From positions 32,001-96,000 of the forward strand of contig JAJRWI010000069.1 in assembly GCA_024276825.1 (NCBI GenBank): a DNA stretch of 64,000 nucleotides, written 5' to 3'. Position 1 is the first letter of the stretch, and every line of letters begins with the position of its first letter. The notes under the pieces were generated by a model that saw nothing but the letters and a program-made list of their open reading frames with translations, ran no database searches and was not told where the DNA came from. This DNA is from an archaeon (GTDB taxonomy: Archaea; Asgardarchaeota; Thorarchaeia; Thorarchaeales; Thorarchaeaceae). A program made the position numbers and the translations under genes. This document shows positions 1 through 64,000 of this stretch, piece after piece.

Positions 1-553
1 CAAGAATCTCCGCTAATCTTGTAAAAACGGTTTCTACTTGCTGTCCTGTCTTTGCACTGGTTTCGTAATACTCGGATTGGAACCAGTCTCTGAGCATCAG
101 TCCCGGTTCTACTGGGACCATACGCTTATCTGAAAGATCGACCTTGTTCGCACAGATTATCAGTGGGGACTCGGGACATATCTCACGAAATAGTGAATAC
201 CAGTTATTCATCGCCATAAAGGTTTCAGGACGAGTGACGTCGTAGATTAGCAAGGCGCCAGAGGCACCCTTTATGAACTGCCGCCTAAGTTCTCGATAAG
301 TGGTCTGGCCACCCATATCCCATATGATGAGTCTAACGTTCTGAACATGACCATCAGGACGATGAAGAACCACATCCTTTTTCGAGAAGGTCGAGCCAAT
401 GGTCTGTTTATATTCGGGGCTGAATGAACCATCAGTATATCTTCTAATCAAAGAAGTCTTGCCCACGCAAGTTTCACCAAGGGCAACTATTCTGAATTTA
501 AAGCCATCAAATACTTCTCCATCGGCAGCGGAGTTGGAAGGGCCCCCACTCAT
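1..553 (-). CDS. Rab/Ras-superfamily small GTPase (3' end runs off the window)
   Basis: Not in the ORF track. Hand translation from ATG at 553 gives MSGGPSNSAADGEVFDGFKFRIVALGETCVGKTSLIRRY...TIGSTF...IWDMGGQ...LIYDVT...NKVDL...ETSAKTG, containing G1 to G5 motifs. Confidence 0.93.
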   Translation of the reverse strand, partial: MSGGPSNSAADGEVFDGFKFRIVALGETCVGKTSLIRRYTDGSFSPEYKQTIGSTFSKKDVVLHRPDGHVQNVRLIIWDMGGQTTYRELRRQFIKGASGALLIYDVTRPETFMAMNNWYSLFREICPESPLIICANKVDLSDKRMVPVEPGLMLRDWFQSEYYETSAKTGQQVETVFTRLAEIL

Positions 554-630
554 AAGATGTTCACCAAATTTTTTATCAGCAAATCTACATCATAGAATCA
601 CTTCAAATGCATTCTTATATCTTTTCTGAG

Positions 631-2292
631 TTAATTAAACACTTTTGGAATTCGTAATTCAAAGGCCACAACAGGATAGATTATGTTGAAATTAGTAAGG
701 ACCTCAGGGGACACCTCGCCAAAGTACCCCAGTTTTTCACCTTCTATCAGGATATCTGCAGACCTTCCATCAATGAATGAAACATCGTCGGATGCAGCAA
801 ATTTGAACCTGCTGTCCAGTCCCATATTGCGTAATAAGAATCCAAGGTTGGTCATCAGTTCTGTCAGATTCACTTGGATGTCAGTGATCAATCCACACAC
901 TGAAGACTGCTGACTTGACCTTGTTTCCATTGATTCATCAGGAGTCACAATATCACCAACTTCGAATATTCGAATTGGCAGGTCCGCATGTTGATTGCGT
1001 GCCACAAAGTCTAGTAGGATGGGGAGAATTGAGTTCCTTAATACAGAGAAATCACGACTCTTGGGATTGCCAGTGGTAATCAGCGGTTCATTTCTCAGCA
1101 TTTTGTCATTTAGCATTTCTGGCGAGCTCATGACAAAACTGAGTATTTCCTGATAACCCATACCTATCATGATATCACGAATCTTGTTCTTGATTCTCGT
1201 GGTGGGCAATACCTTACCTGCAGTCATCGTTGTTGGAAGAGTTGGTTCAAGATTATTGTAGCCATAGCCAATTGCCACATCTTCAATTAGATCAACAGGG
1301 TGCATGATGTCTGTTCGATAAGCGGGGACCCTGACCCTGAGTGTGTTTTTCTTTGCAACCCTAGCAGAATAACCCATCCGACTAAGACATTCAATCACAT
1401 CATTATCAGCAAATTCAATGCCTATGTATCTAGAGGTCATGTCAGTATCAAGGATCATCTCAATTGGAGCAAGGTCGGGGGTTTCATGGATAGTGCCATC
1501 AGGGTATTTTATGGTCACTGACTCAATGGAACCGCCACGTTCCGCAATGCTGGTTATCATTATGTTTAAGGCTTGCTTAACAGTGGGCAGGTGTGTGCCA
1601 GTGACTTCAACGAATATGTTTCGGGTACTAATATCGACCTGACCAAGTGTGTTGCTATTGATTATGGGCGGCAGACTGAGGATGTTTCCCGTGTCATCTG
1701 TCAACAGAGGCCATTTCCTAAAGTTAGAGATGATTGATCCGAACATCTGCCCCTTCTCATGGGTTTCAAGGATTTCGGGGCCATTCATGACCTCATCGTA
1801 TCCAAGAGGAGCAAATCTGATCTTTTCAGGAGTCTGAACAGTGTAATGAACAGGGAAAGTGATGTCATCATATACATAGAGACCAATGCTGGCCTTCTTA
1901 CGATTTCTGCCATGCGTAGTAGTCAGAGCCTCTTGAAGATGCATGTATCCTTTAATTATCTCATCAGAGGTCTTGACATCCTTGACAATTCCACATGCAA
2001 TGAATTCTCTGATCTTCTTCAAGCCCTTTGATACAATCACTTCATTTTTAGACTTCCTTACTGGATACTTTTTCAGACCAGTTTCGATGTTCAAGAATGC
2101 TCTAAGGGCCCGAGCCACACCTTCTGCTGAGAGCATGTCAGGGCGGTCAGGATTGATCTCCAACTCCATTATTCCCTCATCTATCCCCTCGACCTCAACC
2201 TTCAGCATGAACAGGGCATCCTCAAGTTTTTTGATACTCATCTTCCTTCCAGTCAATGCCAACAGATCTGTAATTCTACACTTGATGTTCAT
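631..2292 (-). CDS. pheT: Phenylalanyl-tRNA synthetase beta subunit (archaeal type)
   Basis: NPDRPDMLSAEG, LSLPPIINS and RTDIMHPVDLIEDVAIGYGY motifs; adjacent to pheS. Confidence 0.97.
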   Translation of the reverse strand: MNIKCRITDLLALTGRKMSIKKLEDALFMLKVEVEGIDEGIMELEINPDRPDMLSAEGVARALRAFLNIETGLKKYPVRKSKNEVIVSKGLKKIREFIACGIVKDVKTSDEIIKGYMHLQEALTTTHGRNRKKASIGLYVYDDITFPVHYTVQTPEKIRFAPLGYDEVMNGPEILETHEKGQMFGSIISNFRKWPLLTDDTGNILSLPPIINSNTLGQVDISTRNIFVEVTGTHLPTVKQALNIMITSIAERGGSIESVTIKYPDGTIHETPDLAPIEMILDTDMTSRYIGIEFADNDVIECLSRMGYSARVAKKNTLRVRVPAYRTDIMHPVDLIEDVAIGYGYNNLEPTLPTTMTAGKVLPTTRIKNKIRDIMIGMGYQEILSFVMSSPEMLNDKMLRNEPLITTGNPKSRDFSVLRNSILPILLDFVARNQHADLPIRIFEVGDIVTPDESMETRSSQQSSVCGLITDIQVNLTELMTNLGFLLRNMGLDSRFKFAASDDVSFIDGRSADILIEGEKLGYFGEVSPEVLTNFNIIYPVVAFELRIPKVFN

Positions 2293-2296
2293 TTGC

Positions 2297-3802
2297 TCAC
2301 CTCACGAAATAGGTACGACGTAGCCAATTGAGATCTCTAGTGAAGAGTTGTCGAATGTCCTTTATGTCAAGGGATGCCATATACATGCGGCCCGCCCCAA
2401 GGCCCCATGCAAGTACAGTGTTTTTAATTCCAAGAGGATATGTAACTTCTGGTCTGAATAGCCCACCAGGAGCGACTTCGATCCACCCTAAAACCTCGTG
2501 TTTGGCATAGCCCTCAATAGAAGGTTCTGTGAATGGGAATTGTCCGGGTTTCCATTTCATCTTCTTTAGTCCAACTCTTTTGCAAATCTCGCTGATGTAA
2601 CCCATCAGGTCTCTGAGTGTCAGATTGTGATCACTGATAATGCCTTCACATTGATTGAACTCTTGAGCATGGGTTGCACTAAGAGTTTCAGATCTAAAGT
2701 TTCGATCAATGATGAACATTTTCTGAGGAGGCTCTGGATATTCCCATAGATAACGCATAGAAACAGGAGTTGTGTGAGATCTCAATACAAGGCGGGTAGT
2801 CACTTCTCTTGAGAAGGGGGCTTTCCACCCGGTAGACCCCGTTTTGCCACCGTTTTCATGCGTTGCTTTGAGTTCCTTGAAATATCGTTCATCAGGGATC
2901 TCACCATGATCATAGGGAGATACAACTCGGAACTGGTCCTGAACATCACGTGCAGGATGATCCTGCGGCACAAATAATGCATCATTGTTCCAGAACTCGG
3001 TCTCCACGAATGGGCCGAACCATTCGTTGAACCCAAGACCTACAAGTATCTCCTTGAGCCAATCAATAAACTCTGCATAGGGGTGCTTCTTGCCATAGTT
3101 TGCAAAGGCGGGCTCAAGTTCAACATTAAAGGGTCGAAAAGTCTTCCCCTTCCAAGTGCCAGACATCAACATGTCCGAGGTAAGGTTAGCAATGCCTTCT
3201 GATGCTTTTGATAACATTGCCTGAATCTTGGAGCTCGATTCCTTTACTATCTCTGCGTGGAACACTTTGGTCTTTGTAATCTTGACTAGCTTCCTTTCAA
3301 TGGCCTGCTTTAGAAGCGCATTCATGTTTTTCGGGACTGCATTATTACTCTTGAGATGCTGTAGAAGGTCCCTTAGATTGGTTTCATGGCGGTCGCCCAC
3401 GACTTTCAGGTTTGGAGGACCAGCGCCCTTTTCGATCTGCAGGAGACCCTTACGCTTTGCCCAGTTCATTGCAATGCCTTTTTCTTGTTTAGAGAGCCCA
3501 GCTTCACTGACTGCGGAGTCCATTGAAGCAGAGCCGCCAAGTTTTTGTACTGCATCAAAAAGTCGAAATTCGGGGAGGTCATTCTCTGCATAGCTCAGAC
3601 CCTCATCAGTGAGAGAGTAGGATTCGAACTCATTAATGGTGAGTCTGATAAGGTCACGTTGGGCAAGCGAGTTGAGGATTGAGATTATTCGCTCCTCTTT
3701 CTGGCCAAGTGCTTCAGCAATCTCTCCTGCTGAAACAAGGCCATCTTTGCGCACGAGGTATTCAAGGACCTCTCTTTCACCTGTTGTCAACTGTTCGGAC
3801 AT
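2297..3802 (-). CDS. pheS: Phenylalanyl-tRNA synthetase alpha subunit (archaeal/eukaryotic long form)
   Basis: FWNNDALFVPQDHPARD, LRSHTT, FPFTEPS and AWGLG motifs; N-terminal wHTH domains. Confidence 0.97.
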   Translation of the reverse strand: MSEQLTTGEREVLEYLVRKDGLVSAGEIAEALGQKEERIISILNSLAQRDLIRLTINEFESYSLTDEGLSYAENDLPEFRLFDAVQKLGGSASMDSAVSEAGLSKQEKGIAMNWAKRKGLLQIEKGAGPPNLKVVGDRHETNLRDLLQHLKSNNAVPKNMNALLKQAIERKLVKITKTKVFHAEIVKESSSKIQAMLSKASEGIANLTSDMLMSGTWKGKTFRPFNVELEPAFANYGKKHPYAEFIDWLKEILVGLGFNEWFGPFVETEFWNNDALFVPQDHPARDVQDQFRVVSPYDHGEIPDERYFKELKATHENGGKTGSTGWKAPFSREVTTRLVLRSHTTPVSMRYLWEYPEPPQKMFIIDRNFRSETLSATHAQEFNQCEGIISDHNLTLRDLMGYISEICKRVGLKKMKWKPGQFPFTEPSIEGYAKHEVLGWIEVAPGGLFRPEVTYPLGIKNTVLAWGLGAGRMYMASLDIKDIRQLFTRDLNWLRRTYFVR

Positions 3803-3837
3803 CTGGCACTCAAAACTCCTCTAGTCTGTTGCAATGA

Positions 3838-3955
3838 ATGTACCGCATTTGGCGTCTGACATGAATCAGACAAAGTAGCCCATGGAATCAATAATGAAAT
3901 TGGCGGTACATCCAACCTTCACCTGAATATCAGAGGAGGGTATCGCATGTATAAA
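3838..3955 (-). promoter_or_regulatory. Putative pheST promoter and structured 5' leader
   Basis: TTTATA box at 3955-3950. Perfect 9-bp inverted repeat 3838-3846/3903-3911 encloses a 6-bp hairpin (3854-3859/3866-3871). Short uORFs present. Confidence 0.4.
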
Positions 3956-3985
3956 GATATCGCTCATTAATTGTGGCTCATTCAA

Positions 3986-6900
3986 TCATTCATCCCAATC
4001 AGATGGTAGAGATTCAATAATGCGATTTAGACGCTTTCTAACAAATAGTCCGATTAATGGCAGGACCAGACCACCAGTAAATACAGGAGTTGTTGCAGCA
4101 TCAACCATCAGAGGAATTGGAGCGGACTCGATGACAATATTGAATGTGTCATGATAAGTGGCAATTGCGGGTATTCCAGAGATTGTAAGATTTATTGAAT
4201 AGACTCCTATCACCTCAGCATGAAATGTCAGAGATATGGAGCCCGTTGAGCCCACTACGATCTGTCCCAGTTGAGTTCTATTATCAGGTCTTGTGATCTT
4301 GTAACTCAAAAGCCCAGTCCATGACATATCAGGTCCCAGAATACTGATATTTAGGCATACTGTGCAGTTTGACCCAAGATACGGCGAGATGACCTCAGCA
4401 ACGAAAACATCAACAATTGGCTGGACTTTTATCATTCTCGTCTGATATGCTGGAGCAAAGTTGCTGTCACCATTGAATGAGAAGTTGAGGAGTATCAAGC
4501 CAGCAGGTAAGTCATGTAATTGAATAGTTGCAATGCCTCTAAAACTAGTAGGTATAGAGGTGTCAATAATACACATGCCTTCCAGAAACGCCTTGACTTC
4601 AATCTCAACATTGGATACCTTGGCAGTTGGTGATGATAGAGTAATAGTCGCTCTGACTGGGTTTCCGAAGGTGAACACCCAATCGACATCCACTTCCATG
4701 TCTGTCTGATATCGTGATAGTGTTGTAATCTGGAAGTCGCAACTGGAGATAAACTCATTGCCCTCATAAGAAACAACCAGCGAGTAATTACCAGTAAGCG
4801 TGGGGGTCCAGCTGACCTCTATAACTCCATCATTTGTTTCATACTTCGTGACTGATGACAATGGGCTACCGAGAATCTCATTGCCCAAGGGGTCGTAAAG
4901 GCTTATTGAAACATCGACCGAGTCCAGTGGGATGTCGAGTGAGTCTGTTATGATGAGTGAAATATATTGTTCATGACCAAGGATTCCATCAGCAGAAGCT
5001 TGCTGAATCATTATTTTCGAAACTGTTGTGATGTTGAATGTGAATTCGCCGTGTGTACCAATTCGGGTTGGCGTGTTGGCTACTGATATGCTCAGATGAT
5101 ATTGACCAACAGGTAATTTGAAAACTGACAACCCTGTCCAATTGTTGTCACTCATCAGACGGCTAGATACATCAATTGGATGTGTGCCATTCTCCAACAG
5201 AATTTCAATGTTCAATTGAGATGGTTCAATTGTTTCGCCCATTTCATTCAGGCATATTATTCGTACCGAAGCGTTCAGCGCCCGATCAAACGACTTGGGG
5301 GATTCAAAGGACACAGTAGTTGTTCCAAAGACGAACAGCTCTATTGCAGTGTTTGATGGATGATAATGAGCAGTGCCATTAAATATGAAGATGATTGAAT
5401 AGTTGCCCATATATGGAAATGTAAGATTGAGCTTTTCAGGCATATTACTAGATTGCATTAGTAGCCCGCCATTAACAGGACCAAACTCGGAGTGATAGAT
5501 AGAATAGCCAAGCGAGAACCCTTCAAGGGGAGCGTCATTGGAGTCGGTCAGTAATACAGAGAGAGAAACTACAGTTTCAGAGGCTATCACAGTATCTAGC
5601 TGGGCCTGCACATGAATAAGCGTGCCATATCTTGCGTCGATATTATCAGCCTCATTGCTGGAGAGATAGACACCTGCTCCATCAAAGCTAGCAATGATGG
5701 TCCAGAAACCCTGGTCGTTGATCGAAACAACCCAAGTCACATATCCAGATGAATTGGTTGTCAGGGTGACAGGGCCGATTGTCTTTGTCCCCGGACCAAT
5801 AATCTCAACAGTGAGGTCAAAGCCAGCCATGATAGAGTCCCAATAATCGGTCATTCGTACAACAATAGTGACAGTTTGACCAACTAGAATATCATAATTG
5901 GAAAGGGTGATGTTCAAGTTTATTGGACAGTAGACAGTATGGCTTGATTCGTGATATGCAGAGTGTACTGTGGTTGTTTCCTGGGACTGCAATTCAACGC
6001 GATACAGACCAGAAACTGATGGAGTAAATGTTAGATTAGCAGCCCCGTTTTCTAGCACCAGATTGATAGAATTCGACCATGTTCCAAGTTTGATTAGTAC
6101 ACCATAGGGGTCAGAAAGCCAGACCGTTACGGACACTCCAGATATGATGCCACCAAGGTCATCATGAGCTGAAATCAAGATGATCACATCATCCCCCAAA
6201 GATGGAGGGCTAGGCATGAATTGAACAGAGAGGCTGCAATTGGTCATGACAGTTAACTGAGTTTCCTGACTACCACCAATAGTGAAATATTCTTCATGGG
6301 GTTCAACTCTAAGTGTAAGCATTCCTGTAGTATGATTAGCAAAATATGTCATTCGGGCAGTGCCATTCTCATCAGTGATCGTAGTGCTAGACCATACAGG
6401 CAGAAGGTCTATGCCTAGAAGGGCAAAATCCACTTGAATATTAGAAACATCACTCTCAGCGGCCATCTGATAGACAAACTCAACTGATGTGAAGAGATCA
6501 ATATTATCAGCTGACAATGCAAGATTAGCTGACACCATTTCAAGGACCGATATATAGACATTAGTTGAATTCTCTAAGTAAAGGAATGATGGGCTATGGT
6601 AGATCATTATCCTTGCCAATCCGCGGGCCGCAGGAGTCCAGTGAGTCTGAGTTGTCCCATCATTACTTAGAAATACAGATTGAAAGACCAGTGTATCATT
6701 CATATAAATGGACATTGTCAGGTTTCTTCCAGAGATATATTGACCAAGTTTGTCGAGAATTCCAGTATCTATAGACAGGGTTTCGCCAAGAATAACTGAT
6801 GGTGCAACACTGAGTTTAAAGTTTGGCGTGACATAGACCTGCTGAATCTGAACAATCTCTGCAGGTGCATTCAGATCTGCACCCGGATAGGAAGCGGTTA

Positions 6901-9900
6901 TCATAAAGTCCCCAATATTATTGAATGTGTAAGATATAACGCATATGCCATCCGCATCAGTGATTAGTTCTGATGAGTAGATGACAGTTTCGTCAGAATC
7001 TCTTATTGAAAAAGACACTTCCGAATTGCTCAGCGGAACCCCTTGCCAATTTATTAGAGAGATTATGATACCCCGTGTGGAAGTCTGTATTAGCGGCGAA
7101 GTTGGATTAATGTTTATCTCAGTAATGCCAAGTACAGTTTTGGATATTTGGTTAGTAGAGCTCAACAGAAAGTCTTGAGAGTCGAAAGTTGAAATGACAG
7201 ATAAAGTGCCGGGATGCGAGAGTGTGAAGCTGATAATGATAATGCCATGTTCATTTGTTATGTCTGTATTATCGAAAAAGATCTCGCCATCCAAGAATAA
7301 CTGAGTTGATATACTCATATTAAAAACTGGATATCCCAGAGAGTCAACCAGTTGCACTTGAAGTGTTGCATTATCAACTGCTCTTAGAGGGCCATCCCAT
7401 TCGATAAGGAGTGCTGATGACTCACAGACCTCCACCAAATTTATTGAGCTGGCAGATTCATACCACAATTGACGAGAAGATGATGTATTGATTATTATTG
7501 AACCACGAACATCCGGAGTCCAAGAAACATTCAGATGACCATCGTCATCTGTTAGGCCCGAAATACTTAGTCCTTGGGTTGTGACATTGACAAGAATGTT
7601 CGTGACAGGAGTGCTGAGATGATTTGTGGCAAGAACATCAATCCATGATTGAATGCCAACCTGCAGATTCGTGCCCACTTCGACTGTGAGCATCAGTGGG
7701 ATATAGGTGTCTGTGTTTTTAGCGATAGAGGCAGACCCGCGAGATATGCTTCCTTCATAGATTGACTCTATCTTATACGAGCCAGCTGTGTCAGGAGTCC
7801 AGTTGTAGGCTATTGTTCCGTCCTGAGAAGTGGTCAATGTGATGTTGATTATTTGCGTTGAGGGCAAGTATGTGATTATCAAGATGAGTGTTTCTGATGA
7901 AAGAGAATAGTTCATCGAGTCCAACAGCCGTGCACCTATTAGGTAGGACTGATCTACGAGGGTATCAGATGGAATGCCGGTTAGTTGAAGATTGCTTGAA
8001 CTCCATGAAACTATATTATCATTTGAATCACAGAATTGAAGATGCAGAGTTCCAGCAAAGTTGGCATTGATTGAGTAGACACCATTCTCGCCAAGATAGA
8101 TTGTGAACTCAATTTGTCCATTGATGTCTGTAATTAAGTAGTCATCCATGATGATAGCTCCCGTCGGAGATCTAACATTGATGAGAATCTGTTCATCAGA
8201 TAGATTCTCCCCAGACAGGGTGGAGAGGGTGAGATTTACTGTGATGTTCGAATATTGGTTCTGTGATTCAACATTCTGCCAAGTTATCCGAGTTGGCTCT
8301 GAAACAATTATATCCCCACTGAATTCTGAGGACTCAATCGTTCCATTTCGGGAGAACAGAAGCCTGTAGGTGAAGGTCCCACGCGTATCAGGGGTCCAAT
8401 TGAAAGTACTGACACCCTCTATTGACTTGTCGCTTGCAGAGTACACAAGAGTAGATCCATAATAGACCTCAAAATTCACAGTCTGAGAGGCGATAAACGA
8501 GCCATTTTCTTGAAAGTGCAATGACCAGTTCACTATTGCTGATGTGGATAGTTCCGAATAAACCACGCTGTCCGCAACGAAATATGTGGGCCTAGGGGCA
8601 TTAAGAACAATAGGCTCGCTGATAAGTAGAGATTCACACCACGCCCTATCAAGTATGACATTTAAATCGTAATTTCCCTCTGTAAGGTCACTGGTGGGGA
8701 TCTCAATGTTGAATGATGAAACCTGATCGTAATAGTACCATTCCTTATAGAATGATTGATTTCCGACTCTAACAGTCAAATTCGTTGGACCTGCTGGTTT
8801 GCCTGTATCAAGAGCCCATGTGACTGTTGAGTTAATCATATCGCCAATGAGAGCAGATGAGTTGAACACTTCCAGTGATCCATTCAATGAACCTGTAGTG
8901 TTTACTTCGGTCCTTGCGAATGCCCGACAATCACCGTAGTCATTCAACATTATAGAGATGTTAGAGGAACCCAAGACATCTTGAGTTTGTGGGACTTGGA
9001 TGATTAGAGTGTCACTGTTAGCTACATTATCAAACTTGAATATTTCATTGAATGCAGATACTTGAACAGTGTGCGAAACTTTGGTTGAATTAATTGAGAT
9101 ATCAATTGACAACCCTTGTCCAATATGTGAATAACCGACTGATGTGATTGCAATGTTCTGTCCTGTAGGTTTCATCAATCTTAACCTGAGCCCAAGAATT
9201 GAAACCATTTCCAATACATCAGCTGTAAAGACTGGCTGCCAGAAATCTGTCGAGTTGAACCAGCCATCGATAAAACTATTCTGCAGGAGATCTTCTATCA
9301 GCGAGATGTTGAATATATCTAGGCTAATTGTGAACGAGGAGTTTAGTAGGGCTATTGTTGCCACATCACGGGATAGGGCCCACAGATCATCATATTGTAC
9401 CCTATTCGCTATCACTGATGCAATCTCGTTAGCCATTGCAGTGGTAATCAGATCAAGACGTAATGCAGTTCTTGTAGATAGATAGTCTATGGCAGACTGC
9501 TTTTTGGCGAATGGAAGTATAGTCCATGATTGAGAAGACCATCTTCCACTCTGATACTCGTTCATGACTGCAGATTCAAGTTGTGTTCTATAGGATATGG
9601 AATCAAGACCATCTAGAAGGTTCAATGCTTCAATAGCAGCAACAGAGTACTGCATTGATGGTGTCCAGATGAACGAGTCCATGGGTCTGAAATGTCCCGA
9701 TGATGCTTGACATTGTTGAATCTGTGATATAGCTGAAGTTCGCATTGCATTATCGAGAATAAATCCACAGGCGTTGGTCAGTTCAACGCCGAACAATTGA
9801 GACCACACACTTAGATCAAAATACTGAGTTGATGAGATATACGAGGCATATTCTTGAGGAACATGTGTTGTGATATTGACCAGATCAGGATATTCTGACC

Positions 9901-11812
9901 AGCGACTGAACATCTCAAGATAATCGGAGATTGATGACATATTTGTTATTTGAAATGAATGGGCATATCTTGCAGTCTTTGCAATCCAGTAACTCCACAT
10001 GAGAGACGGAATTGGTTCCATGTTCTCAAATCCTACTTCAGACCTGCAGGCTTCGACAAAGTCAATCAGGCCAGCAGTGCTAGCCCCAATTTCAACAAGG
10101 CATGTGGCCACAATATCAGTATGAATTAATTTGCCAACTTGGTCCCACTTATCTCGACCAAAACCTCCTGAGGGTAATTGAACCGAAGTCAGCCATGAAA
10201 TCCCATTTGTTCTGTTCTCTTCGGCCAATGTACCCAAGACCGACATTGTTGTGAGAGCATTTGCAGTTCCTCTTACAATTTCAATAGACGGAGGAATTTT
10301 GTCAGTGTAAGAGCCATCTCCATTGGAGGTCTGATCAAGTATCCACTCTGTCAGTTTATATGGATCATTGTGAGATTTTCCCAGAATTTGCAATGATAGA
10401 ACATACTGAGCTGCATAGGAATTACTTGGCGACAGAGATGATGGATTGTATGATACACCTCCCCAGAAGTCGGGATTGGGAGTATCACCCCCATCTATTA
10501 CACAGTCCCTTAACCAAGACTCGAGTGAAACTGTGTCAATTGCGCTCAGACTGCCAGAATAATTCAATGATTCAAGGACATAATAAGTGACTGTAATCGA
10601 GTCTTCAAAACCACCTTCTGGCATTTGTTTGCTTGCGAGCGTATCTGCAAGTAATGAAATATTGAAACGTTTTGATCCTATGATTGACGCAATCCAAAGG
10701 CCATTTGCTATCGATGTGTTTGTCACTTTGCCATCGATCAAAGAAGTGTAGAAGTTAGCAGTGACTCCATCATCAAGGTAGAGTCGATCAAGTGCATTTT
10801 CAATCATTCCACTATTATTATCCAGCCATGAAATCCAGTCTTGACCATTAAGGACTTCATATGCAATATGCACAGCATGATATATGGCCTCAATTCTCGG
10901 GGTGTGAAAATAGGAGAAACCTCCTTCTACAACATCTGTGTGTGAGGCTTGTGCAGATCTGACAGTTATGGATGTAGAGGACTCTTTGAGTGTAGGGACA
11001 TAGGCCAATAGATTGACAAGTAAATCAATGCCAGACTCGGTCATTCTTGTCGGGCTTTCTGCAGAGAGTAGAAACATGTCGAGCGGCCACGAGTCATATC
11101 TCAGGACAGGAAGCCTTTCAGGAGCGTCTGCGCTAGTGAGATTCACTAGTCGTGAGTGTTCGGTTTGTGCGATGTCAAGTGGCAAAGCAACTTCATTTTC
11201 TGTGGTAATCATATCACCACTTGTGATTGTATTTGGATAGTAGAAAAAGACTGCCTTCTCATAAGCCGGTGTGGTGAATAGGGTGTTTGATGAGAAGGCA
11301 GTGTGGGAGGGAGAACCTCGATTTTTGAGCCTGTGCAATATCCATGCAGAGCGGCCCAAGAGTATCAGGGGAGCATCACATTGAAGAAGAGAGGAGAGGA
11401 GAGAGTTGGAAACCAAGGATCCATTGTCAGCTCCCATACTCGCATCAAGTATTATAGCTGGAGACCCAGAGATTACTGAGGCTGTGATCTCATCTGCAGA
11501 AATAATCTTGGTCACTATTCCTCGTGCTTCGAGAACCTTTGCAATTTCAAAGCCATGAGACGTAATTGATGTGTTCAATGCTTGTATGATTATATAGGGT
11601 GTAGCATCAATAATAATTCCAGGTGTTGCACTAGTCATTGTGTTCTCGACTTGTTTGGGCCTTGAGTCATCATATGAGAATAATGAGCGTAATTGATCGC
11701 TTGCAGTCGGTTGGGATGACAATAATATCAAGAGTGCGAAGGTAAGTGCAACAATCCATTTACTATTCATTAATTCACATATCCCCCATTGTTTTGATTG
11801 AATAATTCTCAA
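3986..11812 (-). CDS. Giant secreted, C-terminally anchored surface protein with prenyltransferase/squalene-cyclase-like repeats and an Ig-like repeat stalk
   Basis: Signal peptide (likely start MNSKWIVAL at 11770). QW-like repeats SKQMPEGGF, DQTSNGDGSY, SVQLPSGGF, QQCQASSGHF. Many TxxxG/WTPxxxGxY beta-sandwich repeats after ~aa 880. C-terminal TM followed by RKR. Confidence 0.8.
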   Translation of the reverse strand: MRIIQSKQWGICELMNSKWIVALTFALLILLSSQPTASDQLRSLFSYDDSRPKQVENTMTSATPGIIIDATPYIIIQALNTSITSHGFEIAKVLEARGIVTKIISADEITASVISGSPAIILDASMGADNGSLVSNSLLSSLLQCDAPLILLGRSAWILHRLKNRGSPSHTAFSSNTLFTTPAYEKAVFFYYPNTITSGDMITTENEVALPLDIAQTEHSRLVNLTSADAPERLPVLRYDSWPLDMFLLSAESPTRMTESGIDLLVNLLAYVPTLKESSTSITVRSAQASHTDVVEGGFSYFHTPRIEAIYHAVHIAYEVLNGQDWISWLDNNSGMIENALDRLYLDDGVTANFYTSLIDGKVTNTSIANGLWIASIIGSKRFNISLLADTLASKQMPEGGFEDSITVTYYVLESLNYSGSLSAIDTVSLESWLRDCVIDGGDTPNPDFWGGVSYNPSSLSPSNSYAAQYVLSLQILGKSHNDPYKLTEWILDQTSNGDGSYTDKIPPSIEIVRGTANALTTMSVLGTLAEENRTNGISWLTSVQLPSGGFGRDKWDQVGKLIHTDIVATCLVEIGASTAGLIDFVEACRSEVGFENMEPIPSLMWSYWIAKTARYAHSFQITNMSSISDYLEMFSRWSEYPDLVNITTHVPQEYASYISSTQYFDLSVWSQLFGVELTNACGFILDNAMRTSAISQIQQCQASSGHFRPMDSFIWTPSMQYSVAAIEALNLLDGLDSISYRTQLESAVMNEYQSGRWSSQSWTILPFAKKQSAIDYLSTRTALRLDLITTAMANEIASVIANRVQYDDLWALSRDVATIALLNSSFTISLDIFNISLIEDLLQNSFIDGWFNSTDFWQPVFTADVLEMVSILGLRLRLMKPTGQNIAITSVGYSHIGQGLSIDISINSTKVSHTVQVSAFNEIFKFDNVANSDTLIIQVPQTQDVLGSSNISIMLNDYGDCRAFARTEVNTTGSLNGSLEVFNSSALIGDMINSTVTWALDTGKPAGPTNLTVRVGNQSFYKEWYYYDQVSSFNIEIPTSDLTEGNYDLNVILDRAWCESLLISEPIVLNAPRPTYFVADSVVYSELSTSAIVNWSLHFQENGSFIASQTVNFEVYYGSTLVYSASDKSIEGVSTFNWTPDTRGTFTYRLLFSRNGTIESSEFSGDIIVSEPTRITWQNVESQNQYSNITVNLTLSTLSGENLSDEQILINVRSPTGAIIMDDYLITDINGQIEFTIYLGENGVYSINANFAGTLHLQFCDSNDNIVSWSSSNLQLTGIPSDTLVDQSYLIGARLLDSMNYSLSSETLILIITYLPSTQIINITLTTSQDGTIAYNWTPDTAGSYKIESIYEGSISRGSASIAKNTDTYIPLMLTVEVGTNLQVGIQSWIDVLATNHLSTPVTNILVNVTTQGLSISGLTDDDGHLNVSWTPDVRGSIIINTSSSRQLWYESASSINLVEVCESSALLIEWDGPLRAVDNATLQVQLVDSLGYPVFNMSISTQLFLDGEIFFDNTDITNEHGIIIISFTLSHPGTLSVISTFDSQDFLLSSTNQISKTVLGITEININPTSPLIQTSTRGIIISLINWQGVPLSNSEVSFSIRDSDETVIYSSELITDADGICVISYTFNNIGDFMITASYPGADLNAPAEIVQIQQVYVTPNFKLSVAPSVILGETLSIDTGILDKLGQYISGRNLTMSIYMNDTLVFQSVFLSNDGTTQTHWTPAARGLARIMIYHSPSFLYLENSTNVYISVLEMVSANLALSADNIDLFTSVEFVYQMAAESDVSNIQVDFALLGIDLLPVWSSTTITDENGTARMTYFANHTTGMLTLRVEPHEEYFTIGGSQETQLTVMTNCSLSVQFMPSPPSLGDDVIILISAHDDLGGIISGVSVTVWLSDPYGVLIKLGTWSNSINLVLENGAANLTFTPSVSGLYRVELQSQETTTVHSAYHESSHTVYCPINLNITLSNYDILVGQTVTIVVRMTDYWDSIMAGFDLTVEIIGPGTKTIGPVTLTTNSSGYVTWVVSINDQGFWTIIASFDGAGVYLSSNEADNIDARYGTLIHVQAQLDTVIASETVVSLSVLLTDSNDAPLEGFSLGYSIYHSEFGPVNGGLLMQSSNMPEKLNLTFPYMGNYSIIFIFNGTAHYHPSNTAIELFVFGTTTVSFESPKSFDRALNASVRIICLNEMGETIEPSQLNIEILLENGTHPIDVSSRLMSDNNWTGLSVFKLPVGQYHLSISVANTPTRIGTHGEFTFNITTVSKIMIQQASADGILGHEQYISLIITDSLDIPLDSVDVSISLYDPLGNEILGSPLSSVTKYETNDGVIEVSWTPTLTGNYSLVVSYEGNEFISSCDFQITTLSRYQTDMEVDVDWVFTFGNPVRATITLSSPTAKVSNVEIEVKAFLEGMCIIDTSIPTSFRGIATIQLHDLPAGLILLNFSFNGDSNFAPAYQTRMIKVQPIVDVFVAEVISPYLGSNCTVCLNISILGPDMSWTGLLSYKITRPDNRTQLGQIVVGSTGSISLTFHAEVIGVYSINLTISGIPAIATYHDTFNIVIESAPIPLMVDAATTPVFTGGLVLPLIGLFVRKRLNRIIESLPSDWDE

Positions 11813-12249
11813 GTTGCTGAATTGAGATGATGATCGTGCATTGTGAAATCATGATTGTTCTACAGCCTTTCACATTAGCTCCAGCAATTGATGCAAGCGA
11901 TGCATAATGCTTCATTGTTGTTCATGAGAAAATATGAGGCGGAAAAATTTCAGAGGTTCGTGAAATTACGAAAGGATAGATGAGTGAGTAAAATGCGTAA
12001 AATTTGAGCCATAACCCTTTTAATTCAGTAAACTATCATATAGGTAGATAATTTAAGTAATTTAGAAGTATTATCATACTTTATCCATAAGTTTGGTATT
12101 AAGTAGAACCATATTGCAAAATAGCATGGTACAATCATTAGTGTGCTGTTGATGTTTCTATGAGTGCGTTTGATTAGTGAACATCTGAATTGGAATATAG
12201 AGGTCTCGGGGGCTTTATATCTTTGGCTTCCCATTGGTCCCATTGAATT

Positions 12250-13920
12250 ATGACACGCGCTATTCCAGTTTCAATTGGGTGGTTAAGACAACAGACAGGT
12301 TATGACAGAATAAGGCAGACTTATGACTCATTATTGATAGAGAATCTTTTTAAATTGCATTACGGAAATAGAAATTTTAGTCGTGATGTTTTTGAGAGAA
12401 GCAACAATCTCAAGCCCATTGATCCCAAAGTACGGACAAAGAGATTGCTGGAGAGGAAGATTGGAGGACTCGATGCAAAGAACAACTTGACATTGTATGA
12501 GAAATTAAAAGGCGATAGTTTATTCGAGCAGATTCAGTCAGTCTTGCCCAAAATCGGAGAGGGCAGACGATCATTATTGCTTCTAGAAAAGCGTGATGAA
12601 CTCACGTATATCTTAGCCCGTGTGGTTGCAGGATTACTACCAAAGGGGCTTTCATGGACACTAAATTCAGAAGGGATAGATGACCTCTGCGCAGGGAGCT
12701 TTTTCCTTCTGCAGCTTGCCAAGTATTTTGATGCAAGTGTTCGCTGGCTAGAGATAATTAGGCATCCGGAGCTCTACCCAAGAAGCACAACCACAGATAT
12801 TCGAAATATCAGGCCTGACTGTGCGGTTGCCTCGCGATGGGACTTCTTCTTCTCAAAGATTCGACTGTCATTGAATACTATGAGAAAGCCCGAAGTCATG
12901 GAGTTTCACAGAAGGAGAGGAGAATACATCAGGCCCAAACAGGTGACCCATCAAGAGATAATGAACATCTACAATAGGAAGTTTTCAAAACGAACTGCGA
13001 CCACCTTAAGTGCAATATTGGACTTTTCGAGCACTGAAAAGTTTCTCCCAAATATGCCGGGTATCGGATTGCAATATCGCTATGCAATTACCGAGAGGAG
13101 AAAAATTGCTTCATTTTTCAGGGGAGGTCTCATTGAACATTATAAACTCATGCAGACATATGATAATCAGTTCAAACATGTCTTTATCTATCTTGAACCA
13201 ATCGGCACACAAACTGCGCCATTTCTAGCAGATGATGAGATCATCCAATTTGTCACTAATGACGAATCATTCAGTATAAGGCTAGACTTGTATGACAAAG
13301 CAAATAAAGATTGGAGCATAGAACCCTGGAATCAAAAAATCCCAGGGAATCCTCAGAAGAGCGATCTGTGGTTGTATCATGAGATTAGGAGTAGAGTTGA
13401 GAAGGAGAGAAGTTGGAATAAAAGGGAAATGGAGGTCATGTTCACTCTTCTCGGCCATAATGGTTCGTTTCGATCACGAGTTTCAATCATCAATCTGCTA
13501 GGATATAGCACCACAACATTTCACAGGTCTTTGAATAGCATTCTTGATGAGAAGCATGTCAGTCTGATGCATCATCCCACATTGGAATTCATAGGATTGA
13601 CTGAGGGAGTGCTCGTAATCATCCCGGATGCTCATAGCAAGTTGATCAGGAAATGTATCAAATGGTTTAGAAATTCCAATGTGTATTGTCACATACGCAG
13701 CGATTCGGAGAGAAGGAGGTTGGTTGCACATATCAGAACCCCAACCGCAAGGGCATGGATTGTGGCAAAGATCATTCGAGACATGCTATTAAAGGAAGGA
13801 TTGAGATTCGAGGAGGGTGAGTTCATATCAGCTATAATATCGGGTATGAGATATCACTACATGACACTTCCTGCCAGACTATTCGACAAGAGTGGCAAGT
13901 GTTGGAGAGATATCAAGTGA
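12250..13920 (+). CDS. Hypothetical protein, probable tandem Lrp/AsnC-like wHTH regulator
   Basis: 556-aa ORF. C-terminal 'WNKREMEVMFTL...LGYSTTTFHRSLNSILDE..HPTLEFIGL' fits wHTH plus Lrp linker; the earlier 'LPNMPGIGL' repeats the linker. Confidence 0.5.
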   Translation: MTRAIPVSIGWLRQQTGYDRIRQTYDSLLIENLFKLHYGNRNFSRDVFERSNNLKPIDPKVRTKRLLERKIGGLDAKNNLTLYEKLKGDSLFEQIQSVLPKIGEGRRSLLLLEKRDELTYILARVVAGLLPKGLSWTLNSEGIDDLCAGSFFLLQLAKYFDASVRWLEIIRHPELYPRSTTTDIRNIRPDCAVASRWDFFFSKIRLSLNTMRKPEVMEFHRRRGEYIRPKQVTHQEIMNIYNRKFSKRTATTLSAILDFSSTEKFLPNMPGIGLQYRYAITERRKIASFFRGGLIEHYKLMQTYDNQFKHVFIYLEPIGTQTAPFLADDEIIQFVTNDESFSIRLDLYDKANKDWSIEPWNQKIPGNPQKSDLWLYHEIRSRVEKERSWNKREMEVMFTLLGHNGSFRSRVSIINLLGYSTTTFHRSLNSILDEKHVSLMHHPTLEFIGLTEGVLVIIPDAHSKLIRKCIKWFRNSNVYCHIRSDSERRRLVAHIRTPTARAWIVAKIIRDMLLKEGLRFEEGEFISAIISGMRYHYMTLPARLFDKSGKCWRDIK

Positions 13921-13925
13921 TCGAC

Positions 13926-14138
13926 TTAAACAGGCACTTCATCGGCCACTCTCTTAGTAATGGCTCGAATCACTTGTGAGAAGAGTGGATTTCTGCGTTT
14001 GCATTCTTCATGAACCATTCGCAAGAACTTTCTGCAGATCTCCAATAGCTCTCCGTCTGACTTTAGTAGAAAGCCTCTAACAGATATACATACATTACAG
14101 AGTTCATCATCTCTTAGTTTTGACCAATCGATTGGCAT
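13926..14138 (-). CDS. Small hypothetical protein (70 aa, MPIDWSKL...), last gene of the operon
   Basis: ATG at 14138 overlaps the FEN1 stop (TAATG coupling); Cys-containing helical sequence. Confidence 0.6.
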   Translation of the reverse strand: MPIDWSKLRDDELCNVCISVRGFLLKSDGELLEICRKFLRMVHEECKRRNPLFSQVIRAITKRVADEVPV

Positions 14139-15127
14139 TAAAACCAAACCTCCAGAGTTGTTTGATAAGTTCCGAATCTCTTCCATGTTCTGATTATCTC
14201 ACTAGTCAGGATTTCAGCCCTGTCCTCATTCATTACTACATTCAGAATCTTGGTTAGTCGTGAACTCAATGGCGAGCGAAGTTGCAGGTCGCTGGTGTTG
14301 ATAAATAACCGATTGACTTCATCAAAAGTTTCACGCGCACGAATAAACTCTTCGCGCTCACTCTGCAGAAAGCCAAGCGATCTTAAAACATCTTCAAGAA
14401 ACCCGAATCGTTTCAGCAGGATTGCGCCCTTGCGTGGACCTATTCCTTTGACACCCGGCGAGAAATCACAACCCGATAGAATTGCCAGGTCTCTTAATTG
14501 CTCAATGTCTAGGCCTATGGATTTCAACACTGAGTCCAATGTAGTATATTCAACCTCGTCTTTCGAATAACGAATTGATTTGGAAACATGAGGACTACCA
14601 AAGAGAAGTGCATCTACATCATTAGACAAACATGTTCCTGCAAAGCCATCCTTGCATAGTAGGGCTGCAGCCATCTCAGCCTCAGTTGGAGAAGTGATTG
14701 CTGGCACGCCAATTGCAGAACAAATATCCATGATATGGTATGCCGAGAAGTACCATCGCAGAGAAGGACTATCATGGAGACTCTGAACGAGAAAAATATC
14801 CCTTGGATCTTGAGTCCTAGAGAATTCCCTATACAGGTCATTTGCAGTTCGAATCAACTCAGGGTTGGGAGAACGCTTGAGATGTTCAGGGATTCCATCA
14901 AATATGAATACAGGCAGGATATTGCTGGCAAGAGCCTTCTTTATGAAGCCAAGGACAATTGAAACATGAATAGTCGAAATTCTATCTAGAGATTGGATGA
15001 TTCTGTTCTCGATTGAACGAATTCTCTTCATCAAATAGTTAGGGGCATCAATCGCAATCACTGCTGGGTGTATAGTATTGATCTTACCGACCTGCCAGGA
15101 GATGAAGTCCCAGTTCTTAACACCCAT
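14138..15127 (-). CDS. fen: FEN1/XPG-family structure-specific nuclease with C-terminal PIP box
   Basis: MGV...IAIDA, VFIFDG, EAEMAAA, SNDVDALLFG, H2TH LSGCDFSPGVKGIG; PCNA-binding QTTLEVWF. Confidence 0.9.
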   Translation of the reverse strand: MGVKNWDFISWQVGKINTIHPAVIAIDAPNYLMKRIRSIENRIIQSLDRISTIHVSIVLGFIKKALASNILPVFIFDGIPEHLKRSPNPELIRTANDLYREFSRTQDPRDIFLVQSLHDSPSLRWYFSAYHIMDICSAIGVPAITSPTEAEMAAALLCKDGFAGTCLSNDVDALLFGSPHVSKSIRYSKDEVEYTTLDSVLKSIGLDIEQLRDLAILSGCDFSPGVKGIGPRKGAILLKRFGFLEDVLRSLGFLQSEREEFIRARETFDEVNRLFINTSDLQLRSPLSSRLTKILNVVMNEDRAEILTSEIIRTWKRFGTYQTTLEVWF

Positions 15128-15832
15128 CTATACTACCTCCACCCCACTCTTTCTTATTCTTACAACAATTGCAGGGGGTATTCCATGAATAGGACTTTTT
15201 TCAGCAAGGATTCTATAGTAATCCCTTGTTCCCTCAAGAAGCCCCACAAGAAGGGACCAGTCGATATCGTGGGTCAGAACATTTCCACCTATGGGGATTA
15301 TCTTTCCAGAGTCCCAATTGCGTTTTGAGTGCCCCGTTAATAGAATGTGAATATCCATCGAATTGGCAAGTCCCCTCAAGCATTCAAGAGTGTTGAAGAG
15401 TTTGCGTTGCCTTTCTTTCGATCCTGGATTTCCTGATAGGTTCAGAAGATTTGTGAGGTTATCGATTATAAGAAGGAAGAGTAATTCGAATTCTCTTAAT
15501 GATTCTTTGAGCAGTTGGATATCCTCAAGATTTAGAATGTTGGTAAAATGAACCAATCTCATTACTTTCTCAGATTGAGAGGAGTTCTTGCACATGCTTC
15601 TTATTATCCTAGGGTTGTAATTCTTTCCTGAGTCAAGGAACACCACAGACTTTCCTGCCTTTGCAACTTGAACTGCAAGGTTGTGGGCCAACAATGTTAG
15701 AGGTGCTTTGTTAGGTCCGTGAATCAATGTGATCTGATGACTTTGTAGTTGGAATATGCTGTTAAGAACATGAGGCTTCAATGAGATGTTAAGATCATCA
15801 TCAGTTCTTAGTCTATCAAGTGGAATGGCCAT
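15128..15832 (-). CDS. RadA/Rad51 paralog (RecA fold) with degenerate Walker A
   Basis: ITLIHGPNKAPLT (no GKT), VVFLDSG, Walker B LLIIDNL, RQRKL, PIGGNVLTH. Confidence 0.8.
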   Translation of the reverse strand: MAIPLDRLRTDDDLNISLKPHVLNSIFQLQSHQITLIHGPNKAPLTLLAHNLAVQVAKAGKSVVFLDSGKNYNPRIIRSMCKNSSQSEKVMRLVHFTNILNLEDIQLLKESLREFELLFLLIIDNLTNLLNLSGNPGSKERQRKLFNTLECLRGLANSMDIHILLTGHSKRNWDSGKIIPIGGNVLTHDIDWSLLVGLLEGTRDYYRILAEKSPIHGIPPAIVVRIRKSGVEVV

Positions 15833-16787
15833 TCTCTCTCACCCCAGCAGGAATCATTCGAGTATCGCGGTTGATTAGTAATGAACTGATCACATTTGTT
15901 GGCAGCCTTGATACATTGTAGCCTGATACAAAGACATCGGGACATACTGCAATCAGTCCCCCAATTCGGGGAAACAATGTGACATAGTTTGCACCTTCAG
16001 TCAGAAGAACATCAATCAATTTCTGCTCCGGAATGATACAATATCGCCCATGTGCAAGTTCACCCTCATTCTCAATGAGTGGAAGAGCAAGAACAAGCTT
16101 GAGTAGGATTTGACTCCCAATCTCGTAAGGTATCTTGTTTCTTTGGAGCAGGTTATTGATTGTAGCATGCCAGTCCTCGAGATGTTTGGCTCTCAATACC
16201 AAGGCATCAAATTCATCAAGAATTGTCATTGAAACCGGAAGCATCGGACGGTCTCTCATAAGCTGAATAATCTTCATTTCATACTCTTTAGGGATTATGA
16301 ACAGGGCCAATGATGAAGTGCTAATTCTGAGCCAGCTAAAAGTATGCCCTTCCCAAACTGAGTAGAGTTTCATAACGAGAAAGCTGATAAGCGGATAAGA
16401 CCCAAATAACTGGCCCAATATCGAGATTGAACTCTGGGGGTCTTGAACTAATCGCGCTAGCAGGCCGACAAGTGCAACCGCTGCAATCATTGGGACTATT
16501 CCAAAAGGAAGTATGATCAAAGCACTTGCTATTGCCAAGAGAATGACACTTGCCCATGCGATGATGCTAATTAAATTAAACAATAGACCATCTTTATCAT
16601 CAAATTTCCCTGAAATTCGTAACAAGGCTACTGAACAGACTATCAAAACAATTAGAGGAAGATAATCGCCCAGTCTAGCAGCAATCACAATTGAGGACAC
16701 ATATCTGATTAGATGCCCACCCATGAGAATAGCAAAAGCTGCTGCAAATGATAGCCACATCAGACGAAAGCAGTACTTACTGAACAA
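15816..16787 (-). CDS. Membrane protein (~4-5 N-terminal TM helices plus soluble domain)
   Basis: Hydrophobic stretches over aa ~5-145; overlaps both neighbours in the operon. Confidence 0.7.
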   Translation of the reverse strand: MFSKYCFRLMWLSFAAAFAILMGGHLIRYVSSIVIAARLGDYLPLIVLIVCSVALLRISGKFDDKDGLLFNLISIIAWASVILLAIASALIILPFGIVPMIAAVALVGLLARLVQDPQSSISILGQLFGSYPLISFLVMKLYSVWEGHTFSWLRISTSSLALFIIPKEYEMKIIQLMRDRPMLPVSMTILDEFDALVLRAKHLEDWHATINNLLQRNKIPYEIGSQILLKLVLALPLIENEGELAHGRYCIIPEQKLIDVLLTEGANYVTLFPRIGGLIAVCPDVFVSGYNVSRLPTNVISSLLINRDTRMIPAGVRENGHST

Positions 16788-17413
16788 TTCAGATCGCCCT
16801 CCTGTAAGGCACCATCAGGCCTGATAATGACAGAACCATTCTCTTGTATGAGAGTCTCTGCTATCTTATTTCCATTTACCAAGATGCTAGAGATACCAGT
16901 AGGATCTCTTCTAATTTCAAGGTCATTATCACAGAATCTCCTGATGATATCGTAGAGGAGAGGGACATTGTGATCATTGAGAAAACGCATCTCATTGATT
17001 GCAAGAATCTGAAGGTTGGAATTCATAACCAGTGAGGAAAGAGTTGGCATTACCTCTTCTAACATTTCTCTGCCCCATAATGTGGGGTCTTTTCGTCCCA
17101 AGTCCACAGTTCGTGATATCGAGTCTATGACAACTAGCCTTGTGTTGCTGTTGATCAATTTGGGTAGTCGTTGTATCTGCTCTAATGCCTGCCCATGAGC
17201 CATGACGACTGAAACATTTTCTCTCTTGCCATTATTCAGTGATATGTTGTTTCTAAGGGGGTTTAGGAATGACCATTTACCATCCGTGTTCATCCATAGT
17301 ACATGATGATTCACAGTTAGTGGGGCTGCAATGGCAATTGCGAAAAGTGTCTTTCCAGAGCCTGCATCACCCCATACATGAGTCAGGCCTTTCAAATTCA
17401 GCATCATCCGCAA
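16760..17413 (-). CDS. RadB-like short RadA/Rad51 paralog
   Basis: Walker A GDAGSGKT, WMNTD, Walker B LVVIDS, AINE; lacks the N-terminal HhH domain. Confidence 0.82.
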   Translation of the reverse strand: MRMMLNLKGLTHVWGDAGSGKTLFAIAIAAPLTVNHHVLWMNTDGKWSFLNPLRNNISLNNGKRENVSVVMAHGQALEQIQRLPKLINSNTRLVVIDSISRTVDLGRKDPTLWGREMLEEVMPTLSSLVMNSNLQILAINEMRFLNDHNVPLLYDIIRRFCDNDLEIRRDPTGISSILVNGNKIAETLIQENGSVIIRPDGALQEGDLNCSVSTAFV

Positions 17414-17416
17414 ATA

Positions 17417-19045
17417 TCACACCCCCTCCCCAATAGTTGCTTTCGATGTTGGCTTGCTGGATGGGTCGCTTTCTCTGTCATCTTCAACTGCACCTGCGTT
17501 TCTAATTTCGGCTAATACATCTTCAATACTGTCAAGTTCAGAGCCACCTTCAGATGCTGGTTGATCATCGGACATAGTTCCACCATTCTCTGTATCACTT
17601 GCCACAATGACTGGCAAATCGCCCTCCATCCAAGACCTAGTCTGGGCACTAATAGCTTGGATTGATTTCTCCTCGATGATGTCATCAGGGGTCTCCAGCT
17701 CTTCCTCAATTGCTTGCAGAGTATCTCGCAATGACCTGTCATTAAGAACATCATATACTCTATCACGAGCCTCAGGATCGATTAATCCTGCATTGAATAA
17801 TGAACAACTAATCTGGCCTATTATTGCAATGAGCCTTTTTTCAGTCAGGGGCGAAGTGAAATGAGAAGTGATATCGCTATAGATCAATGCAAGTTCTGCT
17901 TCTTCATTGCCATCAAGAGTATATAAAGTTCGGAAGAGACCCAAGAACTTGTCCAAGCCAGTATCGCCTGATGTACTGTGACTATCAATCAGGTTTGGCG
18001 CCGCAAACACACATTCATCTAGAATTGATGACAATAACAAAACAGTCCTCTCAATCTGTCCCGAGGATATTGACTCAGCTGATGAGATTAACAGCGGGGA
18101 TATTATGAAACTCATATCTCCTATGGCCTTCAGAATGGTCTTGTTGTTCGCAATTGCCTGATCAATGCGATAAGAATCAGATAGAGATGCAATGCATGTC
18201 AGTTCATCATTAAAGTTGTTCCAGAACGATGTGATGCGCTTACGGGAGTCCATTAGAAGCCAAGAGCCAAATGCACTGCTTGCAATTGCTGAAACAAGTG
18301 GAATGACGAATAAACTTGATCGATAGATAAATGCTGTAACCAGTGAGAGCAATCCAATTATGCCGAAGATGATTCCAAGAGCTCCATACCATCCCCTAGT
18401 TATTCCTGCTTTCAAATAGTCCCACTTTTCAGGAATAACATTTTCATAAAGATCAGATAGAAACGCTCTATTATCGCTGTTAATCGCCGGCACAAAGGTT
18501 TCTCTGTTGACAACTCTTCGAGAGTCAGTCAACCAAGAGAGATCAAAGGATGGTCTTACATCATCTATCACAACATAGACAGTCTTGGTCGGGTAAATGG
18601 CCGACCGCTTCATACTTTTGTTAGACACAAAGAGGGGGATTTTGACATTACCCAAGGGTATTCGGATTTTGAACTCATCGAGATTTATGTCCAAGTCCAC
18701 ATCAGATAATGTTTCATGAAGATTCCTGCTGATTACATCCAGCACCCTTGATTTCAGAGCAAGCACTGATCTACCGAATTGAGCTCTTTGAAGATCAAGC
18801 ACATATGTGATGTCAACATGCACTCCGCGTGTAGAAGGCATTCGGTTAAGCCTTACAGCAAGAATCAGCCCATTGTCATAAACGTTTACTCGATAGCCCA
18901 ATCGTTTTAATGATTCTTCAAGGTCATAGAGTTCGGTGTTTATGACCTCATTCTCATTTTCTAGGGCTTGGTCTTCATCAGCCCTTTCAGTTTTCTCTTT
19001 AATTTTCATTTTCAGAAGCCTCCAATTTTCCGAATCTTCTATCAA
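17417..19045 (-). CDS. Hypothetical membrane protein (2 central TM helices, acidic C-terminal tail)
   Basis: TM segments WYGALGIIFGIIGLLSLVTAFIY and LFVIPLVSAIASSAFGSWLL; 542-aa ORF within the operon. Confidence 0.7.
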   Translation of the reverse strand: MIEDSENWRLLKMKIKEKTERADEDQALENENEVINTELYDLEESLKRLGYRVNVYDNGLILAVRLNRMPSTRGVHVDITYVLDLQRAQFGRSVLALKSRVLDVISRNLHETLSDVDLDINLDEFKIRIPLGNVKIPLFVSNKSMKRSAIYPTKTVYVVIDDVRPSFDLSWLTDSRRVVNRETFVPAINSDNRAFLSDLYENVIPEKWDYLKAGITRGWYGALGIIFGIIGLLSLVTAFIYRSSLFVIPLVSAIASSAFGSWLLMDSRKRITSFWNNFNDELTCIASLSDSYRIDQAIANNKTILKAIGDMSFIISPLLISSAESISSGQIERTVLLLSSILDECVFAAPNLIDSHSTSGDTGLDKFLGLFRTLYTLDGNEEAELALIYSDITSHFTSPLTEKRLIAIIGQISCSLFNAGLIDPEARDRVYDVLNDRSLRDTLQAIEEELETPDDIIEEKSIQAISAQTRSWMEGDLPVIVASDTENGGTMSDDQPASEGGSELDSIEDVLAEIRNAGAVEDDRESDPSSKPTSKATIGEGV

Positions 19046-21209
19046 TCAACAGTTTCAATTGACGAGCATTCTCAGACACCTGTACTAGTCCACCATGTTG
19101 GGCTATGACAGATATGCAATACAGCAGCCACTTGGCATTCTCAAGAATGAATATCAGATCCCCATAGGAGATCGAGTACATCTTTGAGATGTCATGCAGG
19201 GGTATTGAAGTGGTTGCAACCTGCCCAATGAATTGTTCAAAATCAATCTCGAGCTTTTTGCCAGTTTCAAGTCGAGTCAAATGATGAACAAGCCAGAATA
19301 ATTGAGAGTTATTCTCGATGATTGGCAATATAACAATCATCTCACGAAAAGTATTCGTGCGTAAATAGAGTTTATTTACAAGACGTCCAAGATGAGTTGG
19401 TCTCAGTTTACCATCAATCGAACCCTCGACTAGACCCAACCTTATCAGACTTCTAGCTGGGCTTGATTCACTTAGCGCTAGGGGGATGATATAATTAGCA
19501 TTGTCGGGATGCTGTTGAACTGCGGACACACCAAGTGAAACCAGATGCGGGCAGAGAATGCCATTCTTCATTAACGGTTGTCCGCATGAGCAGGTTGGTC
19601 CTTCGATTAGATTATTGGAGGAGGTACGGATTGAGAATCTGCAAGTCACACTGCCTCCCGGAATGCCCGAAACCAGTCCCCCAATAACGGTGGGACTGAT
19701 CTCGCGAATCTCCACTCGTCCTAGAACACCCTCTTTTGCCGCTTTTAGAGTCGATGATATACTATGGCGTTCTATGGCCTTAATTGCAGTGATTTCACCA
19801 AGTTCGAGTATCCGAGATGGAGAGTTGATATCACGAACACTGGTAAATGCAAGAAATGAGTTTCCAAGAAAGCCATGTTCTATTGAGTCAAGAGTCGATT
19901 CACCAACAAAGTCAAGAGCGACGAGCAATTGGTCGGTGAGGTCATTTGCAATCTGACTGTGAATCTGTTCATATTTTGGAATCAGAATTATATTTCCTGC
20001 ATCATCCTGAACATTGTCAAAATATGACTCAACGATTCTTTGAGCTTCGCCCCTGCTGCCAGCAAGAATAATGCCAAAGCCCTTTAGATCCTTTCCAGGC
20101 CGTCCTGCTCTTCCCAGCATTTGATGAACAAGATTTGCAGGCAACAATTGAGTGCTGACACCAGGCTGGTTCACATTAGTAATCACAACTGTTCTTGCGG
20201 GCAGGTTCATTCCAGCAGCAAGAGTTGTAGTTGCGCTGATGACCTTAATGAGACCTCTTTCAAACAGGTCTTCAATAAATAAGCGAGTTTTGGAATTCAT
20301 TCCCGCATGATGGAATGCAACACCATCATGGATCAGTGGAGTCAAATCAGGAGCAATCTGAGAACCCCAATTAGACACACCACCGACTTCACTATCGAGC
20401 TCTATTTTTTCCCTACGGGTCAGTTGTCTGCCAACTTCATTAGCAATACGTTTCGCTGTTGCTTCGGCCTCTCGTCTGGTTCTGTTGAAGATTATCAATT
20501 GGCCATTGCTCTGAACGGTAGTCATTATGATTTCCCGAGCCAGACGGGTTCGGTCTGAAGTCGAAATGACCCTATTAACAAGTGGTACTGGTCGTTCTGT
20601 ATGAGTAATGAGCTTGCAGTCAAGCCATTCAGCAAGCTCATCTGGAGCAGCAATTGTTGCTGATAGCGCAATAATCTGAACATCCGATATTATACGTTTC
20701 AACCGAATAATCAGGCTTTCAAGACGTGATCCTCTCTTGCCTTGAGAGAGAGTCTGTATCTCATCAATCACAACTGCACCAATCTCAGATAGCCAAGAGG
20801 TTCTGTGGCGAAATAACGAGTCGGCCCTCTCATATGTCATCACTATGATGTCATTATCTGCCAGTTCATCACCATTCATGTAATAATCGCCCGTTGAGAG
20901 AGCAATCTTGATCTGCTCGCTGGCATACTTTGCCCATAGCTCATTAGCAATCTGTGTAGCCAATGCTCGTAATGGGACAAGGTAAATGCCTTTGGAACCG
21001 TCAATTACTGCACGCAACAGGGCCATTTCACCAATGAGGGTCTTGCCTGAACCAGTGGGAGAGCAAATCATTAGGCTCTCGCCATCAAGCACTCCTTCCT
21101 CAATCGCTCGCACCTGCACTCCTCTGGGAGTGACCCCTATTGTACTTAGTATTCTTTTGATCTCTTGAGCAGTGTCAATTACGGCCACCAACTCACACCC
21201 CTCCCTCAA
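18999..21209 (-). CDS. Hel308/HelQ (Ski2-like) SF2 helicase with inserted SWIM zinc finger
   Basis: SPTGSGKT, VPLRALA, DEIQ, LSAT, FHHAG, TLAAGMNLPAR, QMLGRAGR; CSCx10CPH SWIM motif. Confidence 0.9.
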   Translation of the reverse strand: MREGCELVAVIDTAQEIKRILSTIGVTPRGVQVRAIEEGVLDGESLMICSPTGSGKTLIGEMALLRAVIDGSKGIYLVPLRALATQIANELWAKYASEQIKIALSTGDYYMNGDELADNDIIVMTYERADSLFRHRTSWLSEIGAVVIDEIQTLSQGKRGSRLESLIIRLKRIISDVQIIALSATIAAPDELAEWLDCKLITHTERPVPLVNRVISTSDRTRLAREIIMTTVQSNGQLIIFNRTRREAEATAKRIANEVGRQLTRREKIELDSEVGGVSNWGSQIAPDLTPLIHDGVAFHHAGMNSKTRLFIEDLFERGLIKVISATTTLAAGMNLPARTVVITNVNQPGVSTQLLPANLVHQMLGRAGRPGKDLKGFGIILAGSRGEAQRIVESYFDNVQDDAGNIILIPKYEQIHSQIANDLTDQLLVALDFVGESTLDSIEHGFLGNSFLAFTSVRDINSPSRILELGEITAIKAIERHSISSTLKAAKEGVLGRVEIREISPTVIGGLVSGIPGGSVTCRFSIRTSSNNLIEGPTCSCGQPLMKNGILCPHLVSLGVSAVQQHPDNANYIIPLALSESSPARSLIRLGLVEGSIDGKLRPTHLGRLVNKLYLRTNTFREMIVILPIIENNSQLFWLVHHLTRLETGKKLEIDFEQFIGQVATTSIPLHDISKMYSISYGDLIFILENAKWLLYCISVIAQHGGLVQVSENARQLKLLIDRRFGKLEASENEN

Positions 21210-23493
21210 CTGTTAGCGCCTGACGAAGTGCCATGGTACCTTTCAGAGTAATGCGATAGTTCGAATAGTTCACTCCATTGAGAAACTCGTGTCCACGCAA
21301 GATCATGTTTGCCTGTTCCAGTTGAATAAGCAGGCTTTCAATATCATCAATCTCTACGCCACTAGTTTGAATGAACTTCTTGAGCGCCTCAACTGTGAGG
21401 GGCTCGTACCGTTCGAGAAGCTGTAGAACTTGAGCTGCAAGATTAGATCTCTCACCAGTGACAAATGCAAGTACACCTGATTCTGCCGCCATTGATGGTT
21501 GTTCTGAAGTTCCAATCATACTCAAGCGTCTGGACGTGATGTCTGACTCAGAGGGAGTGTGCAACTTTAATGGTGGACCAAGCTTTAAAGGAACACATGT
21601 ATCAGGGTTCGAATCTACGAGAAGTGCATGCTCCTTTTTCATGGTGCGCAGATAAGAGCTCTCACGTGATGATATTCGTGCCTTACTATGAATCGAGTCG
21701 ACCACCGACAGGCCTAACATATCAGACATGACCTTGATGTCTTGAGAACTCTTCAGCCTGAAGGCAAGGCAAGAACTGAACAGATCTAATAGATGTTGAA
21801 GTTCCGATGGATTTCTTATGCTTAACATTAGAGGGCCACGCCTGAGCATGTCAGTGATCAATCTATGAGTCCATAAACCCCGACTACGGTCATGCAGTTT
21901 CAGCAGAAGATTTAGAGGTTCGTCTAGAATTATTACGACATTCTTGTCCTTTGTGAGGGCTGATATCTTTATCATGAAAAGGTCCCATGCAAATGTGTCA
22001 AGTTCATTGGAGTTCAAGTCTATTAGCATGACAGTAAGTGGGAACTCGGTCAACTTAGCCATCTTTGCAGTCTGGATACCATAAAAGGCACGAGCCCCGA
22101 TTCCGCGATGGAGAACACGGACTGCCTCAAACCCATCAAGTGAGGCCCTGGAGGGAGAGTCATCCGCTGTTATCGTGGGTTGGTCTTCATTGTGGAGAAG
22201 AGTGATGTCTGCTACAGTTCCTCCGTTCAATGCCACAGCTCTGCTTAGGGCATCCTCAAAGTGTGATGCAGAACTGAGTGCTGAAGAGCATATCACTTCA
22301 AGTGCGGTTTTCAATCTGGGCACAAACTCGTGCCTTGGAATGTTCTCAGCATCAACGGGATTCAAGACAAAGTCTTTTCCCAGGGTCAGACCAAGTGAAT
22401 TGTTGGTCAATGATAATAGAGACATTGCTCTTCTGTTATTTGTCAAAATTATCACATGCTTTCCGGACCTCAATATCTGAGGAATCAAAAGACTGTAGGC
22501 ATGAAATCTATCAGACCACTCACCACCAGTAATTAGAACTCCATTCAAGAGGTCATCATCTGTGAAGCCTACTATAGGCCCAGTCTGCAATGTTTCGGGA
22601 TTGATTATCACACCCAATTGATAGTCGCACTGCTTGGCACGAACGGGCGAGATGAATTCGCCAGGAATATTGGCCCCCACTTCCGGAGCGAGTTCTGAAA
22701 CCAATTGAATGGTCCATTCTGATAACTCACGACCGAGAGCATAGAATCGTGGTGTACCATCTAATATCCTGCATTCATTCACCCATTTGGCAAGCCGCTT
22801 GCCGCTCATTCTCTTCAGCCCGTGCTCAGGAATGGAGCCTCGAACTGCAGAGTCAAAGTATCGAGTTTCGTTCTCATTCAATGTTTGACCAAGTATTGTA
22901 AGACCTGTCTTCCACAAACCACCCTTCGAAATAATGATGTCTGATGGTGCCCTATGAAAACGCCTACTAAAAAATGGCAGTGGAAAACGCTTCAGTTTAT
23001 TTCTGTTGACAATTACTGCATTGTTCTCAGGTACCAAAGAAACAGTGAATGAGAAGCCAGAACTTGTATCAAGTGCTCTAATAAGCTTGGACAGGTTTCC
23101 TGCTAGGCGGGGAGGTTGCTTAAGTTCTAGGCCAAGTAAAAGAGTCTGAGGACCTGCACCCTCGAACTCTACCTCTCTTTTTCTAGGACCAAGGAATATC
23201 TCAGACACTTTCAAGTTGCATAGGCCAGCCTCTTGAAGCTTGGACTCGTCAGACCTCATTCGAAGACTAAATAGAAACATAGTGATTGCAGTTGCAAATA
23301 ATAGGACAACAACATGATTTAATGTTATAAAGATGAAACTATAGATGGATGCTACAAGCAATAGATCGAAGAGTGGGTTGCTTCTGATTCGTCTATCGCA
23401 CAACCGAGCCTTTCCAGAGGGTCTTAGTTGCATCCTGCCCTCATAGGTTATCTCGTGAGTGTCTATCAATGACGAGTTCCATCTAGATATCAT
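21193..23493 (-). CDS. Membrane-anchored HerA/FtsK/VirB4-like P-loop protein with degenerate Walker A and C-terminal wHTH
   Basis: Two N-terminal TMs. GVLITGGEWSDR at the Walker A position, FVLNP motif, Walker B IILDEP, HerA-like 'CLAFRLKSSQDIKVMSDMLG'. C-terminal 'YRITLKG' wHTH. Confidence 0.65.
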   Translation of the reverse strand: MISRWNSSLIDTHEITYEGRMQLRPSGKARLCDRRIRSNPLFDLLLVASIYSFIFITLNHVVVLLFATAITMFLFSLRMRSDESKLQEAGLCNLKVSEIFLGPRKREVEFEGAGPQTLLLGLELKQPPRLAGNLSKLIRALDTSSGFSFTVSLVPENNAVIVNRNKLKRFPLPFFSRRFHRAPSDIIISKGGLWKTGLTILGQTLNENETRYFDSAVRGSIPEHGLKRMSGKRLAKWVNECRILDGTPRFYALGRELSEWTIQLVSELAPEVGANIPGEFISPVRAKQCDYQLGVIINPETLQTGPIVGFTDDDLLNGVLITGGEWSDRFHAYSLLIPQILRSGKHVIILTNNRRAMSLLSLTNNSLGLTLGKDFVLNPVDAENIPRHEFVPRLKTALEVICSSALSSASHFEDALSRAVALNGGTVADITLLHNEDQPTITADDSPSRASLDGFEAVRVLHRGIGARAFYGIQTAKMAKLTEFPLTVMLIDLNSNELDTFAWDLFMIKISALTKDKNVVIILDEPLNLLLKLHDRSRGLWTHRLITDMLRRGPLMLSIRNPSELQHLLDLFSSCLAFRLKSSQDIKVMSDMLGLSVVDSIHSKARISSRESSYLRTMKKEHALLVDSNPDTCVPLKLGPPLKLHTPSESDITSRRLSMIGTSEQPSMAAESGVLAFVTGERSNLAAQVLQLLERYEPLTVEALKKFIQTSGVEIDDIESLLIQLEQANMILRGHEFLNGVNYSNYRITLKGTMALRQALTVEGGV

Positions 23494-23780
23494 GGGCCCC
23501 TCCTAATCATCGATTGCGAGAGGATCTCAAGAATACGGCTGAAATGCCTTACATGATTCTCATCACCATCCCAGATGAACAGCTTGCGATGGATAATTGA
23601 GATTGAAGGCATATTATTCTTTGACGATTCTCCATGAGCGACAATTTTGGGTAGTTTAACCAGTACTCTCCAGCTATAACCATGACCTGATTGCAGTACT
23701 GACATCAGTTGATCAATGTCGAGAAATGGCGAGATATCAAGTGCTTCACTAGCATTTGACTTCAATCTCAACACCTCCAT
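23490..23780 (-). CDS. Small hypothetical protein
   Basis: 96-aa ORF; its stop overlaps the next ATG (ATGA). Confidence 0.55.
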   Translation of the reverse strand: MEVLRLKSNASEALDISPFLDIDQLMSVLQSGHGYSWRVLVKLPKIVAHGESSKNNMPSISIIHRKLFIWDGDENHVRHFSRILEILSQSMIRRGP

Positions 23781-24339
23781 TAACCATGAGCATCATCTGA
23801 TCGAGTGTGGCCTTAGTGATGGGAGTATGAGGATAAGCAGCTCTCATCGCACCCTCCAGAACATAAGACACAATCTCAATTTTCTTCACTAACGAGTCAA
23901 GAAACCTCCCCACCCCAAATATACGGGAAGTTCTTCCAATAACCATCATTCCAACGGTAGTACTCGAAGAGCTCATTGGTCTTACCACTACAAACCTGAG
24001 CTCAAACTTCGCCCAATCTTTGGCGTGAAGACTCATTGCCTCAAGAACCTTCGCTGAAGAATGTGACAGGTCTATGCCAATTGGTATACTACTGAATATC
24101 CGTGCGCTATATACTTCGATATGCCAAGGACGAAGATTTACCAGCATTTTGCCGCCCTTGTCCCAAAATATCACAGAACGACCGCCATGCTTCCTGTAGA
24201 TATAGGCCACTAGAAAGAGGCCAGTTAGTCCCAAGGAACTCTCAATAAGTCCCATTATACTGCTCAATATCAGAGAGCGGAGAAGTAATGCAGAAGCAAT
24301 AAAACCAAGTAGATATTTCGCAGAGAAAGTCCTCGACAT
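23749..24339 (-). CDS. Hypothetical membrane protein (2 N-terminal TMs)
   Basis: Hydrophobic N-terminus; start abuts the xpd stop. Confidence 0.65.
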   Translation of the reverse strand: MSRTFSAKYLLGFIASALLLRSLILSSIMGLIESSLGLTGLFLVAYIYRKHGGRSVIFWDKGGKMLVNLRPWHIEVYSARIFSSIPIGIDLSHSSAKVLEAMSLHAKDWAKFELRFVVVRPMSSSSTTVGMMVIGRTSRIFGVGRFLDSLVKKIEIVSYVLEGAMRAAYPHTPITKATLDQMMLMVNGGVEIEVKC

Positions 24340-26301
24340 TCATATCGACCCCCTGTTGCCGCTAATGAATGTTTCAATAGCAGACACCATCTCATCCTTA
24401 CTCTCAAAGGGCCAAATATCGGAGATAATGTCAGATCCGAAAACATTCAGATAATTGTGAAATCGTTTATCGAAGAGGATCACTATTCCTCTATCTGTGG
24501 GGCTACGCCGTAGGCGGCCAATTAGTTGAGCAACTCGGCGTATTGACGGGACTACTATGGAATAGTAATAGCCCGAACCAGATCCATACCGTTCGTCAAA
24601 CCATAACTGAAGTGCCCTATGAAAACTAGTAGGTGGAGAAAAGGGTATACCAACACCAATGATGAGGTTAATCTGTGATGAACCATCCTTTACTAGATCG
24701 ATACCCTCGCTGAACTTCCCGCCATAGACTGCGAAGATTGCATGCGGTGTTTCATCAACTGCCCTCCGCAGATCATCCAATTGTGCCTTGGGATCCTCTA
24801 CAATTCTGCTTCTGTGCCCGCAGTCAATGTTATAGCTGAGAACCTCATTCATTATTCTATAGCTTGGGAATGCAACCAGTGCGCTCTTATTAGCTGGAGT
24901 AGTCGTTAATGCAACGCTTATTCGTTCTGCAATGGCACGCCAGAGTTCAGAACCTCGTTCGGTATACTTGGTGGTCAAGTGCTTGTCAAGCAATACTAAT
25001 CGAGTTCCTTTCTCATAAGGGCTCGTGAGATGTGCTGTACGGGCACTTGGAATCCCAAGGAGTGATGCATAATGATTTAACGGATTAAGAGTGCCAGACA
25101 TCAAGAGAGCTGACCGGGCACCTCTCAGTATTGGTGTTGTGAATCCCATTGCATTAAGAGGACGGGCTTTTAACACTGCATTCTCAATTGAGACCGATCT
25201 ATCCCATGAACGTGATAGTTCTATTGTGATGTGCCAGTCATTACTCAGAGTCGCCCGATGTCCAGCCTGAAGAATATCAAACAATCGTTCCAGTGGAGTG
25301 CTCGAATACGACTCGCCATCCGTTGGATCAGAATTGTCTTGATTTCTATAGAGCAATTGAGCAAGCTCATCCATATCCACAAATCGGGGCAATATCTCCC
25401 AGCGATTAAGAGCATGTTCGTTCTTGTTCCGGATCTTGTCGAGATTCAGCATGAATGTTTCCCAGAGAAAATCAATGACATCGAATAGCCACGAGGCATT
25501 CGTAGTCACATCGAGAGCATCACGGTTCTCTTTCAACCATAGAAGATCCTTGCCTGAAATCTGGGCAGATTCTACCTCCAGAACATGATCAGCAAGGTTG
25601 TGTGCCTCATCAACAATGAGGTCTATGTCTGACAGATCGACATTTAGAGCCCTCAGAAACGCATTTCTAACTCGCTCTTGAAACAAGTATGAATAGGGAC
25701 CAATTACCACCCTGCTATTGCGTGCTGACCACCGAAGAACTTCGTAGGGACAATAGCCAGATGAGAATGAGAGGTTCTCAGCGGTTTCTTGGGTGACAAC
25801 GTCGCCATTCAAAGTATTGACAAGGTCATCCCTAGCGGACTCTCTGAGCTTCAGATTGCCTGAGTTCGAGTTCCCAATAAACATGTTATAATAATAGTTG
25901 CATTCACCTGAACGTATCATTGCAGCACAGCCACGGGTGAATCCTGCCACAGAAGTCTGCTGAATCTCAGCCTTCATAGGACAGACATGGATTCTCGAGA
26001 CCATGCTTGTTGCTGTCAGATGAAATGAGAGTTTCTTCGCTGCTTCTGTTTCATTCAACACACGAAGTTCGGACTCAAACACGCAGGCCTGAGAATGAGT
26101 TCGTGTGAGTACTATTAACTTGGACTCGGGATCATTTGCACGTGCTGCAAAGTAACCCGAGAGAACCGCAATTGTCTTGCCAACACCACAATCTGCTGAG
26201 AGCAAGCCCACTGTCTTCTGCTTAAATACCTGTGTGGCAAAGCGAATTGCATGGTCTTGATGAGGACGGGGTTTGTATGGAAACCATGCCATTGCATCCA
26301 T
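24340..26301 (-). CDS. xpd: XPD/Rad3/DinG-family Fe-S 5'-3' DNA helicase
   Basis: Q motif FPYKPRPHQ, DCGVGKT, four Cys (HVCP, RGCA, GECN, YCPY), DEAHNL, MSGTL, FSEGID, QLIGRLRR, LFDKRF. Confidence 0.93.
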   Translation of the reverse strand: MDAMAWFPYKPRPHQDHAIRFATQVFKQKTVGLLSADCGVGKTIAVLSGYFAARANDPESKLIVLTRTHSQACVFESELRVLNETEAAKKLSFHLTATSMVSRIHVCPMKAEIQQTSVAGFTRGCAAMIRSGECNYYYNMFIGNSNSGNLKLRESARDDLVNTLNGDVVTQETAENLSFSSGYCPYEVLRWSARNSRVVIGPYSYLFQERVRNAFLRALNVDLSDIDLIVDEAHNLADHVLEVESAQISGKDLLWLKENRDALDVTTNASWLFDVIDFLWETFMLNLDKIRNKNEHALNRWEILPRFVDMDELAQLLYRNQDNSDPTDGESYSSTPLERLFDILQAGHRATLSNDWHITIELSRSWDRSVSIENAVLKARPLNAMGFTTPILRGARSALLMSGTLNPLNHYASLLGIPSARTAHLTSPYEKGTRLVLLDKHLTTKYTERGSELWRAIAERISVALTTTPANKSALVAFPSYRIMNEVLSYNIDCGHRSRIVEDPKAQLDDLRRAVDETPHAIFAVYGGKFSEGIDLVKDGSSQINLIIGVGIPFSPPTSFHRALQLWFDERYGSGSGYYYSIVVPSIRRVAQLIGRLRRSPTDRGIVILFDKRFHNYLNVFGSDIISDIWPFESKDEMVSAIETFISGNRGSI

Positions 26302-26316
26302 TGCAGCGACAATCAG

Positions 26317-26934
26317 TCAGGCTCCCCCCATTCTAATGCATGACTCGGTACGATGCACTCTGAAACGTATTGAAAAATAGGAATATAGGAGATTATAGAA
26401 CTTCATTAATAATGTTGGTGAGTCATAGAATCGCTCTTTTCGAGCCATCCTCTCAACTATTCTCTTGCTAAATCCGTTCTTCTTTGCAGTTTCCCAGAAG
26501 TAGACCTCTATATCCTTCATTGTTGACAGATGATGGACGATTGTCTTCACTAGGAGATTAGTCAATAGTTCAATGGCCTTTCTTGCATTATGCGGTAAAT
26601 TAGATGCTCTTATGCTCATGGGCAAATAGACTGGTACACCATCAAGACTATCGTAATAAATCTCCCGTGGCACACCCTTGCTGCTTCGTAAGGTTTCCAG
26701 CAGTGAGAGTATTCTTGGAAGTTGGGGCAAGATTGGTTTTGATATGTCACGATCGCGCCACTCAATCTTCGTCAAGACGTGCAGCTCTGGGTCAGGCTCT
26801 TGTTCAGCATCAATTGCAAGTACAGTTATTCTATGATTAGTGTCTCTCAATTGAAGGTTAATCAGATTCAGAATTGAGATCCATGAGTGTGAAGTATCTC
26901 TTACAAATGCATCATGTTTCACCGCAACACTCAA
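26317..26934 (-). CDS. Hypothetical protein
   Basis: 205-aa ORF with 4-bp overlap to the upstream gene. Confidence 0.6.
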   Translation of the reverse strand: MSVAVKHDAFVRDTSHSWISILNLINLQLRDTNHRITVLAIDAEQEPDPELHVLTKIEWRDRDISKPILPQLPRILSLLETLRSSKGVPREIYYDSLDGVPVYLPMSIRASNLPHNARKAIELLTNLLVKTIVHHLSTMKDIEVYFWETAKKNGFSKRIVERMARKERFYDSPTLLMKFYNLLYSYFSIRFRVHRTESCIRMGGA

Positions 26935-27377
26935 ACAATCTCACCCCGCACAATTCCAATAAGATTATCATCCTTGAACAGGACTTCTTCCTCTATGAGT
27001 TTGTGAAGCATTTTACTTGACTTTGTAAGCGAGAATCCAAGAATGGTGGCCTCTCGTAGGACATCTTCAATGGGCACAGGCCAGCCACGGTTGAGTTCGA
27101 GCAGGGACTCGACAATCTCAATCAATGTTCGTCTTATCCCAAGACCATAGTGAATCTTGGGGGCTTTCCGTTCCCTCCTCTTCTGATGAACTAGGTCCCG
27201 GACCAGTTCTTCAGCTTCAATGGTTGTTGCAGCATAGAGTGTCCCAGGCTCGTCGATAATTACAGCGGAGCAGAGAGAACAGTGTGAAGACTCGTGCTCG
27301 TTCTCAATTCTTACAAAACCAATATTGTTGCATTTGGGACATTGATATACTCTGAACATTCCCCGCTCCTGATGCAT
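26931..27377 (-). CDS. Zn-ribbon plus winged-helix protein
   Basis: CPKC...CSLC; C-terminal PIEDVLREATILGFSLTKSSKMLHKLIEEEVLF resembles an MCM C-terminal-type WH; TAATG coupling to radA. Confidence 0.65.
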   Translation of the reverse strand: MHQERGMFRVYQCPKCNNIGFVRIENEHESSHCSLCSAVIIDEPGTLYAATTIEAEELVRDLVHQKRRERKAPKIHYGLGIRRTLIEIVESLLELNRGWPVPIEDVLREATILGFSLTKSSKMLHKLIEEEVLFKDDNLIGIVRGEIV

Positions 27378-28420
27378 TAGGCAACTGCCTCCTGCTCGAT
27401 CTCTTTAAGCACAGCCTGATGGTCGCATCCCCTAGATCTCAGATACTTCAGAATTGCGTCCTGCATGTTATCCTTCTCTTTTGCATTCTCATAAAACCCC
27501 CCCCAACCTAGCTTGAGAGTCAGCTCAAACTCAGGCACTCCGGCATTATCCTGTAAAGCGATCTTTCTCTGATCATCCTTTCCAACCTTTAGATTAAACC
27601 TATAGTCAGAAGCATGCGAAAGAATGTGACCCCCAGATGGTGCATTAAGGCTGGATGAAAACTGTGAGATTTTGGACATCACTTGATTTGTATAAACGAA
27701 TATTGCTTCGGTTGCAGCGGCTGTTCTTCGCATTAGACTCAGCAGCTTATTCATCTTTTGCTGTCGTATTCTAAGGCTGTCAAGACCTGTGTACTCCGAA
27801 CGGAACAGTCCAGTAAATGAGTCGATTATGACAAGCTTGTAATTCTCACGAGCTAACAGGTTTGGGATGTTTTCGAAGCGCTCTTGAATTTGTGAACTGT
27901 CTATTATCGTGGCATGTCCAATATTTCCCAGAGCTACTTCTGGGTCTAGACCACGTCGATAGGCCATCGCCCTGATAATCCATGGTTTGAATGCCCTTTC
28001 AGTGTCTAGCCACAACACACGGCCTTCAAGCCCACCATCTTTGAGAGGAAGCTGTACCATAATAGCAAGCATTGCGCACCATTGCGTCTTTCCAGCACGT
28101 GCTTTGCCAAATAGTTCAACAATGGATCCTAACTCAATGCCACCCCAGAGGTGTTTATCGAGTTTGCTAACCCCTGTTGACAACCGTGGTTTTAATTCAA
28201 GTTCGCGCTCAACTTCGAGACCTGAACGAAATTCAAATTTGCCAATGACCTTTCGCGCTGCCCTTACTATTGAGACCGCTTTGCCAGGTCCAATATTAGT
28301 TCTGGCATTGAGCTCATCAGGGTTCTGCACGGCCAGCAATTCTGCTGTGGTGATGAAGGCGGCCTCTAGCTTCTTGGCAATAGCGGGACCTATGCCAGGT
28401 ACTGCTTCAAGCTCGGTCAT
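27377..28420 (-). CDS. radA: Full-length RadA/Rad51-family recombinase (divergent paralog)
   Basis: N-terminal HhH (VPGIGPAIAKKL), GKARAGKTQ, LDTERAF, LVIIDS, FRSEY..RQQK, TNQV, GGHILSH. Confidence 0.9.
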   Translation of the reverse strand: MTELEAVPGIGPAIAKKLEAAFITTAELLAVQNPDELNARTNIGPGKAVSIVRAARKVIGKFEFRSGLEVERELELKPRLSTGVSKLDKHLWGGIELGSIVELFGKARAGKTQWCAMLAIMVQLPLKDGGLEGRVLWLDTERAFKPWIIRAMAYRRGLDPEVALGNIGHATIIDSSQIQERFENIPNLLARENYKLVIIDSFTGLFRSEYTGLDSLRIRQQKMNKLLSLMRRTAAATEAIFVYTNQVMSKISQFSSSLNAPSGGHILSHASDYRFNLKVGKDDQRKIALQDNAGVPEFELTLKLGWGGFYENAKEKDNMQDAILKYLRSRGCDHQAVLKEIEQEAVA

Positions 28421-28878
28421 GGCAATGCCTCCATGATGTCGTCAAAAAGCGGGCCAATTATTGTGACCAAGTTGAGAAATCCTTGGAGAGCATCAAAAAG
28501 AACAAGAACATCATCATTGTTAATGACAACAAGGTCAGACAGGAGCATAAGCAAGTCAGAGTGGTATTCACCTGCTATTCCCAACTTGATGCCAATGTCT
28601 GTAAGTGTGCCTGCTACGCTCACATAGCCACCAATGTAGTCAAAAAGAGAACCCTGCAAGTATCTGTTCAATAACGCGTTTTCGGGACTGATTGGATCAA
28701 TATCATCCCACCAATTTACGAAACTCTCAACTTCAGAATAGAATTGCATCCATTCTTTGGAGAACTTTAGATGCTTCATTTCAGCCAGTGCAGTCTTTGC
28801 GCCAATTAACCAAGCTTCAGGCAGGCCCAACTCCATGTGGTTCCCCATTGCGTGTTTGGCATATCTAGCAAACATCAT
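28417..28878 (-). CDS. Hypothetical protein
   Basis: Likely start MMFARY at 28878 (ATGA overlap with upstream stop, GGAGG upstream); ATGA overlap with radA. Confidence 0.6.
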   Translation of the reverse strand: MMFARYAKHAMGNHMELGLPEAWLIGAKTALAEMKHLKFSKEWMQFYSEVESFVNWWDDIDPISPENALLNRYLQGSLFDYIGGYVSVAGTLTDIGIKLGIAGEYHSDLLMLLSDLVVINNDDVLVLFDALQGFLNLVTIIGPLFDDIMEALP

Positions 28879-29636
28879 ATCGCCTCCACGGGTGAACTTG
28901 TACATTTGGACGAATGAGTTTCAATTGAGAGTTCATCCAACCAGTATAGGAGTTCTTGAACAAGAGGGGTTTCAATCTCATCTCGCGAAAGAACAGAGTA
29001 GATTAGGCCCTTTGCCGCATTCTTCACTGTTTGAAGAGCTAGACACCGCTCACCATCATCTAGATGGGGATATCGTGGACCCGTTTCAAAGTTCGAAACC
29101 TCCCCAAGAAAGTCACGCCAATCCAGATGCCAATAGCCAACATAAGGGTCATTATTGAGAATGCGTTCAAGAATCTTTGAGAACTCTTCCCACTTGTTCA
29201 TAAAGCGAATAACAGATTGTGCAAGAGTCCTGGCCCAGTTCTCTTTTTTTGTGGTTGCTGCCTGAAAAACGAGTTTGACATAGGTTCCAGAAGAACGGGT
29301 TTCGAGAACAGCCATTTGCAGATTGCGTGGATGCTTAGAGGCAATCAATGAGATAAGTGGAACTATACCAAAAAGATTGCAGAGAACAAACGAATACTTG
29401 CTTAGATCAATAACGGTGGTATCATTCACAAGAATACAATCTCGCAGCCCAAACACCAGACTGACCATTCCGGTATTGTCATTTTCATCAATTACATAAC
29501 GCGCAGACTCGAGATACCAATCGCCGCGAGAGAACGGAATTGCAAACCCCAGAGTGATGTCATACTGGCCATCCACCAATCTTCCTTTGCGGTCCATGAA
29601 TATATGTTCAAGATCGTCTATCAATAGCTCACCCAC
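28875..29636 (-). CDS. Hypothetical protein, first gene of the 16-gene operon
   Basis: 253-aa ORF with GTG start; AT-rich promoter region upstream. Confidence 0.65.
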   Translation of the reverse strand: MGELLIDDLEHIFMDRKGRLVDGQYDITLGFAIPFSRGDWYLESARYVIDENDNTGMVSLVFGLRDCILVNDTTVIDLSKYSFVLCNLFGIVPLISLIASKHPRNLQMAVLETRSSGTYVKLVFQAATTKKENWARTLAQSVIRFMNKWEEFSKILERILNNDPYVGYWHLDWRDFLGEVSNFETGPRYPHLDDGERCLALQTVKNAAKGLIYSVLSRDEIETPLVQELLYWLDELSIETHSSKCTSSPVEAI

Positions 29637-29848
29637 ATTACCATTCCATTTGTGATAATTTTCGAATTTTCATCATTCCCAATAATTGACTAATCGATTA
29701 AGAAGGCAAAATAGAGGAATTTTATACTAAAATGATGGATAAACACCAGTCATAAAGTCCCACTATTAGGATAAACGAATATTATTACCACATCAATCAT
29801 CATTTGGGAATGGGTAGAACCATAGCCAATAATACTGTGGTATGAGTG

Positions 29849-31792
29849 TTACGCTTCTTGTCGCTTGCGAGTGAGGATTATTGTTCCGATGAGGATTATT
29901 GAGGATGAAGCAATAATTGACCCAGCTAGAGTGGGGGCTATATTAGGCCCGCTAATACCTGTAGTGGAGTAAATCGGTTTTAGCTGGCACTGCGGAACTC
30001 CAAAGAAGTAATTATTATTATTTTCCAGAATAATCAGTTCGGTGGGATTATATGAATTAAGGATGAATGGACCTGATGTCACTAATGTAGGATCATTTGG
30101 CAGTGGCTCCCAATCATTCCATTCCCCATGTTCAAAATCAACGAAGATGTGTTTAGGCAGGATGGGCATGTATGCAATAGAGTGAAGATGCCAGAAGGAC
30201 TCGGTATTGAATCTAAATCTTACTCGATAGTCAGTCATTGCTACTGCCTGTGTCATATTCCAAAGATCTGGCAAATACTTGGATACGGATTCGTCGCGAT
30301 AATAATTCATTGTGAATGCCACATCTTCTGCAGTTAGTTGATTTCCATCGCTCCATGTTATATTCTGGCGTATATCGAATGTGATCTGGGTATATCCTTC
30401 GGGAACTGAGGGATTATCAGCATGAGTTTCAATAATGTACGATTCAGCCAGCCAAGGGATGTCTTCACCATTAGGACCAATTTTAATCAGACTGTCATAT
30501 AGCAGATATTGAATATCCAATTGCCCATAATTGGTCAGGATTCTCATTGTGTTAAAGGATTCAACATCTGAAAGTGTGCATATCCGAAGCGTTCCGCCAA
30601 TGGGAGTATCGCCTTGTTTGAGATGAACTCTCTGCCATGTCCACCAACCAAAACTGCCCTCGTTGATATCTGGAATGAACCCCTCGAATTTATCTGTCCG
30701 ATATGCTGAAATAATAAAATTCTGACATACCACTATTTCTGGACATTGATAGACTAGAATTTTCTGAATCTCAAAAGCTGCTTCTCTCACTGCATCTGAA
30801 TCAGTGGATCTTAGGAGCTCATCAATATATGTATCCAGCGTATCATTCGAGAACCGCGCAGTGCTAAAGCCATATAAAGTACGGCTAGATGAAGAGAATT
30901 CATGAGCAAGCCAGTTCACATCTAAAGTGGGAAAAGATCGAACAAGATATGCCACATCATAGCTATGTAATGCATAGATTCTAGTTAGATATCCATAGTA
31001 TTGCTCTTCAACTCCAAAAGCATTAATTCCAATCGCCTGAAGGGCCGAAACTGCAAGGTCTACTGTGGCAGCTCCCCCGGCAAGTATATTGCAGTATGAT
31101 ACTTCCACATCAAAATCCATACCATTGGGCGCTTCGCGATAGCCATCAGAATCAATGTCTAGAAAGCCTGCATTATCAAGAAGCTGAATTGCATAACTAA
31201 AGTTTGCATCATAATAATGATAGTCCATTATCTCCTCAATTGAATATGGATTATTACGTGGCACACAGGAGTCCAGAGGGAAGGCAAGATCATTCCAAAC
31301 ATTATGAACTAATGCGGTCTTATCAAATGCAAAGGCAAATGCACGACGAAATTCAGTGATATTGAATGGATATTCTTCAGTGTTAATTGAAAAATAGAAA
31401 TAGCCATTCCTTAGTACCTTTGATGTTTCGATTGACTCAGCATCGTTAAGCTCATATAGATAACTAGGGCTGATCGAATTCGCTATGACATCAACCTCAT
31501 CATTCAGCAATGCGCTGACTTGAGAGGAAATGGGAGAGATGGGTTTTGACATAATCTCGCTTATGAAAGGGCCGCTGTATTTGTGTCCAGGAAGAAGCAT
31601 TTGCGAGTTGACAAGGGATATACTTGAAGTGATGATTATCGAAACAATAATAATTGCTGATACTCCCTTTAATCCTCGTAATCCTTTCATTTTTGAATCG
31701 TGGAGAATTATGACGAGATTAATACTAACTCTTATTGTGTAAACTCGGACACCAGAATGCCATTTGTGGAATAGTGCAATTTCTAAATCCAA
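29849..31792 (-). CDS. ABC transporter family-5 (peptide/nickel) substrate-binding protein, circularly permuted and C-terminally anchored
   Basis: FRRAFAFAFDK, PWLAES, TWSDGNQLTAEDVAFT, SGPF. Probable signal peptide from MKGLRG; C-terminal TM followed by RKR. Confidence 0.85.
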   Translation of the reverse strand: MDLEIALFHKWHSGVRVYTIRVSINLVIILHDSKMKGLRGLKGVSAIIIVSIIITSSISLVNSQMLLPGHKYSGPFISEIMSKPISPISSQVSALLNDEVDVIANSISPSYLYELNDAESIETSKVLRNGYFYFSINTEEYPFNITEFRRAFAFAFDKTALVHNVWNDLAFPLDSCVPRNNPYSIEEIMDYHYYDANFSYAIQLLDNAGFLDIDSDGYREAPNGMDFDVEVSYCNILAGGAATVDLAVSALQAIGINAFGVEEQYYGYLTRIYALHSYDVAYLVRSFPTLDVNWLAHEFSSSSRTLYGFSTARFSNDTLDTYIDELLRSTDSDAVREAAFEIQKILVYQCPEIVVCQNFIISAYRTDKFEGFIPDINEGSFGWWTWQRVHLKQGDTPIGGTLRICTLSDVESFNTMRILTNYGQLDIQYLLYDSLIKIGPNGEDIPWLAESYIIETHADNPSVPEGYTQITFDIRQNITWSDGNQLTAEDVAFTMNYYRDESVSKYLPDLWNMTQAVAMTDYRVRFRFNTESFWHLHSIAYMPILPKHIFVDFEHGEWNDWEPLPNDPTLVTSGPFILNSYNPTELIILENNNNYFFGVPQCQLKPIYSTTGISGPNIAPTLAGSIIASSSIILIGTIILTRKRQEA

Positions 31793-33912
31793 TCGCCAGT
31801 TTCTAGCTTTCTAGGTAGATACTCATCAGTAAGGAATTGGAATGAATGACTTGCAAATGCCTGAATCTCTGCCTTCTCCTTCATCTTGAGCATGAGCTTG
31901 AGATCCTGCACCCATTCCTTATTAGCCTGTACGAAGGGTTCTTTCAGCATGTCCTTCACACGTTTGATGTCAGCAGGCTCCATTGGAATCCTCACGGCCT
32001 TTGGAATATTATATTCGTCAAGGTCTCTACTAAGCACTCCAAGGAGTTTTAGTTCAGGAGTGGCAATAAACGGTGATTCGTAGCTCAACCTCTTGCTGCC
32101 TCTCAGAAATACCGAATAGATATAATGTCCATAAGGGTCACTGTCCACCAGAGCAAAAGCAGGGATTTCGAGCTCCTTCACAAGGCGTTTGAGAAATGCT
32201 CGCGTGGCAATATCACCAGAACCCTTTCCAGTTAGGATAATGCAAGGTTGACGATTCCAATACTTGGCTTCCGCCAGTCGCATGACAGCAGCATCTTTCT
32301 CTGAGAGTATGATGAACTCAGCATCGCTCTCAACAATCTCCACCTGATCCAAAAATGGTGTAATTGCCCAACCACCAGTACCCATCTTTGTCAGGTCTAT
32401 CAGGTCTCCACCATCTCTAATGATTACACGACCCATCGCAGAACCGCGAGCAGAGGCAACAACATGAATGCTGTCACGGGTGGTCTGCAGCATAGATGCT
32501 ATGTCTTCTATAATCTTGTCACTGTATTTCTGATCTCTAAATAGATTGACATCACTGTAGTAGACCTCTCGTTTCGTGGCGTGCAAGCCAGACTTGAGAA
32601 GTTGGTATACTATCTCCATTATTCGTGCTGTACGTGTTGCATCTACCACTGATGCTAGCGAATGATAGGGACGTGCTATCTTACGCATGCCCAACAATAG
32701 AAGGTCTCGAACTTCATCCCAAACGATGTTGTCAGATGAACGGCTTGGAATCTCAAAGACAGGTCGTCCAGTCATCATAGTCTCATTGAGAATCTCCATG
32801 GCCATCTCAACTAGTCGCTCACGAGTTTCGTCCGATGTTAGGGGCACGACCTCAACAGTTGCAGTTGGAATCTTAGCAGCAATCGCAGCCGACTCCCTCT
32901 TCTCTGCCTGACGCCACTTTCGTTTCATATCTCTTGCAGCTTTTTGAACTGCCTCGGGCACTGGAAGACCAGACTTCTTGCGAATGATCTTCTTGCTCTT
33001 TCGTTTTCTCTTAGTGGGTTTGGTTGTACTCACTGATTCAACCTCTGGTTCGGGTGTTGGTTCGGGTGTTGCTGATTTTGTAGCTGCGAGTTCAGGTTTG
33101 GGTTCGGTTGGAACTCTGGGAGTTGATCTTGCCTTTGACTTCGACTGCTTTGTTTTTTTGGGCTTTTTCTTTCCTTCAGGTTCCTTTTTTGCCATGGGCG
33201 CCTTCGCAACAGCACGCTGTGTTTCTTCTGACATGCTTCTCAGTTGATAAGCTTGAACCATCTCGTATGCAGCACCTATCAGCTCTTGAGCCTTACTTAC
33301 ACTGAGTCCATCTATTGATTTTGCCAGCGATTGAGGGCGAGCGCGAGACAGGCGGGAAACAGAGTCATAGCCTGCCGCCTTCAATTTCAATGCCAACTTC
33401 TTTCCTACGCCAGGAACATCAGTTAGTGCGAAAGGTCGCTCAAAAGTGTCTTCCTCTGCACTGCCGGCTGTTCGTTCTGCTTCTCTCTTCAAAAGCACCT
33501 TTGCAGCCTGCACAAGTTTCTGTGCTTTATCAAGACTTAGTCCATCAACTTTTTTGGAGATGCTTTGAGCACGACCCTTGGCCAGTTTCTCCACTGTGCC
33601 ATAGCCTGCTTCCTTTAACTTCAGGGCAAGTTTTGACCCAATCCCTGGCAAGACAGTCAAGGGTGTGCCAGTACCATCACTCTTTGGAGGGGGCTTCGCT
33701 TTTGGCTTGGTTGCTTTTTTCTTTGCAGTCTTTTTCGAGCCCTTTTTTGCAGAGGTCTTGCTCGTCTTTTCAGTTTTCTTGGACGATTTAGGAGCCTTTT
33801 TAGGAACAGTCTTTGGTTTGCTCTTTCGTGTGTGTTTTGATTTGGGTTCTTCCAGCACTTCTTCCAGAGTGGCCTGAATAATTTCTGGCTTTTTCTTTTT
33901 TCTGGGGCTCAT
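31783..33912 (-). CDS. top6A: DNA topoisomerase VI subunit A (Spo11 family) with long Lys-rich/HhH N-terminal extension
   Basis: TKREVYY (catalytic Tyr), SEKDAA, DSDPYG, KAEIQA; follows top6B with a 4-bp overlap. Confidence 0.93.
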   Translation of the reverse strand: MSPRKKKKPEIIQATLEEVLEEPKSKHTRKSKPKTVPKKAPKSSKKTEKTSKTSAKKGSKKTAKKKATKPKAKPPPKSDGTGTPLTVLPGIGSKLALKLKEAGYGTVEKLAKGRAQSISKKVDGLSLDKAQKLVQAAKVLLKREAERTAGSAEEDTFERPFALTDVPGVGKKLALKLKAAGYDSVSRLSRARPQSLAKSIDGLSVSKAQELIGAAYEMVQAYQLRSMSEETQRAVAKAPMAKKEPEGKKKPKKTKQSKSKARSTPRVPTEPKPELAATKSATPEPTPEPEVESVSTTKPTKRKRKSKKIIRKKSGLPVPEAVQKAARDMKRKWRQAEKRESAAIAAKIPTATVEVVPLTSDETRERLVEMAMEILNETMMTGRPVFEIPSRSSDNIVWDEVRDLLLLGMRKIARPYHSLASVVDATRTARIMEIVYQLLKSGLHATKREVYYSDVNLFRDQKYSDKIIEDIASMLQTTRDSIHVVASARGSAMGRVIIRDGGDLIDLTKMGTGGWAITPFLDQVEIVESDAEFIILSEKDAAVMRLAEAKYWNRQPCIILTGKGSGDIATRAFLKRLVKELEIPAFALVDSDPYGHYIYSVFLRGSKRLSYESPFIATPELKLLGVLSRDLDEYNIPKAVRIPMEPADIKRVKDMLKEPFVQANKEWVQDLKLMLKMKEKAEIQAFASHSFQFLTDEYLPRKLETGDWI

Positions 33913-35957
33913 TCATCTTCACTCTCCAATAGAATCTCCGTTTCCTCTGGAGATAGCGGCTCATCAGCGATGAGATCGCTCCCTTCAACATCGCCCACAG
34001 TTTCCTCATGATCAGTCACGGTTTCAAAGCCAGTGATGGCATCGCGAATCCTGCTCGCCACGGTTTCAGCATCAAAAGCATTCCTATTCAACCCGTCATT
34101 AGCAATTGATACAAGACTTTGAGCAAACTGATCAGCATACATAGCCAGAACTCCAGCACGTTTTGCCTTTCGTTTTGCAGTTTCTCGGCGTGTGATGTAT
34201 CTCCTGAACTTGCGGCCAGCATCTTCTAATGCTAGCTTAATCTCCTTCAAAAGGACCTCATCTTCAGCAAGTGCCTGCTTGCTCTGTCCTTTGAACATAA
34301 CATGCACATAGGCACCGCAGACATGGATGAAGATCATTATTGGACCGCGAGGTATTCCATTGTCAAATGTTTGTACCTTGTAGTTCTTCCAGTTCACGCT
34401 CGCTGTGGCTTTCCATGTTGCACAGTCACTATTGTCCCTAAGCTTTGGAACCCGATTGACAAAACGCCAGAGCACCATTGGAGCAGATGTCGCAGGCCTG
34501 ATATTACCGCCATAGGCAATACATACTTCCACTGCGAAAGAGAGACCCTTGCCCGAAGTCGGCTTTCTGGTCACGGCGGTGGCAAAGTCTGGATTATATG
34601 CCAACTTGATTGTCTGTTCAAATACTTCCTCGCCCACCGGAACCACTGTGTCTGTTGGAGGTGCAATATAGTCTTGGTTTGAGAATGCTTTGTACAGATA
34701 TTCAATTTCAGTCTTTGAGAGTGTGTCAGTAGGGGTCTTTGGCGATAGGGTATCAAGATGTCTTCTTCTTAGTTCTTTATTTGCCTCCGCGATTATTTGA
34801 CGAGCCTTGTTTGGGCTGAGCCGACAAAACGCTTTGGTCAGAAAACTCATCAGATCTGGTTCTTGTGTTTCACGCAAGAGGTCTTGAAATTCACCAATTC
34901 GTATGCTTGCCGGGTGTGGTTGAGCATATTTTGGTTCATCGGGGAACTTGTTGACTCTGCGAGGATAGATGTGGACTTTACCATAGGGATCGATGAAGAT
35001 AATTGTCACATGAGAGTTAAGCAGTGATGCCATTTCGCAATAGACATCAGCATATCCACGCCTGTACTGAATATTAAGATAATTCAGGCGAATATAGGTG
35101 CCATGTTCAATTGGCAAGTCCATGTCAATAGGACCTGAAACATACTCTTTTGTGTTAGCAGTTGTTGTGAAGAACTCTGCAACAGTGGCCACATCAGAAG
35201 TGAACCTCTTTGTGACCGTGAAAATGGGCTTGCCCGTTGTGTTTTGAGCATCACTGAAGGCAGAGGGCGCACCAAATCCTTGACTACCTCGAGTCTGCCT
35301 TAGGCGTTCAGACTTACTTGATGCAAGGTAGATCCCGAATTTCTCAAGGTCTGATGGAACCATTCCAACACCAGTATCAAAGCATGTAAACTCATAGACC
35401 TTAAATCCCTCCTCATCATCAAGTGGAACAAGGTCAGGCATGAACACTTCCTTTAGTTGGATAACAGCCAGCGGCTCGTGTCTTTTGATCAAGCCCCTGA
35501 AGGGCACAAGGAACTTCCTAAATGCTGTGAGTTTTTCATCAAGGGACTCCTTTCTGACTGCGGGGACCTCTACTTCTTTGCCTTCACGGGCCGCCTTCTC
35601 CAGTTTCTTGCTTAAAGCGATTGTGTCTGTGAGTATGGGCTCAAGTTTTTCCTTTATCTCCTCAATTAGTTTAGGATCGAGCTGTTCCTTTAAACGGGGT
35701 CTTTTGCTGGTCTTCCACCACCACGATTCAAGAGCATCAATTGCATTATCGAGAAATTCAATCGCATATTGAGTGTGTTTGTTTAGTCCCGTTTCAAATC
35801 CAACAAGCTGGGTCCTCTTCCTCATGAACTTAGCAATTGTCCCTTGACGAATATCACCTGTGTCTGCAGGAGGAGGTACTGGCCTTGACTTATTCTTGCT
35901 TGATTTGCTCTTTGAGCCCTTACTACGCCGCTTGCCTTTACTCAATATGCTCACCAA
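33909..35957 (-). CDS. top6B: DNA topoisomerase VI subunit B
   Basis: GHKL motifs EFLDNAIDA, DTGVG, QTRGSQGFG; PHP, RFVNRVP, FKGQSKQA transducer motifs. Confidence 0.93.
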   Translation of the reverse strand: MVSILSKGKRRSKGSKSKSSKNKSRPVPPPADTGDIRQGTIAKFMRKRTQLVGFETGLNKHTQYAIEFLDNAIDALESWWWKTSKRPRLKEQLDPKLIEEIKEKLEPILTDTIALSKKLEKAAREGKEVEVPAVRKESLDEKLTAFRKFLVPFRGLIKRHEPLAVIQLKEVFMPDLVPLDDEEGFKVYEFTCFDTGVGMVPSDLEKFGIYLASSKSERLRQTRGSQGFGAPSAFSDAQNTTGKPIFTVTKRFTSDVATVAEFFTTTANTKEYVSGPIDMDLPIEHGTYIRLNYLNIQYRRGYADVYCEMASLLNSHVTIIFIDPYGKVHIYPRRVNKFPDEPKYAQPHPASIRIGEFQDLLRETQEPDLMSFLTKAFCRLSPNKARQIIAEANKELRRRHLDTLSPKTPTDTLSKTEIEYLYKAFSNQDYIAPPTDTVVPVGEEVFEQTIKLAYNPDFATAVTRKPTSGKGLSFAVEVCIAYGGNIRPATSAPMVLWRFVNRVPKLRDNSDCATWKATASVNWKNYKVQTFDNGIPRGPIMIFIHVCGAYVHVMFKGQSKQALAEDEVLLKEIKLALEDAGRKFRRYITRRETAKRKAKRAGVLAMYADQFAQSLVSIANDGLNRNAFDAETVASRIRDAITGFETVTDHEETVGDVEGSDLIADEPLSPEETEILLESEDE

Positions 35958-36212
35958 TGTTTTGTTAATCTCGCATGAGTCGATTTCGGAAATCTAGTCA
36001 ATTCTTCAAACTGTTTTACGCCCTAGCTCAATAAGAACTAATTAGTTCCCTATTATTATTTCTCATTACTTATTCAATATTCAGTGTTTTCATGCAGTAT
36101 TTCAATGTATTCCATATTTCGTTTTTTCCAAAAAATCCATGTGGGATGTTCTTTGGAACACGTGTTCTAAAAATACGATATCTATTTGGGTAAGAATGAG
36201 CAGGATTGAGGT

Positions 36213-36968
36213 GTGGCATGCATGTGCATTGAAATAATTCCCATTAAAGGCATTCCAAGAATCAGTGAGAAAGTAGATTTTGCAGATATATTGATACAGG
36301 CCATAACTAATGAGGGCCCAAAAGTGCAAGAGGAGGACATTTTCGTAATAGCCCAGATAGTGGTTTCTAAATCAGAAGGAAGAATAGTTCACACAAGTAA
36401 TGTAGAAGCATCGCCAAGAGCTGAAAAGATAGCAGAAATGAACGGGTTTGATCCTGTTCAAGTAGAGCTAGCGATAAGAGAGAGCGTTGATATCATTCAA
36501 GATCAGGATGTGCTTATTACAGAAACTCACCAGGGCATTGTGTGTAATTTTAGTGGGGTTGATAGATCAAATGCTCCTGAGGACTCGTATGTTCTTCTGC
36601 CAGAGGACCCTGACAAGAGTGCCCAACAGATTAGAGAAAAGCTTCAAACCCATTTTGGATGCAGACTGGCAGTAATAATCAGTGATACTCAGGGGAGACC
36701 ATGGAGAAGAGGTTCAATCAACGTTGCAATTGGTTGCTCAGGAATAAATGCATTCAAGAAGAACAGAGGAATGCAGGACATCTATGGATATACTCTCAAG
36801 AGATCAGATGTCTGTCATGTGGATGAGATTGCCTCAGCAGTTGAACCTTTAATGGGACAAGCAGATGAGGCAACCCCTGTAGTAATTGTAAGAGGGTACA
36901 AGTTTGATATTGGGCCTGAAACAGCCAACTCAATTCCAAGGTCACGAAACAGGGACCTATTCCGATAA
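36213..36968 (+). CDS. cofE: Coenzyme F420-0:L-glutamate ligase
   Basis: VSKSEGR, NFSGVDRSN, LLPEDPD, DTQGRPWRRG, DEIASA, RDLFR. Confidence 0.93.
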   Translation: MACMCIEIIPIKGIPRISEKVDFADILIQAITNEGPKVQEEDIFVIAQIVVSKSEGRIVHTSNVEASPRAEKIAEMNGFDPVQVELAIRESVDIIQDQDVLITETHQGIVCNFSGVDRSNAPEDSYVLLPEDPDKSAQQIREKLQTHFGCRLAVIISDTQGRPWRRGSINVAIGCSGINAFKKNRGMQDIYGYTLKRSDVCHVDEIASAVEPLMGQADEATPVVIVRGYKFDIGPETANSIPRSRNRDLFR

Positions 36969-36970
36969 TG

Positions 36971-37004
36971 AAAAAAAAGGAAGCCTCTGGATTACTCCAG
37001 AGGC
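36971..37004 (-). terminator. Hairpin plus T-tract terminator of the MFS gene (between convergent genes)
   Basis: Perfect 9-bp stem GCCTCTGGA/TCCAGAGGC (36983-37004) followed by T8 on the minus strand. Confidence 0.7.
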
Positions 37005-37006
37005 AA

Positions 37007-38452
37007 TTATGCTGAAATAGAGAGAGAGGTTATCTGCTCGTTATCTCTTTGAACAGGCAAGCCTAGGCCCTTCTTTAGTTGCATCACGCCAACTGCAGCA
37101 ATAGCACTCACCATTAGTAGTGTCAGCGGGAATCCAAGGGCCGGTAATGCCCAGCCAAAGAATGCAATCTGGGGCAATGCTAGAATTGTACCGATTGTTG
37201 GAGTCAGACTGTACATTGAATTTCTGATCTTATTGGGAATGGCATCCAGAAGTATCCGCTGAGTGAGAATCTCTGCAAATCCCCCAAAGAAGCTGGTTGA
37301 TGAGAAGACTATGGTCATAAGAATGACTGGAATTACAGACTCGTCAGGAATCGACATTATCACAAAATCGGTTCCAGGAAATATCAAGTGAACCATATTG
37401 TCAACATTGGATGGTGGAGGAAATAGGAACATGATCATCGCGATTGCCAGGAAGAAGAGAACTCCACCCAGCTGAAGGGCTCTGAATCGGGGAATCCAAG
37501 TCCTTGGGTCAAAGCGTTTTGACCAAATTCCCGAGCGTTCCTGGGCCACCACTCCTGGAATGAACAGGATTGTTCGATAGCTTGAAACAGCAATATCGGT
37601 GACTAAATAGCTGAAGTACATTGGGAAGAGTATCAAGTTTCCCCAGACAGTAATAGTGCTCATGATAAAACAGCTACCAAGAACAATATGAAAGACATAC
37701 TTATCGTTATAGAGAAACGACAGCCCACCCACAAGGATGTTCTTGTATTCGCTCATTGATGGGCGTTCTGGTCTTTCATCTTCCACCTCTTTGAAGTCCC
37801 TAATGAAGAACAAGGCACTTATTGCTATAATTAGGCATAGCACGGCTTGCAATTGAAACACGAAGGGTCGCCCCATAATTGTCGCGATCACTGCTCCGGG
37901 AACAATTGTCAGGGTTGCAACAATTTGAAAGAGCATTCCTATCCGTCCCCAAAACATTCCATACTGCTTTCTATCATGATCCTCCTCGCCTATTGCCACA
38001 CGAAAGTTGTTATCAAACCAGGCCTGAAAGCTTCCAGACATCTGTGAAGAGCCAAGTCCGATTAAGACATAAATTAGGACTAATAGAAGGAAATGAGTGC
38101 TTGTGGTGACTAGAGAAAGTAAGAGGAATGCTATACCAAACGACAGGAAGGCACAGCATATGATATATCTCTGTCCAATCCAATCACCAATGGCACCAGT
38201 AGGATAATCAAGTGCGATTTGTACTGTCATCTGCACAACTAGGAGAATGCCTACTAGGCTCATTCCGCTAATGAAGTCCCCAGCACCTAATGCTTCTGCA
38301 ACAAATATCACTGTAAATGTCGAGGAGAGTGTAATAGCCACAGATACTACTGGAAGAAATATTGACAAGGTCCTAGCAAGTCGCATTATTCTTCTATTAT
38401 TCTCATCGAGTCCAAATAGGGTTGATGTCTTACTCAAGATCATTTCCTCCAA
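37007..38452 (-). CDS. MFS transporter
   Basis: ~12 TMs; motif A-like DYPTGAIGDWIGQR. Confidence 0.85.
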   Translation of the reverse strand: MEEMILSKTSTLFGLDENNRRIMRLARTLSIFLPVVSVAITLSSTFTVIFVAEALGAGDFISGMSLVGILLVVQMTVQIALDYPTGAIGDWIGQRYIICCAFLSFGIAFLLLSLVTTSTHFLLLVLIYVLIGLGSSQMSGSFQAWFDNNFRVAIGEEDHDRKQYGMFWGRIGMLFQIVATLTIVPGAVIATIMGRPFVFQLQAVLCLIIAISALFFIRDFKEVEDERPERPSMSEYKNILVGGLSFLYNDKYVFHIVLGSCFIMSTITVWGNLILFPMYFSYLVTDIAVSSYRTILFIPGVVAQERSGIWSKRFDPRTWIPRFRALQLGGVLFFLAIAMIMFLFPPPSNVDNMVHLIFPGTDFVIMSIPDESVIPVILMTIVFSSTSFFGGFAEILTQRILLDAIPNKIRNSMYSLTPTIGTILALPQIAFFGWALPALGFPLTLLMVSAIAAVGVMQLKKGLGLPVQRDNEQITSLSISA

Positions 38453-38533
38453 TTATTGATTGACTGATTACTCCTCTTTCCCATAGTGGGATAAAGTGGC
38501 CAATCTACTGGACACTCGATGACCAGTAGACTA

Positions 38534-38568
38534 AACAAAAAAGAGGGGTGCCGCAAGGCACTCACCTC
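38534..38568 (-). terminator. Hairpin plus T-tract inside the MFS leader (candidate attenuator)
   Basis: Minus strand reads GAGGTGAGTGCC-TTGC-GGCACCCCTC-TTTTTTGTTT. Confidence 0.55.
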
Positions 38569-38666
38569 GTAAAGACCGCTCGGTGAACATAGTTCAATTG
38601 AGCGATCATTGTTTCAGATATCACACGATTGTTCCTTCTCTTTCGACGATTTCTTATCCAACTCAT
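38562..38666 (-). CDS. Putative Arg-rich leader peptide (34 aa)
   Basis: Hand translation MSWIRNRRKRRNNRVISETMIAQLNYVHRAVFTR*; TTATATA ~33 nt upstream; stop codon lies in the terminator stem. Confidence 0.4.
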   Translation of the reverse strand: MSWIRNRRKRRNNRVISETMIAQLNYVHRAVFTR

Positions 38667-38858
38667 GGTAATTCACGAGAAATAGGACGAAGAGTTAGTA
38701 TATAATGCAAAGCCACAATTTAGAGTCACAGAGAGAAGATACAACAAGGAGTCACAATTTGTTACTAGTGAAGACATCAACAGTCATGACAGTCAAACAT
38801 ATTACTGCCCGAAAGTGTTCTAAAATTGCATTTCACACAGTATTGTGAGGCGATATTG

Positions 38859-39740
38859 ATGGAGATAAAGAAGATCGCAGTTCTTGGTGCAGGCCAGATG
38901 GGGAACGGCATTGCTCATGTCTGTGCACAAGCAGGTTATGAAGTCAAGATGAGAGATATCGAGCAGCAGTTCCTAGACAAGGGCATGGCCACAATAAAGA
39001 AGAATCTTGAGAGAGGTCTCAAGAAGGGAAAGATCACTCAGAATGAGATTGATGCAATCCTTGGTAGGATCACACCAGTGCTTGAGCTTGAGGAAGCAGT
39101 CAAAGATGCAGACCTTGTAATAGAGGCGATCCCAGAGATTGTTAAGTTAAAGCTCACCACTTGGACAGAAGTTGATAGATTGACCCCAGCTCATGCCATA
39201 CTTGCATCAAACACCTCCAGCATTAGCATAACACAAATGGCAGCAGTGACCCAAAGACCTGAGAGATTCATCGGTATGCACTTTTTCAACCCTGTCCCAG
39301 TGATGGGCCTTGTAGAGATTATAAAGGGACAGGCAACTGCCGATGAAACTGTCGAAATGATCAGGGAGGTCTCACAGAAATTGGGCAAGGAAACTGTTCT
39401 AGTGAATGAAGCACCAGGCTTTGCAGTTAATAGGTTGCTTGTTCCCGCAATCAATGAGGCAATATTTGCAATTCAGGAGGGCGTTGCCACCGTTGAAGAC
39501 ATGGATAAGGCAATAAAGCTTGGACTTAATTGGCCCATGGGACCACTGACACTTGCTGACTTTGTTGGGCTTGACACTCTCCTCTACATTAGTGACTACT
39601 TCGTTGATGAGTTCAAGGACAGCAAGTATCGAGCACCCGCATTGCTTAGAAAGATGGTCAGAGCAGGATGGGTTGGCCGCAAGGCTGGCAAGGGCTTTTA
39701 TGATTATAGTGGAAACACACCGAAGCCACTCAGATTCTAG
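38859..39740 (+). CDS. hbd: 3-hydroxybutyryl-CoA (3-hydroxyacyl-CoA) dehydrogenase
   Basis: GAGQMGNGIA, SNTSSISIT, GMHFFNP, LGLNWPMGP, GRKAGKGFY; likely start ATG 38859. Confidence 0.93.
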   Translation: MEIKKIAVLGAGQMGNGIAHVCAQAGYEVKMRDIEQQFLDKGMATIKKNLERGLKKGKITQNEIDAILGRITPVLELEEAVKDADLVIEAIPEIVKLKLTTWTEVDRLTPAHAILASNTSSISITQMAAVTQRPERFIGMHFFNPVPVMGLVEIIKGQATADETVEMIREVSQKLGKETVLVNEAPGFAVNRLLVPAINEAIFAIQEGVATVEDMDKAIKLGLNWPMGPLTLADFVGLDTLLYISDYFVDEFKDSKYRAPALLRKMVRAGWVGRKAGKGFYDYSGNTPKPLRF

Positions 39741-39749
39741 GGTTTCAAT

Positions 39750-39787
39750 TGACCGAGCATCTCGCTCAGGTCATCCCCTTCTTTTTT
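39750..39787 (+). terminator. Hairpin plus T-tract after hbd
   Basis: TGACCGAGC-ATCTC-GCTCAGGTCA stem with one bulge, then CCCCTTCTTTTTT. Confidence 0.5.
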
Positions 39788-39831
39788 ATATAGCAATTAA
39801 ATAAATACAGGATGTTGATTCTAATCAGCTG

Positions 39832-40683
39832 GTGGCCTGCATGAAATACATCGAGTCAAAATATGTAGGATATGACGGACTCAGGATGTTCATGGCACAA
39901 TGGATTCCTGACAGTGAACGACCAAGAGCCCTAATAATTGTCATCCATGGACTTGGAAGTCATGGAGGTGATATGCGTGCAATTGGTGAATACTTTGCAG
40001 AGAGAAACTTCGCTGTGTTTGCCCCAGACATGCGAGGATTTGGCCACTATTCAGGATTGAAAGGTCACATCATGAAGTACGAGGAGTTCATAGAGGATTT
40101 ACAAAATATTGTCATGCAGGTAAAAGACCAGTTTCCAAATCGAATAACATATCTTTATGGCTCATCACTGGGTGGTCTGCATATTATATGGTATGTGGTG
40201 ACATATCCAGGCGTGGTTGATGGCATTATCCTCTCATGCCCTGCTGTTGCACAGAGTCTCAAGATTAGCAAGGCGAAATACATAGCGGGGTATATCCTCT
40301 CGTTAATGAATGTCAAGAAATACTATGAAAATGATGTAACTTTGGAAGATGCCTGTCGTGATCCAGAAGTGATTGAACGACAGAAAAGGGACCCGCTACG
40401 CTTTGAGAGAGTGACTCCAAGATTTGGAATTGAATGCCTAAAAGCTGTGAGCAAGGGTTTTCAATTGGGGCCATACATAACATTACCAGTGCTTTATCAA
40501 CAGGCAGGCGATGACAAACTAGTGCCTCCTGCAAGAAGCAAAGAGTTCTACGAAACAATAGCCTCCAAGGACAAGTCATGGATATTATATCCTGGGCTTT
40601 ATCACGCGCTTCACGATGAACCTGAGAGAGAACAGGTATTCAATGACATACAAAACTGGTTGGATAAGAGACTTCCAACATGA
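39832..40683 (+). CDS. Lysophospholipase/monoacylglycerol lipase-like alpha/beta hydrolase
   Basis: HGLGSH, DMRGFG, nucleophile GSSLGG, DKLV, YHALHDEP. Confidence 0.88.
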   Translation: MACMKYIESKYVGYDGLRMFMAQWIPDSERPRALIIVIHGLGSHGGDMRAIGEYFAERNFAVFAPDMRGFGHYSGLKGHIMKYEEFIEDLQNIVMQVKDQFPNRITYLYGSSLGGLHIIWYVVTYPGVVDGIILSCPAVAQSLKISKAKYIAGYILSLMNVKKYYENDVTLEDACRDPEVIERQKRDPLRFERVTPRFGIECLKAVSKGFQLGPYITLPVLYQQAGDDKLVPPARSKEFYETIASKDKSWILYPGLYHALHDEPEREQVFNDIQNWLDKRLPT

Positions 40684-41600
40684 AAATATGTTTTTTAATC
40701 GCCGTGCACATTATTTGGCCGGTAAATTTTATGGAAGAGAGTAATATGAAGATAAAGGAGAGTCATTATCAAGGACATGATGGAACACGAATGCTTGTTA
40801 GAGCATGGGCTCCAGATGAAGAGTCAAAGGCATCAATTGTTGCTATTCATGGACTTGGAGCGCATAGTGGGCTGCTATCAAACCTAGGCGAGTTTTTCAG
40901 TAGTAAAGGATTCACATTTTATGCACCAGATATGCGAGGATTTGGCACATTTCCAGGCCGTAAGGGACATGTTGAGAGTTTTGATGAATATATCGAAGAC
41001 ATGAAATTCTTGATTGATGATATCAAGGACAAATCATCAGGAAAGAGGGTGTTTCTATTTGGACACTCTCTAGGTGGACTTCATGTCATCCGATATGTTT
41101 CTAGTAACCCAGGACAGGTGGATGGCGTAATCCTCATGTGCCCGGGAATATCTGAACGGTTGAAGGTAAGCAATGCAACTAAGAAGCTTGTGGGCTTTCT
41201 CTCAAAATTAAATCTTAAAGTATATTTCAATAATGGACTTGATTTCACTCTTCTTGCTAAGAATCCCGAGATACCTCAAAGATATCAAGAAGATCCACTT
41301 CGGTTTGATAAGGTCACCCCCCGCTTTGCAAGTGAGGGGTTCAAGGCTTCCGCCGAAGGGGCGAGTTTGGCACCAAGCATAAGAGACCCAGTGCTTGTTA
41401 TCCAGACGGGTGAAGACAAGATAATAATTCCCGAAAAAACTAAAGAGTTCTTTGACAATATTAGTTCACTTGATAAGACCTACAAGTTCTATCCAGACTT
41501 GTACCACGAGCCCTTTGAGGATGATGGCGTCGATGAACTGCTAAATGATATTTATGTTTGGATTGAAGAGAGAATTCAACCTACAGAATTATCTGAATAA
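40680..41600 (+). CDS. Lysophospholipase/monoacylglycerol lipase-like hydrolase (tandem paralog)
   Basis: HGLGAH, DMRGFG, GHSLGG, DKII, YHEP; true start probably downstream (MEES/MKIK). Confidence 0.88.
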   Translation: MKICFLIAVHIIWPVNFMEESNMKIKESHYQGHDGTRMLVRAWAPDEESKASIVAIHGLGAHSGLLSNLGEFFSSKGFTFYAPDMRGFGTFPGRKGHVESFDEYIEDMKFLIDDIKDKSSGKRVFLFGHSLGGLHVIRYVSSNPGQVDGVILMCPGISERLKVSNATKKLVGFLSKLNLKVYFNNGLDFTLLAKNPEIPQRYQEDPLRFDKVTPRFASEGFKASAEGASLAPSIRDPVLVIQTGEDKIIIPEKTKEFFDNISSLDKTYKFYPDLYHEPFEDDGVDELLNDIYVWIEERIQPTELSE

Positions 41601-41672
41601 AGAGCTGGCAATATACTATTTAGAAATCATTAAGTTTGAGTTGAACAGCCATCTTGAGCGAGGTGGTCAGAG

Positions 41673-42368
41673 TTGTCAGAAGAACAGCCAAAAGATGTAG
41701 ATACTGATGAGCAGGACTTGAACCATCAGACTGATGAGAGAGCTGAAAAGACAGAGGGTAAAGAGAGGAAAAAATACAGCTTCAATTGTTTGGAAAAAGA
41801 ATGCGATAATAGAGTATGTTGCACAAGGCCGATTATTAACGTGACTTTTGATGATATTTCTAGATGGACAACTCAGAAGGTCTTGCCTCACATCTTTCAT
41901 GCATTAACTTTTCATGTTCCTGAGAAAGATGGAGATCAGTTGAGAATCGAGATGGCAAAGCAACCATTGAAGAAAGACTCCGAAAAGTCCGCATGCATAT
42001 TGTATAATGAGGAGAATAATGCATGCAGAATAAGATACTCCAGACCCATCTCATGCAGAACATTTCCTCTGCAGTACACTGGAAGCAAATTCATTCTATC
42101 GGACAAGACCTGTCCCGGAATCGGCAAAGGAGAGGTCACAAAAGAGTCTTTGAAAGAGGCACGAAACATTGCAGAACAGGAGTTCAAAGAGAGAATCAAT
42201 ACTCAGACTGCATTGCCTGGGGTCTATTCGGTATTTACTACACACATGCTGACACAGTCGATGAGGGCAATGGAGGGCCTGTCAGAGGAGGACAAGAAAC
42301 GGCTGCAGGAGATCCTATCTAAGGGCAAGGGACAGCATGAGAAGACTGATAAAGAGAGTTCAGAATAA
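41673..42368 (+). CDS. YkgJ/FliB-family cysteine-cluster (Fe-S/Zn) protein
   Basis: C-x3-C-x4-CC...CILY...CRIRYSRPISCRTFP...CPG. Confidence 0.8.
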   Translation: MSEEQPKDVDTDEQDLNHQTDERAEKTEGKERKKYSFNCLEKECDNRVCCTRPIINVTFDDISRWTTQKVLPHIFHALTFHVPEKDGDQLRIEMAKQPLKKDSEKSACILYNEENNACRIRYSRPISCRTFPLQYTGSKFILSDKTCPGIGKGEVTKESLKEARNIAEQEFKERINTQTALPGVYSVFTTHMLTQSMRAMEGLSEEDKKRLQEILSKGKGQHEKTDKESSE

Positions 42369-42375
42369 GAACACT

Positions 42376-43587
42376 CTAGAGCTCGATACGAACAAGGTCC
42401 TTGTCCATGAAAGTGATGAGTTCACAACCATCATCAGTAACGCATACAAGATCTTCAATCCTCACTCCAAACAGACCTTCAAGATATATCCCTGGCTCTA
42501 TACTATGCGTCATTCCAGATCCAAGTTCCATTGGATTGCCTCTGACCAAATATGGAGGCTCATGCACCTCTATCCCTATTCCATGTCCCAATCGATGAGT
42601 GAATTGTTCTGCATATCCAGCCTTCTCTATAACAAGTCGGGCAATGCCATCAGCGCGGCCACATGTTAGGCCTGGTGCGATTGCTTCTATTGCGGTTTCT
42701 TGAGCTCTTAGTACAATTTCATAGACCTCAAGTTGGTCCTCACTAGGATCACCGACAACTCCCACTCGTGTCATATCAGTGTTATAGCCACCGAGGGAGC
42801 AACCACAGTCAAATAAGACAAGGTCACCCTGCTTCAGTGCCCTTTTTCCAGATGAAATATGAGGAAGTGCACTGTTCTCTCCAAATTGAACTGCAGCAAA
42901 TGTTGGTGTTGCTCCCAGTTTTACTATTTCCCGCTGGATGACCTGCATCAGCTCAAGTTCGCTAATACCCACATGGGCCTCTTTGAATGCGATATCAAAC
43001 ACTTTGGCAATAATCTCACCAGCCCTCTTCATAAGCGATACTTCTTCAGGACTCTTACGCAATCGCATTGATTCAATCAGGGGTGTTATTGATGACACCT
43101 TCTTGAATTGGCCAAGTGACCTCTTCAATGACCAGTATATTCCAAGAGGGAGTGTATTATCCAGCATTATCGAGCTCTCACTCTTTTCATCAAACCCAAG
43201 ATGATCCGCAAGTGCCCTGTATGGATCCTCATCCTCTTCCCATGGAATGAAGTCGTCAACCCAAGTTCTACTGGCAAGGTGTGAAATCTCAAAGGCAGGA
43301 GAGAGGATTGAAGGGTTTCCATTCCTAGGGATCACAAGAGCCATCACACGCTCCCTCATCTCAACACTCAGTCCAGTAAGATAGAGAAAAGTAGGTGAGG
43401 GGGTGATAATTGCAAAGTCTATGTTTTTCTCATTAATAAACTGATGGACTGTTTCCATTCGTCGTCTGAACACATTCTCGTCGAGCATAGCCCAGCTCTC
43501 ACAACCGCACTCAATATTGTTCCACTTTTTAATAACAATAGCGGTTGAGAACTTTGTCGTGATAATCACAGTTAATAATACTATCAA
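42376..43587 (-). CDS. pepQ: Xaa-Pro peptidase (M24B)
   Basis: SALPH, DCGC, TDMTR, HRLGHGIGIEVHE, IEPGIY, GVRIED; likely start MLDENV (~43488). Confidence 0.92.
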   Translation of the reverse strand: MIVLLTVIITTKFSTAIVIKKWNNIECGCESWAMLDENVFRRRMETVHQFINEKNIDFAIITPSPTFLYLTGLSVEMRERVMALVIPRNGNPSILSPAFEISHLASRTWVDDFIPWEEDEDPYRALADHLGFDEKSESSIMLDNTLPLGIYWSLKRSLGQFKKVSSITPLIESMRLRKSPEEVSLMKRAGEIIAKVFDIAFKEAHVGISELELMQVIQREIVKLGATPTFAAVQFGENSALPHISSGKRALKQGDLVLFDCGCSLGGYNTDMTRVGVVGDPSEDQLEVYEIVLRAQETAIEAIAPGLTCGRADGIARLVIEKAGYAEQFTHRLGHGIGIEVHEPPYLVRGNPMELGSGMTHSIEPGIYLEGLFGVRIEDLVCVTDDGCELITFMDKDLVRIEL

Positions 43588-44925
43588 ATGTCGCTTATTG
43601 AGGAAAGCTGGACAATGACCATGGACGCCAATGACAACTCTTTTCAGAAACTTCCCAGAAGCGTCTATATTGTTGGTGCATTGTCGAAATTCGCGGAGGG
43701 CTTGTATCGACCATTTTTGCAGACATATATGATAGACATAGGTGCCACATATACCGAGCTTGGTGCATTCAGAAGTGTTGGCAATATTGCTCCGACAATC
43801 TTACAGCCCGCTTGGGGTGCGAAATCCGATCAGATAGGAAGACGACAGCCATTTGTAGCATTTGGAACATTCTCTGGGTTTTTGATGGTGTTCATGTTTC
43901 TGTGGGCACAGACACCCATTCATATGATAGTACTCTATGCGATTCAGTCAGTCCTTCTTAGTATACAGATTCCCACTTGGCAGTCTTTGATTGGTTCTCT
44001 GATGGGGGAAGAAAATCGTAGGGATGAACTGGGAAAGCTCGGAATAGTCACTAGTATAACCTCACTTGTTGCCACTATAATTACAGGGTTTATTGCTACG
44101 GTTGGCTATCTCATAATGCCACCAGTTGATCCAATCCGCGCAGAGTACTACACTCCATTCTATCTCACTGCAGTTATTGGGATTATCGCATCCATCATTT
44201 CATTTGCAATCAATGAGAAGAAGCCCAAGAAGATAAAGAAAAGGGAATTTCCACCACTGAGAAGGATTCTATCGAAACCGGGCGATTTTAGAAAACTCTG
44301 TGGAATAACCATATTCTTCTCTTTTGGTATGTCCATGGCATGGCCATTCTTTGCAGTGATTCAGAGAAGAGTTCTTGAGTTCTCATTACTAGAGATAGCA
44401 ATCGTGTCTGCCTTGATGACCACTATATCTGCAATTTTCTCAATGCCATTTGGCAGATTGAGCGATAAGGTAGGGCGAAAACCCCTTATCATGTTTGGGC
44501 GGTTCTTGTTGTTCATAGTGGCATTGCTTTATGCATTAGCAGTCCCAAGTACTTGGTATTTTGTATATATTGCGAATATTATAGCTGGTATCTCCATCGC
44601 CTCTTCAATGAATGCCATTCAGGCCTACATTTATGATGTTGCTCCTGAAGAAGAGAGAGGATCATATCTTGCTGTGTTCAACACATTCACGGGAATTGTA
44701 TTCTTGTTGGGTTCACTCATTAGTGGCATCATTGGAGATATGCTAGAGCCATTTGTCGGATGGCATCTTGCAGCTGCATTCATGCTACTTGCCAGTTCGG
44801 TCATTAGATTTGTGGGTTCATTCTTCTATTTATTCTTGGATGAGCCCCGAGAGTACAAATCAACTGTAAAGAGAGAACTTGCATCAATCATCAACCGAAG
44901 GCGATTTGGTGCAGATTCAATGTGA
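43588..44925 (+). CDS. MFS transporter
   Basis: WGAKSDQIGRRQP and GRLSDKVGRKP motif A in both halves. Confidence 0.9.
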   Translation: MSLIEESWTMTMDANDNSFQKLPRSVYIVGALSKFAEGLYRPFLQTYMIDIGATYTELGAFRSVGNIAPTILQPAWGAKSDQIGRRQPFVAFGTFSGFLMVFMFLWAQTPIHMIVLYAIQSVLLSIQIPTWQSLIGSLMGEENRRDELGKLGIVTSITSLVATIITGFIATVGYLIMPPVDPIRAEYYTPFYLTAVIGIIASIISFAINEKKPKKIKKREFPPLRRILSKPGDFRKLCGITIFFSFGMSMAWPFFAVIQRRVLEFSLLEIAIVSALMTTISAIFSMPFGRLSDKVGRKPLIMFGRFLLFIVALLYALAVPSTWYFVYIANIIAGISIASSMNAIQAYIYDVAPEEERGSYLAVFNTFTGIVFLLGSLISGIIGDMLEPFVGWHLAAAFMLLASSVIRFVGSFFYLFLDEPREYKSTVKRELASIINRRRFGADSM

Positions 44926-45021
44926 ATGAGAAATTAATTGGCCAGTGATGACTTCGTGCATCCCATAATATTTAACGACCGGAACTATCAGACTTGACAG
45001 CGGATAGTTGAGGACTGCAAT

Positions 45022-45372
45022 TTGAAAAAGACCACAAGCTTCGAAGAAAGCTGGAAAATTGAGATGCGTCGAGGCATCCTTCAATATGCGGTTCTTGCTA
45101 TTGTTAAAAAGCATAAAGAGGGTGTACATGGATATAAAATCGCCAAAGATCTTGAAGAACGAACAAGAGGATTACTGAAAATAAAGGAGGGAACACTTTA
45201 CCCAATACTTCATAGACTACAAAAGGAGAGACTTCTGGATGTTTCTAGAATGGAAAAATCTGAGGCAGGTCCCAAGAGAAAGGTCTATGTCTTGACATCC
45301 AAGGGAGACCGAGTTCTTAGAGCCCTTGCTGCAATCCTTCGCGAATACTTGACTAGATTGGAGGAATTATAA
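45022..45372 (+). CDS. PadR-family transcriptional regulator
   Basis: HGYKI, EGTLYPILHRL, GPKRKVYVLTSKG. Confidence 0.9.
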   Translation: MKKTTSFEESWKIEMRRGILQYAVLAIVKKHKEGVHGYKIAKDLEERTRGLLKIKEGTLYPILHRLQKERLLDVSRMEKSEAGPKRKVYVLTSKGDRVLRALAAILREYLTRLEEL

Positions 45373-45373
45373 A

Positions 45374-45850
45374 GTGATTGACTCAGAAATTGAAGAAGTG
45401 ATTGAGAGTTATCTAAAGAGCCTCAAAAGCAAACTGCCTGACAGCTTTGAGGCAGAAGACCTCATTGAGGATTTGAGAGCACATATAATCGAGTCATTCA
45501 ATGATAAGAGGGAACAATTCCCTCAATATACCGACTCACAGATAATGCAGAGGGTCCTTGATGAACTCGGTGAGCCTGAAGACATTGCTCAGGAATATGG
45601 AATTGAACTGGGTGAAGAAGAGCCACTCGAGATGCGAAGGAGTAAGGGAATCCGAGTGCTGGCACGATTGTTCATTGCAATTATTGTCACTGTGATCTGT
45701 TCATGGATCGTGTCTGTAATGACTGAAGGTAGGGTGGATTTCTGGCTGTCATTAGTGGTTCTGATGGTATTTGCAATAGCTGAATGGTTTGTGAGGGCAT
45801 GGCAGGCAGGGGAGAGTTCACCATTTGATATTCTCAGAAGCAAGGATTAA
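45374..45850 (+). CDS. HAAS/DUF1700-like membrane protein (PadR partner)
   Basis: YLKSL...DLRAHI...ELGEPEDIA plus two C-terminal TMs; directly follows padR. Confidence 0.75.
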   Translation: MIDSEIEEVIESYLKSLKSKLPDSFEAEDLIEDLRAHIIESFNDKREQFPQYTDSQIMQRVLDELGEPEDIAQEYGIELGEEEPLEMRRSKGIRVLARLFIAIIVTVICSWIVSVMTEGRVDFWLSLVVLMVFAIAEWFVRAWQAGESSPFDILRSKD

Positions 45851-45861
45851 TCATATATTGG

Positions 45862-46452
45862 ATGAGCATCAGAGGAATATCTATGAAAATCAGCACAGTG
45901 TATTTTGAAGAAGCATCATCTGAGCATACCGATAGAGTGATTCAATGCGTGAGTGATTTTCTAAAGAACAACCCGCAGGTCAGAAAGATAGTTGTAGCAA
46001 CAACAGGAGGAGAAACGGGTCTCAAAGTGGCCAAGGCATTTTCGGACAGAGAAGTCATTGTTGTAACTCATCAGATTGGTTTCATGGCTCCAGATTATGA
46101 TGAACTTAGTCCCGAAAAGAGAGAAGAGATCATAAGCGCAGGCGGAAAAGTACTCACAGCTACTCATGCATTTGCTGGAGTCGGAAGGAGCATGAGAAAG
46201 ATGTTTGATACATGGACTGTGCCTGAGATATTTTCAATTGCCTATCGTACATTCGGGCAGGGTACCAAAGTGTGTGCAGAGATTGCTCTTATGGCCGCTG
46301 ATTCAGGTCTTGTTTCAGTCAATGAAGAGGTAGTTTGCATCGGTGGAACTGGAAGGGGAGCAGACACTGCTTGGCTGGTAAGACCAGCACATACTAGTAG
46401 TTTTCCAGAGTTGCGAATGAAGGGTTGCATATGCAAACCACTCGAGTTCTAA
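45862..46452 (+). CDS. Pyruvate-kinase C-terminal-like conserved archaeal protein (MTH1675/DUF1867-like)
   Basis: IVVATTGGETG, VVTH, THAF, FGQGTKVCAEIALMAADSG, GGTGRGADTA. Confidence 0.8.
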   Translation: MSIRGISMKISTVYFEEASSEHTDRVIQCVSDFLKNNPQVRKIVVATTGGETGLKVAKAFSDREVIVVTHQIGFMAPDYDELSPEKREEIISAGGKVLTATHAFAGVGRSMRKMFDTWTVPEIFSIAYRTFGQGTKVCAEIALMAADSGLVSVNEEVVCIGGTGRGADTAWLVRPAHTSSFPELRMKGCICKPLEF

Positions 46453-47489
46453 TCGAATAACTCATCAAACTTTTCCAGGTATTTCTTCTGTTCTTTATTC
46501 AGCTTCTTGGGAATCTTAATCTTCACTCTGACCAGCTGATCACCCTGCCGACCATCATTGGTGTGAACCCCCTTTCCCCGCATTCTAAACAGTGTATTAC
46601 CCTCAGTGCCCGGCTTGACATGAATCTCACTCTTGCCCCACATTGTTGGCACCTCAACTTTTCCGCCAAGCACTGCGACTGAAAATGGAATCTCCATCTC
46701 CATATAAACATGAAGACCTCTTCTAATGAAAAGATCGTGTGGTTTGACTCTGAATGTCACAAACATTCTTCCTGGTGGACCACCACGAGGGCCGAAGTGT
46801 CCCGATCCCCGTATGACTTGAGTGATTCCATCTTCAACGCCCGGAGGAATCTTTACTGTGGTATCTATGCGTTTCTTTACAAGTCCTGTACCACGGCATG
46901 CAGAACAGGGGGTGTCAACGATCTCACCCATTCCTCGACATGTTGGGCACGATCGGTTTCCAAATAGTCCAAAACCATATCGAGGATCAATCCCACGCCC
47001 TCTGCATGTAGGACATGTTCTTGGCGAAGATCCCGATTTGGCGCCTGTGCCATTACATTCCTCACATGGGACCATACGATTAAATACAATGTCCTTTTCG
47101 CACCCAAAGAATGCCTCATCAAAGGTGAGGGTAATCTCAAGCTGGAGGTCATCTCCAGTGCGACTTCTGCGTCTAGAACGTCCACCAAAGAAACCACTGA
47201 GTATCTCTTCGAGGTCTTCGAAGCCAGAGCCAAATGAAAAGCTCCAGCCTTCCATCCCAGCTCCGGGACCATCAGGAGTTCCGTAGCGATCATAATTGGC
47301 TCGTTTTTGGGGATCACTCAGAATTTCATAGGCCTCATTGATCTTCTTAAGCATCTCCTCTGCATGCTTATCACCCGGATTACGATCAGGGTGGTACTTC
47401 TTGGCTAATCGTCGATAGGCCCGTTTAATCTCCTCATCAGAGGCAGTTCTACTCACACCTAGTCGCTCATAAAGATCATCTTCGGCCAA
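46449..47489 (-). CDS. dnaJ: Chaperone DnaJ
   Basis: J-domain HPD, G/F region, four CxxCxGxG repeats. Confidence 0.96.
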   Translation of the reverse strand: MAEDDLYERLGVSRTASDEEIKRAYRRLAKKYHPDRNPGDKHAEEMLKKINEAYEILSDPQKRANYDRYGTPDGPGAGMEGWSFSFGSGFEDLEEILSGFFGGRSRRRSRTGDDLQLEITLTFDEAFFGCEKDIVFNRMVPCEECNGTGAKSGSSPRTCPTCRGRGIDPRYGFGLFGNRSCPTCRGMGEIVDTPCSACRGTGLVKKRIDTTVKIPPGVEDGITQVIRGSGHFGPRGGPPGRMFVTFRVKPHDLFIRRGLHVYMEMEIPFSVAVLGGKVEVPTMWGKSEIHVKPGTEGNTLFRMRGKGVHTNDGRQGDQLVRVKIKIPKKLNKEQKKYLEKFDELFD

Positions 47490-47510
47490 GAACCACCACC
47501 CCCAACTCGA

Positions 47511-49406
47511 CTAGTCAAGGTCATCAAAGTCTACATCGACAGCATCATCATCGGAGTCGTCTTTGTCGGACTTGCTGGAAGCAGATGTTGCACCATCAGG
47601 AGAGCCGCCAGCAAAGAACTGACTTGGGTCAATTCCCATCTGAGAGGGGTCAACTCCAGCAGCACCTGGCGCAGGTCCCTGAGTACCATAGACTTTCTCC
47701 GAAACCTTGAATATCGCTTGTTGAAGGTCGTCAGTGCCAGACTTTATCCGCTCATAGTCCTCGGAGTCGATTGCCTTCTGTAATGACTCTATCTTCTTCT
47801 CAACCTCTGTCTTGAGATCAGCAGTGACCTTATCACCGAAGTCCTTCAAGACCTTCTGTGCCTGGTATATCATATTGTCGGCATTTACTTTTGCTTCTAT
47901 CTGAGCCTTCCTCTTCGCATCCTCTTCTGCATATTGCTCTGCCTCATGCACCATCCGCTCAATATCATCAGACGACAGGTTTGTCGTTGCAGTAATTGTG
48001 ATTGACTGTTCATTGCCAGTCTTGAGATCCTTGGCAGTAACATTGACAATTCCATTGGCATCAATATCAAAGGTCACTTCAATCTGAGGAACACCTCGTG
48101 GTGCTGGAGGAATACCCTCAAGTCTAAACCGTCCAAGAGTCATGTTTTGAGATGCAAGAGGTCTCTCGCCCTGCACAACGTGAATGTCTACTGCAGGCTG
48201 ACCATCAGCCGCTGTTGAGAATATCTTGCTCTTGCGAGTAGGTATGGTAGTATTGCGTTCGATGATGGGTGTGGCAATACCACCTTCCGTTTCAATACTA
48301 AGAGTCAATGGTGTCACATCAAGCAGTAGAATATCATGCTCTCCTGCAAGTACTCCTGCCTGTGCAGCAGCGCCCAGAGCAACAACCTCGTCTGGGTTAA
48401 CGCTCTTTTCGCCTTCCTTACCAAAGATGGTCCTGATGACTTGTTGAATCATCGGCATTCGGGTTGCGCCACCAACAAGCAGGACTTTATCAATCTGTTC
48501 AGGTTCAAGCTTTGCATCAGATAGGGCTTGTCGGATAGGTCCAATAGTTGCTTGCACAAGGTCCTCAGTCATCTGTTCGAACTTTGAACGTGTGAGTGTG
48601 AGATTGATGTGCTTTGGACCAGTCTGATCAGCTGTGATGTATGGTAAATTAATGGTAGTCTGCATCACTGTTGACAACTCAATCTTTGCCTGCTCTGCAG
48701 CGTCCCTGATTCGTTGCATTGCAGAGAGATCTTTTGTAATATCAATTCCAGTTTCCTTCTTGAACTCTTCAACAACCCAATCGATGATGCGTTGGTCCCA
48801 GTCATCGCCACCAAGATGCGTGTTTCCGCTAGTTGAGAGTACTTGGTACACTTCTTCTCCAATGTCAAGGATTGAAACATCAAATGTCCCTCCGCCAAGG
48901 TCATAAACCAAGACCTTGAGTTCCTCGCCCTTCCCCAGGCCGTATGCGAGAGCGGAAGCAGTTGGCTCGTTGACTATTCTCATCACTTCAAGTCCTGCAA
49001 TGGTTCCAGCATCCTTGGTGGCCTGACGTTGACTGTCATTGAAATAAGCGGGAACAGTTATCACAGCCTTTGTGATCTTCTCACCCAGATAGGCCTCAGC
49101 ATCCTGCTTTAACTTTCTCAAAATCATTGCTGAGATCTCTTGCGGAGTATACTCCTTGTCACCAATCTTGACTTTGTAATCTTGCCCCATTTTCCTCTTG
49201 ATTGAACGAACTGTGCGATCGGGCATGGACACAGCTTGACGCTTGGCAAGTTCACCTACAACAATCTCACCCTGAGGAGTTATGCCAACAACAGATGGTG
49301 TTAGTCGCTTTCCCTCAGCATTTGGGATTATGGTTGGTTTCCCACCTTCCATGTATGCAATGGCACTATTTGTCGTTCCGAGATCAATCCCCACAATTCT
49401 TGACAT
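47511..49406 (-). CDS. dnaK: Chaperone DnaK (Hsp70)
   Basis: [40 protein letters not shown]. Confidence 0.98.
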
Positions 49407-49408
49407 TT

Positions 49409-50065
49409 CTAATCACCTTCCTTTTCAGGGCTTTCTTCTTCATCTTGAGTTCTCTCTTCCTTAAGCTCGTGTCTATTTACAACCACTAGAGCAGGACGAA
49501 GCACTTTCTCTTTCAACATGTAACCACGTTGAAATTCTTTAATGACTATTCCATCAGGCTCATCAGGATTGTTGACTGTGGACACTGCGTGCTGATAATA
49601 GGGGTCGAATGGCTTTCCAAGTGAGTCGATAGGACGAACCTCTTCGCGAGAGAGCAGCTGTTCAATTTGAAGGAGAATTGCCTTAACTCCCTCTTTTGCA
49701 GATTTGGGGTCGCTCTCAAAGTCTGCCTCGACGGCTCGCTCAAGGTTGTCGGCAATCTCTAGAACCTTAAGTATTATATTCTCACTTGCATATTTAGCGA
49801 CTTCTTGAAATCGGCCTTCCATTCGCTTTCTAAAATTGTCAAATTCAGCCTGTACTCGGAGAAGACGGTCTTCTAGCTCATCAGCACGTTTCTTCTCCTG
49901 TTCTAGAGCAAGTTCCTTCTCATCAATGGGAGTTATCTCAATGACATCATTCTCTACAGTCACATTCTGGTCTTCATTTCCCATTGACTCCGCCTCCTCT
50001 GTATTCTCCTCGTCCTGCATTATTCTATCACTCTGTAATTGGTTGATGAAAGTACCAACTAGCAA
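49409..50065 (-). CDS. grpE: Nucleotide exchange factor GrpE
   Basis: [21 protein letters not shown]...LRPALV; likely start MQDEEN. Confidence 0.95.
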
Positions 50066-50219
50066 ATACGCACAAAATGTCTGATCTCAAATTGGCTTGG
50101 AAATGCCCAAGTGATTCTAGATACAATCAGCAGGAGTTATACAAAAAAAGCTTTCGACCTGTTCATAAACTGACATAACCGAAAACGACTTTTGAGAATA
50201 TGTTCAATCAAGACTCATT

Positions 50220-50960
50220 ATGGCAGATGATGATTCAATAGATATCGCCCGAGATATGATAGTGAGGTCTTCTAAAATCTCAGCTCTCACTGGTGCTGGA
50301 ATAAGTGTAGACTCAGGCATACCCGATTTCAGATCAGAAGGAGGCCTCTGGGAGAGATACGACCCGCATGAATATGCCACATATGATAGTTTCATCAGAG
50401 ACCCATCCAAGTTCTGGACTATGGGAAGAGAGCTTGCAAAAGTCCTGCTAAAGGCCAAGCCTAACCCAGCTCATTTTGCACTTGCAACACTTGAAGAGCG
50501 GGGAAAGCTAATTGGAGTCATCACACAGAACATAGATAATCTTCATCAAGTGGCAGGAAACAAGAGAGTTATCGAGCTGCATGGAAACTATCAAAGAGCC
50601 TTCTGTATGAGTTGCAATAAGGAATTCTATGGTGATGAGATTCATAGACGAGTCGCTGAAGGCGAGATTCCTCCCATATGTGATAGCTGCGGCGGTGTCA
50701 TTAAGTCCAGAACAATTCTCTTTGGCGAGCCGCTGCCCGAAAGCGCAATGAGTGAGGCAATTGAGATCTGTAGGTCAACTGACCTCATGCTTGTTATCGG
50801 AACAAGTCTGACCGTATATCCTGCTGCTTATCTTCCACAATTAGCAAAGAACTCGGGTGCCAAAGTGATTCTCATTAATTTGGATGGTACTAACAAGGAT
50901 GGCGTGGCAGATGTTGTGCTTAAGGGTCATGCATCAAAGATACTGACAAGGTTAGTTTGA
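50220..50960 (+). CDS. cobB: Sir2/CobB NAD-dependent deacylase
   Basis: GAGISVDSGIPDFR, TQNIDNLH, ELHG, CxxC..CxxC, GTSLTVYPA. Confidence 0.94.
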   Translation: MADDDSIDIARDMIVRSSKISALTGAGISVDSGIPDFRSEGGLWERYDPHEYATYDSFIRDPSKFWTMGRELAKVLLKAKPNPAHFALATLEERGKLIGVITQNIDNLHQVAGNKRVIELHGNYQRAFCMSCNKEFYGDEIHRRVAEGEIPPICDSCGGVIKSRTILFGEPLPESAMSEAIEICRSTDLMLVIGTSLTVYPAAYLPQLAKNSGAKVILINLDGTNKDGVADVVLKGHASKILTRLV

Positions 50961-50970
50961 TCTTGATATT

Positions 50971-51291
50971 TTAAAAGGCAAGCCAAGAATATGCAGCCAA
51001 TATTGCAGGTGCCACTAACACTGCAAGAAATACAATTATTGCTCCAGGAATGTAGAGATCATGGTCCATCATCCAGAGTCCTAGATATGTATAAGCATAG
51101 GAGATCACACAAGCAGTAAATCCCATTACAATCACTGCAGGCAATGGAAGAGCAATAGCAAGAAATGCTCCGGGAGAGGTCCAGAGGAGACCATAAGTAA
51201 GAACAACAAAAGCGCCCCTGACTATTAGATAGTCCAGAATAGTTATGAAAAGACCAACTTGGGAGAATGTAAGACGTGCTGAAAGACTCAT
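50971..51291 (-). CDS. Small membrane protein (3 TMs)
   Basis: Hydrophobic 106-aa ORF filling the gap between neighbours. Confidence 0.6.
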   Translation of the reverse strand: MSLSARLTFSQVGLFITILDYLIVRGAFVVLTYGLLWTSPGAFLAIALPLPAVIVMGFTACVISYAYTYLGLWMMDHDLYIPGAIIVFLAVLVAPAILAAYSWLAF

Positions 51292-51373
51292 GATTGTTCA
51301 TGCTTGAGATGTAGATTCTCCTAAAATATCCTTCCGCTACATCTAAAACGATTAGAGATGTGTAAGTGTTGTA

Positions 51374-52330
51374 ATGAACGAAATAGCATGGAGAGTTTCT
51401 AGCATCGGACAGCTGTCTGTTCTACTTGAAGTCAGCTCACCCAAACCTGGAAATGTAAGTAGAAAGCGAAGATTCTCTGATACAGATTACAGGCATTTTC
51501 TGGCCAGTGCATCATTTCTAAATAGAGGGCTATACAGTGCTGCAAAGAGAGGGTATGATCTCTCAAATGATGCAATCCCACTCGAACAACTTGAATTAGG
51601 TCAATTGATAAAGCAGTGTGCTCTTGACGTTTTGAAAGGATTAAACAAACGCAATACATTGCTGGGAACAATTATTCTTTACATCCCGTTGGCAACAGCT
51701 GCAGGGGCTCTCCTTCATGAGAAAAGAGAGTTCACTGTAGATGGTTTTAGAAAGTGGCTGGCGTTCATATTAGAAAATACCACAAATGAAGATGCTATCG
51801 CTTTATACGAAGTGTTTCACACGATTGATGGGAGCAGAGGAGATCAAAACAAAGCAATTAGAAACTGGACAGAAATCCATTCAAGGTATGACATCGACAA
51901 TCCTAATGTCTATGAGAACTTACGTGAGGATAAGATAACACTCTTTCAGCTCTTTAAGATTTCAGAGAATGTTGACACAATATCTCATGAATGGTCTGTT
52001 CATTACTCAACTGTTTTGGATGATGTCTTGCCGTATCTAAAAGAGAATTCTACAGGGCTTGATGACATTGAGGAGGCGGTTGTTAAGGCATTTATATGGC
52101 TGCTTGCAAATCAGATCGATGGCCTTATCGTAAAGAAGGCAGGACTAGAAATGGCCAGAAAAGTGACTGAGAAAGCGATGGAAGTAGTTGGGAGTAGATT
52201 CCAAAAGAAACAATTGGATGAACTCGATATATTGCTCTCATATAATGGGAATCAACTAAACCCAGGTTCAACAGCTGATCTGATATCTGCAGGCCTTTTT
52301 TGTAGGCTTCTTGAATTGGAGTTTCAATAA
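51374..52330 (+). CDS. citG: CitG/MdcB-like triphosphoribosyl-dephospho-CoA synthase family protein
   Basis: LEVSSPKPGNV, NTLLG, DGLIVKKAG, NPGSTADL. Confidence 0.85.
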   Translation: MNEIAWRVSSIGQLSVLLEVSSPKPGNVSRKRRFSDTDYRHFLASASFLNRGLYSAAKRGYDLSNDAIPLEQLELGQLIKQCALDVLKGLNKRNTLLGTIILYIPLATAAGALLHEKREFTVDGFRKWLAFILENTTNEDAIALYEVFHTIDGSRGDQNKAIRNWTEIHSRYDIDNPNVYENLREDKITLFQLFKISENVDTISHEWSVHYSTVLDDVLPYLKENSTGLDDIEEAVVKAFIWLLANQIDGLIVKKAGLEMARKVTEKAMEVVGSRFQKKQLDELDILLSYNGNQLNPGSTADLISAGLFCRLLELEFQ

Positions 52331-52516
52331 TCAGCCAATAATGCCACTGTAGACTATAGCAGCCAAGACAAATAGTATTATGGCAGAAGGGATTAGCATG
52401 ATTTTTCCTTCCATCCGTTTAACAGCACGGACTTCTCGATTTGGCCCAAGATGGAAACCAAGGATCAGAATTAGTCCCAATATGACAAGTGTCAATGCTA
52501 ATCCTTCATGAGCCAT
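52331..52516 (-). CDS. Small two-TM membrane protein
   Basis: 61 aa with two hydrophobic helices. Confidence 0.6.
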   Translation of the reverse strand: MAHEGLALTLVILGLILILGFHLGPNREVRAVKRMEGKIMLIPSAIILFVLAAIVYSGIIG

Positions 52517-52638
52517 TCTTTAACACACCAAAACTTGTTGAATACGAGTGACTATTAACTCTAATGATTGATGAGAGAGTTCTTTACAATGCATTGGCAA
52601 GAAGGTCGTTAGAATATTGAAATATTAAGAACACACTC

Positions 52639-52905
52639 TTACATCAAGAACTGTCTAAACACATGCTCATATTTCGCACGGAGTTCACGAGTCTTGTCGA
52701 TGTCTGCAAGATAGAGCGGCTGTCGCATATCCCTAAGGTTAGGAATCTTTCGACACAGATTTTGATTCATTAATTTTTGAAGAGCAAATGAAACTGTGCG
52801 CGGTGCCAAGTTTACCTTTTGACTGATGTCCTTGGGGGTCATTGGACCATCCTTTGCCAGTCTGCTCAAAACAATAATTGCACTTCTTGGAAGGTCAATA
52901 GACAA
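52639..52905 (-). CDS. Small winged-helix (MarR/TrmB-like) regulator
   Basis: MTPKDISQKVNLAPRTVSFALQKL...PNLRDMRQPLY; GGGGTGA SD upstream. Confidence 0.8.
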   Translation of the reverse strand: MSIDLPRSAIIVLSRLAKDGPMTPKDISQKVNLAPRTVSFALQKLMNQNLCRKIPNLRDMRQPLYLADIDKTRELRAKYEHVFRQFLM

Positions 52906-53007
52906 TTAATTCACCCCATCATGATGAAAAACTCTCATTCTCTGATTATAATTCTTTCCCATTCAATATAAGCAATCGGTTAAACGCAGCAGAAACGAGA
53001 GAAAATA

Positions 53008-54096
53008 GTGGCTAAACCTATTCTTAGAAACAATTCAGTTCCAGCAACTAATTATCAGAAAAGGAGAAATAATCGAAACATTATTTGTTGTAATGAGGTC
53101 ATAGAATTGGACAGGGTGTTTGTCACTCGAATGATTCCCGAATCAGGAATAAAGATGATGAAAGGAGCACTTGATGTGCGAATCTGGGAGAATAAGATGC
53201 CACCATCTAAGAAAGAGATAATTGAGAGATCTAAAGGGTGTGTTGGCCTAGTAAGTCTTCTCTCAGACCCAATTGATGCAGAGCTGATGGGCTGCCTTGA
53301 TGATTTGAAGGTCATATCGCAATATGCAGTTGGATATGACAATATTGATGTTCAAGCAGCAACTGAAAGAGGGATAATTGTGACCAACACGCCAGGCGTC
53401 CTTACGGAAACTACTGCCGACCTTACTTGGGCATTAATCATGGCAGCCTCTCGTAGAATTGGAGAGGCCGAGAGATTCGTAAGAAGGGGTGATTGGAAAG
53501 TTGCGTGGGGGCCCCAGATGCTTCTGGGAAATGACATCTTTGGTGCAACATTGGGAATAATTGGACTCGGGAGGATTGGAGAGGCAGTGGCCAGAAGGTC
53601 CGAGGGATTTGAAATGAGAGTGCTCTATACAACAAGAAGTAGCAACGAGAGGACTGAGAGAGTCGAAAAGGAGCTAAACGCCACACGAGTTGACTTGGAC
53701 ACCCTATTACAAGAATCGGATATTATTTCTATTCATGTTCCTTTGACCAATGAAACTAGGGGCTTTATTGGTAAGAGAGAGTTTGCTATGATGAAAAAGG
53801 GATCTATCTTTATCAATACTTCTCGCGGTGCAGTGGTTGATGAGAGGGCCCTAGTGGAGAGTCTAAAGTCAGGCCATCTCGGTGCGGCAGGACTTGATGT
53901 GTTTCAAAATGAGCCTATTCACATGGATAACCCATTATTGAAACTTGAGAATGTTGTGCTTGTCCCTCATATTGGAAGTGCCAGCTTTGCGACTAGATCA
54001 AAAATGTCAACAATGGTCGCAGAGAACGTAATCACTGCATTAAAAGGCGAAAGACCCCCAAATATAGTCAATCCAGAGGTGTTGAATAATGAGTAG
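53008..54096 (+). CDS. gyaR: Glyoxylate reductase / D-2-hydroxyacid dehydrogenase
   Basis: AVGYDNID, NTPGVLT, GLGRIG, INTSRG, LDVF, PHIGSA; real start probably ~53107. Confidence 0.9.
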   Translation: MAKPILRNNSVPATNYQKRRNNRNIICCNEVIELDRVFVTRMIPESGIKMMKGALDVRIWENKMPPSKKEIIERSKGCVGLVSLLSDPIDAELMGCLDDLKVISQYAVGYDNIDVQAATERGIIVTNTPGVLTETTADLTWALIMAASRRIGEAERFVRRGDWKVAWGPQMLLGNDIFGATLGIIGLGRIGEAVARRSEGFEMRVLYTTRSSNERTERVEKELNATRVDLDTLLQESDIISIHVPLTNETRGFIGKREFAMMKKGSIFINTSRGAVVDERALVESLKSGHLGAAGLDVFQNEPIHMDNPLLKLENVVLVPHIGSASFATRSKMSTMVAENVITALKGERPPNIVNPEVLNNE

Positions 54097-54622
54097 AGAA
54101 TGTCTTGATAGTCTGACTAGTAGGGTTTCAGTCAGAAAACTGTCTGGGACTATTGACGATGAGGGTATCAATAGACTCCTTGAAGTGGCTGTTGCTGCAC
54201 CATCAGCTGGCAATATGCAACCATGGAGAATAGTTGTGGTAAAAGACAATGAGAAGAAGAAACAACTTGCAGAAGCTGCTCTTGGACAATCATTTGTGGC
54301 ATCAGCACCGGTTGTTTTTGTGATTTGTGCAGTTCCAGATGAATCAGCTGCTCGTTATCATGACAGAGGACGATTTCTATATGTTCTCCAAGACACAGCA
54401 GCGCTAACTCTTCAATTATTGCTAGCAGCACATATGATGGGATATGGAGCCTGCTGGGTAGGTGCATTTGCTGAAGAAATGGTTGTTGATGTTCTTAATA
54501 TTCCCAGCAATATGAGACCTATATCTATAATTCCAGTTGGACAGATTCAAGGAACACTGCCAGCAAAGAGACCCAGACGGGATCTTGTTGAAATTGTTGT
54601 ATCAGAATCATTTGAAAAATGA
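54089..54622 (+). CDS. Nitroreductase-family protein
   Basis: SRVSVR, APSAGNMQPW, GACWVG. Confidence 0.9.
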   Translation: MSRECLDSLTSRVSVRKLSGTIDDEGINRLLEVAVAAPSAGNMQPWRIVVVKDNEKKKQLAEAALGQSFVASAPVVFVICAVPDESAARYHDRGRFLYVLQDTAALTLQLLLAAHMMGYGACWVGAFAEEMVVDVLNIPSNMRPISIIPVGQIQGTLPAKRPRRDLVEIVVSESFEK

Positions 54623-54790
54623 TAAAACATAGCTAATCATGGCATTATATTATTTTGACAAGTCCCAGAGTTTGACGATTGCTTGTCATGCTAGAACTTT
54701 CTGATCAGAATGGTTTTCGTAGAAATTATGCTTTCTAAATTTCACTTTTGCAGACAGATATGAGCGTGAAATAGCAAAGTCAAATTAAAG

Positions 54791-54823
54791 AAAAAAAAGA
54801 GAGTGTAGGGGACTTTCGTCCCC
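54791..54823 (-). terminator. GNRA hairpin plus T-tract terminator of the S8 protease gene
   Basis: Minus strand GGGGAC-GAAA-GTCCCC, then a pyrimidine run ending in T8. Confidence 0.65.
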
Positions 54824-54839
54824 GCTAATTGTGCTAGGC

Positions 54840-57800
54840 CTATCGCTTCTTCACGAGGAAGAGGATCAACACGACAACGACACCAACACCAACACCAGCA
54901 ATGAGTCCGAGAATCATCGGGTCTAATCCACCAGTCACGGGTGTTGTGGTGGTAGTCTCAGGTGGTGGAGTTGTGGTCGGTGTGGGCACAGGCACGGTAC
55001 CAGCTGTGAAGGTATCGCTCTCGATGGAGTCAGACAGACCCATCCAGTATCCAGTTGCAACAGATGGATTAACAGTTGGATCATTGTCGTAGACTCTCAC
55101 CATGAAGCGGTAAGTGTCCTTCTGGTAGAATCCGGTTGAGTCCCACGTGTAGGTTGTATCGGTCAGATTCTTGGAAAGTAGCTGGTATGTCAGACCGCCG
55201 TCGGATGACAGCAGTACTTCGTAGTAGAGATCATCGCCTGCGTTCTTGTCGGTTGCATTCCAAGTGAGAGTTACTGTTGCACCAGACACGCTGACATCAA
55301 CGCCAGTCAGTTTGGGTGCAAAGAAGTTCTGGAATGTCAGAGCGGCCAGGTTCACTTCAAAACCAATGTTGGTCTCAGTGTCTGCGACAATCTGGACCTG
55401 GAAAGTACCGTTCTTCAAGAACTGGTATGTATCGTAGGTCACAGATGCGCCATCAGCGGACTCGTATACACCAACACGGGTGTCCACGATGAGCTCAAAG
55501 GAACCCTCTTCCAAGTCATAGTCGAAGATACCGAACATTACTGAACCAGAGCGGTCAGCAGTGAATGAACCATGTTCTGGCTTAGCACCAGTGGCCATCT
55601 GATCTCCGAGTAGGTTGTTGTTGTATGTCCATGTGGAGTTGTCAGTATCAGCCCACCAAGCCATGATGTCACAGTCGCCATTTGTGAAGTCAACAGTTAC
55701 TGCGACATTGTCACCCTCCTTGATTCCATCAACTTTCATCCAGGCGAACTGGTCAAGTTGTACTGGAGCACCCGAGAATGGGTTGTAGTTGGAATCAGGT
55801 ATGACTAGTGTGCCGACCTCATCGAAGAAGATTCCTGAGAGGAATCCAATCTGGATATCGGACACCTCAAACTCTGGCATGTTTGGTAGGTTGAACTCAG
55901 GATAGGTCGCGTTGATCACGACATGGTCTCCAACAAGGGTGTCGCCATCAGCAACAGCCTGGGCCTCAGTCACATCATTGGCTGTGTAGCTTAGAATCAC
56001 ATCCTGTGCAGTCAGTGACTCGTACCACATTACCTCTAATGTGTAGTTGACTGGCAGCCTGTCGGTGCCGTTCAGCCCTATTGGGTGCATGAACAGGTAG
56101 TAGTCGCCAATTCCATCAATCTCTGCAAGTACTGCGGTGGTTGTTGGGGTCTTAGCTGAACCCTCACCCAATATGAAGTTCGTGTTGTCTAGAACTGCAA
56201 CATACATGTCGTTGCCTGTGTTGTCCCAGATCACACGGACACCAAGGTAGCTGGCATTCTCATGAGGCACATGGATTGCGTAGGTTCTGAAGTCCCAGTC
56301 ATCTGGATCTGACTCCATGCAACCCCAGACTGCATTGTCATATGGACGCAACTCAGTGTTGGTGTTAGGCACAATTGTGTTGACCTCACCTTCAGCAGCT
56401 GAGATGTTGGCTTTGACCATTACTGACCATGGGACCATTAAGGACCCAATCATGACATAGCCAGTGTGGATACCATACTCAGTCGGAGCGGTGTAGGTAA
56501 TGTTGACTGAATAACTAGCACCACCATCAGCAAATACGATGGGTGCAGGTGTTGTGTCCCAGAATGTGACTGTACAGGTGAATGGATTACCAGTGGTGTT
56601 CCACCAAGTGACACCTGTGTCAAATAGTGGGTCATGAATGACCAGAGTCAAATTACCCTCTAGTACTGCCTCAAAGTTAGCGGCAGTCACTCCGAATGGG
56701 ATGATGTTGGTATTGCCATCATCAGAGGCTGATGTGATTCTTGTCAGCTCGTTGCCTTGACCACTTGTGGCGTTCCATAGGTTGGGCATTCCGTCACCAT
56801 TGACATCTTCCCAATCGTAGAGGAACATCCATGGGTTGCCAGCATCGAGATCTGCAGGATCAAATGATACTGCTACAGTCATGTAGTTGTAGTTGGCCAA
56901 TGCGGTGTCGAAAGCTGAACCAATTGCTGCACTGAGGTTGTAGTATCCATACATCTGCTCGTCCTTCATGACGGTGTCATTGTAGGAGAATGTCACATCG
57001 GTAAATGTGAAGGTGTCGCCTTCAATGAAGTAGTATGCTGACTGTGCACCAAGACCAGCATAGGCCTCGGGAGTGTCAAACATATTGCCTGCAGCAGTGT
57101 ACACATTGTAGTGCACAGTGGCAGTATCACTAGGATAGACCTCTCCGAAGTAGATTCCACCATCGTAGATGTCAGACGCTAGAGGTGTAGCAGTGTTGTT
57201 AACAGTGTATCCCATGATTGAGCTGGGTAGAATACCCCAGTATGCCCAAGCATCGCCAAGTAGTTGCATGAAGTAGTTGTATGAATCAACTGTGGCTCCA
57301 ACAAGACCTCCATTGACAACAAAGTCAATTGCATCATATGCATCGACTCTACCAAAGCCCTGCTCGGCGGGGTTGTAGCCAAGATCAGTTGCTGTGCTCT
57401 GAATGATTGTCTTCAGCATTGGTGCAGTCCAGGTAACGGAATTGTCATTGAGTGCCTCAACGAGTAGTGCAACAACACCAGCTGCAACTGGAGCTGCCTG
57501 GCTTGTACCAGCAAAGAGCGTGTAGTTGGCCTCATAAGCTGGATTCCACCATGGACCAGCACTCCAACCGCCTGCAAAGTATGAGTAGTACCATGGAATT
57601 GCGGCATAGCCTGCAAGGCCAGGTGCAACAACATCAGGCTTTGGATATCCATCGAAGGATGGACCTCTGCTGCTGAATGATGCAATGCTCTCATAGTCCA
57701 TCTGATCAGGACCGTAGAGATACTCGAGCCAGTGGCTGCTTGTGGAAGCACCAACAGTCAAGACGCCTGCAGCTGAACCAGGTGGTCCAATTGTCATGTA

Positions 57801-59585
57801 TCCAGCGCCTTCGTTGCCAGCAGAGAAGACATGAAGTACACCCTCATAGCTGGGATCAAGGATGCCAGGTGAAGACAGGACCTCCCAAGTCAGTGAGAGA
57901 TAGTCAAACTGACTGGATGGCTCAGTCACCCAACCCCAAGAGTTGGAAACAAGATCAGCCTTGTGATTACCAGTGTAGTAGAACTCACCAGATGTTTCAT
58001 TTAGATCGAAACCACAGACCCATAGGTAGGCACCATAGTCTGCAAGTCCAGACAGAGCGCGGACAGACATGATCTTAGCACCAGGTGCAATACCTTCCAT
58101 GTTGAAGTAAGACTTGTTGTCCTCGTTGTACCACTGCATGCCTTGAGCTGCGATGTGGCTTGCTGTGGCAGTACCGTGATTTCCATCATCTGTCAGAAGA
58201 CCGAAGGCCATACCATCGTCTCTGAAGCCGTGGAACATTGGGTCGTCATCAAACCAACCAGAACCATCATACAGCCAGGCAAGTGCACCAAGGCTGAAGT
58301 CGTCAACGCCGTCACCATTCATGTCAGCGGCAACGACAGGGTTGGTAAGATCAAAGACCTCATCATCGGTAAAGTCCCAGTCAAACTGTGCAACGATTGC
58401 ATCACGAGTGGCATTGTCTGTCAGATCATATGCCTCGTAGTAGATTGCACCGTCCCACATGTCAGTGAATCCAGCTGCGTCCTCCCAGTTGATTATAAGC
58501 TTGTACTGCTTATCAGCTGTGGAGTTGTACACCAGACAGGGTGCGAACACCTTAGCGTATGGTGAGCTGTGCTGCTGGAACACCCAGTTGACTGTGTAGT
58601 TTCCATTCACATTGCTTGGGTCAGGTAGCTTCCAATCCCTGATAATGTAATCAAGGATGTCACCCATGTCGATACCCCAGTAGTAGGCATAGAGCCAGAT
58701 GAAGCCGACTCTGCTGTAGTATGGGTGGGATGGATCACCATCACCGTAGAGGTATCGTGGGCTACCACCATTGTTTAGCAATGGATCCCAACCAGTGACG
58801 TTCAGGAATGTACCACTTGCGTTGGTGTAGGTCAGTAAGTTACCTGCTGCAACCCACTCAGTGATGTTATCAACTGGAGTAGTGTTTGCAATCTGTAGAA
58901 ATGTTAGACCCTCACCTGTCGGATCGTATGAGTCTATACTATAGGCATCCTGAAGAACTGGGTTACCAAAGTCTGTACCAGTGTCGATCAGACCCACAGT
59001 GACGCCAGAACCATTCACATTGAATGTGCTGGATGCTGTGTCTGCGTCAACAACCTCTTTGATTATGTCCATATCGACAGCACGCGTACCGAGATTCAAG
59101 CTGTCGATCTCACGAGCCAAGTCGTCTTTGATTGGCACTCTTGACACATCTGCGTCAATGATGCCGACGCCCTTGAGCTCAGCGAGCTTGTTCAGTTGGT
59201 CGGGTGATGACACTGAAACTGCAAATGATTTCATTATGACAAGGTCAACAAACCAGTCGACATTCACGATCTCTTTGACGGCATCAACGTCCACATTGGG
59301 AGATGCCACAACGAGAGCGCGGATATCGCCATTCTGCTTTGTGACGACCATGTCGCTCAGGTCCCCTGTCTCCATCCATTCGGCCAAGAGCGGGTCTATT
59401 CTAGCGGTGAAGCCTGGCTGTGCCAGTTCTTCGTACCACTGTTCAACCTGTTCTTGAGCTTTTGGAGAGAGCACAGGAGCAGGAGCTTTTTCTGCTCTGG
59501 CCACAGGACCTACAGGGGCCATAAACATGGAAAATGTAAGAACGGCCACGAAGAGCAGAACTGCAATTTTTCTTGCTTTGCTCAT
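54840..59585 (-). CDS. Large surface-anchored subtilisin-like (S8) serine protease
   Basis: Signal peptide. Triad LIDTG / NHGTATA / GTSQAAP, oxyanion SAGNEG. Thr/Pro linker, C-terminal TM, KKR. Confidence 0.92.
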   Translation of the reverse strand: MSKARKIAVLLFVAVLTFSMFMAPVGPVARAEKAPAPVLSPKAQEQVEQWYEELAQPGFTARIDPLLAEWMETGDLSDMVVTKQNGDIRALVVASPNVDVDAVKEIVNVDWFVDLVIMKSFAVSVSSPDQLNKLAELKGVGIIDADVSRVPIKDDLAREIDSLNLGTRAVDMDIIKEVVDADTASSTFNVNGSGVTVGLIDTGTDFGNPVLQDAYSIDSYDPTGEGLTFLQIANTTPVDNITEWVAAGNLLTYTNASGTFLNVTGWDPLLNNGGSPRYLYGDGDPSHPYYSRVGFIWLYAYYWGIDMGDILDYIIRDWKLPDPSNVNGNYTVNWVFQQHSSPYAKVFAPCLVYNSTADKQYKLIINWEDAAGFTDMWDGAIYYEAYDLTDNATRDAIVAQFDWDFTDDEVFDLTNPVVAADMNGDGVDDFSLGALAWLYDGSGWFDDDPMFHGFRDDGMAFGLLTDDGNHGTATASHIAAQGMQWYNEDNKSYFNMEGIAPGAKIMSVRALSGLADYGAYLWVCGFDLNETSGEFYYTGNHKADLVSNSWGWVTEPSSQFDYLSLTWEVLSSPGILDPSYEGVLHVFSAGNEGAGYMTIGPPGSAAGVLTVGASTSSHWLEYLYGPDQMDYESIASFSSRGPSFDGYPKPDVVAPGLAGYAAIPWYYSYFAGGWSAGPWWNPAYEANYTLFAGTSQAAPVAAGVVALLVEALNDNSVTWTAPMLKTIIQSTATDLGYNPAEQGFGRVDAYDAIDFVVNGGLVGATVDSYNYFMQLLGDAWAYWGILPSSIMGYTVNNTATPLASDIYDGGIYFGEVYPSDTATVHYNVYTAAGNMFDTPEAYAGLGAQSAYYFIEGDTFTFTDVTFSYNDTVMKDEQMYGYYNLSAAIGSAFDTALANYNYMTVAVSFDPADLDAGNPWMFLYDWEDVNGDGMPNLWNATSGQGNELTRITSASDDGNTNIIPFGVTAANFEAVLEGNLTLVIHDPLFDTGVTWWNTTGNPFTCTVTFWDTTPAPIVFADGGASYSVNITYTAPTEYGIHTGYVMIGSLMVPWSVMVKANISAAEGEVNTIVPNTNTELRPYDNAVWGCMESDPDDWDFRTYAIHVPHENASYLGVRVIWDNTGNDMYVAVLDNTNFILGEGSAKTPTTTAVLAEIDGIGDYYLFMHPIGLNGTDRLPVNYTLEVMWYESLTAQDVILSYTANDVTEAQAVADGDTLVGDHVVINATYPEFNLPNMPEFEVSDIQIGFLSGIFFDEVGTLVIPDSNYNPFSGAPVQLDQFAWMKVDGIKEGDNVAVTVDFTNGDCDIMAWWADTDNSTWTYNNNLLGDQMATGAKPEHGSFTADRSGSVMFGIFDYDLEEGSFELIVDTRVGVYESADGASVTYDTYQFLKNGTFQVQIVADTETNIGFEVNLAALTFQNFFAPKLTGVDVSVSGATVTLTWNATDKNAGDDLYYEVLLSSDGGLTYQLLSKNLTDTTYTWDSTGFYQKDTYRFMVRVYDNDPTVNPSVATGYWMGLSDSIESDTFTAGTVPVPTPTTTPPPETTTTTPVTGGLDPMILGLIAGVGVGVVVVLILFLVKKR

Positions 59586-59991
59586 TGTTACTCTTTCTCC
59601 TCACTTCTTTTGTAGAGAGTGTGCGGGCAAGCCGTATGTATATGGTCTTACCTCTCTTTTGCATACCATTCTCCAGCACCCGCCTAGAACACATATCCCC
59701 GGGGTCAAAGCGGGTACCTCTCCTCATAACACATTCTCTACTTTGAATGTGATTGTATCTCTTTGCGCGCACGCTATCATTTAAGGGTTACGACTATATT
59801 GATAATGGAATATCAGATATGCGCATCATAAAGGAGTAAAACATGGTTATACTTACCCTGTATCAAGAAAAAATGAGTTATATAGTTGAAATGGTCTAGT
59901 TTTGCCCCCATTATCGATAAGTCATTCCAAACATGATCTGAAATATCATCATCTGATTAATTAAAAAGTAAACTGTTTTTCGCAATACGAG

Positions 59992-60014
59992 AAAAGGGGG
60001 AGAATATTCCCCCT
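59992..60014 (-). terminator. Hairpin terminator overlapping the stop of the 60013-61116 gene
   Basis: AGGGGGA/TCCCCCT 7-bp stem followed by a short T run on the minus strand. Confidence 0.45.
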
Positions 60015-61116
60015 AACTTGTCTGACGAATAATTTTCTTAATTGTGTCAACTACGTCATGCATCAAAATGACTGCGCCGATTAGTTCCACACGAGGCTCT
60101 TCAATTGGCTTGTCTGGAGGGGGACTTGTGAGTTTGTCAATTGATTTCCCTAGAGCCTCCAGTAAGCCTGTAAGCACTTGCTGAGAGGCAGGATCAATAT
60201 TGCTTGATGAGATCTGTTGTGTCAATTGGGCAAACTCGGTCACTACGCTATCAAGAACATCATTCGCAAACTGAGAACGCTTCTGATACTCCTCCATCTT
60301 GCTTTGAAGTTCCTCCACTTGCTTGCGCAGATTTGCAAGAACATCAGACTCGACTGTGGGAGCAGTTGAACTTGCTGCAAGTTCAGCCTCGAGTTCCTGA
60401 ATCTTATCTTGCAGGTTACTGATTGTCTGGTCCTTAGCAGAAATAGTCTGGAGAAGTTCTGCTTCAATCTCAGAGGTGTCAACAGGAGCCGCCATAGTTG
60501 CTGTTATTCTGGCAATCTCAGCCTCTCGTTCCTGAATGCTCTCCTTTAGACTTGAAACCTCTTGATCAAGACTGGACAAAGCCTCCTCTTTCTGTGATAG
60601 AAACTCGTTCAGTTTCTTATTCTCAGCTTCCAATTCCTGCAGCGCCTTTCGTACTTGTTCATATTCTGACCGGACCTCTTTGAGTTCATTATTAAGGCGT
60701 TGAAAGTCAGGATCAGGAGGGGCAATCACCCGCATGGATAAAAGTGTAAACAGCACAGCAATAATCACAACATATGCAGTTCCAATTATCACAGAGCCAA
60801 ATAGTGTGTCAGTCATCCATTGAAGACCTGCAATGAAATAGCCCCAAGAACCGAATGTCAATTCTTCGGGACCCCACCAATAAGACCCATATCCACCGTA
60901 TATTACAAGTAGAATCGATGTCAAAAAGCAGACAATTCCAAAGAATAGTGTAATGTTTCTCTTGATACTCTCATGGTCCATATATCTTTGATAGAGTAGT
61001 AGAATCAGACCTATGAACAGCAAAGGAATTACATAAGGCAACACCGCAATGAGGTCACTGCCAGGGAATTGAAAGTCAATCAACAGGGTTATTTCTGGAA
61101 AGGGCTGGCCGGTCAT
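60013..61116 (-). CDS. Membrane protein with long coiled coil
   Basis: Three N-terminal TMs; heptad-rich aa ~138-290. Confidence 0.75.
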   Translation of the reverse strand: MTGQPFPEITLLIDFQFPGSDLIAVLPYVIPLLFIGLILLLYQRYMDHESIKRNITLFFGIVCFLTSILLVIYGGYGSYWWGPEELTFGSWGYFIAGLQWMTDTLFGSVIIGTAYVVIIAVLFTLLSMRVIAPPDPDFQRLNNELKEVRSEYEQVRKALQELEAENKKLNEFLSQKEEALSSLDQEVSSLKESIQEREAEIARITATMAAPVDTSEIEAELLQTISAKDQTISNLQDKIQELEAELAASSTAPTVESDVLANLRKQVEELQSKMEEYQKRSQFANDVLDSVVTEFAQLTQQISSSNIDPASQQVLTGLLEALGKSIDKLTSPPPDKPIEEPRVELIGAVILMHDVVDTIKKIIRQTS

Positions 61117-61238
61117 CTATTTTCCTCCATGAATTTACAATGAAAATAGAATACTTTGCGAAATAAATACTCTTTTACAATAGATTCAGCAATACAAAAT
61201 CAAAAGAAGGAGCCCAATATCGCTATCGGATACCGAGA

Positions 61239-61532
61239 TTATTCTGACCAAAGACGGGCCTTTTCAATTTCATGCTCCGCCACTATTAACTCCAGCACCT
61301 TCATTAATCGACATGCCTCATCAATTGATAGAAGAAAGGCACCTTTGACATTGCTGTCTTCACCAAGAGATATCCGAATCTTACCATCATTCACCCATCC
61401 CTCTGGGCTTCGTCCAGGACTTTGAAATTGTACCTCCATCCAAGTCCTGCGCTTTGCTCCTGTTTGTCTATCTTCAAAGAAGTGTTTCAATTGCAACCTG
61501 CGTCTGTACTGACCTTCACCCATTTTTATCAT
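61239..61532 (-). CDS. Small hypothetical protein (possible PC4/Whirly-like fold)
   Basis: Beta strands followed by an 'LSIDEACRL' helix; fold call is tentative. Confidence 0.55.
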   Translation of the reverse strand: MIKMGEGQYRRRLQLKHFFEDRQTGAKRRTWMEVQFQSPGRSPEGWVNDGKIRISLGEDSNVKGAFLLSIDEACRLMKVLELIVAEHEIEKARLWSE

Positions 61533-61681
61533 CCTGTTATATTCTGGACCATTGTCCTATGGAAATATCCCATTATTTGAATATGACTTCATTGCTCGGC
61601 AATTATGAGTGGTTAATATGAAATTCAACGCGCCCACGCAAAATCTTATCTTCATTACATAGGTCTTTTCAGTGCACAAAA

Positions 61682-64000
61682 ATGTCACTATCACTACTAA
61701 ACAAAACACGATTAGCGGCCCTTCTGATAATGGGGCTTCTTATTGCTCCGAACCCTATATTACTCACAAGTGCTAGGAGTTCGTCAGCCCAAATAGCCCG
61801 GGTTTTCATTGATCCAAAGATTGAGGATTTTGTGACAGACAACCCTGACGGAAAGATTCCGATAATTATGAAGTTTCAGGATGGGATGAAATTTAATGAC
61901 ATCTCCAAGATAATAGAGGGAATGGATATTCCGGGTATAGAAGTGCGGCATGTTTTCCATCTGATACCAATGGTTTCAGCATATGTGCCCAGAAATGTCC
62001 TTGGTCAGCTGGAAAGTGTTACATCGTTGGTTGGAATCGCTCTGGATGACAAGAAGACTATTCTACCACTGACAGAACACAACGATTGGATCATATCTAC
62101 ACCAGAGGGATACATTCACTCAGATGAGTTGCTCGGGGCCACTGATCTATGGGATCAAGGATACAATGGGAGTGATGTAACAATTGCAATTATTGACACA
62201 GGTGCTATGGGAGATCATCCAGACCTCCAAAATAGAATAATAGGATTCAAGGATTTCATAAATAATTTAGATGATCTAGACCCATCAGATGGGATTGATG
62301 CATATGATGATAATGGTCATGGAACAGCTTGTGCATGGCTTGCCGCAGGGACTGGAAAAAACACAGGTTTCAACCACTCAGGAATGGCTCCTGGAGCAGA
62401 CCTGTTGATAATTAAGGCGCTAGATGCAGAAGGGTCAGCTGACAACAGTATTTTATCTCAGGCCATCGAGTATGCTGCAGACTATGGTGTGGATGTAATT
62501 AGTATTAGTGTTGGGGGAGACTGGACCGATGGTCTTCTTTCACTTGATTCCACCATATTATCAGTGAAGAGCGCGATTGAATTAGGCGTCACTGTTGTTA
62601 TTGCTGCTGGAAATAGCGGCCCTGCCACAAACACAATAAACTCCCCAGGCCTTGTTGAGGAGGCAATCACAGTTGGGGCATCCGTTGCAGATCAAGGTGT
62701 GGTGGACTTCAGCAGCAGGGGACCTGTTGAGTTCGTTTCTGAGCAACCCAAGGGAGTATTTGCAAAGCCAGATATTGTAGCACCGGGCTATCAAGTTCTC
62801 TCTGGACGCTGGTATTCGTCAGATCCTTTTGAGTACCCACCAGATGATGACTTTGGACCATATTACACCCTGTTTTCGGGCACATCAGCCTCTGCACCAC
62901 AAGTAGCAGGTCTGGTCGCTCTACTGAAGGACAAATACAGTACTCTAACGCCGTTGCAGGCAAAGCTAGCCTTGATGAAAGGTGCTACTGATCTCAATGA
63001 AGACCCAATGGCCCAAGGTTGGGGTCTTGCAAATGTGTCAAGGGCAGCAGAATTGCTTGAGCTTGATCCCATTACAATCATGAGCCCAAGGCGATTTCCA
63101 GTGTTGCCTGATGGAACTAATGTCTTTGTCTATGGTGAAACACGCAAGCCGCAAAATGTGACTGTCATTTCTCAGATTGACAGAGGGCAACTGACAATCA
63201 CGACTTCAGGCAATGCGAGTGCGTTCATTGAAGTTGATGATGAAGTGGGTGTTTCCAAAGGATATTCATACTTTAGCATTGGTCTAGCAATCCCAGAAGA
63301 CCTCCCACTCAGTGCAATTGGAAATTATTTCGGAGTTCTTGAATTAAAGGAAGACTCAGCAGTAATTGCATCCATGGACTTGAAACTGAGAGTCACCACC
63401 TATGGTGGATCGCTCCTGGTTGATAGTTCTCACCATTCAAGCCTAGATCCAGACAGCCCCGATTCATATAGATACTTTGGTGAATATTTGAGAGAACAGG
63501 GAATAGTAATGGAAGAGCTGGGCAGTGTTGAGGCCCCTGCCACCATCACACTTGAAACTCTTCTGAAGCATGAAGCATTCATGATCATGGACACAGAGCT
63601 TACATATTCGGAAGAGGAGATTGAAGCTATTCATAGTTTCGTCAAGCAGGGAGGAACATTATTGATTCTTTCAGAGTTTTACAACTCGACAACTCAAGTT
63701 GCAAGCTTTGCCATTGACTCGTATAATCAGATTCTAGAGCCCTTTGGAATTCAGTGTGAGAGATATGAGATAGGCGTCGGTTCATCAGCATATGTTGGAC
63801 GAGTGTATGGAGCGAACCACGGAGGAGCTGTGGAAAACCATTCTCTTACTGAGGGGGTCGAGGACCTTTACATTCTTTATGGCAGCACATTAAGTGTTGA
63901 TCCTTCAGTGGCCGGTGCTCAAGGACTCTTATGGACTGATAGCGCTCGAACACATGCATTAATCGCCTATGCAGAATTTGGAGAGGGCAAAGTAATTGCC
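61682..64000 (+). CDS. S8 subtilase with downstream GIFT/DUF4350-like domain (Site-1-protease-like architecture); runs off the window
   Basis: Not in the ORF track. Hand translation from ATG 61682 gives a signal peptide, IAIIDTG, NGHGTACA, AAGNSG, FSGTSASAPQVAG, then MIMDTELTYSEEEI...LLILSEFYNST. Confidence 0.88.
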   Translation, partial: MSLSLLNKTRLAALLIMGLLIAPNPILLTSARSSSAQIARVFIDPKIEDFVTDNPDGKIPIIMKFQDGMKFNDISKIIEGMDIPGIEVRHVFHLIPMVSAYVPRNVLGQLESVTSLVGIALDDKKTILPLTEHNDWIISTPEGYIHSDELLGATDLWDQGYNGSDVTIAIIDTGAMGDHPDLQNRIIGFKDFINNLDDLDPSDGIDAYDDNGHGTACAWLAAGTGKNTGFNHSGMAPGADLLIIKALDAEGSADNSILSQAIEYAADYGVDVISISVGGDWTDGLLSLDSTILSVKSAIELGVTVVIAAGNSGPATNTINSPGLVEEAITVGASVADQGVVDFSSRGPVEFVSEQPKGVFAKPDIVAPGYQVLSGRWYSSDPFEYPPDDDFGPYYTLFSGTSASAPQVAGLVALLKDKYSTLTPLQAKLALMKGATDLNEDPMAQGWGLANVSRAAELLELDPITIMSPRRFPVLPDGTNVFVYGETRKPQNVTVISQIDRGQLTITTSGNASAFIEVDDEVGVSKGYSYFSIGLAIPEDLPLSAIGNYFGVLELKEDSAVIASMDLKLRVTTYGGSLLVDSSHHSSLDPDSPDSYRYFGEYLREQGIVMEELGSVEAPATITLETLLKHEAFMIMDTELTYSEEEIEAIHSFVKQGGTLLILSEFYNSTTQVASFAIDSYNQILEPFGIQCERYEIGVGSSAYVGRVYGANHGGAVENHSLTEGVEDLYILYGSTLSVDPSVAGAQGLLWTDSARTHALIAYAEFGEGKVIA

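Follow-up and report, generated by a model that had tools for sequence, protein, structure and literature searches.

A Conserved Thorarchaeal Operon with Two Short RadA-Type Paralogs, One with an Intact and One with a Degenerate P-Loop, Flanking a Membrane Protein Gene

Known Short RecA-Fold Paralogs and the Thorarchaeal Locus

Accessory RadA paralogs are known in archaea, RadB and aRadC being examples. Euryarchaeal RadB (TIGR02237, PDB 2cvf) is a core-only RecA-fold protein of ~220 aa without a HhH domain, and PMC5480776 presents it as a mediator of recombination in Haloferax. The aRadC/KaiC-like proteins (Sso2452, PDB 2w0m) are likewise short archaeal members of the RecA superfamily that have no N-terminal domain.

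In eukaryotes, the RAD51 paralogs form heteromers of nonidentical Rad51-fold subunits (Rad55-Rad57, BCDX2, CX3, RFS-1/RIP-1). These subunits depend unequally on nucleotide binding, and an asymmetry of live and dead nucleotide sites is typical of the complexes. The Shu pair Psy3-Csm2 (PDB 3vu9) is Rad51-like in fold but has no nucleotide-binding motifs, and it is not known to have Walker B or L1/L2-type elements. HELQ, the animal Hel308, binds the BCDX2 complex according to a 2026 review, which also notes that a link between archaeal Hel308 and RadA lacks direct data (PMC13623763). Our literature search turned up no account of a conserved gene pair in which one nucleotide site is live and the other dead. 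Divergent and RadB-like Asgard sequences have been identified by phylogeny according to PMC12722695, and the two families described below may be among them.

The locus analyzed here lies in a 64,000-nucleotide stretch of a Thorarchaeaceae contig (the window), and its features are collected in Table 1. R217 and R234 resemble RadB in being reduced to a RecA-fold core, and they resemble the eukaryotic paralog heteromers in being nonidentical Rad51-fold proteins, known here from genes and models. In contrast to RadB, they score only 36–49 bits against a RadB cut-off of 172, R234 is nearer RadA and has no P-loop, and the two genes keep a fixed operon arrangement on either side of a membrane protein gene, for which the eukaryotic RAD51 paralog systems have no counterpart.

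Table 1. Genes of the cluster and motifs of the two paralogs, in window coordinates (motifs located by translation)
Feature	Position	Strand	Description
FEN1-like	14138-15127	minus	flap endonuclease paralog; begins 0 nt after R234
R234	15128-15832	minus	234 aa; short RadA/Rad51-type protein, degenerate P-loop
R234 GGNVLTH	15269-15289		
R234 RQRKL	15398-15412		
R234 LFLLIIDNL	15455-15481		Walker B
R234 GPNKAPLT	15695-15718		P-loop position
TM323	15816-16787	minus	323 aa; orphan membrane protein between R217 and R234
R217	16760-17413	minus	217 aa; short RadB-like RecA-fold protein without N-terminal domain
R217 RLVVIDSI	17117-17140		Walker B
R217 TDGK	17276-17287		Asp aligns with RadB catalytic Glu
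R217 GDAGSGKT	17348-17371		Walker A, intact
TM542	17417-19045	minus	orphan; central hydrophobic segments, acidic C-terminus; upstream of R217 with a 3-nt gap
Hel308-like	18999-21209	minus	SF2 helicase paralog
p766	21193-23493	minus	first gene of the tight operon; two N-terminal hydrophobic segments
p196	23749-24339	minus	small membrane protein; block 255 nt from p766
XPD-like	24340-26301	minus	XPD/Rad3-like helicase paralog; 182 bits, cut-off 247
RadA2	27377-28420	minus	347 aa; second full-length RadA, HhH domain, intact GKARAGKT

Family Assignment of R217 and R234

The first-pass annotation of this DNA had described a pair of short RadA paralogs flanking a membrane gene, one with the motif GDAGSGKT and the other with GPNKAPLT in its place together with Walker B, RQRKL, and GGNVLTH elements. 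Translation of the coordinates bears out each of these motifs, and the intervening 323-aa reading frame is hydrophobic over its N-terminal ~140 residues. GK[ST] is kept in all 22 distinct R217 sequences and is absent from all 41 distinct R234 sequences. R217, with both Walker A and Walker B, is predicted to be able to bind ATP; Asp occupies its catalytic Glu position. In R234, the degenerate motif is itself conserved (consensus G-x-E-R-x-P-L-T/S), and the position of the RadA catalytic Glu is occupied by Gly in the alignment. Since Walker A is missing in 41/41 sequences, R234 is a noncatalytic member of the Rad51/RadA family at best, and its sequence identifies it as a predicted pseudo-ATPase, maintained without either the Walker A Gly-Lys or the catalytic Glu.

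R234 nevertheless keeps RadA-type L1/L2 scaffolds, the His of the GGNxxxH element, and a linker-like N-terminal tail. This tail comprises ~30 residues, of which Leu5 is invariant across 27 sequences, and nine columns of the protein are invariant, GG and His188 among them. Residue 1 of the R234 model aligns to residue 143 of yeast Rad51, 84 of DMC1, and 64 of RAD51D; the R217 start falls ~17–18 residues later, at residues 161, 101, and 82, respectively. R234 shares the lack of nucleotide-binding motifs with Psy3-Csm2, but its model matches that structure with a Z score of only 12.2 over 163 residues, and it keeps Walker B and L1/L2-type elements.

Profile searches support the earlier assignment of both proteins as short RadA paralogs. 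R234 passes the threshold of the Pfam Rad51 model PF08423 (37.5 bits, cut-off 22), and the precomputed PF08423 annotation is present on 8/8 relatives listed; R217 has no match to this model. Among NCBIfam models, RadB (TIGR02237) gives both families their best match and is hit by 27/27 members of each, although the window copies score below its curated cut-off of 172.4 (R217, 36.5 bits, best family member E 1.6e-11; R234, 49.4 bits, best family member E 2.9e-18). A separate gene in the same genome is a better RadB-like candidate, at 147 bits. The best full-length match of the R217 profile is RadB itself (2cvf, 1.2e-6). The R234 profile matches RadA/Rad51/DMC1 chains at E about 5e-16 and ~62 bits but RAD51D at 33 bits, so that in sequence R234 is closer to the former than to this eukaryotic paralog; for R217 too, the PDB profile scores favor RadA/Rad51/RadB over RAD51D. 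The HHH_5 model finds no match in R217 or R234, unlike RadA2, and the models align to the ATPase cores alone.

The predicted structures agree with the profiles. The AF2 models of R217 and R234 have pLDDT values of 87.2 and 88.7, and RAD51D, RAD51C, XRCC3, XRCC2, DMC1, and Rad51 are among their best structural matches. Against Rad51/RadA/DMC1-type chains, the R217 model gives Z 19–20 (rmsd 2.4–3.0 over 180–198 residues) and the R234 model Z 25–27 (rmsd 2.3–2.9 over 213–226 residues). The superfamily fold is common to all of these proteins, and KaiC, Sso2452, and FlaH also match, at Z 16.9, 16.1, and 16.7 for R217 and 20.3, 19.0, and 20.2 for R234. The lead of Rad51-family chains over both KaiC and Sso2452 is about 3–8 Z units.

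Several results, with these structural scores leaning the same way, make it very improbable that R217 and R234 are KaiC/aRadC-type signaling or regulatory ATPases. The R217 sequence does match KaiC profiles weakly, in its P-loop only, and KaiC models match 3/27 R217 members; however, they match 0/27 R234 members, compared with 27/27 of each family for RadB. Among the nearest outside relatives of R217, the scan covered 61 of 108 next-ranked hits listed, and each of these 61 matches RadB; the KaiC-like protein of the same genome is a distant outgroup in the tree. Clustering with KaiC/aRadC, which the first-pass annotation had set against its own reading, is therefore not seen. On the basis of profiles and the tree, and with predicted folds that lean the same way, R217 and R234 are Rad51/RadA/RadB-type proteins and not KaiC/aRadC-type ones.

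R234 is placed closer to RadA in the tree, which contains no eukaryotic paralog sequences, and R217 closer to RadB-like proteins. As the two families are not sisters, they do not represent a simple duplicated dimer. Forcing their monophyly gives an AU test p of 0.0465 for a group that was named only after inspection of the tree; this value is borderline, so an ancient tandem duplication could still lie behind the two genes. R217 and R234 are long-diverged members of the Rad51/RadA/RadB branch that have both been reduced to the ATPase core.

Conservation of the Gene Pair

Among 87 genomes of the class, where the relatives carry the label Thorarchaeota, R234 orthologs occur in 54 and R217 orthologs in 52. 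Fifty genomes contain both genes, four only R234, and two only R217; at least three of these six discordant cases are at contig ends. The R217-TM323-R234 gene order is identical in 20/20 fetched loci of relatives, and R234 adjoins the FEN1-like gene in every one of them. Scores above 85 bits for the R234 family are obtained in 53/77 sampled genomes of one Asgard family and 0/224 elsewhere in the phylum, and a likeness to the eukaryotic paralogs is on that account most simply parallel rather than ancestral. A sister family has the order FEN1-like, RecA-like, TM, RecA-like, and the protein at the R234 position there has an intact GGPGTGKT, which means that the arrangement does not require a dead subunit. 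Another Asgard family contains short paralogs of 265 and 230 aa located ~4 kb apart; FBPase, Trm1, and FtsJ lie between them, and we rejected this locus as an equivalent operon.

Because R234 has lost both its Walker A Gly-Lys and the catalytic Glu, it could be taken for a decaying, pseudogenizing duplicate. Conservation refutes this explanation, to which we give almost no weight: intact R234 reading frames are found in 53 genomes (one more is split across contigs), the degenerate motif and the nine invariant columns are kept, and the median dN/dS is 0.125 (22 pairs). Relaxed selection had been raised as a possible outcome for the degenerate copy; the purifying selection on R234 is at least as strong as that on R217, with a median of 0.177 (7 pairs), and the values for TM323 and the FEN1-like gene are 0.193 (14 pairs) and 0.095 (15 pairs). 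The mean protein distance is 1.12 for both R217 and R234. The dead P-loop of R234 is old and maintained. An alignment search among proteins of 441–2000 aa, which is weak evidence, returned no fused or longer forms of R234 at E ≤ 1e-10.

Operon Context and Proposed Role

Seven genes make up the tight operon, in the order p766, Hel308-like, TM542, R217, TM323, R234, and FEN1-like, with spacings of -47 to +3 nt; TM323 overlaps R217 by 28 nt and R234 by 17 nt. By Kyte-Doolittle analysis, the first ~140 residues of TM323 contain several hydrophobic segments; a soluble part of ~170 residues forms the C-terminus and includes a conserved stretch, R-x-R-P-x-L-P-V. An Atlas search with TM323 gave no usable match. 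Pfam searches with 16 orthologs of p766, TM542, p196, and TM323 gave nothing above thresholds, with two subthreshold, chance-level matches (E 0.02–0.04), and Pfam and NCBIfam searches with the window copies gave nothing except a subthreshold TM542 match (E 0.017). A scan for sigma-70 promoters and terminators stayed at shuffle level, the sigma-70 model being inapplicable to archaea, and tRNA and Rfam searches of the window found no match.

All recognizable enzyme genes of the operon duplicate housekeeping repair genes: the Hel308-like and FEN1-like genes, like the XPD-like gene just upstream, are divergent second copies, with canonical copies elsewhere in the genome. The Hel308-like protein matches its model over the core only (362 bits, cut-off 887), and a full-length canonical Hel308 (857 bits) is on another contig; the FEN1-like protein reaches 119 bits against fen_arch (cut-off 352), and the canonical FEN1 is likewise on another contig. 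Three to four membrane proteins occur in the cluster, of which three (TM542, TM323, and p196) are called orphans. The combination of second-copy repair enzymes and orphan membrane proteins points to a specialized pathway. PADLOC returns only the generic helicase-family matches HamB (Hel308-like) and DinG (XPD-like); the remaining eight proteins have no match, and the cluster is therefore not a recognized defense system.

We tentatively infer, at somewhat short of an even chance, that R217 and R234 act as a heteromeric recombination mediator, a reading in which the heteromer, its action on RadA, and its membrane association via TM323 are all putative. The two proteins would be cotranslated from the seven-gene operon and would assemble into an asymmetric heteromer, with nucleotide bound by R217 alone. 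The heteromer may then bind or cap filaments of RadA or RadA2, or load them on ssDNA, and might cooperate with the Hel308-like and FEN1-like enzymes of the operon in specialized recombination or fork processing at the membrane, where TM323 could conceivably hold it. The live and dead P-loops and the link to a Hel308-like helicase fit the Rad51-paralog-like accessory role put forward in the first-pass annotation. Its further proposal that the mediator serves the operon's own RadA needs one correction: RadA2 is a second, divergent RadA located 10 kb upstream, and since two intergenic spacers, of 255 nt and 442 nt (the latter between RadA2 and the p205/XPD-like block), lie in between, it falls outside the tightly packed operon. 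It adjoins the cluster in only 3/5 other genomes. A live/dead paralog set occurs here in Asgard archaea hard-wired to a Hel308-like helicase, and the operon provides a small expressible protein set for asking whether the helicase-paralog partnership occurs outside eukaryotes. The operon link parallels the binding of HELQ to BCDX2 (PMC13623763).

Pairing itself can be questioned. The correlation between the R217 and R234 distance matrices is r 0.56, but controlling for the FEN1-like and Hel308-like proteins reduces this to 0.11 (12 taxa, distances near saturation), a partial value below that of either protein with p766 or TM542, and this mirror-tree analysis gives no pair-specific signal. Together with the different origins of the two families in the tree and the abutment of R234 to the FEN1-like gene (0 nt in the window, adjacent in all 20 loci), this is consistent with R217 being a RadB-like homo-oligomeric ATP/DNA-binding protein and R234 a nucleotide-free adaptor recruiting or regulating the FEN1-like or Hel308-like protein and not RadA. 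RadB is reported to modulate the Hjc resolvase. We nonetheless consider an unpaired function unlikely, given the strict co-occurrence of the genes, their fixed order around one TM gene in the family and its sister family, and the RadA-type interprotomer elements that R234 retains (the GGNxxxH His and the linker-like tail).

The membrane proteins of the cluster bring in another possibility, which we regard as rather improbable, namely that R217 and R234 do not act on RadA filaments but are accessory ATPase-like subunits, for assembly or motor regulation, of a membrane DNA-translocation or exchange apparatus made up of a giant surface protein, TM542, TM323, p196, and the HerA/FtsK-like p766. The RecA-fold protein ArlH/FlaH has such a role in the archaellum, and FlaH is among the structural matches given above. 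A language-model lead connects p766 to HerA/DUF87/TrwB/TraG-type ATPases, with weak HerA matches (E 0.1–0.5). However, 0/16 p766 orthologs have a canonical Walker A, the profiles of R217 and R234 are specific for RadA/RadB and not FlaH/KaiC, and Pfam, NCBIfam, and PADLOC yielded no known secretion or uptake family. Distinctly improbable, in our estimate, is the more elaborate combination of this apparatus with the mediator: a complete, membrane-anchored second recombination machine of Thorarchaeaceae for DNA uptake or exchange between cells and recombination, in which the giant surface protein, TM542/TM323/p196, and the Walker-A-less HerA/FtsK-like protein would work with private RadA/XPD/Hel308/FEN1 paralogs and an independently evolved, Rad51-paralog-like live/dead R217-R234 heterodimer docked on TM323, as a prokaryotic counterpart of the HELQ-RAD51-paralog partnership. 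In favor of an apparatus, 4/5 genomes have a homologous giant protein linked to the cluster, and in the sister family such a protein is encoded within it.

Motifs and selective constraint in the paralogue pair

The interval 15128–17413 holds three minus-strand ORFs that overlap one another, in which TM323, a membrane-protein gene, is flanked by the short RadA paralogues R217 and R234. Translation of the exact coordinates gives GDAGSGKT in R217; in R234 the Walker A position reads GPNKAPLT, and a Walker-B-like LFLLIIDNL, RQRKL and GGNVLTH are also present, so all of the motifs reported for the two proteins in the first-pass annotation are borne out. TM323 has several hydrophobic segments within its first ~140 residues, and family searches found no match for it.

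GK[ST] is absent from all 41 distinct R234 sequences and is kept in all 22 distinct R217 sequences. The degenerate motif of R234 is itself conserved (consensus G-x-E-R-x-P-L-T/S), as is the invariant His of GGNxxxH, and alignment to RadA places a Gly at the catalytic Glu position; in R217, an Asp aligns with the catalytic Glu of RadB. Median dN/dS (Nei–Gojobori, pairs with 0.1 < dS < 1.5, which share sequences and are not independent) is 0.125 for R234 (22 pairs), 0.177 for R217 (7 pairs), 0.193 for TM323 (14 pairs) and 0.095 for the FEN1-like gene of the cluster (15 pairs). R234 values are 0.09–0.22 in the seven pairs with all four genes unsaturated. R234 is therefore not decaying, and the relaxed selection on the degenerate copy that would have counted against the first-pass reading is not seen.

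Locations of the features discussed (window positions unless a fetched locus is named)
Feature	Location	Strand	Description
R217	16760-17413	-	217-aa ORF
TM323	15816-16787	-	323-aa ORF
R234	15128-15832	-	234-aa ORF
p766	21193-23493	-	orphan
RadA2	27377-28420		second full-length RadA
Giant protein	3986-11812	-	2608 aa
p556	12250-13920	+	556-aa orphan
Topoisomerase VI A subunit	31783-35957	-	A subunit 709 aa, next to a 682-aa B subunit
Third short-ish RadA paralogue	L004:1282-2193	+	303 aa; own genome, contig C8
RadB-like gene	L119:1951-5410		RadB-like protein 236 aa, near the canonical XPD/Rad3 gene; own genome, contig C36
Short RadA paralogues	L111:13-5276		265 aa and 230 aa; another Asgard family (also in L109)

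Affinities of the two paralogues

The Pfam Rad51 threshold is passed by R234 and not by R217. The RadB model TIGR02237 matches all 27 alignment members of each family, far under its cut-off, and KaiC models match 0/27 R234 and 3/27 R217 members. As a profile, R234 matches RadA/Rad51/DMC1 chains at ~5e-16, RadB at 7e-8 and RAD51D at 2.5e-7. Over its full length, the R217 profile finds its best match in RadB 2cvf (1.2e-6), its match to KaiC being confined to the P-loop. Compared with one another, the two profiles give a 94.9% probability and 16% identity. The RadB model is also matched by all 61 scanned nearest outside relatives of R217, taken from the 108 next-ranked listed hits.

The AlphaFold models are confident (pLDDT 88.7 for R234, 87.2 for R217). 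In an all-against-representatives search, with which Foldseek agrees for both proteins, the structures closest to the predicted R234 model are RAD51D (Z 27.0), RAD51C-XRCC3, DMC1 and Rad51 (Z 25.2–25.6), with RadB (22.4), KaiC (20.3) and Sso2452 (19.0) lower. The predicted R217 model is closest to XRCC2, DMC1, XRCC3, RAD51C, RAD51D and Rad51 (Z 19.2–20.1), followed by RadB (17.5), KaiC (16.9) and Sso2452 (16.1).

A maximum-likelihood tree (54 rows, 228 columns) placed the window copies of R217 and R234, with nine orthologues of each, among the paralogues of the genome itself, 19 of the 61 RadB-like neighbours and four DPANN RadA, with a KaiC-like outgroup and without eukaryotic paralogues; one 740-aa RadA was removed following a first quick tree. 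Each family is a clade at 100/100. R234 falls within a clade (96/99) alongside RadA, RadA2 and the short RadA paralogues found in another Asgard family, and R217 groups with three RadB-like proteins (93/88) and the 226-aa protein of the sister family (85/89). A tree constrained to unite R217 with R234 is worse by 33.9 log-likelihood units (AU p 0.0465), which is borderline for a grouping named after the tree was seen. The pair belongs to a known kind, the archaeal RadA paralogues.

Outside its own family, R234 is closest in the tree to the 265-aa paralogue type of the other Asgard family, which lies ~4 kb from the 230-aa one, with FBPase, Trm1 and FtsJ genes between and both P-loops intact. 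The genome's own 303-aa paralogue has a degenerate P-loop, GDGGLHRD, and scores 56 bits with Pfam Rad51 and ~80 bits with RadA models. The RadB-like protein of this genome (147 bits) has an intact GEAASGKT.

Conservation of the cluster

Among the 87 genomes of the class searched, orthologue-level R234 matches (E <= 4e-25) occur in 54, one split across two contigs, and all remaining matches have E >= 1e-7. R217 is matched in 52 (E <= 4.3e-16, one split), the next-ranking match being the genome's own RadB-like gene (2.3e-11). Both are present in 50 genomes, R234 alone in four and R217 alone in two; in at least three of these six the locus is at a contig end. In a sample of 301 genomes from the phylum, R234-profile scores of 253–359 bits occur in 52 genomes, all belonging to one family, in addition to the split one; in each of the 224 genomes from other families the score is <=85 bits. 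A search of 1.84 billion representative proteins with the R217 profile retrieves 40 at E <= 1e-30 (full-length hits >=210 bits) and nothing else above 81 bits.

The membrane-protein gene TM542, R217, TM323, R234 and the FEN1-like gene keep an identical order in 20/20 fetched loci from 15 genera; BLAST missed TM323 in three, and its family HMM detects all 20 (E <= 2.4e-14). A Hel308-like gene lies upstream of TM542 in 18, the other two loci ending short of that point, and of the 17 extending far enough, 16 contain p766. The one sister-family genome has a matching order (FEN1-like, 223-aa RecA-like, 404-aa TM, 226-aa RecA-like), with P-loops intact in both RecA-like proteins.

Individual relatives vary. 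In L032, from a single-contig genome that is 77% complete, the cluster is missing the XPD-like gene, p196 and p766 and has a 975-aa Hel308-like ORF; searches of the genome found neither RadA2 nor the giant protein. Split genes in two single relatives (FEN1-like in L022; Hel308-like and XPD-like in L028, two ORFs each) could reflect a frameshift or assembly error.

Cluster enzymes and a possible role for the pair

In the window, p766, Hel308-like, TM542, R217, TM323, R234 and FEN1-like genes form a tight minus-strand run (overlaps up to 47 nt, gaps <=3 nt). The membrane-protein gene p196 and an XPD-like helicase gene lie upstream beyond a 255-nt gap and RadA2 beyond a further 442-nt gap; the canonical RadA is on the same contig, just beyond the window. 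The genome's housekeeping copies of these enzymes are distinct from those in the cluster. Canonical FEN1 scores 444 bits (cut-off 352) and the cluster copy 119; Hel308, 857 bits over its full length and 362 over the core only; XPD/Rad3, 307 bits (cut-off 247) and 182. The canonical XPD/Rad3 gene adjoins the RadB-like gene, ~0.8 kb away with a divergently oriented 257-aa ORF between. All five other genomes have a canonical FEN1 elsewhere and a FEN1-like gene of 102–123 bits beside R234. At positions aligned with the canonical copy, the FEN1-like protein retains the acidic residues.

We propose that the pair would form an asymmetric module assisting RadA-type recombination, partnered by the Hel308-like and FEN1-like enzymes. 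Nucleotide would be bound by the R217 subunit, and R234 would be a nucleotide-free one retaining the elements with which RadA contacts DNA and the neighbouring protomer. In the predicted models, the N-terminus of R234 is ~17–18 residues longer than that of R217, relative to Rad51-family cores. In Rad51 the polymerisation motif lies in this region, so R234 could dock on another core, with R217 only receiving. A distance-correlation test of R217 and R234 gave nothing specific to the pair, and the position of its gene is what suggests TM323 as a possible membrane tether. The first-pass observation of a live and a dead paralogue is confirmed, and its interpretation as a heterodimeric mediator, possibly membrane-tethered, is supported in part.

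No description of the pair was found in a full-text literature search. PMC12722695 analyses full-length Asgard RadA and recognises through phylogeny the divergent and RadB sequences caught by its searches. According to PMC13623763, BCDX2 is bound by HELQ, and a Hel308-RadA interaction lacks clear data. The pair is of interest for its live/dead asymmetry, which has been maintained, for its link to Hel308 and for its unexplained partners at the membrane.

The first gene of the tight run, p766, has two N-terminal hydrophobic segments and a Walker-B-like VIILDE. A language-model lead points to HerA/DUF87/TrwB/TraG ATPases, the HerA matches are weak, and a canonical Walker A occurs in 0/16 orthologues; p766 may be a second pseudo-ATPase of the operon.

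Other neighbours were also noted. The giant protein has a hydrophobic N-terminal segment and an anchor-like C-terminal one and adjoins the cluster in four of five other genomes tested. The sister family's equivalent cluster contains a 2599-aa homologue of it (23% identity over 2589 aa, E 7e-106). Divergently oriented p556, with no family match, adjoins the FEN1-like gene and holds that position in 16/20 loci. Finally, the A subunit of topoisomerase VI, extended at its N-terminus by HhH and DUF4332-type regions, is of unusual length and adjoins a 682-aa B subunit.

What the first reader, a model, noticed from the sequence alone, without database searches (positions are those of the whole stretch)
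18999..21209. Hel308/HelQ helicase with an internal SWIM zinc finger and no domain 5
Seen: after the RecA domains there is an insert ending in CSCGQPLMKNGILCPH (CxC-xn-CxH, ~19545-19592). Motif II is DEIQ rather than DExH. The protein ends just after a ratchet-like helix (LLIDRRFG), with no recognisable HhH/RAR domain. Known: CxCxnCxH is the SWIM signature. Eukaryotic SWS1/ZSWIM7 (Shu complex) is a SWIM protein that binds a RadA-like paralog (SWSAP1), HELQ binds the RAD51-paralog complex BCDX2, and Hel308 domain 5 is autoinhibitory. Inference: a HelQ-SWIM fusion encoded beside two RadA paralogs could be a Rosetta-stone link between the HELQ and Shu modules.
Basis: partly seen in the sequence, partly recalled or inferred. 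Interest (0 to 1): 0.85.

Follow-up and report, generated by a model that had tools for sequence, protein, structure and literature searches.

The report
Asgard zinc-finger Hel308-like helicase paralog
This Thorarchaeota (Asgard) archaeon has a spare copy of the DNA-repair helicase Hel308 with a real SWIM zinc-binding domain spliced into it, encoded in a conserved block of extra recombination and membrane genes, but nothing here shows that it links the human HELQ and Shu repair modules.

Summary
Observation confirmed. The 736-aa Hel308-like helicase has a ~115-aa SWIM domain inserted inside its winged helix, motif II DEIQ, and no domain 5. The four zinc ligands are the insert's only invariant residues; its best structural match is the ZSWIM8 SWIM domain.

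It is not the genome's Hel308/HELQ counterpart: a canonical five-domain Hel308 lies elsewhere and scores twice as well against POLQ. It belongs to an Asgard-wide paralog clade (18 GTDB families checked) with two old subclades. DEIQ is mostly Thorarchaeota-specific; domain 5 is lost in subclade A but often kept in B.

In Thorarchaeota it sits in a block with a second RadA, two RadA paralogs, FEN1-like and XPD-like copies, a Walker-A-less HerA/VirB4-like protein and membrane proteins; 11 of 58 genomes lack three block genes together.

The HELQ-Shu Rosetta-stone reading is weak. The SWIM persists in loci with no neighbouring paralog and in an ATP-dead copy, it resembles SNF2-type SWIMs, and a separate stand-alone SWIM protein fits the SWS1 motif better. 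Best reading: the block's dedicated, unbraked recombination helicase with an accessory zinc lobe.

The scan found this before in other Asgard genomes; I found no paper describing it.

The parts
18999..21209 (-). Hel308-like SF2 helicase with internal SWIM domain (subclade A); likely start GTG 21191, 730 aa
20010..21152 (-). RecA1 + RecA2 helicase core (aa ~20-400); motifs Q, I, Ia, II, III, IV, V, VI intact
   Evidence: Pfam DEAD and Helicase_C; motif table
20754..20765 (-). Motif II, DEIQ (aa 149-152)
19839..19955 (-). Winged-helix domain 3, N-terminal part (aa ~419-457)
   Evidence: alignment to canonical Hel308; model
19470..19838 (-). SWIM domain inserted in the winged helix (aa ~458-580): two helices, four strands, zinc knuckle, two helices
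19545..19592 (-). Zinc-ligand motif C540, C542, C553, H555
   Evidence: only invariant columns in 26 diverse inserts
19356..19469 (-). Winged-helix domain 3, C-terminal part and wing (aa ~581-618)
19029..19355 (-). Ratchet domain 4 (aa ~619-727); no domain 5 follows
   Evidence: Pfam Helicase_dom4_arc aa 670-720
17417..19045 (-). 542-aa conserved protein with a predicted membrane segment, unknown family
16760..17413 (-). 217-aa RadB-like RadA paralog, Walker A and B intact; the type also found beside the helicase in other Asgard classes
   Evidence: TIGR02237 E 4e-9
15816..16787 (-). 323-aa protein with four predicted membrane segments
15128..15832 (-). 234-aa RadA/Rad51 paralog with Walker A lost; detected only in Thorarchaeota loci
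   Evidence: Pfam Rad51
14138..15127 (-). Second FEN1/XPG-family nuclease
21193..23493 (-). 766-aa membrane-anchored HerA/TrwB/VirB4-like protein, Walker A degenerate in all aligned copies
23490..24339 (-). Two small conserved ORFs (96 aa; 196 aa with a predicted membrane segment)
24340..26301 (-). Second XPD/Rad3-family helicase
26317..27377 (-). 205-aa conserved ORF and 148-aa protein with two CxxC pairs (zinc-ribbon-like)
27377..28420 (-). Second, block-specific full-length RadA (below the RadA equivalog cut-off; housekeeping RadA is elsewhere)
28417..29636 (-). Two conserved ORFs (162 and 253 aa) heading the block
3986..11812 (-). 2608-aa probable cell-surface protein that follows the block in 7/7 Thorarchaeota genomes checked

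Best explanation
An Asgard-specific paralog of Hel308 that serves as the dedicated helicase of an accessory recombination block. SHOWN by sequence or model: intact SF2 motor, a SWIM zinc lobe inserted into the winged helix, loss of domain 5, tight co-inheritance with a private RadA, RadA paralogs, a FEN1-like nuclease, an XPD-like helicase and membrane proteins. INFERRED from the Hel308 family: it loads on single-stranded DNA, moves 3' to 5' using ATP, strips proteins and unwinds short duplexes; without domain 5 it lacks the built-in brake and probably the annealing gate, so it should favour unwinding over annealing. INFERRED, weaker: the SWIM lobe is an accessory domain acting in cis, placed in the winged helix as the arch is in Mtr4/Ski2, and reshapes substrate or partner binding there; its partner is not necessarily a RadA paralog. 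The block most likely processes single-stranded DNA at the membrane (for example imported DNA) and hands it to its own RadA for recombination.
For: All helicase motifs intact across subclade A; model pLDDT 89 with Hel308/Hjm as best folds. Four ligands invariant in a 31%-identity alignment; fold match to ZSWIM8 residues 114-214, Z 6.5, rmsd 3.7, 89 aligned, next hit Z 4.0; atlas TM 0.53-0.62 to SWIM proteins. Separate clade from Hel308 (SH-aLRT 93 and 98). Block syntenic in 20/20 Thorarchaeota loci, genes overlapping or abutting. Helicase, 234-aa paralog and ATPase-like gene are all undetected in the same 11 of 58 genomes; 5/5 tested also lack the block's RadA and XPD copies. Housekeeping Hel308, RadA, FEN1 and XPD are encoded elsewhere. 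Domain 5 as brake and annealing gate: PMC13623763. Arch inserted in the winged helix of Mtr4/Ski2: PMC10946056.
Against: No activity, expression or phenotype data. Neighbouring genes go missing together in incomplete assemblies, so the co-absence is not proof of an accessory block. DNA import rests only on an ATPase-like protein that has lost Walker A and on unassigned membrane proteins. The review notes that domain 5 deletion did not change nanopore translocation. Several SWIM helicases lie outside any such block. Z 6.5 is middling by the tool's own scale.
Confidence: 0.55

Rival explanations
1. Rosetta stone: the SWIM lobe docks a RadA paralog as Shu2/SWS1 docks Shu1/SWSAP1, so this protein is a fused forerunner of the HELQ-BCDX2 and Shu modules.
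For: A short RadA paralog is the commonest soluble neighbour across Asgard classes. The 234-aa paralog has lost Walker A, as yeast Shu paralogs have degenerate ATPase sites (own knowledge). The insert has no net charge (mean +0.4), compatible with protein binding. Shu2 uses its SWIM domain to bind the Rad51 paralog Shu1 (PMC5727457); HELQ binds BCDX2 (PMC13623763).
Against: Not the HELQ-like copy by similarity or tree. SWIM kept in 9 loci with no paralog detected nearby and in an unlinked ATP-dead copy. A separate stand-alone SWIM protein in 105/121 Asgard genomes has a fixed 15-residue spacer and CxHxxA in 21/24, against 7-19 residues and 12/26 in the insert (Ser in the window). Insert and stand-alone protein align only over the 32-column knuckle, probability 61%. 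SWIM-helicase fusions have arisen independently: SNF2-SWIM and bacterial Hel308-like proteins with a C-terminal SWIM.
Confidence: 0.15
2. General chromosomal repair: the block is an alternative damage-induced recombination operon, with the membrane genes merely tethering or co-regulated, and no DNA transfer involved. The SWIM lobe replaces the DNA-binding face of the winged helix.
For: Every identifiable gene is a repair or recombination paralog. The HerA/VirB4-like protein lacks Walker A so cannot be assumed to pump DNA. The insert sits just before the winged-helix recognition helix, which is shortened in the model. The ATP-dead paralog has a conserved basic SWIM loop.
Against: Housekeeping copies of each enzyme exist already. 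Membrane and giant surface proteins stay linked across lineages. The subclade A insert is not basic.
Confidence: 0.22
3. RNA-directed or defence helicase (like ASH-Ski2, Brr2 or HamB), with the link to recombination genes incidental.
For: ASH-Ski2 lacks domain 5, carries a zinc finger and unwinds RNA; the authors tie Hel308's DNA preference to domain 5 (PMC10946056). Patchy presence is typical of defence genes. Brr2 scores as high as Hel308 with the family profile (two cassettes summed).
Against: Closest sequences and folds are Hel308/Hjm. Gene order with RadA and nucleases is kept across Asgard classes. The tree broadly follows host families.
Confidence: 0.08

Closest known systems
Archaeal Hel308/Hjm (PDB 2p6r, 2zj2, 2va8)
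   Same: RecA1-RecA2-winged helix-ratchet order, helicase motifs, best sequence and fold matches.
   Different: SWIM domain inside the winged helix, no domain 5, DEIQ, separate clade, far below the equivalog cut-offs, and co-exists with a canonical Hel308.
Eukaryotic HELQ and POLQ helicase domain
   Same: Same Ski2-like family; genomic link to RadA paralogs recalls HELQ-BCDX2.
   Different: HELQ/POLQ keep domain 5 and an uninterrupted winged helix; canonical Hel308 is the closer sequence (229 vs 110 bits). No tree with eukaryotic sequences could be built.
Shu2/SWS1/ZSWIM7 (Shu complex)
   Same: CxC-xn-CxH zinc motif; RadA/Rad51 paralogs in the neighbourhood.
   Different: Shu2/SWS1 are small stand-alone proteins with CxHxxA; here the SWIM is a helicase insert with Ser at that place, and Asgard genomes have a separate stand-alone candidate.
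SNF2-associated bacterial SWIM domains and ZSWIM8
   Same: Same extended SWIM fold; SWIM fused to an SF2 motor.
   Different: There the SWIM is terminal or in an E3 ligase adaptor; here it is internal to a Ski2-like winged helix.
Mtr4/Ski2 arch insertion
   Same: Accessory domain inserted into the winged helix of a Ski2-like helicase (PMC10946056).
   Different: Unrelated fold (arch/KOW vs SWIM); RNA helicases; same insertion site not tested.
Ced/Ted DNA-import systems of Thermoproteota
   Same: Chromosomal block with a HerA/VirB4-like protein and small membrane proteins, tied to recombination.
   Different: The ATPase-like protein here lacks Walker A; homology of the membrane proteins to CedA/CedA1 not tested; Ced loci as I recall them do not carry private RadA, FEN1 and helicase copies.

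Membership tests
Hel308/Hjm | Intact SF2 motifs I-VI in two RecA domains | tested here: met
Hel308/Hjm | DExH motif II | tested here: not met
   DEIQ; DExQ in 49/50 Thorarchaeota homologs, DExH in 45/51 other representatives. Catalytic D and E kept.
Hel308/Hjm | Uninterrupted winged-helix domain 3 | tested here: not met
   ~115-aa insert; HTH_61 hit in canonical copy only
Hel308/Hjm | Ratchet domain 4 | tested here: met
   Pfam PF21280, 28 bits vs cut-off 27, C-terminal half only; conserved Trp
Hel308/Hjm | HhH domain 5 with RAR motif | tested here: not met
   present in subclade B members
Hel308/Hjm | Orthology: falls in the archaea-wide Hel308 clade and passes equivalog cut-offs | tested here: not met
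Hel308/Hjm | ssDNA-dependent ATPase, 3'-5' unwinding, annealing | not testable with these tools
   needs purified protein
SWIM domain | CxC-xn-CxH after beta strands, followed by a helix, conserved | tested here: met
SWIM domain | Profile match to PF04434 | tested here: met
   8/26 inserts match, best E 1.4e-7; homolog over cut-off; the window's own insert is under the cut-off
SWIM domain | SWIM fold | tested here: met
   ZSWIM8 Z 6.5, rmsd 3.7, 89 aligned; atlas TM 0.53-0.62
SWIM domain | Binds zinc | not testable with these tools
   needs metal analysis
Shu2/SWS1 | Small stand-alone SWIM protein | tested here: not met
   insert in a 730-aa helicase; a stand-alone SWIM gene exists elsewhere
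Shu2/SWS1 | CxC-xn-CxHxxA motif (PMC6316741) | tested here: not met
   Ser in place of Ala in the window; Ala in 12/26 inserts, though common in Thorarchaeota orthologs
Shu2/SWS1 | Sequence or structural match to Shu2/SWS1 | tested here: inconclusive
Shu2/SWS1 | Binds a Rad51/RadA paralog through the SWIM domain | not testable with these tools
   needs pull-down or two-hybrid
HELQ/POLQ orthologous group | Groups with HELQ/POLQ in a tree | not testable with these tools
   no eukaryotic sequences could be retrieved; similarity proxy favours canonical Hel308 but is confounded by rate
Ced/Ted DNA import (for the block) | VirB4/HerA-like ATPase with intact Walker A | tested here: not met
   fold family suggested; Walker A degenerate
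Ced/Ted DNA import (for the block) | CedA/VirB6-like channel and CedA1/VirB2-like pilin | not tested
   membrane proteins have no Pfam family; not folded

The most novel reading that the evidence does not exclude
The helicase is the motor of an undescribed Asgard membrane-linked DNA uptake and recombination machine, and its SWIM lobe recruits the neighbouring RadA paralog, so that a helicase-SWIM-paralog unit working like HELQ-BCDX2 and Shu existed in the archaeal relatives of eukaryotes.
Probability: 0.15. Interest if true: 0.82.

Novelty: new variant of a known kind. Interest (0 to 1): 0.5.

Why it matters
It adds an apparently undescribed branch to the archaeal Ski2-like helicases: the 2024 survey (PMC10946056) and the 2026 Hel308/HELQ review (PMC13623763) never mention SWIM in their main text. 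Natural versions with and without domain 5, plus an ATP-dead copy, give a ready series for testing what domain 5 and a SWIM domain do on a helicase; SWIM function in prokaryotes is largely untested. Published trees place HELQ/POLQ beside unspecified Asgard sequences, so knowing that Asgard genomes hold two or three Hel308-like clades matters for tracing HELQ, POLQ and HFM1. If the block moves DNA between cells it would bear on how Asgard archaea exchange genes.

Tried and rejected
Complex prediction of the winged helix-SWIM-ratchet half with both RadA paralogs and zinc gave no verdict (score 0.00); it is not used as evidence either way. Shu2/SWS1 did not appear in sequence or fold searches with the insert, nor with the stand-alone SWIM profile; such absences exclude nothing. 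Foldseek on the insert gave no significant hit. Two papers on SWS1 evolution were not held, so calling the stand-alone protein SWS1-like rests on the motif in PMC6316741 and my recollection of ZSWIM7. Rejected: frameshift or split domain 5 (orthologs end at the same place); DEIQ as a sign of a dead enzyme or as a family trait (D and E intact, DExH in most other lineages; Suv3 uses DEIQ, own knowledge); a 'proto-meiotic' link to the adjacent topoisomerase VI genes (adjacent in 0/7 other genomes). Correction: P0105 was labelled a pseudo-helicase in my trees but has intact motifs. Subclade A was labelled after seeing the first tree; the longest branches, including the ATP-dead copies, were left out of the second tree; the root rests on one ASH-Ski2 sequence.
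Full report
**1. The observation.** The minus-strand ORF 18999-21209 encodes 736 aa; the database call begins at GTG 21191 (730 aa). Pfam finds DEAD, Helicase_C and the archaeal helicase domain 4, and no HhH domain. The best solved relatives by sequence and by fold are Hel308/Hjm (model pLDDT 89). CxC-x10-CxH lies at aa 540-555, nt 19545-19592; it appears in 0.025% of shuffles and in 53 of the 54 proteins returned. Motif II is DEIQ and the protein stops after domain 4. All three points are confirmed.

**2. Anatomy.** Alignment to the genome's canonical Hel308 shows a net ~115-aa insertion inside winged-helix domain 3. In 26 diverse inserts (31% mean identity) only the four ligands are invariant. 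The insert folds confidently (pLDDT 89). Its best solved match is ZSWIM8 residues 114-214 (Z 6.5, rmsd 3.7, 89 aligned; next hit 4.0). Its nearest predicted models are bacterial SNF2-linked and stand-alone SWIM proteins (TM 0.53-0.62). Pfam SWIM matches 8 of 26 inserts and passes the cut-off in one homolog, though not in the window protein. It is a SWIM domain. All motor motifs are intact.

**3. Family.** The genome is a Thorarchaeota one (names). It also encodes a canonical five-domain Hel308, an ASH-Ski2-like protein and a second SWIM-insert protein whose Walker A, Walker B and motif VI are degenerate in 6/6 Thorarchaeota copies. The insert-bearing helicase was verified by sequence in 18 GTDB families of the phylum, and the profile matches 183 of 268 genomes at least 85% complete (a few weak matches may be ordinary Hel308). 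Named members are Thor-, Loki/Prometh-, Hel-, Hod-, Heimdall-, Baldr-, Odin- and Jordarchaeia; none named is non-Asgard, but several representatives carry no name. With the insert left out, the SWIM helicases form one group (SH-aLRT 93) apart from archaea-wide Hel308 (98), and split into subclade A (92), which includes the window and lacks domain 5, and subclade B (91), which often keeps domain 5 with its RAR motif. Baldrarchaeia and Thorarchaeota carry one of each, so the split is old. DExQ is found in 49/50 Thorarchaeota homologs, whereas 45/51 other representatives have DExH. So the three oddities have different ages: SWIM insertion oldest, domain 5 loss next, DEIQ last. Bacterial Hel308-like proteins with a C-terminal SWIM are a separate fusion.

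**4. Neighbourhood.** The gene lies in a run of 16 same-strand, overlapping or abutting ORFs: a second RadA, a zinc-ribbon-like protein, a second XPD, a HerA/TrwB/VirB4-like membrane protein without Walker A, the helicase, two RadA paralogs (217 aa with intact Walker motifs; 234 aa without Walker A), a second FEN1-like nuclease and membrane proteins. The order is the same in 20/20 Thorarchaeota loci as far as each reaches, and a giant surface protein follows in 7/7. Among 58 genomes of the family, the helicase, the 234-aa paralog and the ATPase-like gene are all undetected in the same 11; five of these were tested and also lack the block's RadA and XPD. That fits an accessory block, but missing contigs would look alike. 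In other Asgard classes the partners are shuffled but recur: a short RadA paralog within about 9 kb in 8 loci, the ATPase-like gene in 10. Nine loci of 12-20 kb have no short paralog detected, and four of them (L009, L015-L017) plus L093 have none of the block genes.

**5. The Rosetta-stone claim.** HELQ side: canonical Hel308 keeps the HELQ/POLQ winged-helix Pfam and domain 5 and scores 229 bits against POLQ; the window protein scores 110. This is a similarity proxy, confounded by rate; I could not obtain eukaryotic sequences for a tree. PMC10946056 reports HELQ/POLQ branching with Asgard sequences without saying which. Shu side: the genome has a stand-alone 128-aa SWIM protein, found in 105/121 Asgard genomes and encoded beside a phosphoesterase-like gene (and, in some genomes, an Lhr-like helicase), not in the block. 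It has a fixed 15-residue spacer and the CxHxxA motif given for Shu2/SWS1 (PMC6316741) in 21/24 copies; the insert has 7-19 residues and Ala in 12/26. The two share only the knuckle. The SWIM survives intact where no paralog is adjacent and in the ATP-dead copy. The analogy to HELQ-BCDX2 remains attractive as 'works like'; descent is unsupported.

**6. Mechanism.** Most likely (0.55) the protein is the block's own 3'-5' DNA helicase. Domain 5 is described as a brake on ATPase and helicase activity and as the annealing gate in POLQ (PMC13623763), so its loss should give an unbraked, unwinding-biased motor (inference). The SWIM lobe is an accessory domain in the winged helix, comparable in position to the Mtr4/Ski2 arch; its neutral charge and poor surface conservation leave its ligand open. 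The block's make-up suggests processing of single-stranded DNA at the membrane before strand exchange by the private RadA (inference). Rivals: ordinary back-up repair (0.22), SWS1-like paralog docking (0.15), RNA or defence role (0.08).

**7. Novelty.** No held paper has Asgard, Hel308 and SWIM together, and the two most relevant papers have no mention of SWIM in their main text. Subscription literature was not searchable. The scan itself noted this family and block in other Asgard genomes; my reading was recorded before I saw those notes and agrees with them. Verdict: a real, conserved new variant of a known helicase kind; interest 0.5.

Noticed in passing
L043:3857-6190 (+) = G000:C7:17856-20189; L101-L105: ATP-dead SWIM-insert Hel308 paralog: Walker A, Walker B and motif VI degenerate, SWIM loop conserved and basic; present in most Thorarchaeota genomes including those lacking the block; unlinked. 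Odinarchaeia copies (P0130, P0145) are partly degenerate.
   Followed up: partly
L046:1501-1887 (+) = G000:C36:20444-20830: Stand-alone 128-aa SWIM protein (CxC-x15-CxHxxA), in 105/121 Asgard genomes, divergent from a phosphoesterase-like gene and near an Lhr-like helicase; candidate SWS1/ZSWIM7 counterpart.
   Followed up: partly
P0167, P0171, P0199, P0217: Hel308-like helicases with domain 5 and a C-terminal SWIM; one cluster is from Aromatoleum evansii. Independent SWIM-helicase fusion.
   Followed up: partly
L021:9235-11898 (+): Helarchaeota subclade A helicase has a ~150-aa unrelated C-terminal extension in place of domain 5.
   Followed up: no
L012:13200-16904, L011:1-2789, L019:520-4353: In Loki-type genomes the Walker-A-less HerA/VirB4-like protein is a ~1250-aa fusion near the subclade B helicase; L012 also has a Hef-like helicase and the zinc-ribbon gene.
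   Followed up: partly
L006:6779-9009: Run of small membrane genes (325, 159, 116, 135 aa) beside the ATPase-like gene; the 116-aa one looks pilin-like by eye (CedA1/VirB2-type lead, untested).
   Followed up: no
window:31783-35957 (-): Topoisomerase VI A-type gene with a long Lys-rich and HhH-like N-terminal extension (709 aa), next to a probable B subunit; the genome has further TopoVI A-like genes (C45, C49). Adjacency to the block is not conserved.
   Followed up: partly
window:12250-13920 (+): 556-aa ORF on the opposite strand inserted between the block and the giant surface protein gene; a homolog lies on the other side of the block in G389.
   Followed up: no
P0119: 2694-aa protein with 12 matched stretches to the N-terminal half of the winged helix-SWIM profile but no zinc motif; unexplained.
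   Followed up: no
P0113, P0143, P0146, P0179, P0183: Subclade-B-like or related helicases in which the CxC-xn-CxH pattern was not found (degenerate or longer spacer).
   Followed up: no
G000:C63 about 25500-26642 (+), left of the window: Probable housekeeping RadA lies about 6 kb outside the window's left edge, with an acidic N-terminal tail.
   Followed up: partly

Follow-up and report, generated by a model that had tools for sequence, protein, structure and literature searches.

A membrane-anchored VirB4/HerA-fold protein with lost ATPase motifs in a recombination operon of Asgard archaea

In the window (the whole 64-kb stretch of thorarchaeal DNA that was analysed), 15 genes on the minus strand form an operon in which all intergenic gaps are 15 nt or shorter (Table 1). 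Three of these genes, here called g196, g96 and g766 after the length of their products, lie between a paralog of the helicase XPD and a paralog of the helicase Hel308. The junctions are tight: the stop codon of XPD meets the start codon of g196 in TGAATG, g196 shares 32 nt with g96, the stop of g96 and the start of g766 share an ATGA with an AGGAGG just 5' of this overlap, and g766 and the Hel308 ORF overlap by 17 nt. Three translationally coupled ORFs, as described in the earlier note, are thus present. The two small ORFs are also real, conserved genes: each of the 24 Thorarchaeota locus entries searched, a few of which repeat a genome already counted, has their homologs immediately 5' of the g766 ortholog.

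The gene order of the operon is identical in the Thorarchaeota loci that we compared, which come from several genera. Hel308 adjoins the g766 orthologs in all Thorarchaeota loci; of 13 other Asgard loci, 8 have it at a distance of up to about 10 kb, and most have Hel308, FEN1 or RadA in this range. For RadA, FEN1, XPD and Hel308, the genome contains another copy outside the operon. This outside copy is the better-scoring one for RadA, FEN1 and XPD (the latter on another contig), and the second Hel308-like gene has 41% identity to Hel308 of the operon. TM segments were found in four further operon members, and no usable match to the polytopic g323 came up in the atlas.

Table 1. Features of the operon and of the g766 protein, in positions of the window
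Feature	Residues	Coordinates	Strand	Description
15-gene operon		14138..29636	minus	g253, g162, RadA paralog, g148, g205, XPD, g196, g96, g766, Hel308, g542, g217, g323, g234, FEN1
XPD/Rad3-type helicase paralog		24340..26301	minus	directly upstream of g196; Pfam DEAD_2 and Helicase_C_2
g196		23749..24339	minus	196 aa, TM hairpin and alpha/beta domain
g96		23490..23780	minus	96-aa soluble protein, invariant G-H-G-Y-x-W core
g766		21193..23493	minus	766-aa membrane-anchored VirB4/HerA-fold pseudo-ATPase with C-terminal wHTH
g766 TM hairpin	38-80	23254..23382	minus	hydropathy; long helix 40-88 in model
g766 N-terminal alpha/beta module	~91-283	22645..23223	minus	
g766 VirB4/HerA-like P-loop domain	~284-660	21514..22644	minus	with helical insert
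g766 degenerate P-loop GGEWSDRF	323-330	22504..22527	minus	Arg at Walker A Lys position, Ser/Thr gone
g766 Walker B-like strand VVIILDE	519-525	21919..21939	minus	
g766 basic loop HSKARISSRE	602-611	21661..21690	minus	conserved; low model confidence
g766 winged helix-turn-helix	~674-763	21205..21474	minus	PadR/MarR type; C-terminal
Hel308-type helicase paralog		18999..21209	minus	directly downstream of g766; NCBIfam and Pfam

From its N to its C terminus, g766 consists of a TM hairpin, an alpha/beta N-domain, a VirB4-like domain and a PadR-type winged helix. The two TM segments noted earlier were recovered by hydropathy as this hairpin, and both of its ends are probably cytoplasmic because basic residues flank it on both sides. 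The core of the VirB4-like domain has the alpha/beta P-loop fold, the strand order and the helical insert of the FtsK-HerA superfamily, and together with the N-domain it gives the two-domain architecture (NTD and CTD) of the VirB4 type. Scans of g766 and ten distant relatives against Pfam and NCBIfam returned no family at E ≤ 1. The basic loop of the domain is conserved at H602 (64 of 79 relatives), K604 (59), R606 (75) and R610 (57), while the pLDDT of the model is below 50 across residues 595–610; the loop might bind DNA or a partner.

When inspecting the ATPase motifs, we found that the strand-loop-helix of the P-loop reads ITGGEWSDRF (residues 321–330, with a strand at 319–322 and a helix at 326–342 in the model) and has no GK[ST], which bears out the earlier reading. 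The orthologs share this dead Walker A. A GGxxxxR motif stands in its place, and both G323 and the arginine at the lysine position (R329) are kept in 77 of 79 relatives. This arginine is preceded by an acidic or polar residue, not by glycine, is never followed by a dominant Ser or Thr, and is itself gone from a few divergent members. GK[ST] was absent from all 44 further family ORFs checked, and the Walker A Lys-Ser/Thr pair was not found in any relative examined. The Walker B motif, described as intact in the earlier note, is so in the lineage of g766 only (VVIILDEP at residues 519–526); across the family, position 524 is Asp or Glu in 73 of 79 relatives, whereas position 525 is acidic in only 43. 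The HerA-like C-terminal motifs proved to be real, as the family profile aligns to HerA (8xau) with an E-value of 3e-6 from Walker B to QRPS. N561 is placed on the Arg of HerA QRPS, where the family consensus is H/R/Q/S/N and only P-S is retained; this sensor or arginine-finger Arg is thus not conserved in the g766 family.

Taken together, the near-invariant P-loop Arg and the mostly kept Walker B Asp are a sign of constraint, and they may mean residual binding of a nucleotide or phosphate rather than a purely structural role. One explanation is that g766 has kept a role as a nucleotide-dependent switch or slow motor, in which the assembly is gated by non-canonical binding of ATP, of some other nucleotide or of a phosphate ligand to GGxxxxR and the Walker B Asp. 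The conservation of R329, G323 and D/E524 exceeds what is expected of a functionless site, and g766 itself retains the D-E pair. We nevertheless consider a switch or motor unlikely, since the Arg has neither a Ser/Thr after it that could hold Mg2+ nor a Gly before it, the catalytic Glu position is acidic in little more than half of the relatives, the QRPS Arg is not conserved and even the P-loop Arg has been lost in some members. As the ATPase motifs have been lost, we think it reasonable to read the sequence as that of a scaffold or conduit and not of a motor.

The C-terminal domain, previously proposed to be a wHTH, was upheld as one of PadR/MarR type by the topology of the model (H-H-H-strand-strand-H) and by profile matches. 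A Pfam PadR match was obtained for 10 of 30 relatives, with a best E-value of 2.4e-5 and every score under the Pfam gathering score, Pfam HTH_24 matched the wHTH of the family with an E-value of 2.4e-7, and the wHTH profile of the family matched the PadR-like structure 3l7w with an E-value of 7.9e-5. A wHTH of PadR type is typical of transcription factors and as such counts against the hub reading that we arrive at below. A membrane-tethered transcription regulator or sensor would use the wHTH to bind an operator of the operon, with the dead ATPase domain sensing a signal or oligomerising. Membrane-tethered regulators are known, and an accessory cassette is plausibly in need of regulation. However, the 212-nt region upstream of the operon contains no inverted repeat, and a full VirB4-like architecture with paired N-modules and a phylum-wide linkage to Hel308 would be excessive for a regulator. 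Winged helices furthermore serve as non-specific handles for DNA or proteins, for example in the gamma domain that forms the C-terminal winged helix of FtsK. Thus, we regard a regulator as quite improbable.

The small protein g196 has a TM hairpin of its own (residues 7–45 by hydropathy), and its AF2 model (pLDDT 80.7) has the secondary-structure elements in the same order as the NTD of g766. An HMM of g196 matches NTD modules with E-values of 1.2e-4 to 4e-3. In hhalign comparisons, the E-value was 0.009 against module 1 of the long forms of the family and 0.14, which is not significant, against full-length g766. By these comparisons, g196 looks like a paralog of the N-terminal module of g766 that has become detached. 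The earlier note had listed it as a coupled small partner; it is indeed real and conserved, but instead of a generic partner it is apparently a detached copy of the N-module. We also tried and rejected the idea of a VirB3-like small gene, as g196 looks like a paralog of g766's own N-module. Scans of Pfam and NCBIfam and a profile search of PDB sequences yielded nothing for g196, and in Foldseek the best E-value, 5.8e-3, was not significant, with YbjN and TrwK appearing only as weak rows.

In a run that included g96, g196 was predicted to bind residues 1–290 of g766 with an ipSAE of 0.75, compared to 0.00 for the best of three controls. This level is attained by 58 of 80 solved complexes and by 2 of 110 mismatched pairs, counts that are only a rough guide here because own alignments and three chains were used. 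The complex runs share at least 81% of the contacts, and the partner pLDDT is at least 77. Only g196 was scored, so that the prediction is silent on binding of g96, and the confident interface does not involve g96. The latter has no TM segment by hydropathy, no match in Pfam, NCBIfam or a profile search of PDB sequences, and no significant similarity to g766 (hhalign E 0.19). As a word-indexed homolog search returned only g96 itself, its homologs were collected from the loci, where they are found in the 24 Thorarchaeota entries.

Across Asgard archaea, 303 of 400 genomes had a profile match at E ≤ 1e-5, and strong matches came from many families. The g766 family is Asgard-wide, and it is fused, split or duplicated depending on the lineage. 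In the split forms, the N-module is a separate upstream gene, whereas the long forms have it twice, as tandem homologous copies (hhalign Prob 98.9, E 3.9e-17). Small genes with two to three TMs lie upstream of the g766 homologs outside of the Thorarchaeota. Within the Thorarchaeota family, about 23 of 75 matching genomes have weak matches only, nine of these 23 being at least 90% complete; the cassette is patchy and therefore accessory rather than essential. Our literature searches found no description of the g766 family or its operon.

Genes like VirB4 are usually carried by mobile elements, and one distant homolog (P0075) has methyltransferase, restriction-enzyme and tyrosine-recombinase-like genes as neighbours. 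The locus could accordingly be what is left of an integrated conjugative element or virus, decaying and without present function, which would also fit the patchy cassette. Against this, 24 orthologs from several genera, with 33–63% identity, share 46 invariant columns and have intact ORFs at every locus, from which we infer that g766 is under purifying selection. The strict synteny of the 15 genes, the flanking housekeeping genes (PheRS and TopoVI), the lack of any tRNA or integrase within the window and the uniform GC content likewise speak against a relic. We therefore reject this explanation as highly improbable.

VirB4 is the ATP-driven motor of bacterial DNA-transfer machines and the inner-membrane ATPase of type IV secretion. 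Compared with VirB4/TrwK/TrbE (PDB 4ag5/4ag6, 7o43, 8rtd), g766 has lost the Lys-Ser/Thr pair of Walker A, and its family does not conserve the catalytic Glu or the sensor Arg. Unlike these proteins, g766 is anchored by a TM hairpin of its own and ends in a wHTH, and its gene is chromosomal and lies within a recombination operon. In Pfam, none of the VirB4 family models CagE_TrbE_VirB, AAA_10 and DUF87 match g766, and no VirB2, VirB3, VirB6, VirB8 or VirD4 partner was recognised among the operon proteins. The layout of FtsK/SpoIIIE is analogous to that of g766, with an N-terminal TM anchor, a linker, a P-loop translocase fold and a C-terminal winged helix. HerA, which acts with NurA, has a HAS-barrel N-domain, whereas in g766 the N-domain is an alpha/beta module that follows a TM hairpin; g766 is moreover membrane-anchored and its motifs are dead. 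An identity as a HerA-NurA end-resection protein was rejected, as g766 has no DUF87 signature (PF01935 matches six canonical genes elsewhere in the genome), no NurA among its neighbours and no HAS barrel.

Among those found in the literature, the closest archaeal analogues described are the crenarchaeal Ced and Ted systems. CedB and CedD, which combine a TM part, an NTD and a VirB4-like ATPase, take part in a DNA import that supplies homologous recombination; the NTD of each corresponds to a different part of the VirB4 NTD (PMC11868833). HerA and Rad50 are also present in Ted loci (PMC9905601). Like g766, CedB/CedD of the Sulfolobales and TedB of the Thermoproteales are archaeal and chromosomal and have a TM, an NTD and a VirB4/HerA-like domain, and both systems are functionally tied to homologous recombination, as the operon of g766 may be. 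The VirB4 N-domain is split over two proteins in CedB/CedD (PMC11868833) and apparently in g196/g766, as compared by the published description of the Ced proteins. In contrast, CedB/CedD are described as ATPases that power import while the g766 family lacks the motifs, and the wHTH tail and the operon with XPD, Hel308, RadA and FEN1 paralogs are features of g766 but not of Ced/Ted.

We consider it probable that g766 is a non-catalytic descendant of a membrane ATPase of VirB4/CedB type that serves as a passive hub for DNA handling at the membrane. The TM hairpin and the N-module would keep the VirB4-like domain on the inner side of the membrane, with the PadR-type winged helix capping the C terminus. 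This domain is presumably unable to bind or hydrolyse ATP canonically, because it lacks the Walker A Lys-Ser/Thr and the family shows no conservation of the catalytic Glu and sensor Arg. In the predicted complex, the N-module would pair with g196, TM hairpin to TM hairpin and strand to strand. With g196 as an apparent second, detached copy of this module, the two proteins would form a two-module N-terminal platform, which is a single polypeptide in other Asgard lineages. The assembly would presumably be an oligomeric ring, as in its relatives, and may hold DNA via the winged helix and the conserved basic loop. Such a hub could organise the dedicated Hel308, XPD, RadA-paralog and FEN1 enzymes of the operon as well as its further membrane proteins. 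The products of the operon would accordingly work on DNA at the membrane, the most plausible setting being a chromosomal DNA exchange or uptake that feeds recombination, as in Ced/Ted. It also counts against this explanation that the kinship between g196 and the N-module is weak in sequence (E 0.009 to 0.14) and that we identified neither a VirB6/CedA-like channel nor a VirB2-like or CedA1/TedC pilin among the operon's products.

Given their conserved adjacency, XPD and Hel308 might supply force. A more far-reaching version of the passive hub, possible but rather doubtful, is an undescribed, phylum-wide Asgard machine for chromosomal DNA exchange or import similar to Ced/Ted. Here, the VirB4-derived ring would be a passive membrane portal, the force would come from the docked SF2 paralogs of opposite polarity (Hel308 and XPD), and the DNA would be handed directly to a private set of RadA paralog and FEN1. 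If true, this would be a prokaryotic module for DNA exchange plus recombination in the closest relatives of eukaryotes.

The g766 family would bring VirB4-derived membrane machinery to the Asgard archaea, the closest known relatives of eukaryotes, in an unexpected form where a motor protein has been retained for its shape and not for its chemistry. It would be a clean natural case of a ring-ATPase fold that became a pseudo-enzyme scaffold, hard-wired into an operon whose recombinase, helicase and flap-endonuclease genes make up a second set. Since the N-module is detached, fused or duplicated depending on the lineage, the subunit logic is directly testable. Should the operon serve DNA exchange and recombination, it would have a bearing on gene flow, and ultimately on sex-like recombination, in the archaeal ancestry of eukaryotes.

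We compared the AlphaFold2 model of g766, the 766-aa membrane-anchored protein, to known structures. The model was built from 24 orthologs and has a mean pLDDT of 72.6; between residues 310 and 420, means over 10-residue blocks are about 86-95. It scored highest against the C-terminal domain of VirB4 (4ag6_B; 28.4, rmsd 2.7 Å over 320 aa, model residues 283-644), followed by DndH-C (25.3), HerA (24.3), TrwB (21.9) and FtsK (16.5). Full-length TrwK aligned as well (20.4, rmsd 7.1 Å over 440 aa, model 91-659 onto chain 205-805), showing that part of the N-terminal domain is also VirB4-like. By sequence, g766 matches no Pfam or NCBIfam family even at E <= 1; its family profile matches HerA (8xau, E 3e-6) in the Walker B-to-QRPS region. 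The modelled fold is thus that of the FtsK-HerA superfamily and closest to VirB4. The last ~90 residues are modelled as helix-helix-helix-strand-strand-helix. Among 30 relatives, this tail matches PadR in 10 (best E 2.4e-5), HTH_34 in six and HTH_24 in two (best 2.4e-7), and its profile matches the PadR-like structure 3l7w (E 7.9e-5); it is a PadR/MarR-type winged helix. The earlier note had proposed, from the sequence, a HerA/VirB4-like protein with HerA-like C-terminal motifs and a terminal winged helix-turn-helix. The structural matches and the HerA profile uphold the superfamily assignment and the motifs, and the tail matches uphold the winged helix. Such a tail would also suit a membrane-tethered regulator; this reading is countered by a search of the region upstream of the operon for an operator-like repeat, which found none.

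At the P-loop, the strand-loop-helix of g766 reads GGEWSDRF (aa 323-330; strand 319-322, helix from 326), aligned on G-S-T-G-S-G-K-S of HerA in an HMM stretch that is low-scoring and non-significant. This alignment, with which the place of the element in the model agrees, puts R329 on the Walker A lysine and F330 on the serine/threonine. Among 79 relatives with a length of 450 aa or more, 77 keep Arg329 and 77 keep G323; position 330 holds R, F or L, with S/T never predominant. None of 44 family ORFs, from loci of many Asgard families, carries a GK[ST] Walker A, whereas an unrelated DUF87 paralog of the same genome does. Given this absence and the conserved Arg329, the dead Walker A is common to the whole family; the loss of GKT/S noted earlier thus holds for g766 and its orthologs alike. 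The Walker B, described as intact, is so in the g766 lineage but not family-wide: position 524 (D524) is D or E in 73/79 relatives, and just 43/79 have an acidic residue at the catalytic position 525. The residue aligned to the Q-R-P-S arginine of HerA is variable. The P-loop arginine argues for constraint at the site, as would be expected if g766 were instead a non-canonical nucleotide switch. A conserved basic loop, H-S-K-A-R-x-S-x-R-E (aa 602-611), modelled at low confidence, is a candidate DNA or partner contact.

The gene for g766 is tightly coupled to those of two small partners, g196 and g96, as the earlier note had described. The XPD/g196 junction is TGAATG, g196 and g96 overlap by 32 nt, g96 and g766 meet at ATGA behind an AGGAGG, and g766 overlaps Hel308 by 17 nt. 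Hydropathy likewise agrees with two TMs each in g766 (hairpin, aa 38-80) and g196 (hairpin, aa 7-45), and predicts a soluble g96. In 24/24 Thorarchaeota locus entries (a few being the same genome twice), the g766 ortholog has homologs of g96 and g196 immediately upstream. Across Thorarchaeota loci, g96 has the invariant motif G-H-G-Y-x-W and g196 has S-V-P-I-G-I-D-L and A-Y-P-H.

A three-chain prediction (g766 residues 1-290, g96 and a partner) gave an ipSAE of 0.75 with g196 as partner compared to 0.00 for the best of three controls. The ipSAE mark is met by 58/80 solved complexes and 2/110 mismatched pairs, a calibration that is only rough here because the prediction took three chains and alignments of our own. 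Agreement between runs is at least 81% of contacts, with partner pLDDT of at least 77. The predicted interface joins the two TM hairpins and sets g766 strand 147-154 antiparallel to g196 strand 113-120, the equivalent strands of two modules; g96 is absent from the confident interface. The prediction supports, rather than demonstrates, binding of g196 to the g766 N-module (TM hairpin plus alpha/beta part).

This N-module occurs in three gene arrangements. In six other Asgard loci (L053-L057, L062), separate 235-325-aa TM-hairpin genes match an HMM of the first 290 residues of g766 (E 6.5e-8 to 3.5e-5) and lie directly upstream of short ~530-aa homologs that comprise only the P-loop domain and winged helix, without TM and N-module. 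Further upstream are small 1- to 3-TM genes (~100-160 aa), candidate pilin- or VirB3-like genes. Long forms of ~1230-1400 aa, in 21 loci of Asgard family f22 (L060, L061, L063-L081), carry two TM hairpins whose starts lie ~240 residues apart. Two modules in tandem precede their VirB4-like domain; the two are homologous to each other (hhalign Prob 98.9, E 3.9e-17), and the second also matches the N-module of Thorarchaeota (E 2.5e-5). The long forms are natural fusions of g196-like and g766-like parts. The g196 match to the first module is weak (E 0.009), and the g196 HMM matches N-modules in three loci (E 1.2e-4 to 4e-3). From the arrangements, these matches and the predicted heterodimer, g196 appears to be 'module 1', detached from an N-terminal platform of two modules; of these lines the arrangements weigh most, and the link by sequence is weak. 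The split parallels CedB/CedD, whose N-domains correspond to distinct regions of the N-domain of VirB4 (PMC11868833). In two Lokiarchaeota-type loci a second ORF, of ~815-825 aa and with terminal TM segments, lies near the VirB4-like gene (L006 7694-10141, L058 6019-8496); the g766 query does not match it.

Features of the window, with bit scores of operon genes and of their second genome copies
Feature	Positions	Strand	Remarks
2608-aa giant protein	3986-11812		alpha-2-macroglobulin-like
15-gene array	14138-29636	minus	no gap > 15 nt
FEN1	14138-15127	minus	70.8 bits; other copy 93.9
g323	15816-16787	minus	four to five N-terminal TM segments, soluble domain
g542	17417-19045	minus	central TM hairpin
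Hel308 helicase	18999-21209	minus	borders three-gene set, downstream of g766
g766	21193-23493	minus	766 aa
g96	23490-23780	minus	96 aa
g196	23749-24339	minus	196 aa
XPD/Rad3 helicase	24340-26301	minus	borders three-gene set, upstream of g196; 82.2 bits; other copy 104.1
RadA paralog	27377-28420	minus	190.8 bits; other copy 328.7
SBP_bac_5 protein	29849-31792		hydrophobic segments at both ends
TopoVI-A/Spo11	31783-33912		~twice usual length

The array runs g253, g162, RadA paralog, g148, g205, XPD, g196, g96, g766, Hel308, g542, g217 (RadB/KaiC-like), g323, g234 (Rad51-like), FEN1 (g-numbers give protein length), an order identical in Thorarchaeota loci from several genera. Hydropathy places TM segments also in g253, g162, g542 and g323. 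Neither g323 nor g542 has a family match, and g323 is the sole candidate channel subunit within the operon. For RadA, XPD and FEN1 the genome has one other copy, which scores higher than that of the operon; the higher-scoring RadA is on the same contig, just ~6 kb ahead of the start of the window. A second Hel308-like gene elsewhere is 41% identical to the operon copy. The genome carries six DUF87/HerA-type genes elsewhere, g766 not among them. A 212-nt, AT-rich gap, the only intergenic one of notable size, parts the operon from the SBP_bac_5 gene, which lies between operon and TopoVI genes. TopoVI-A/Spo11 begins with HhH_5, DUF4332 and Cdd1-type helix-hairpin-helix repeats, followed by TP6A_N and Toprim. 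The giant protein has prenyltransferase-toroid, MG2/MG4, Big_1/Big_3_5 and filamin repeat domains; at L002 and L007, too, the operon has a giant gene of similar kind beside it.

Linkage to recombination genes extends beyond Thorarchaeota: Hel308 lies within ~10 kb of the homolog in 8/13 non-Thor Asgard loci, often with FEN1 or a RadA-like gene nearby. The DNA of the window stems from a Thorarchaeota-lineage Asgard archaeon, and named homologs are labelled Thorarchaeota, plus one Lokiarchaeota and one Hodarchaeota. The g766 profile matches 303/400 Asgard genomes at E <= 1e-5; weak matches may be other HerA-like genes. The cassette is accessory, since ~23 genomes of the Thorarchaeota family, nine of them at least 90% complete, have weak matches only. 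A mobile-element relic is contradicted by the conservation and by the housekeeping flanks (PheRS, TopoVI, metabolism); the 64-kb window holds no tRNA or integrase, and its GC content is even. Unlike the Thorarchaeota operon, a distant ~847-aa homolog (L003, contig of P0075) has a defence-island or mobile-element-like context of N6/N4 methyltransferases, a MvaI/BcnI-type restriction enzyme, a tyrosine-recombinase-like gene and a SIR2-TPR protein.

We propose that g766 would form a ring like its relatives, use its winged helix and basic loop to bind DNA, and serve as a non-catalytic membrane hub, around which the helicases, recombinase paralogs, flap endonuclease and membrane proteins of the operon would act; that XPD and Hel308 provide the force is speculation. 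The best analogy is with the crenarchaeal Ced and Ted systems for DNA import, in which domesticated type IV secretion machinery feeds homologous recombination (PMC9905601, PMC11868833). However, neither a VirB6-like channel nor a VirB2-like pilin was identified in the operon and the ATPase is dead, which argues against a full Ced-like reading. All database names are 'hypothetical protein', with no curated family match, and a full-text literature search found no description of the family or operon. The fold and general kind, a VirB4/CedB-like membrane protein, are already known; new are the motor-dead, winged-helix-tailed Asgard variant embedded in a recombination operon, and an N-module that has been split, fused and duplicated within the family.
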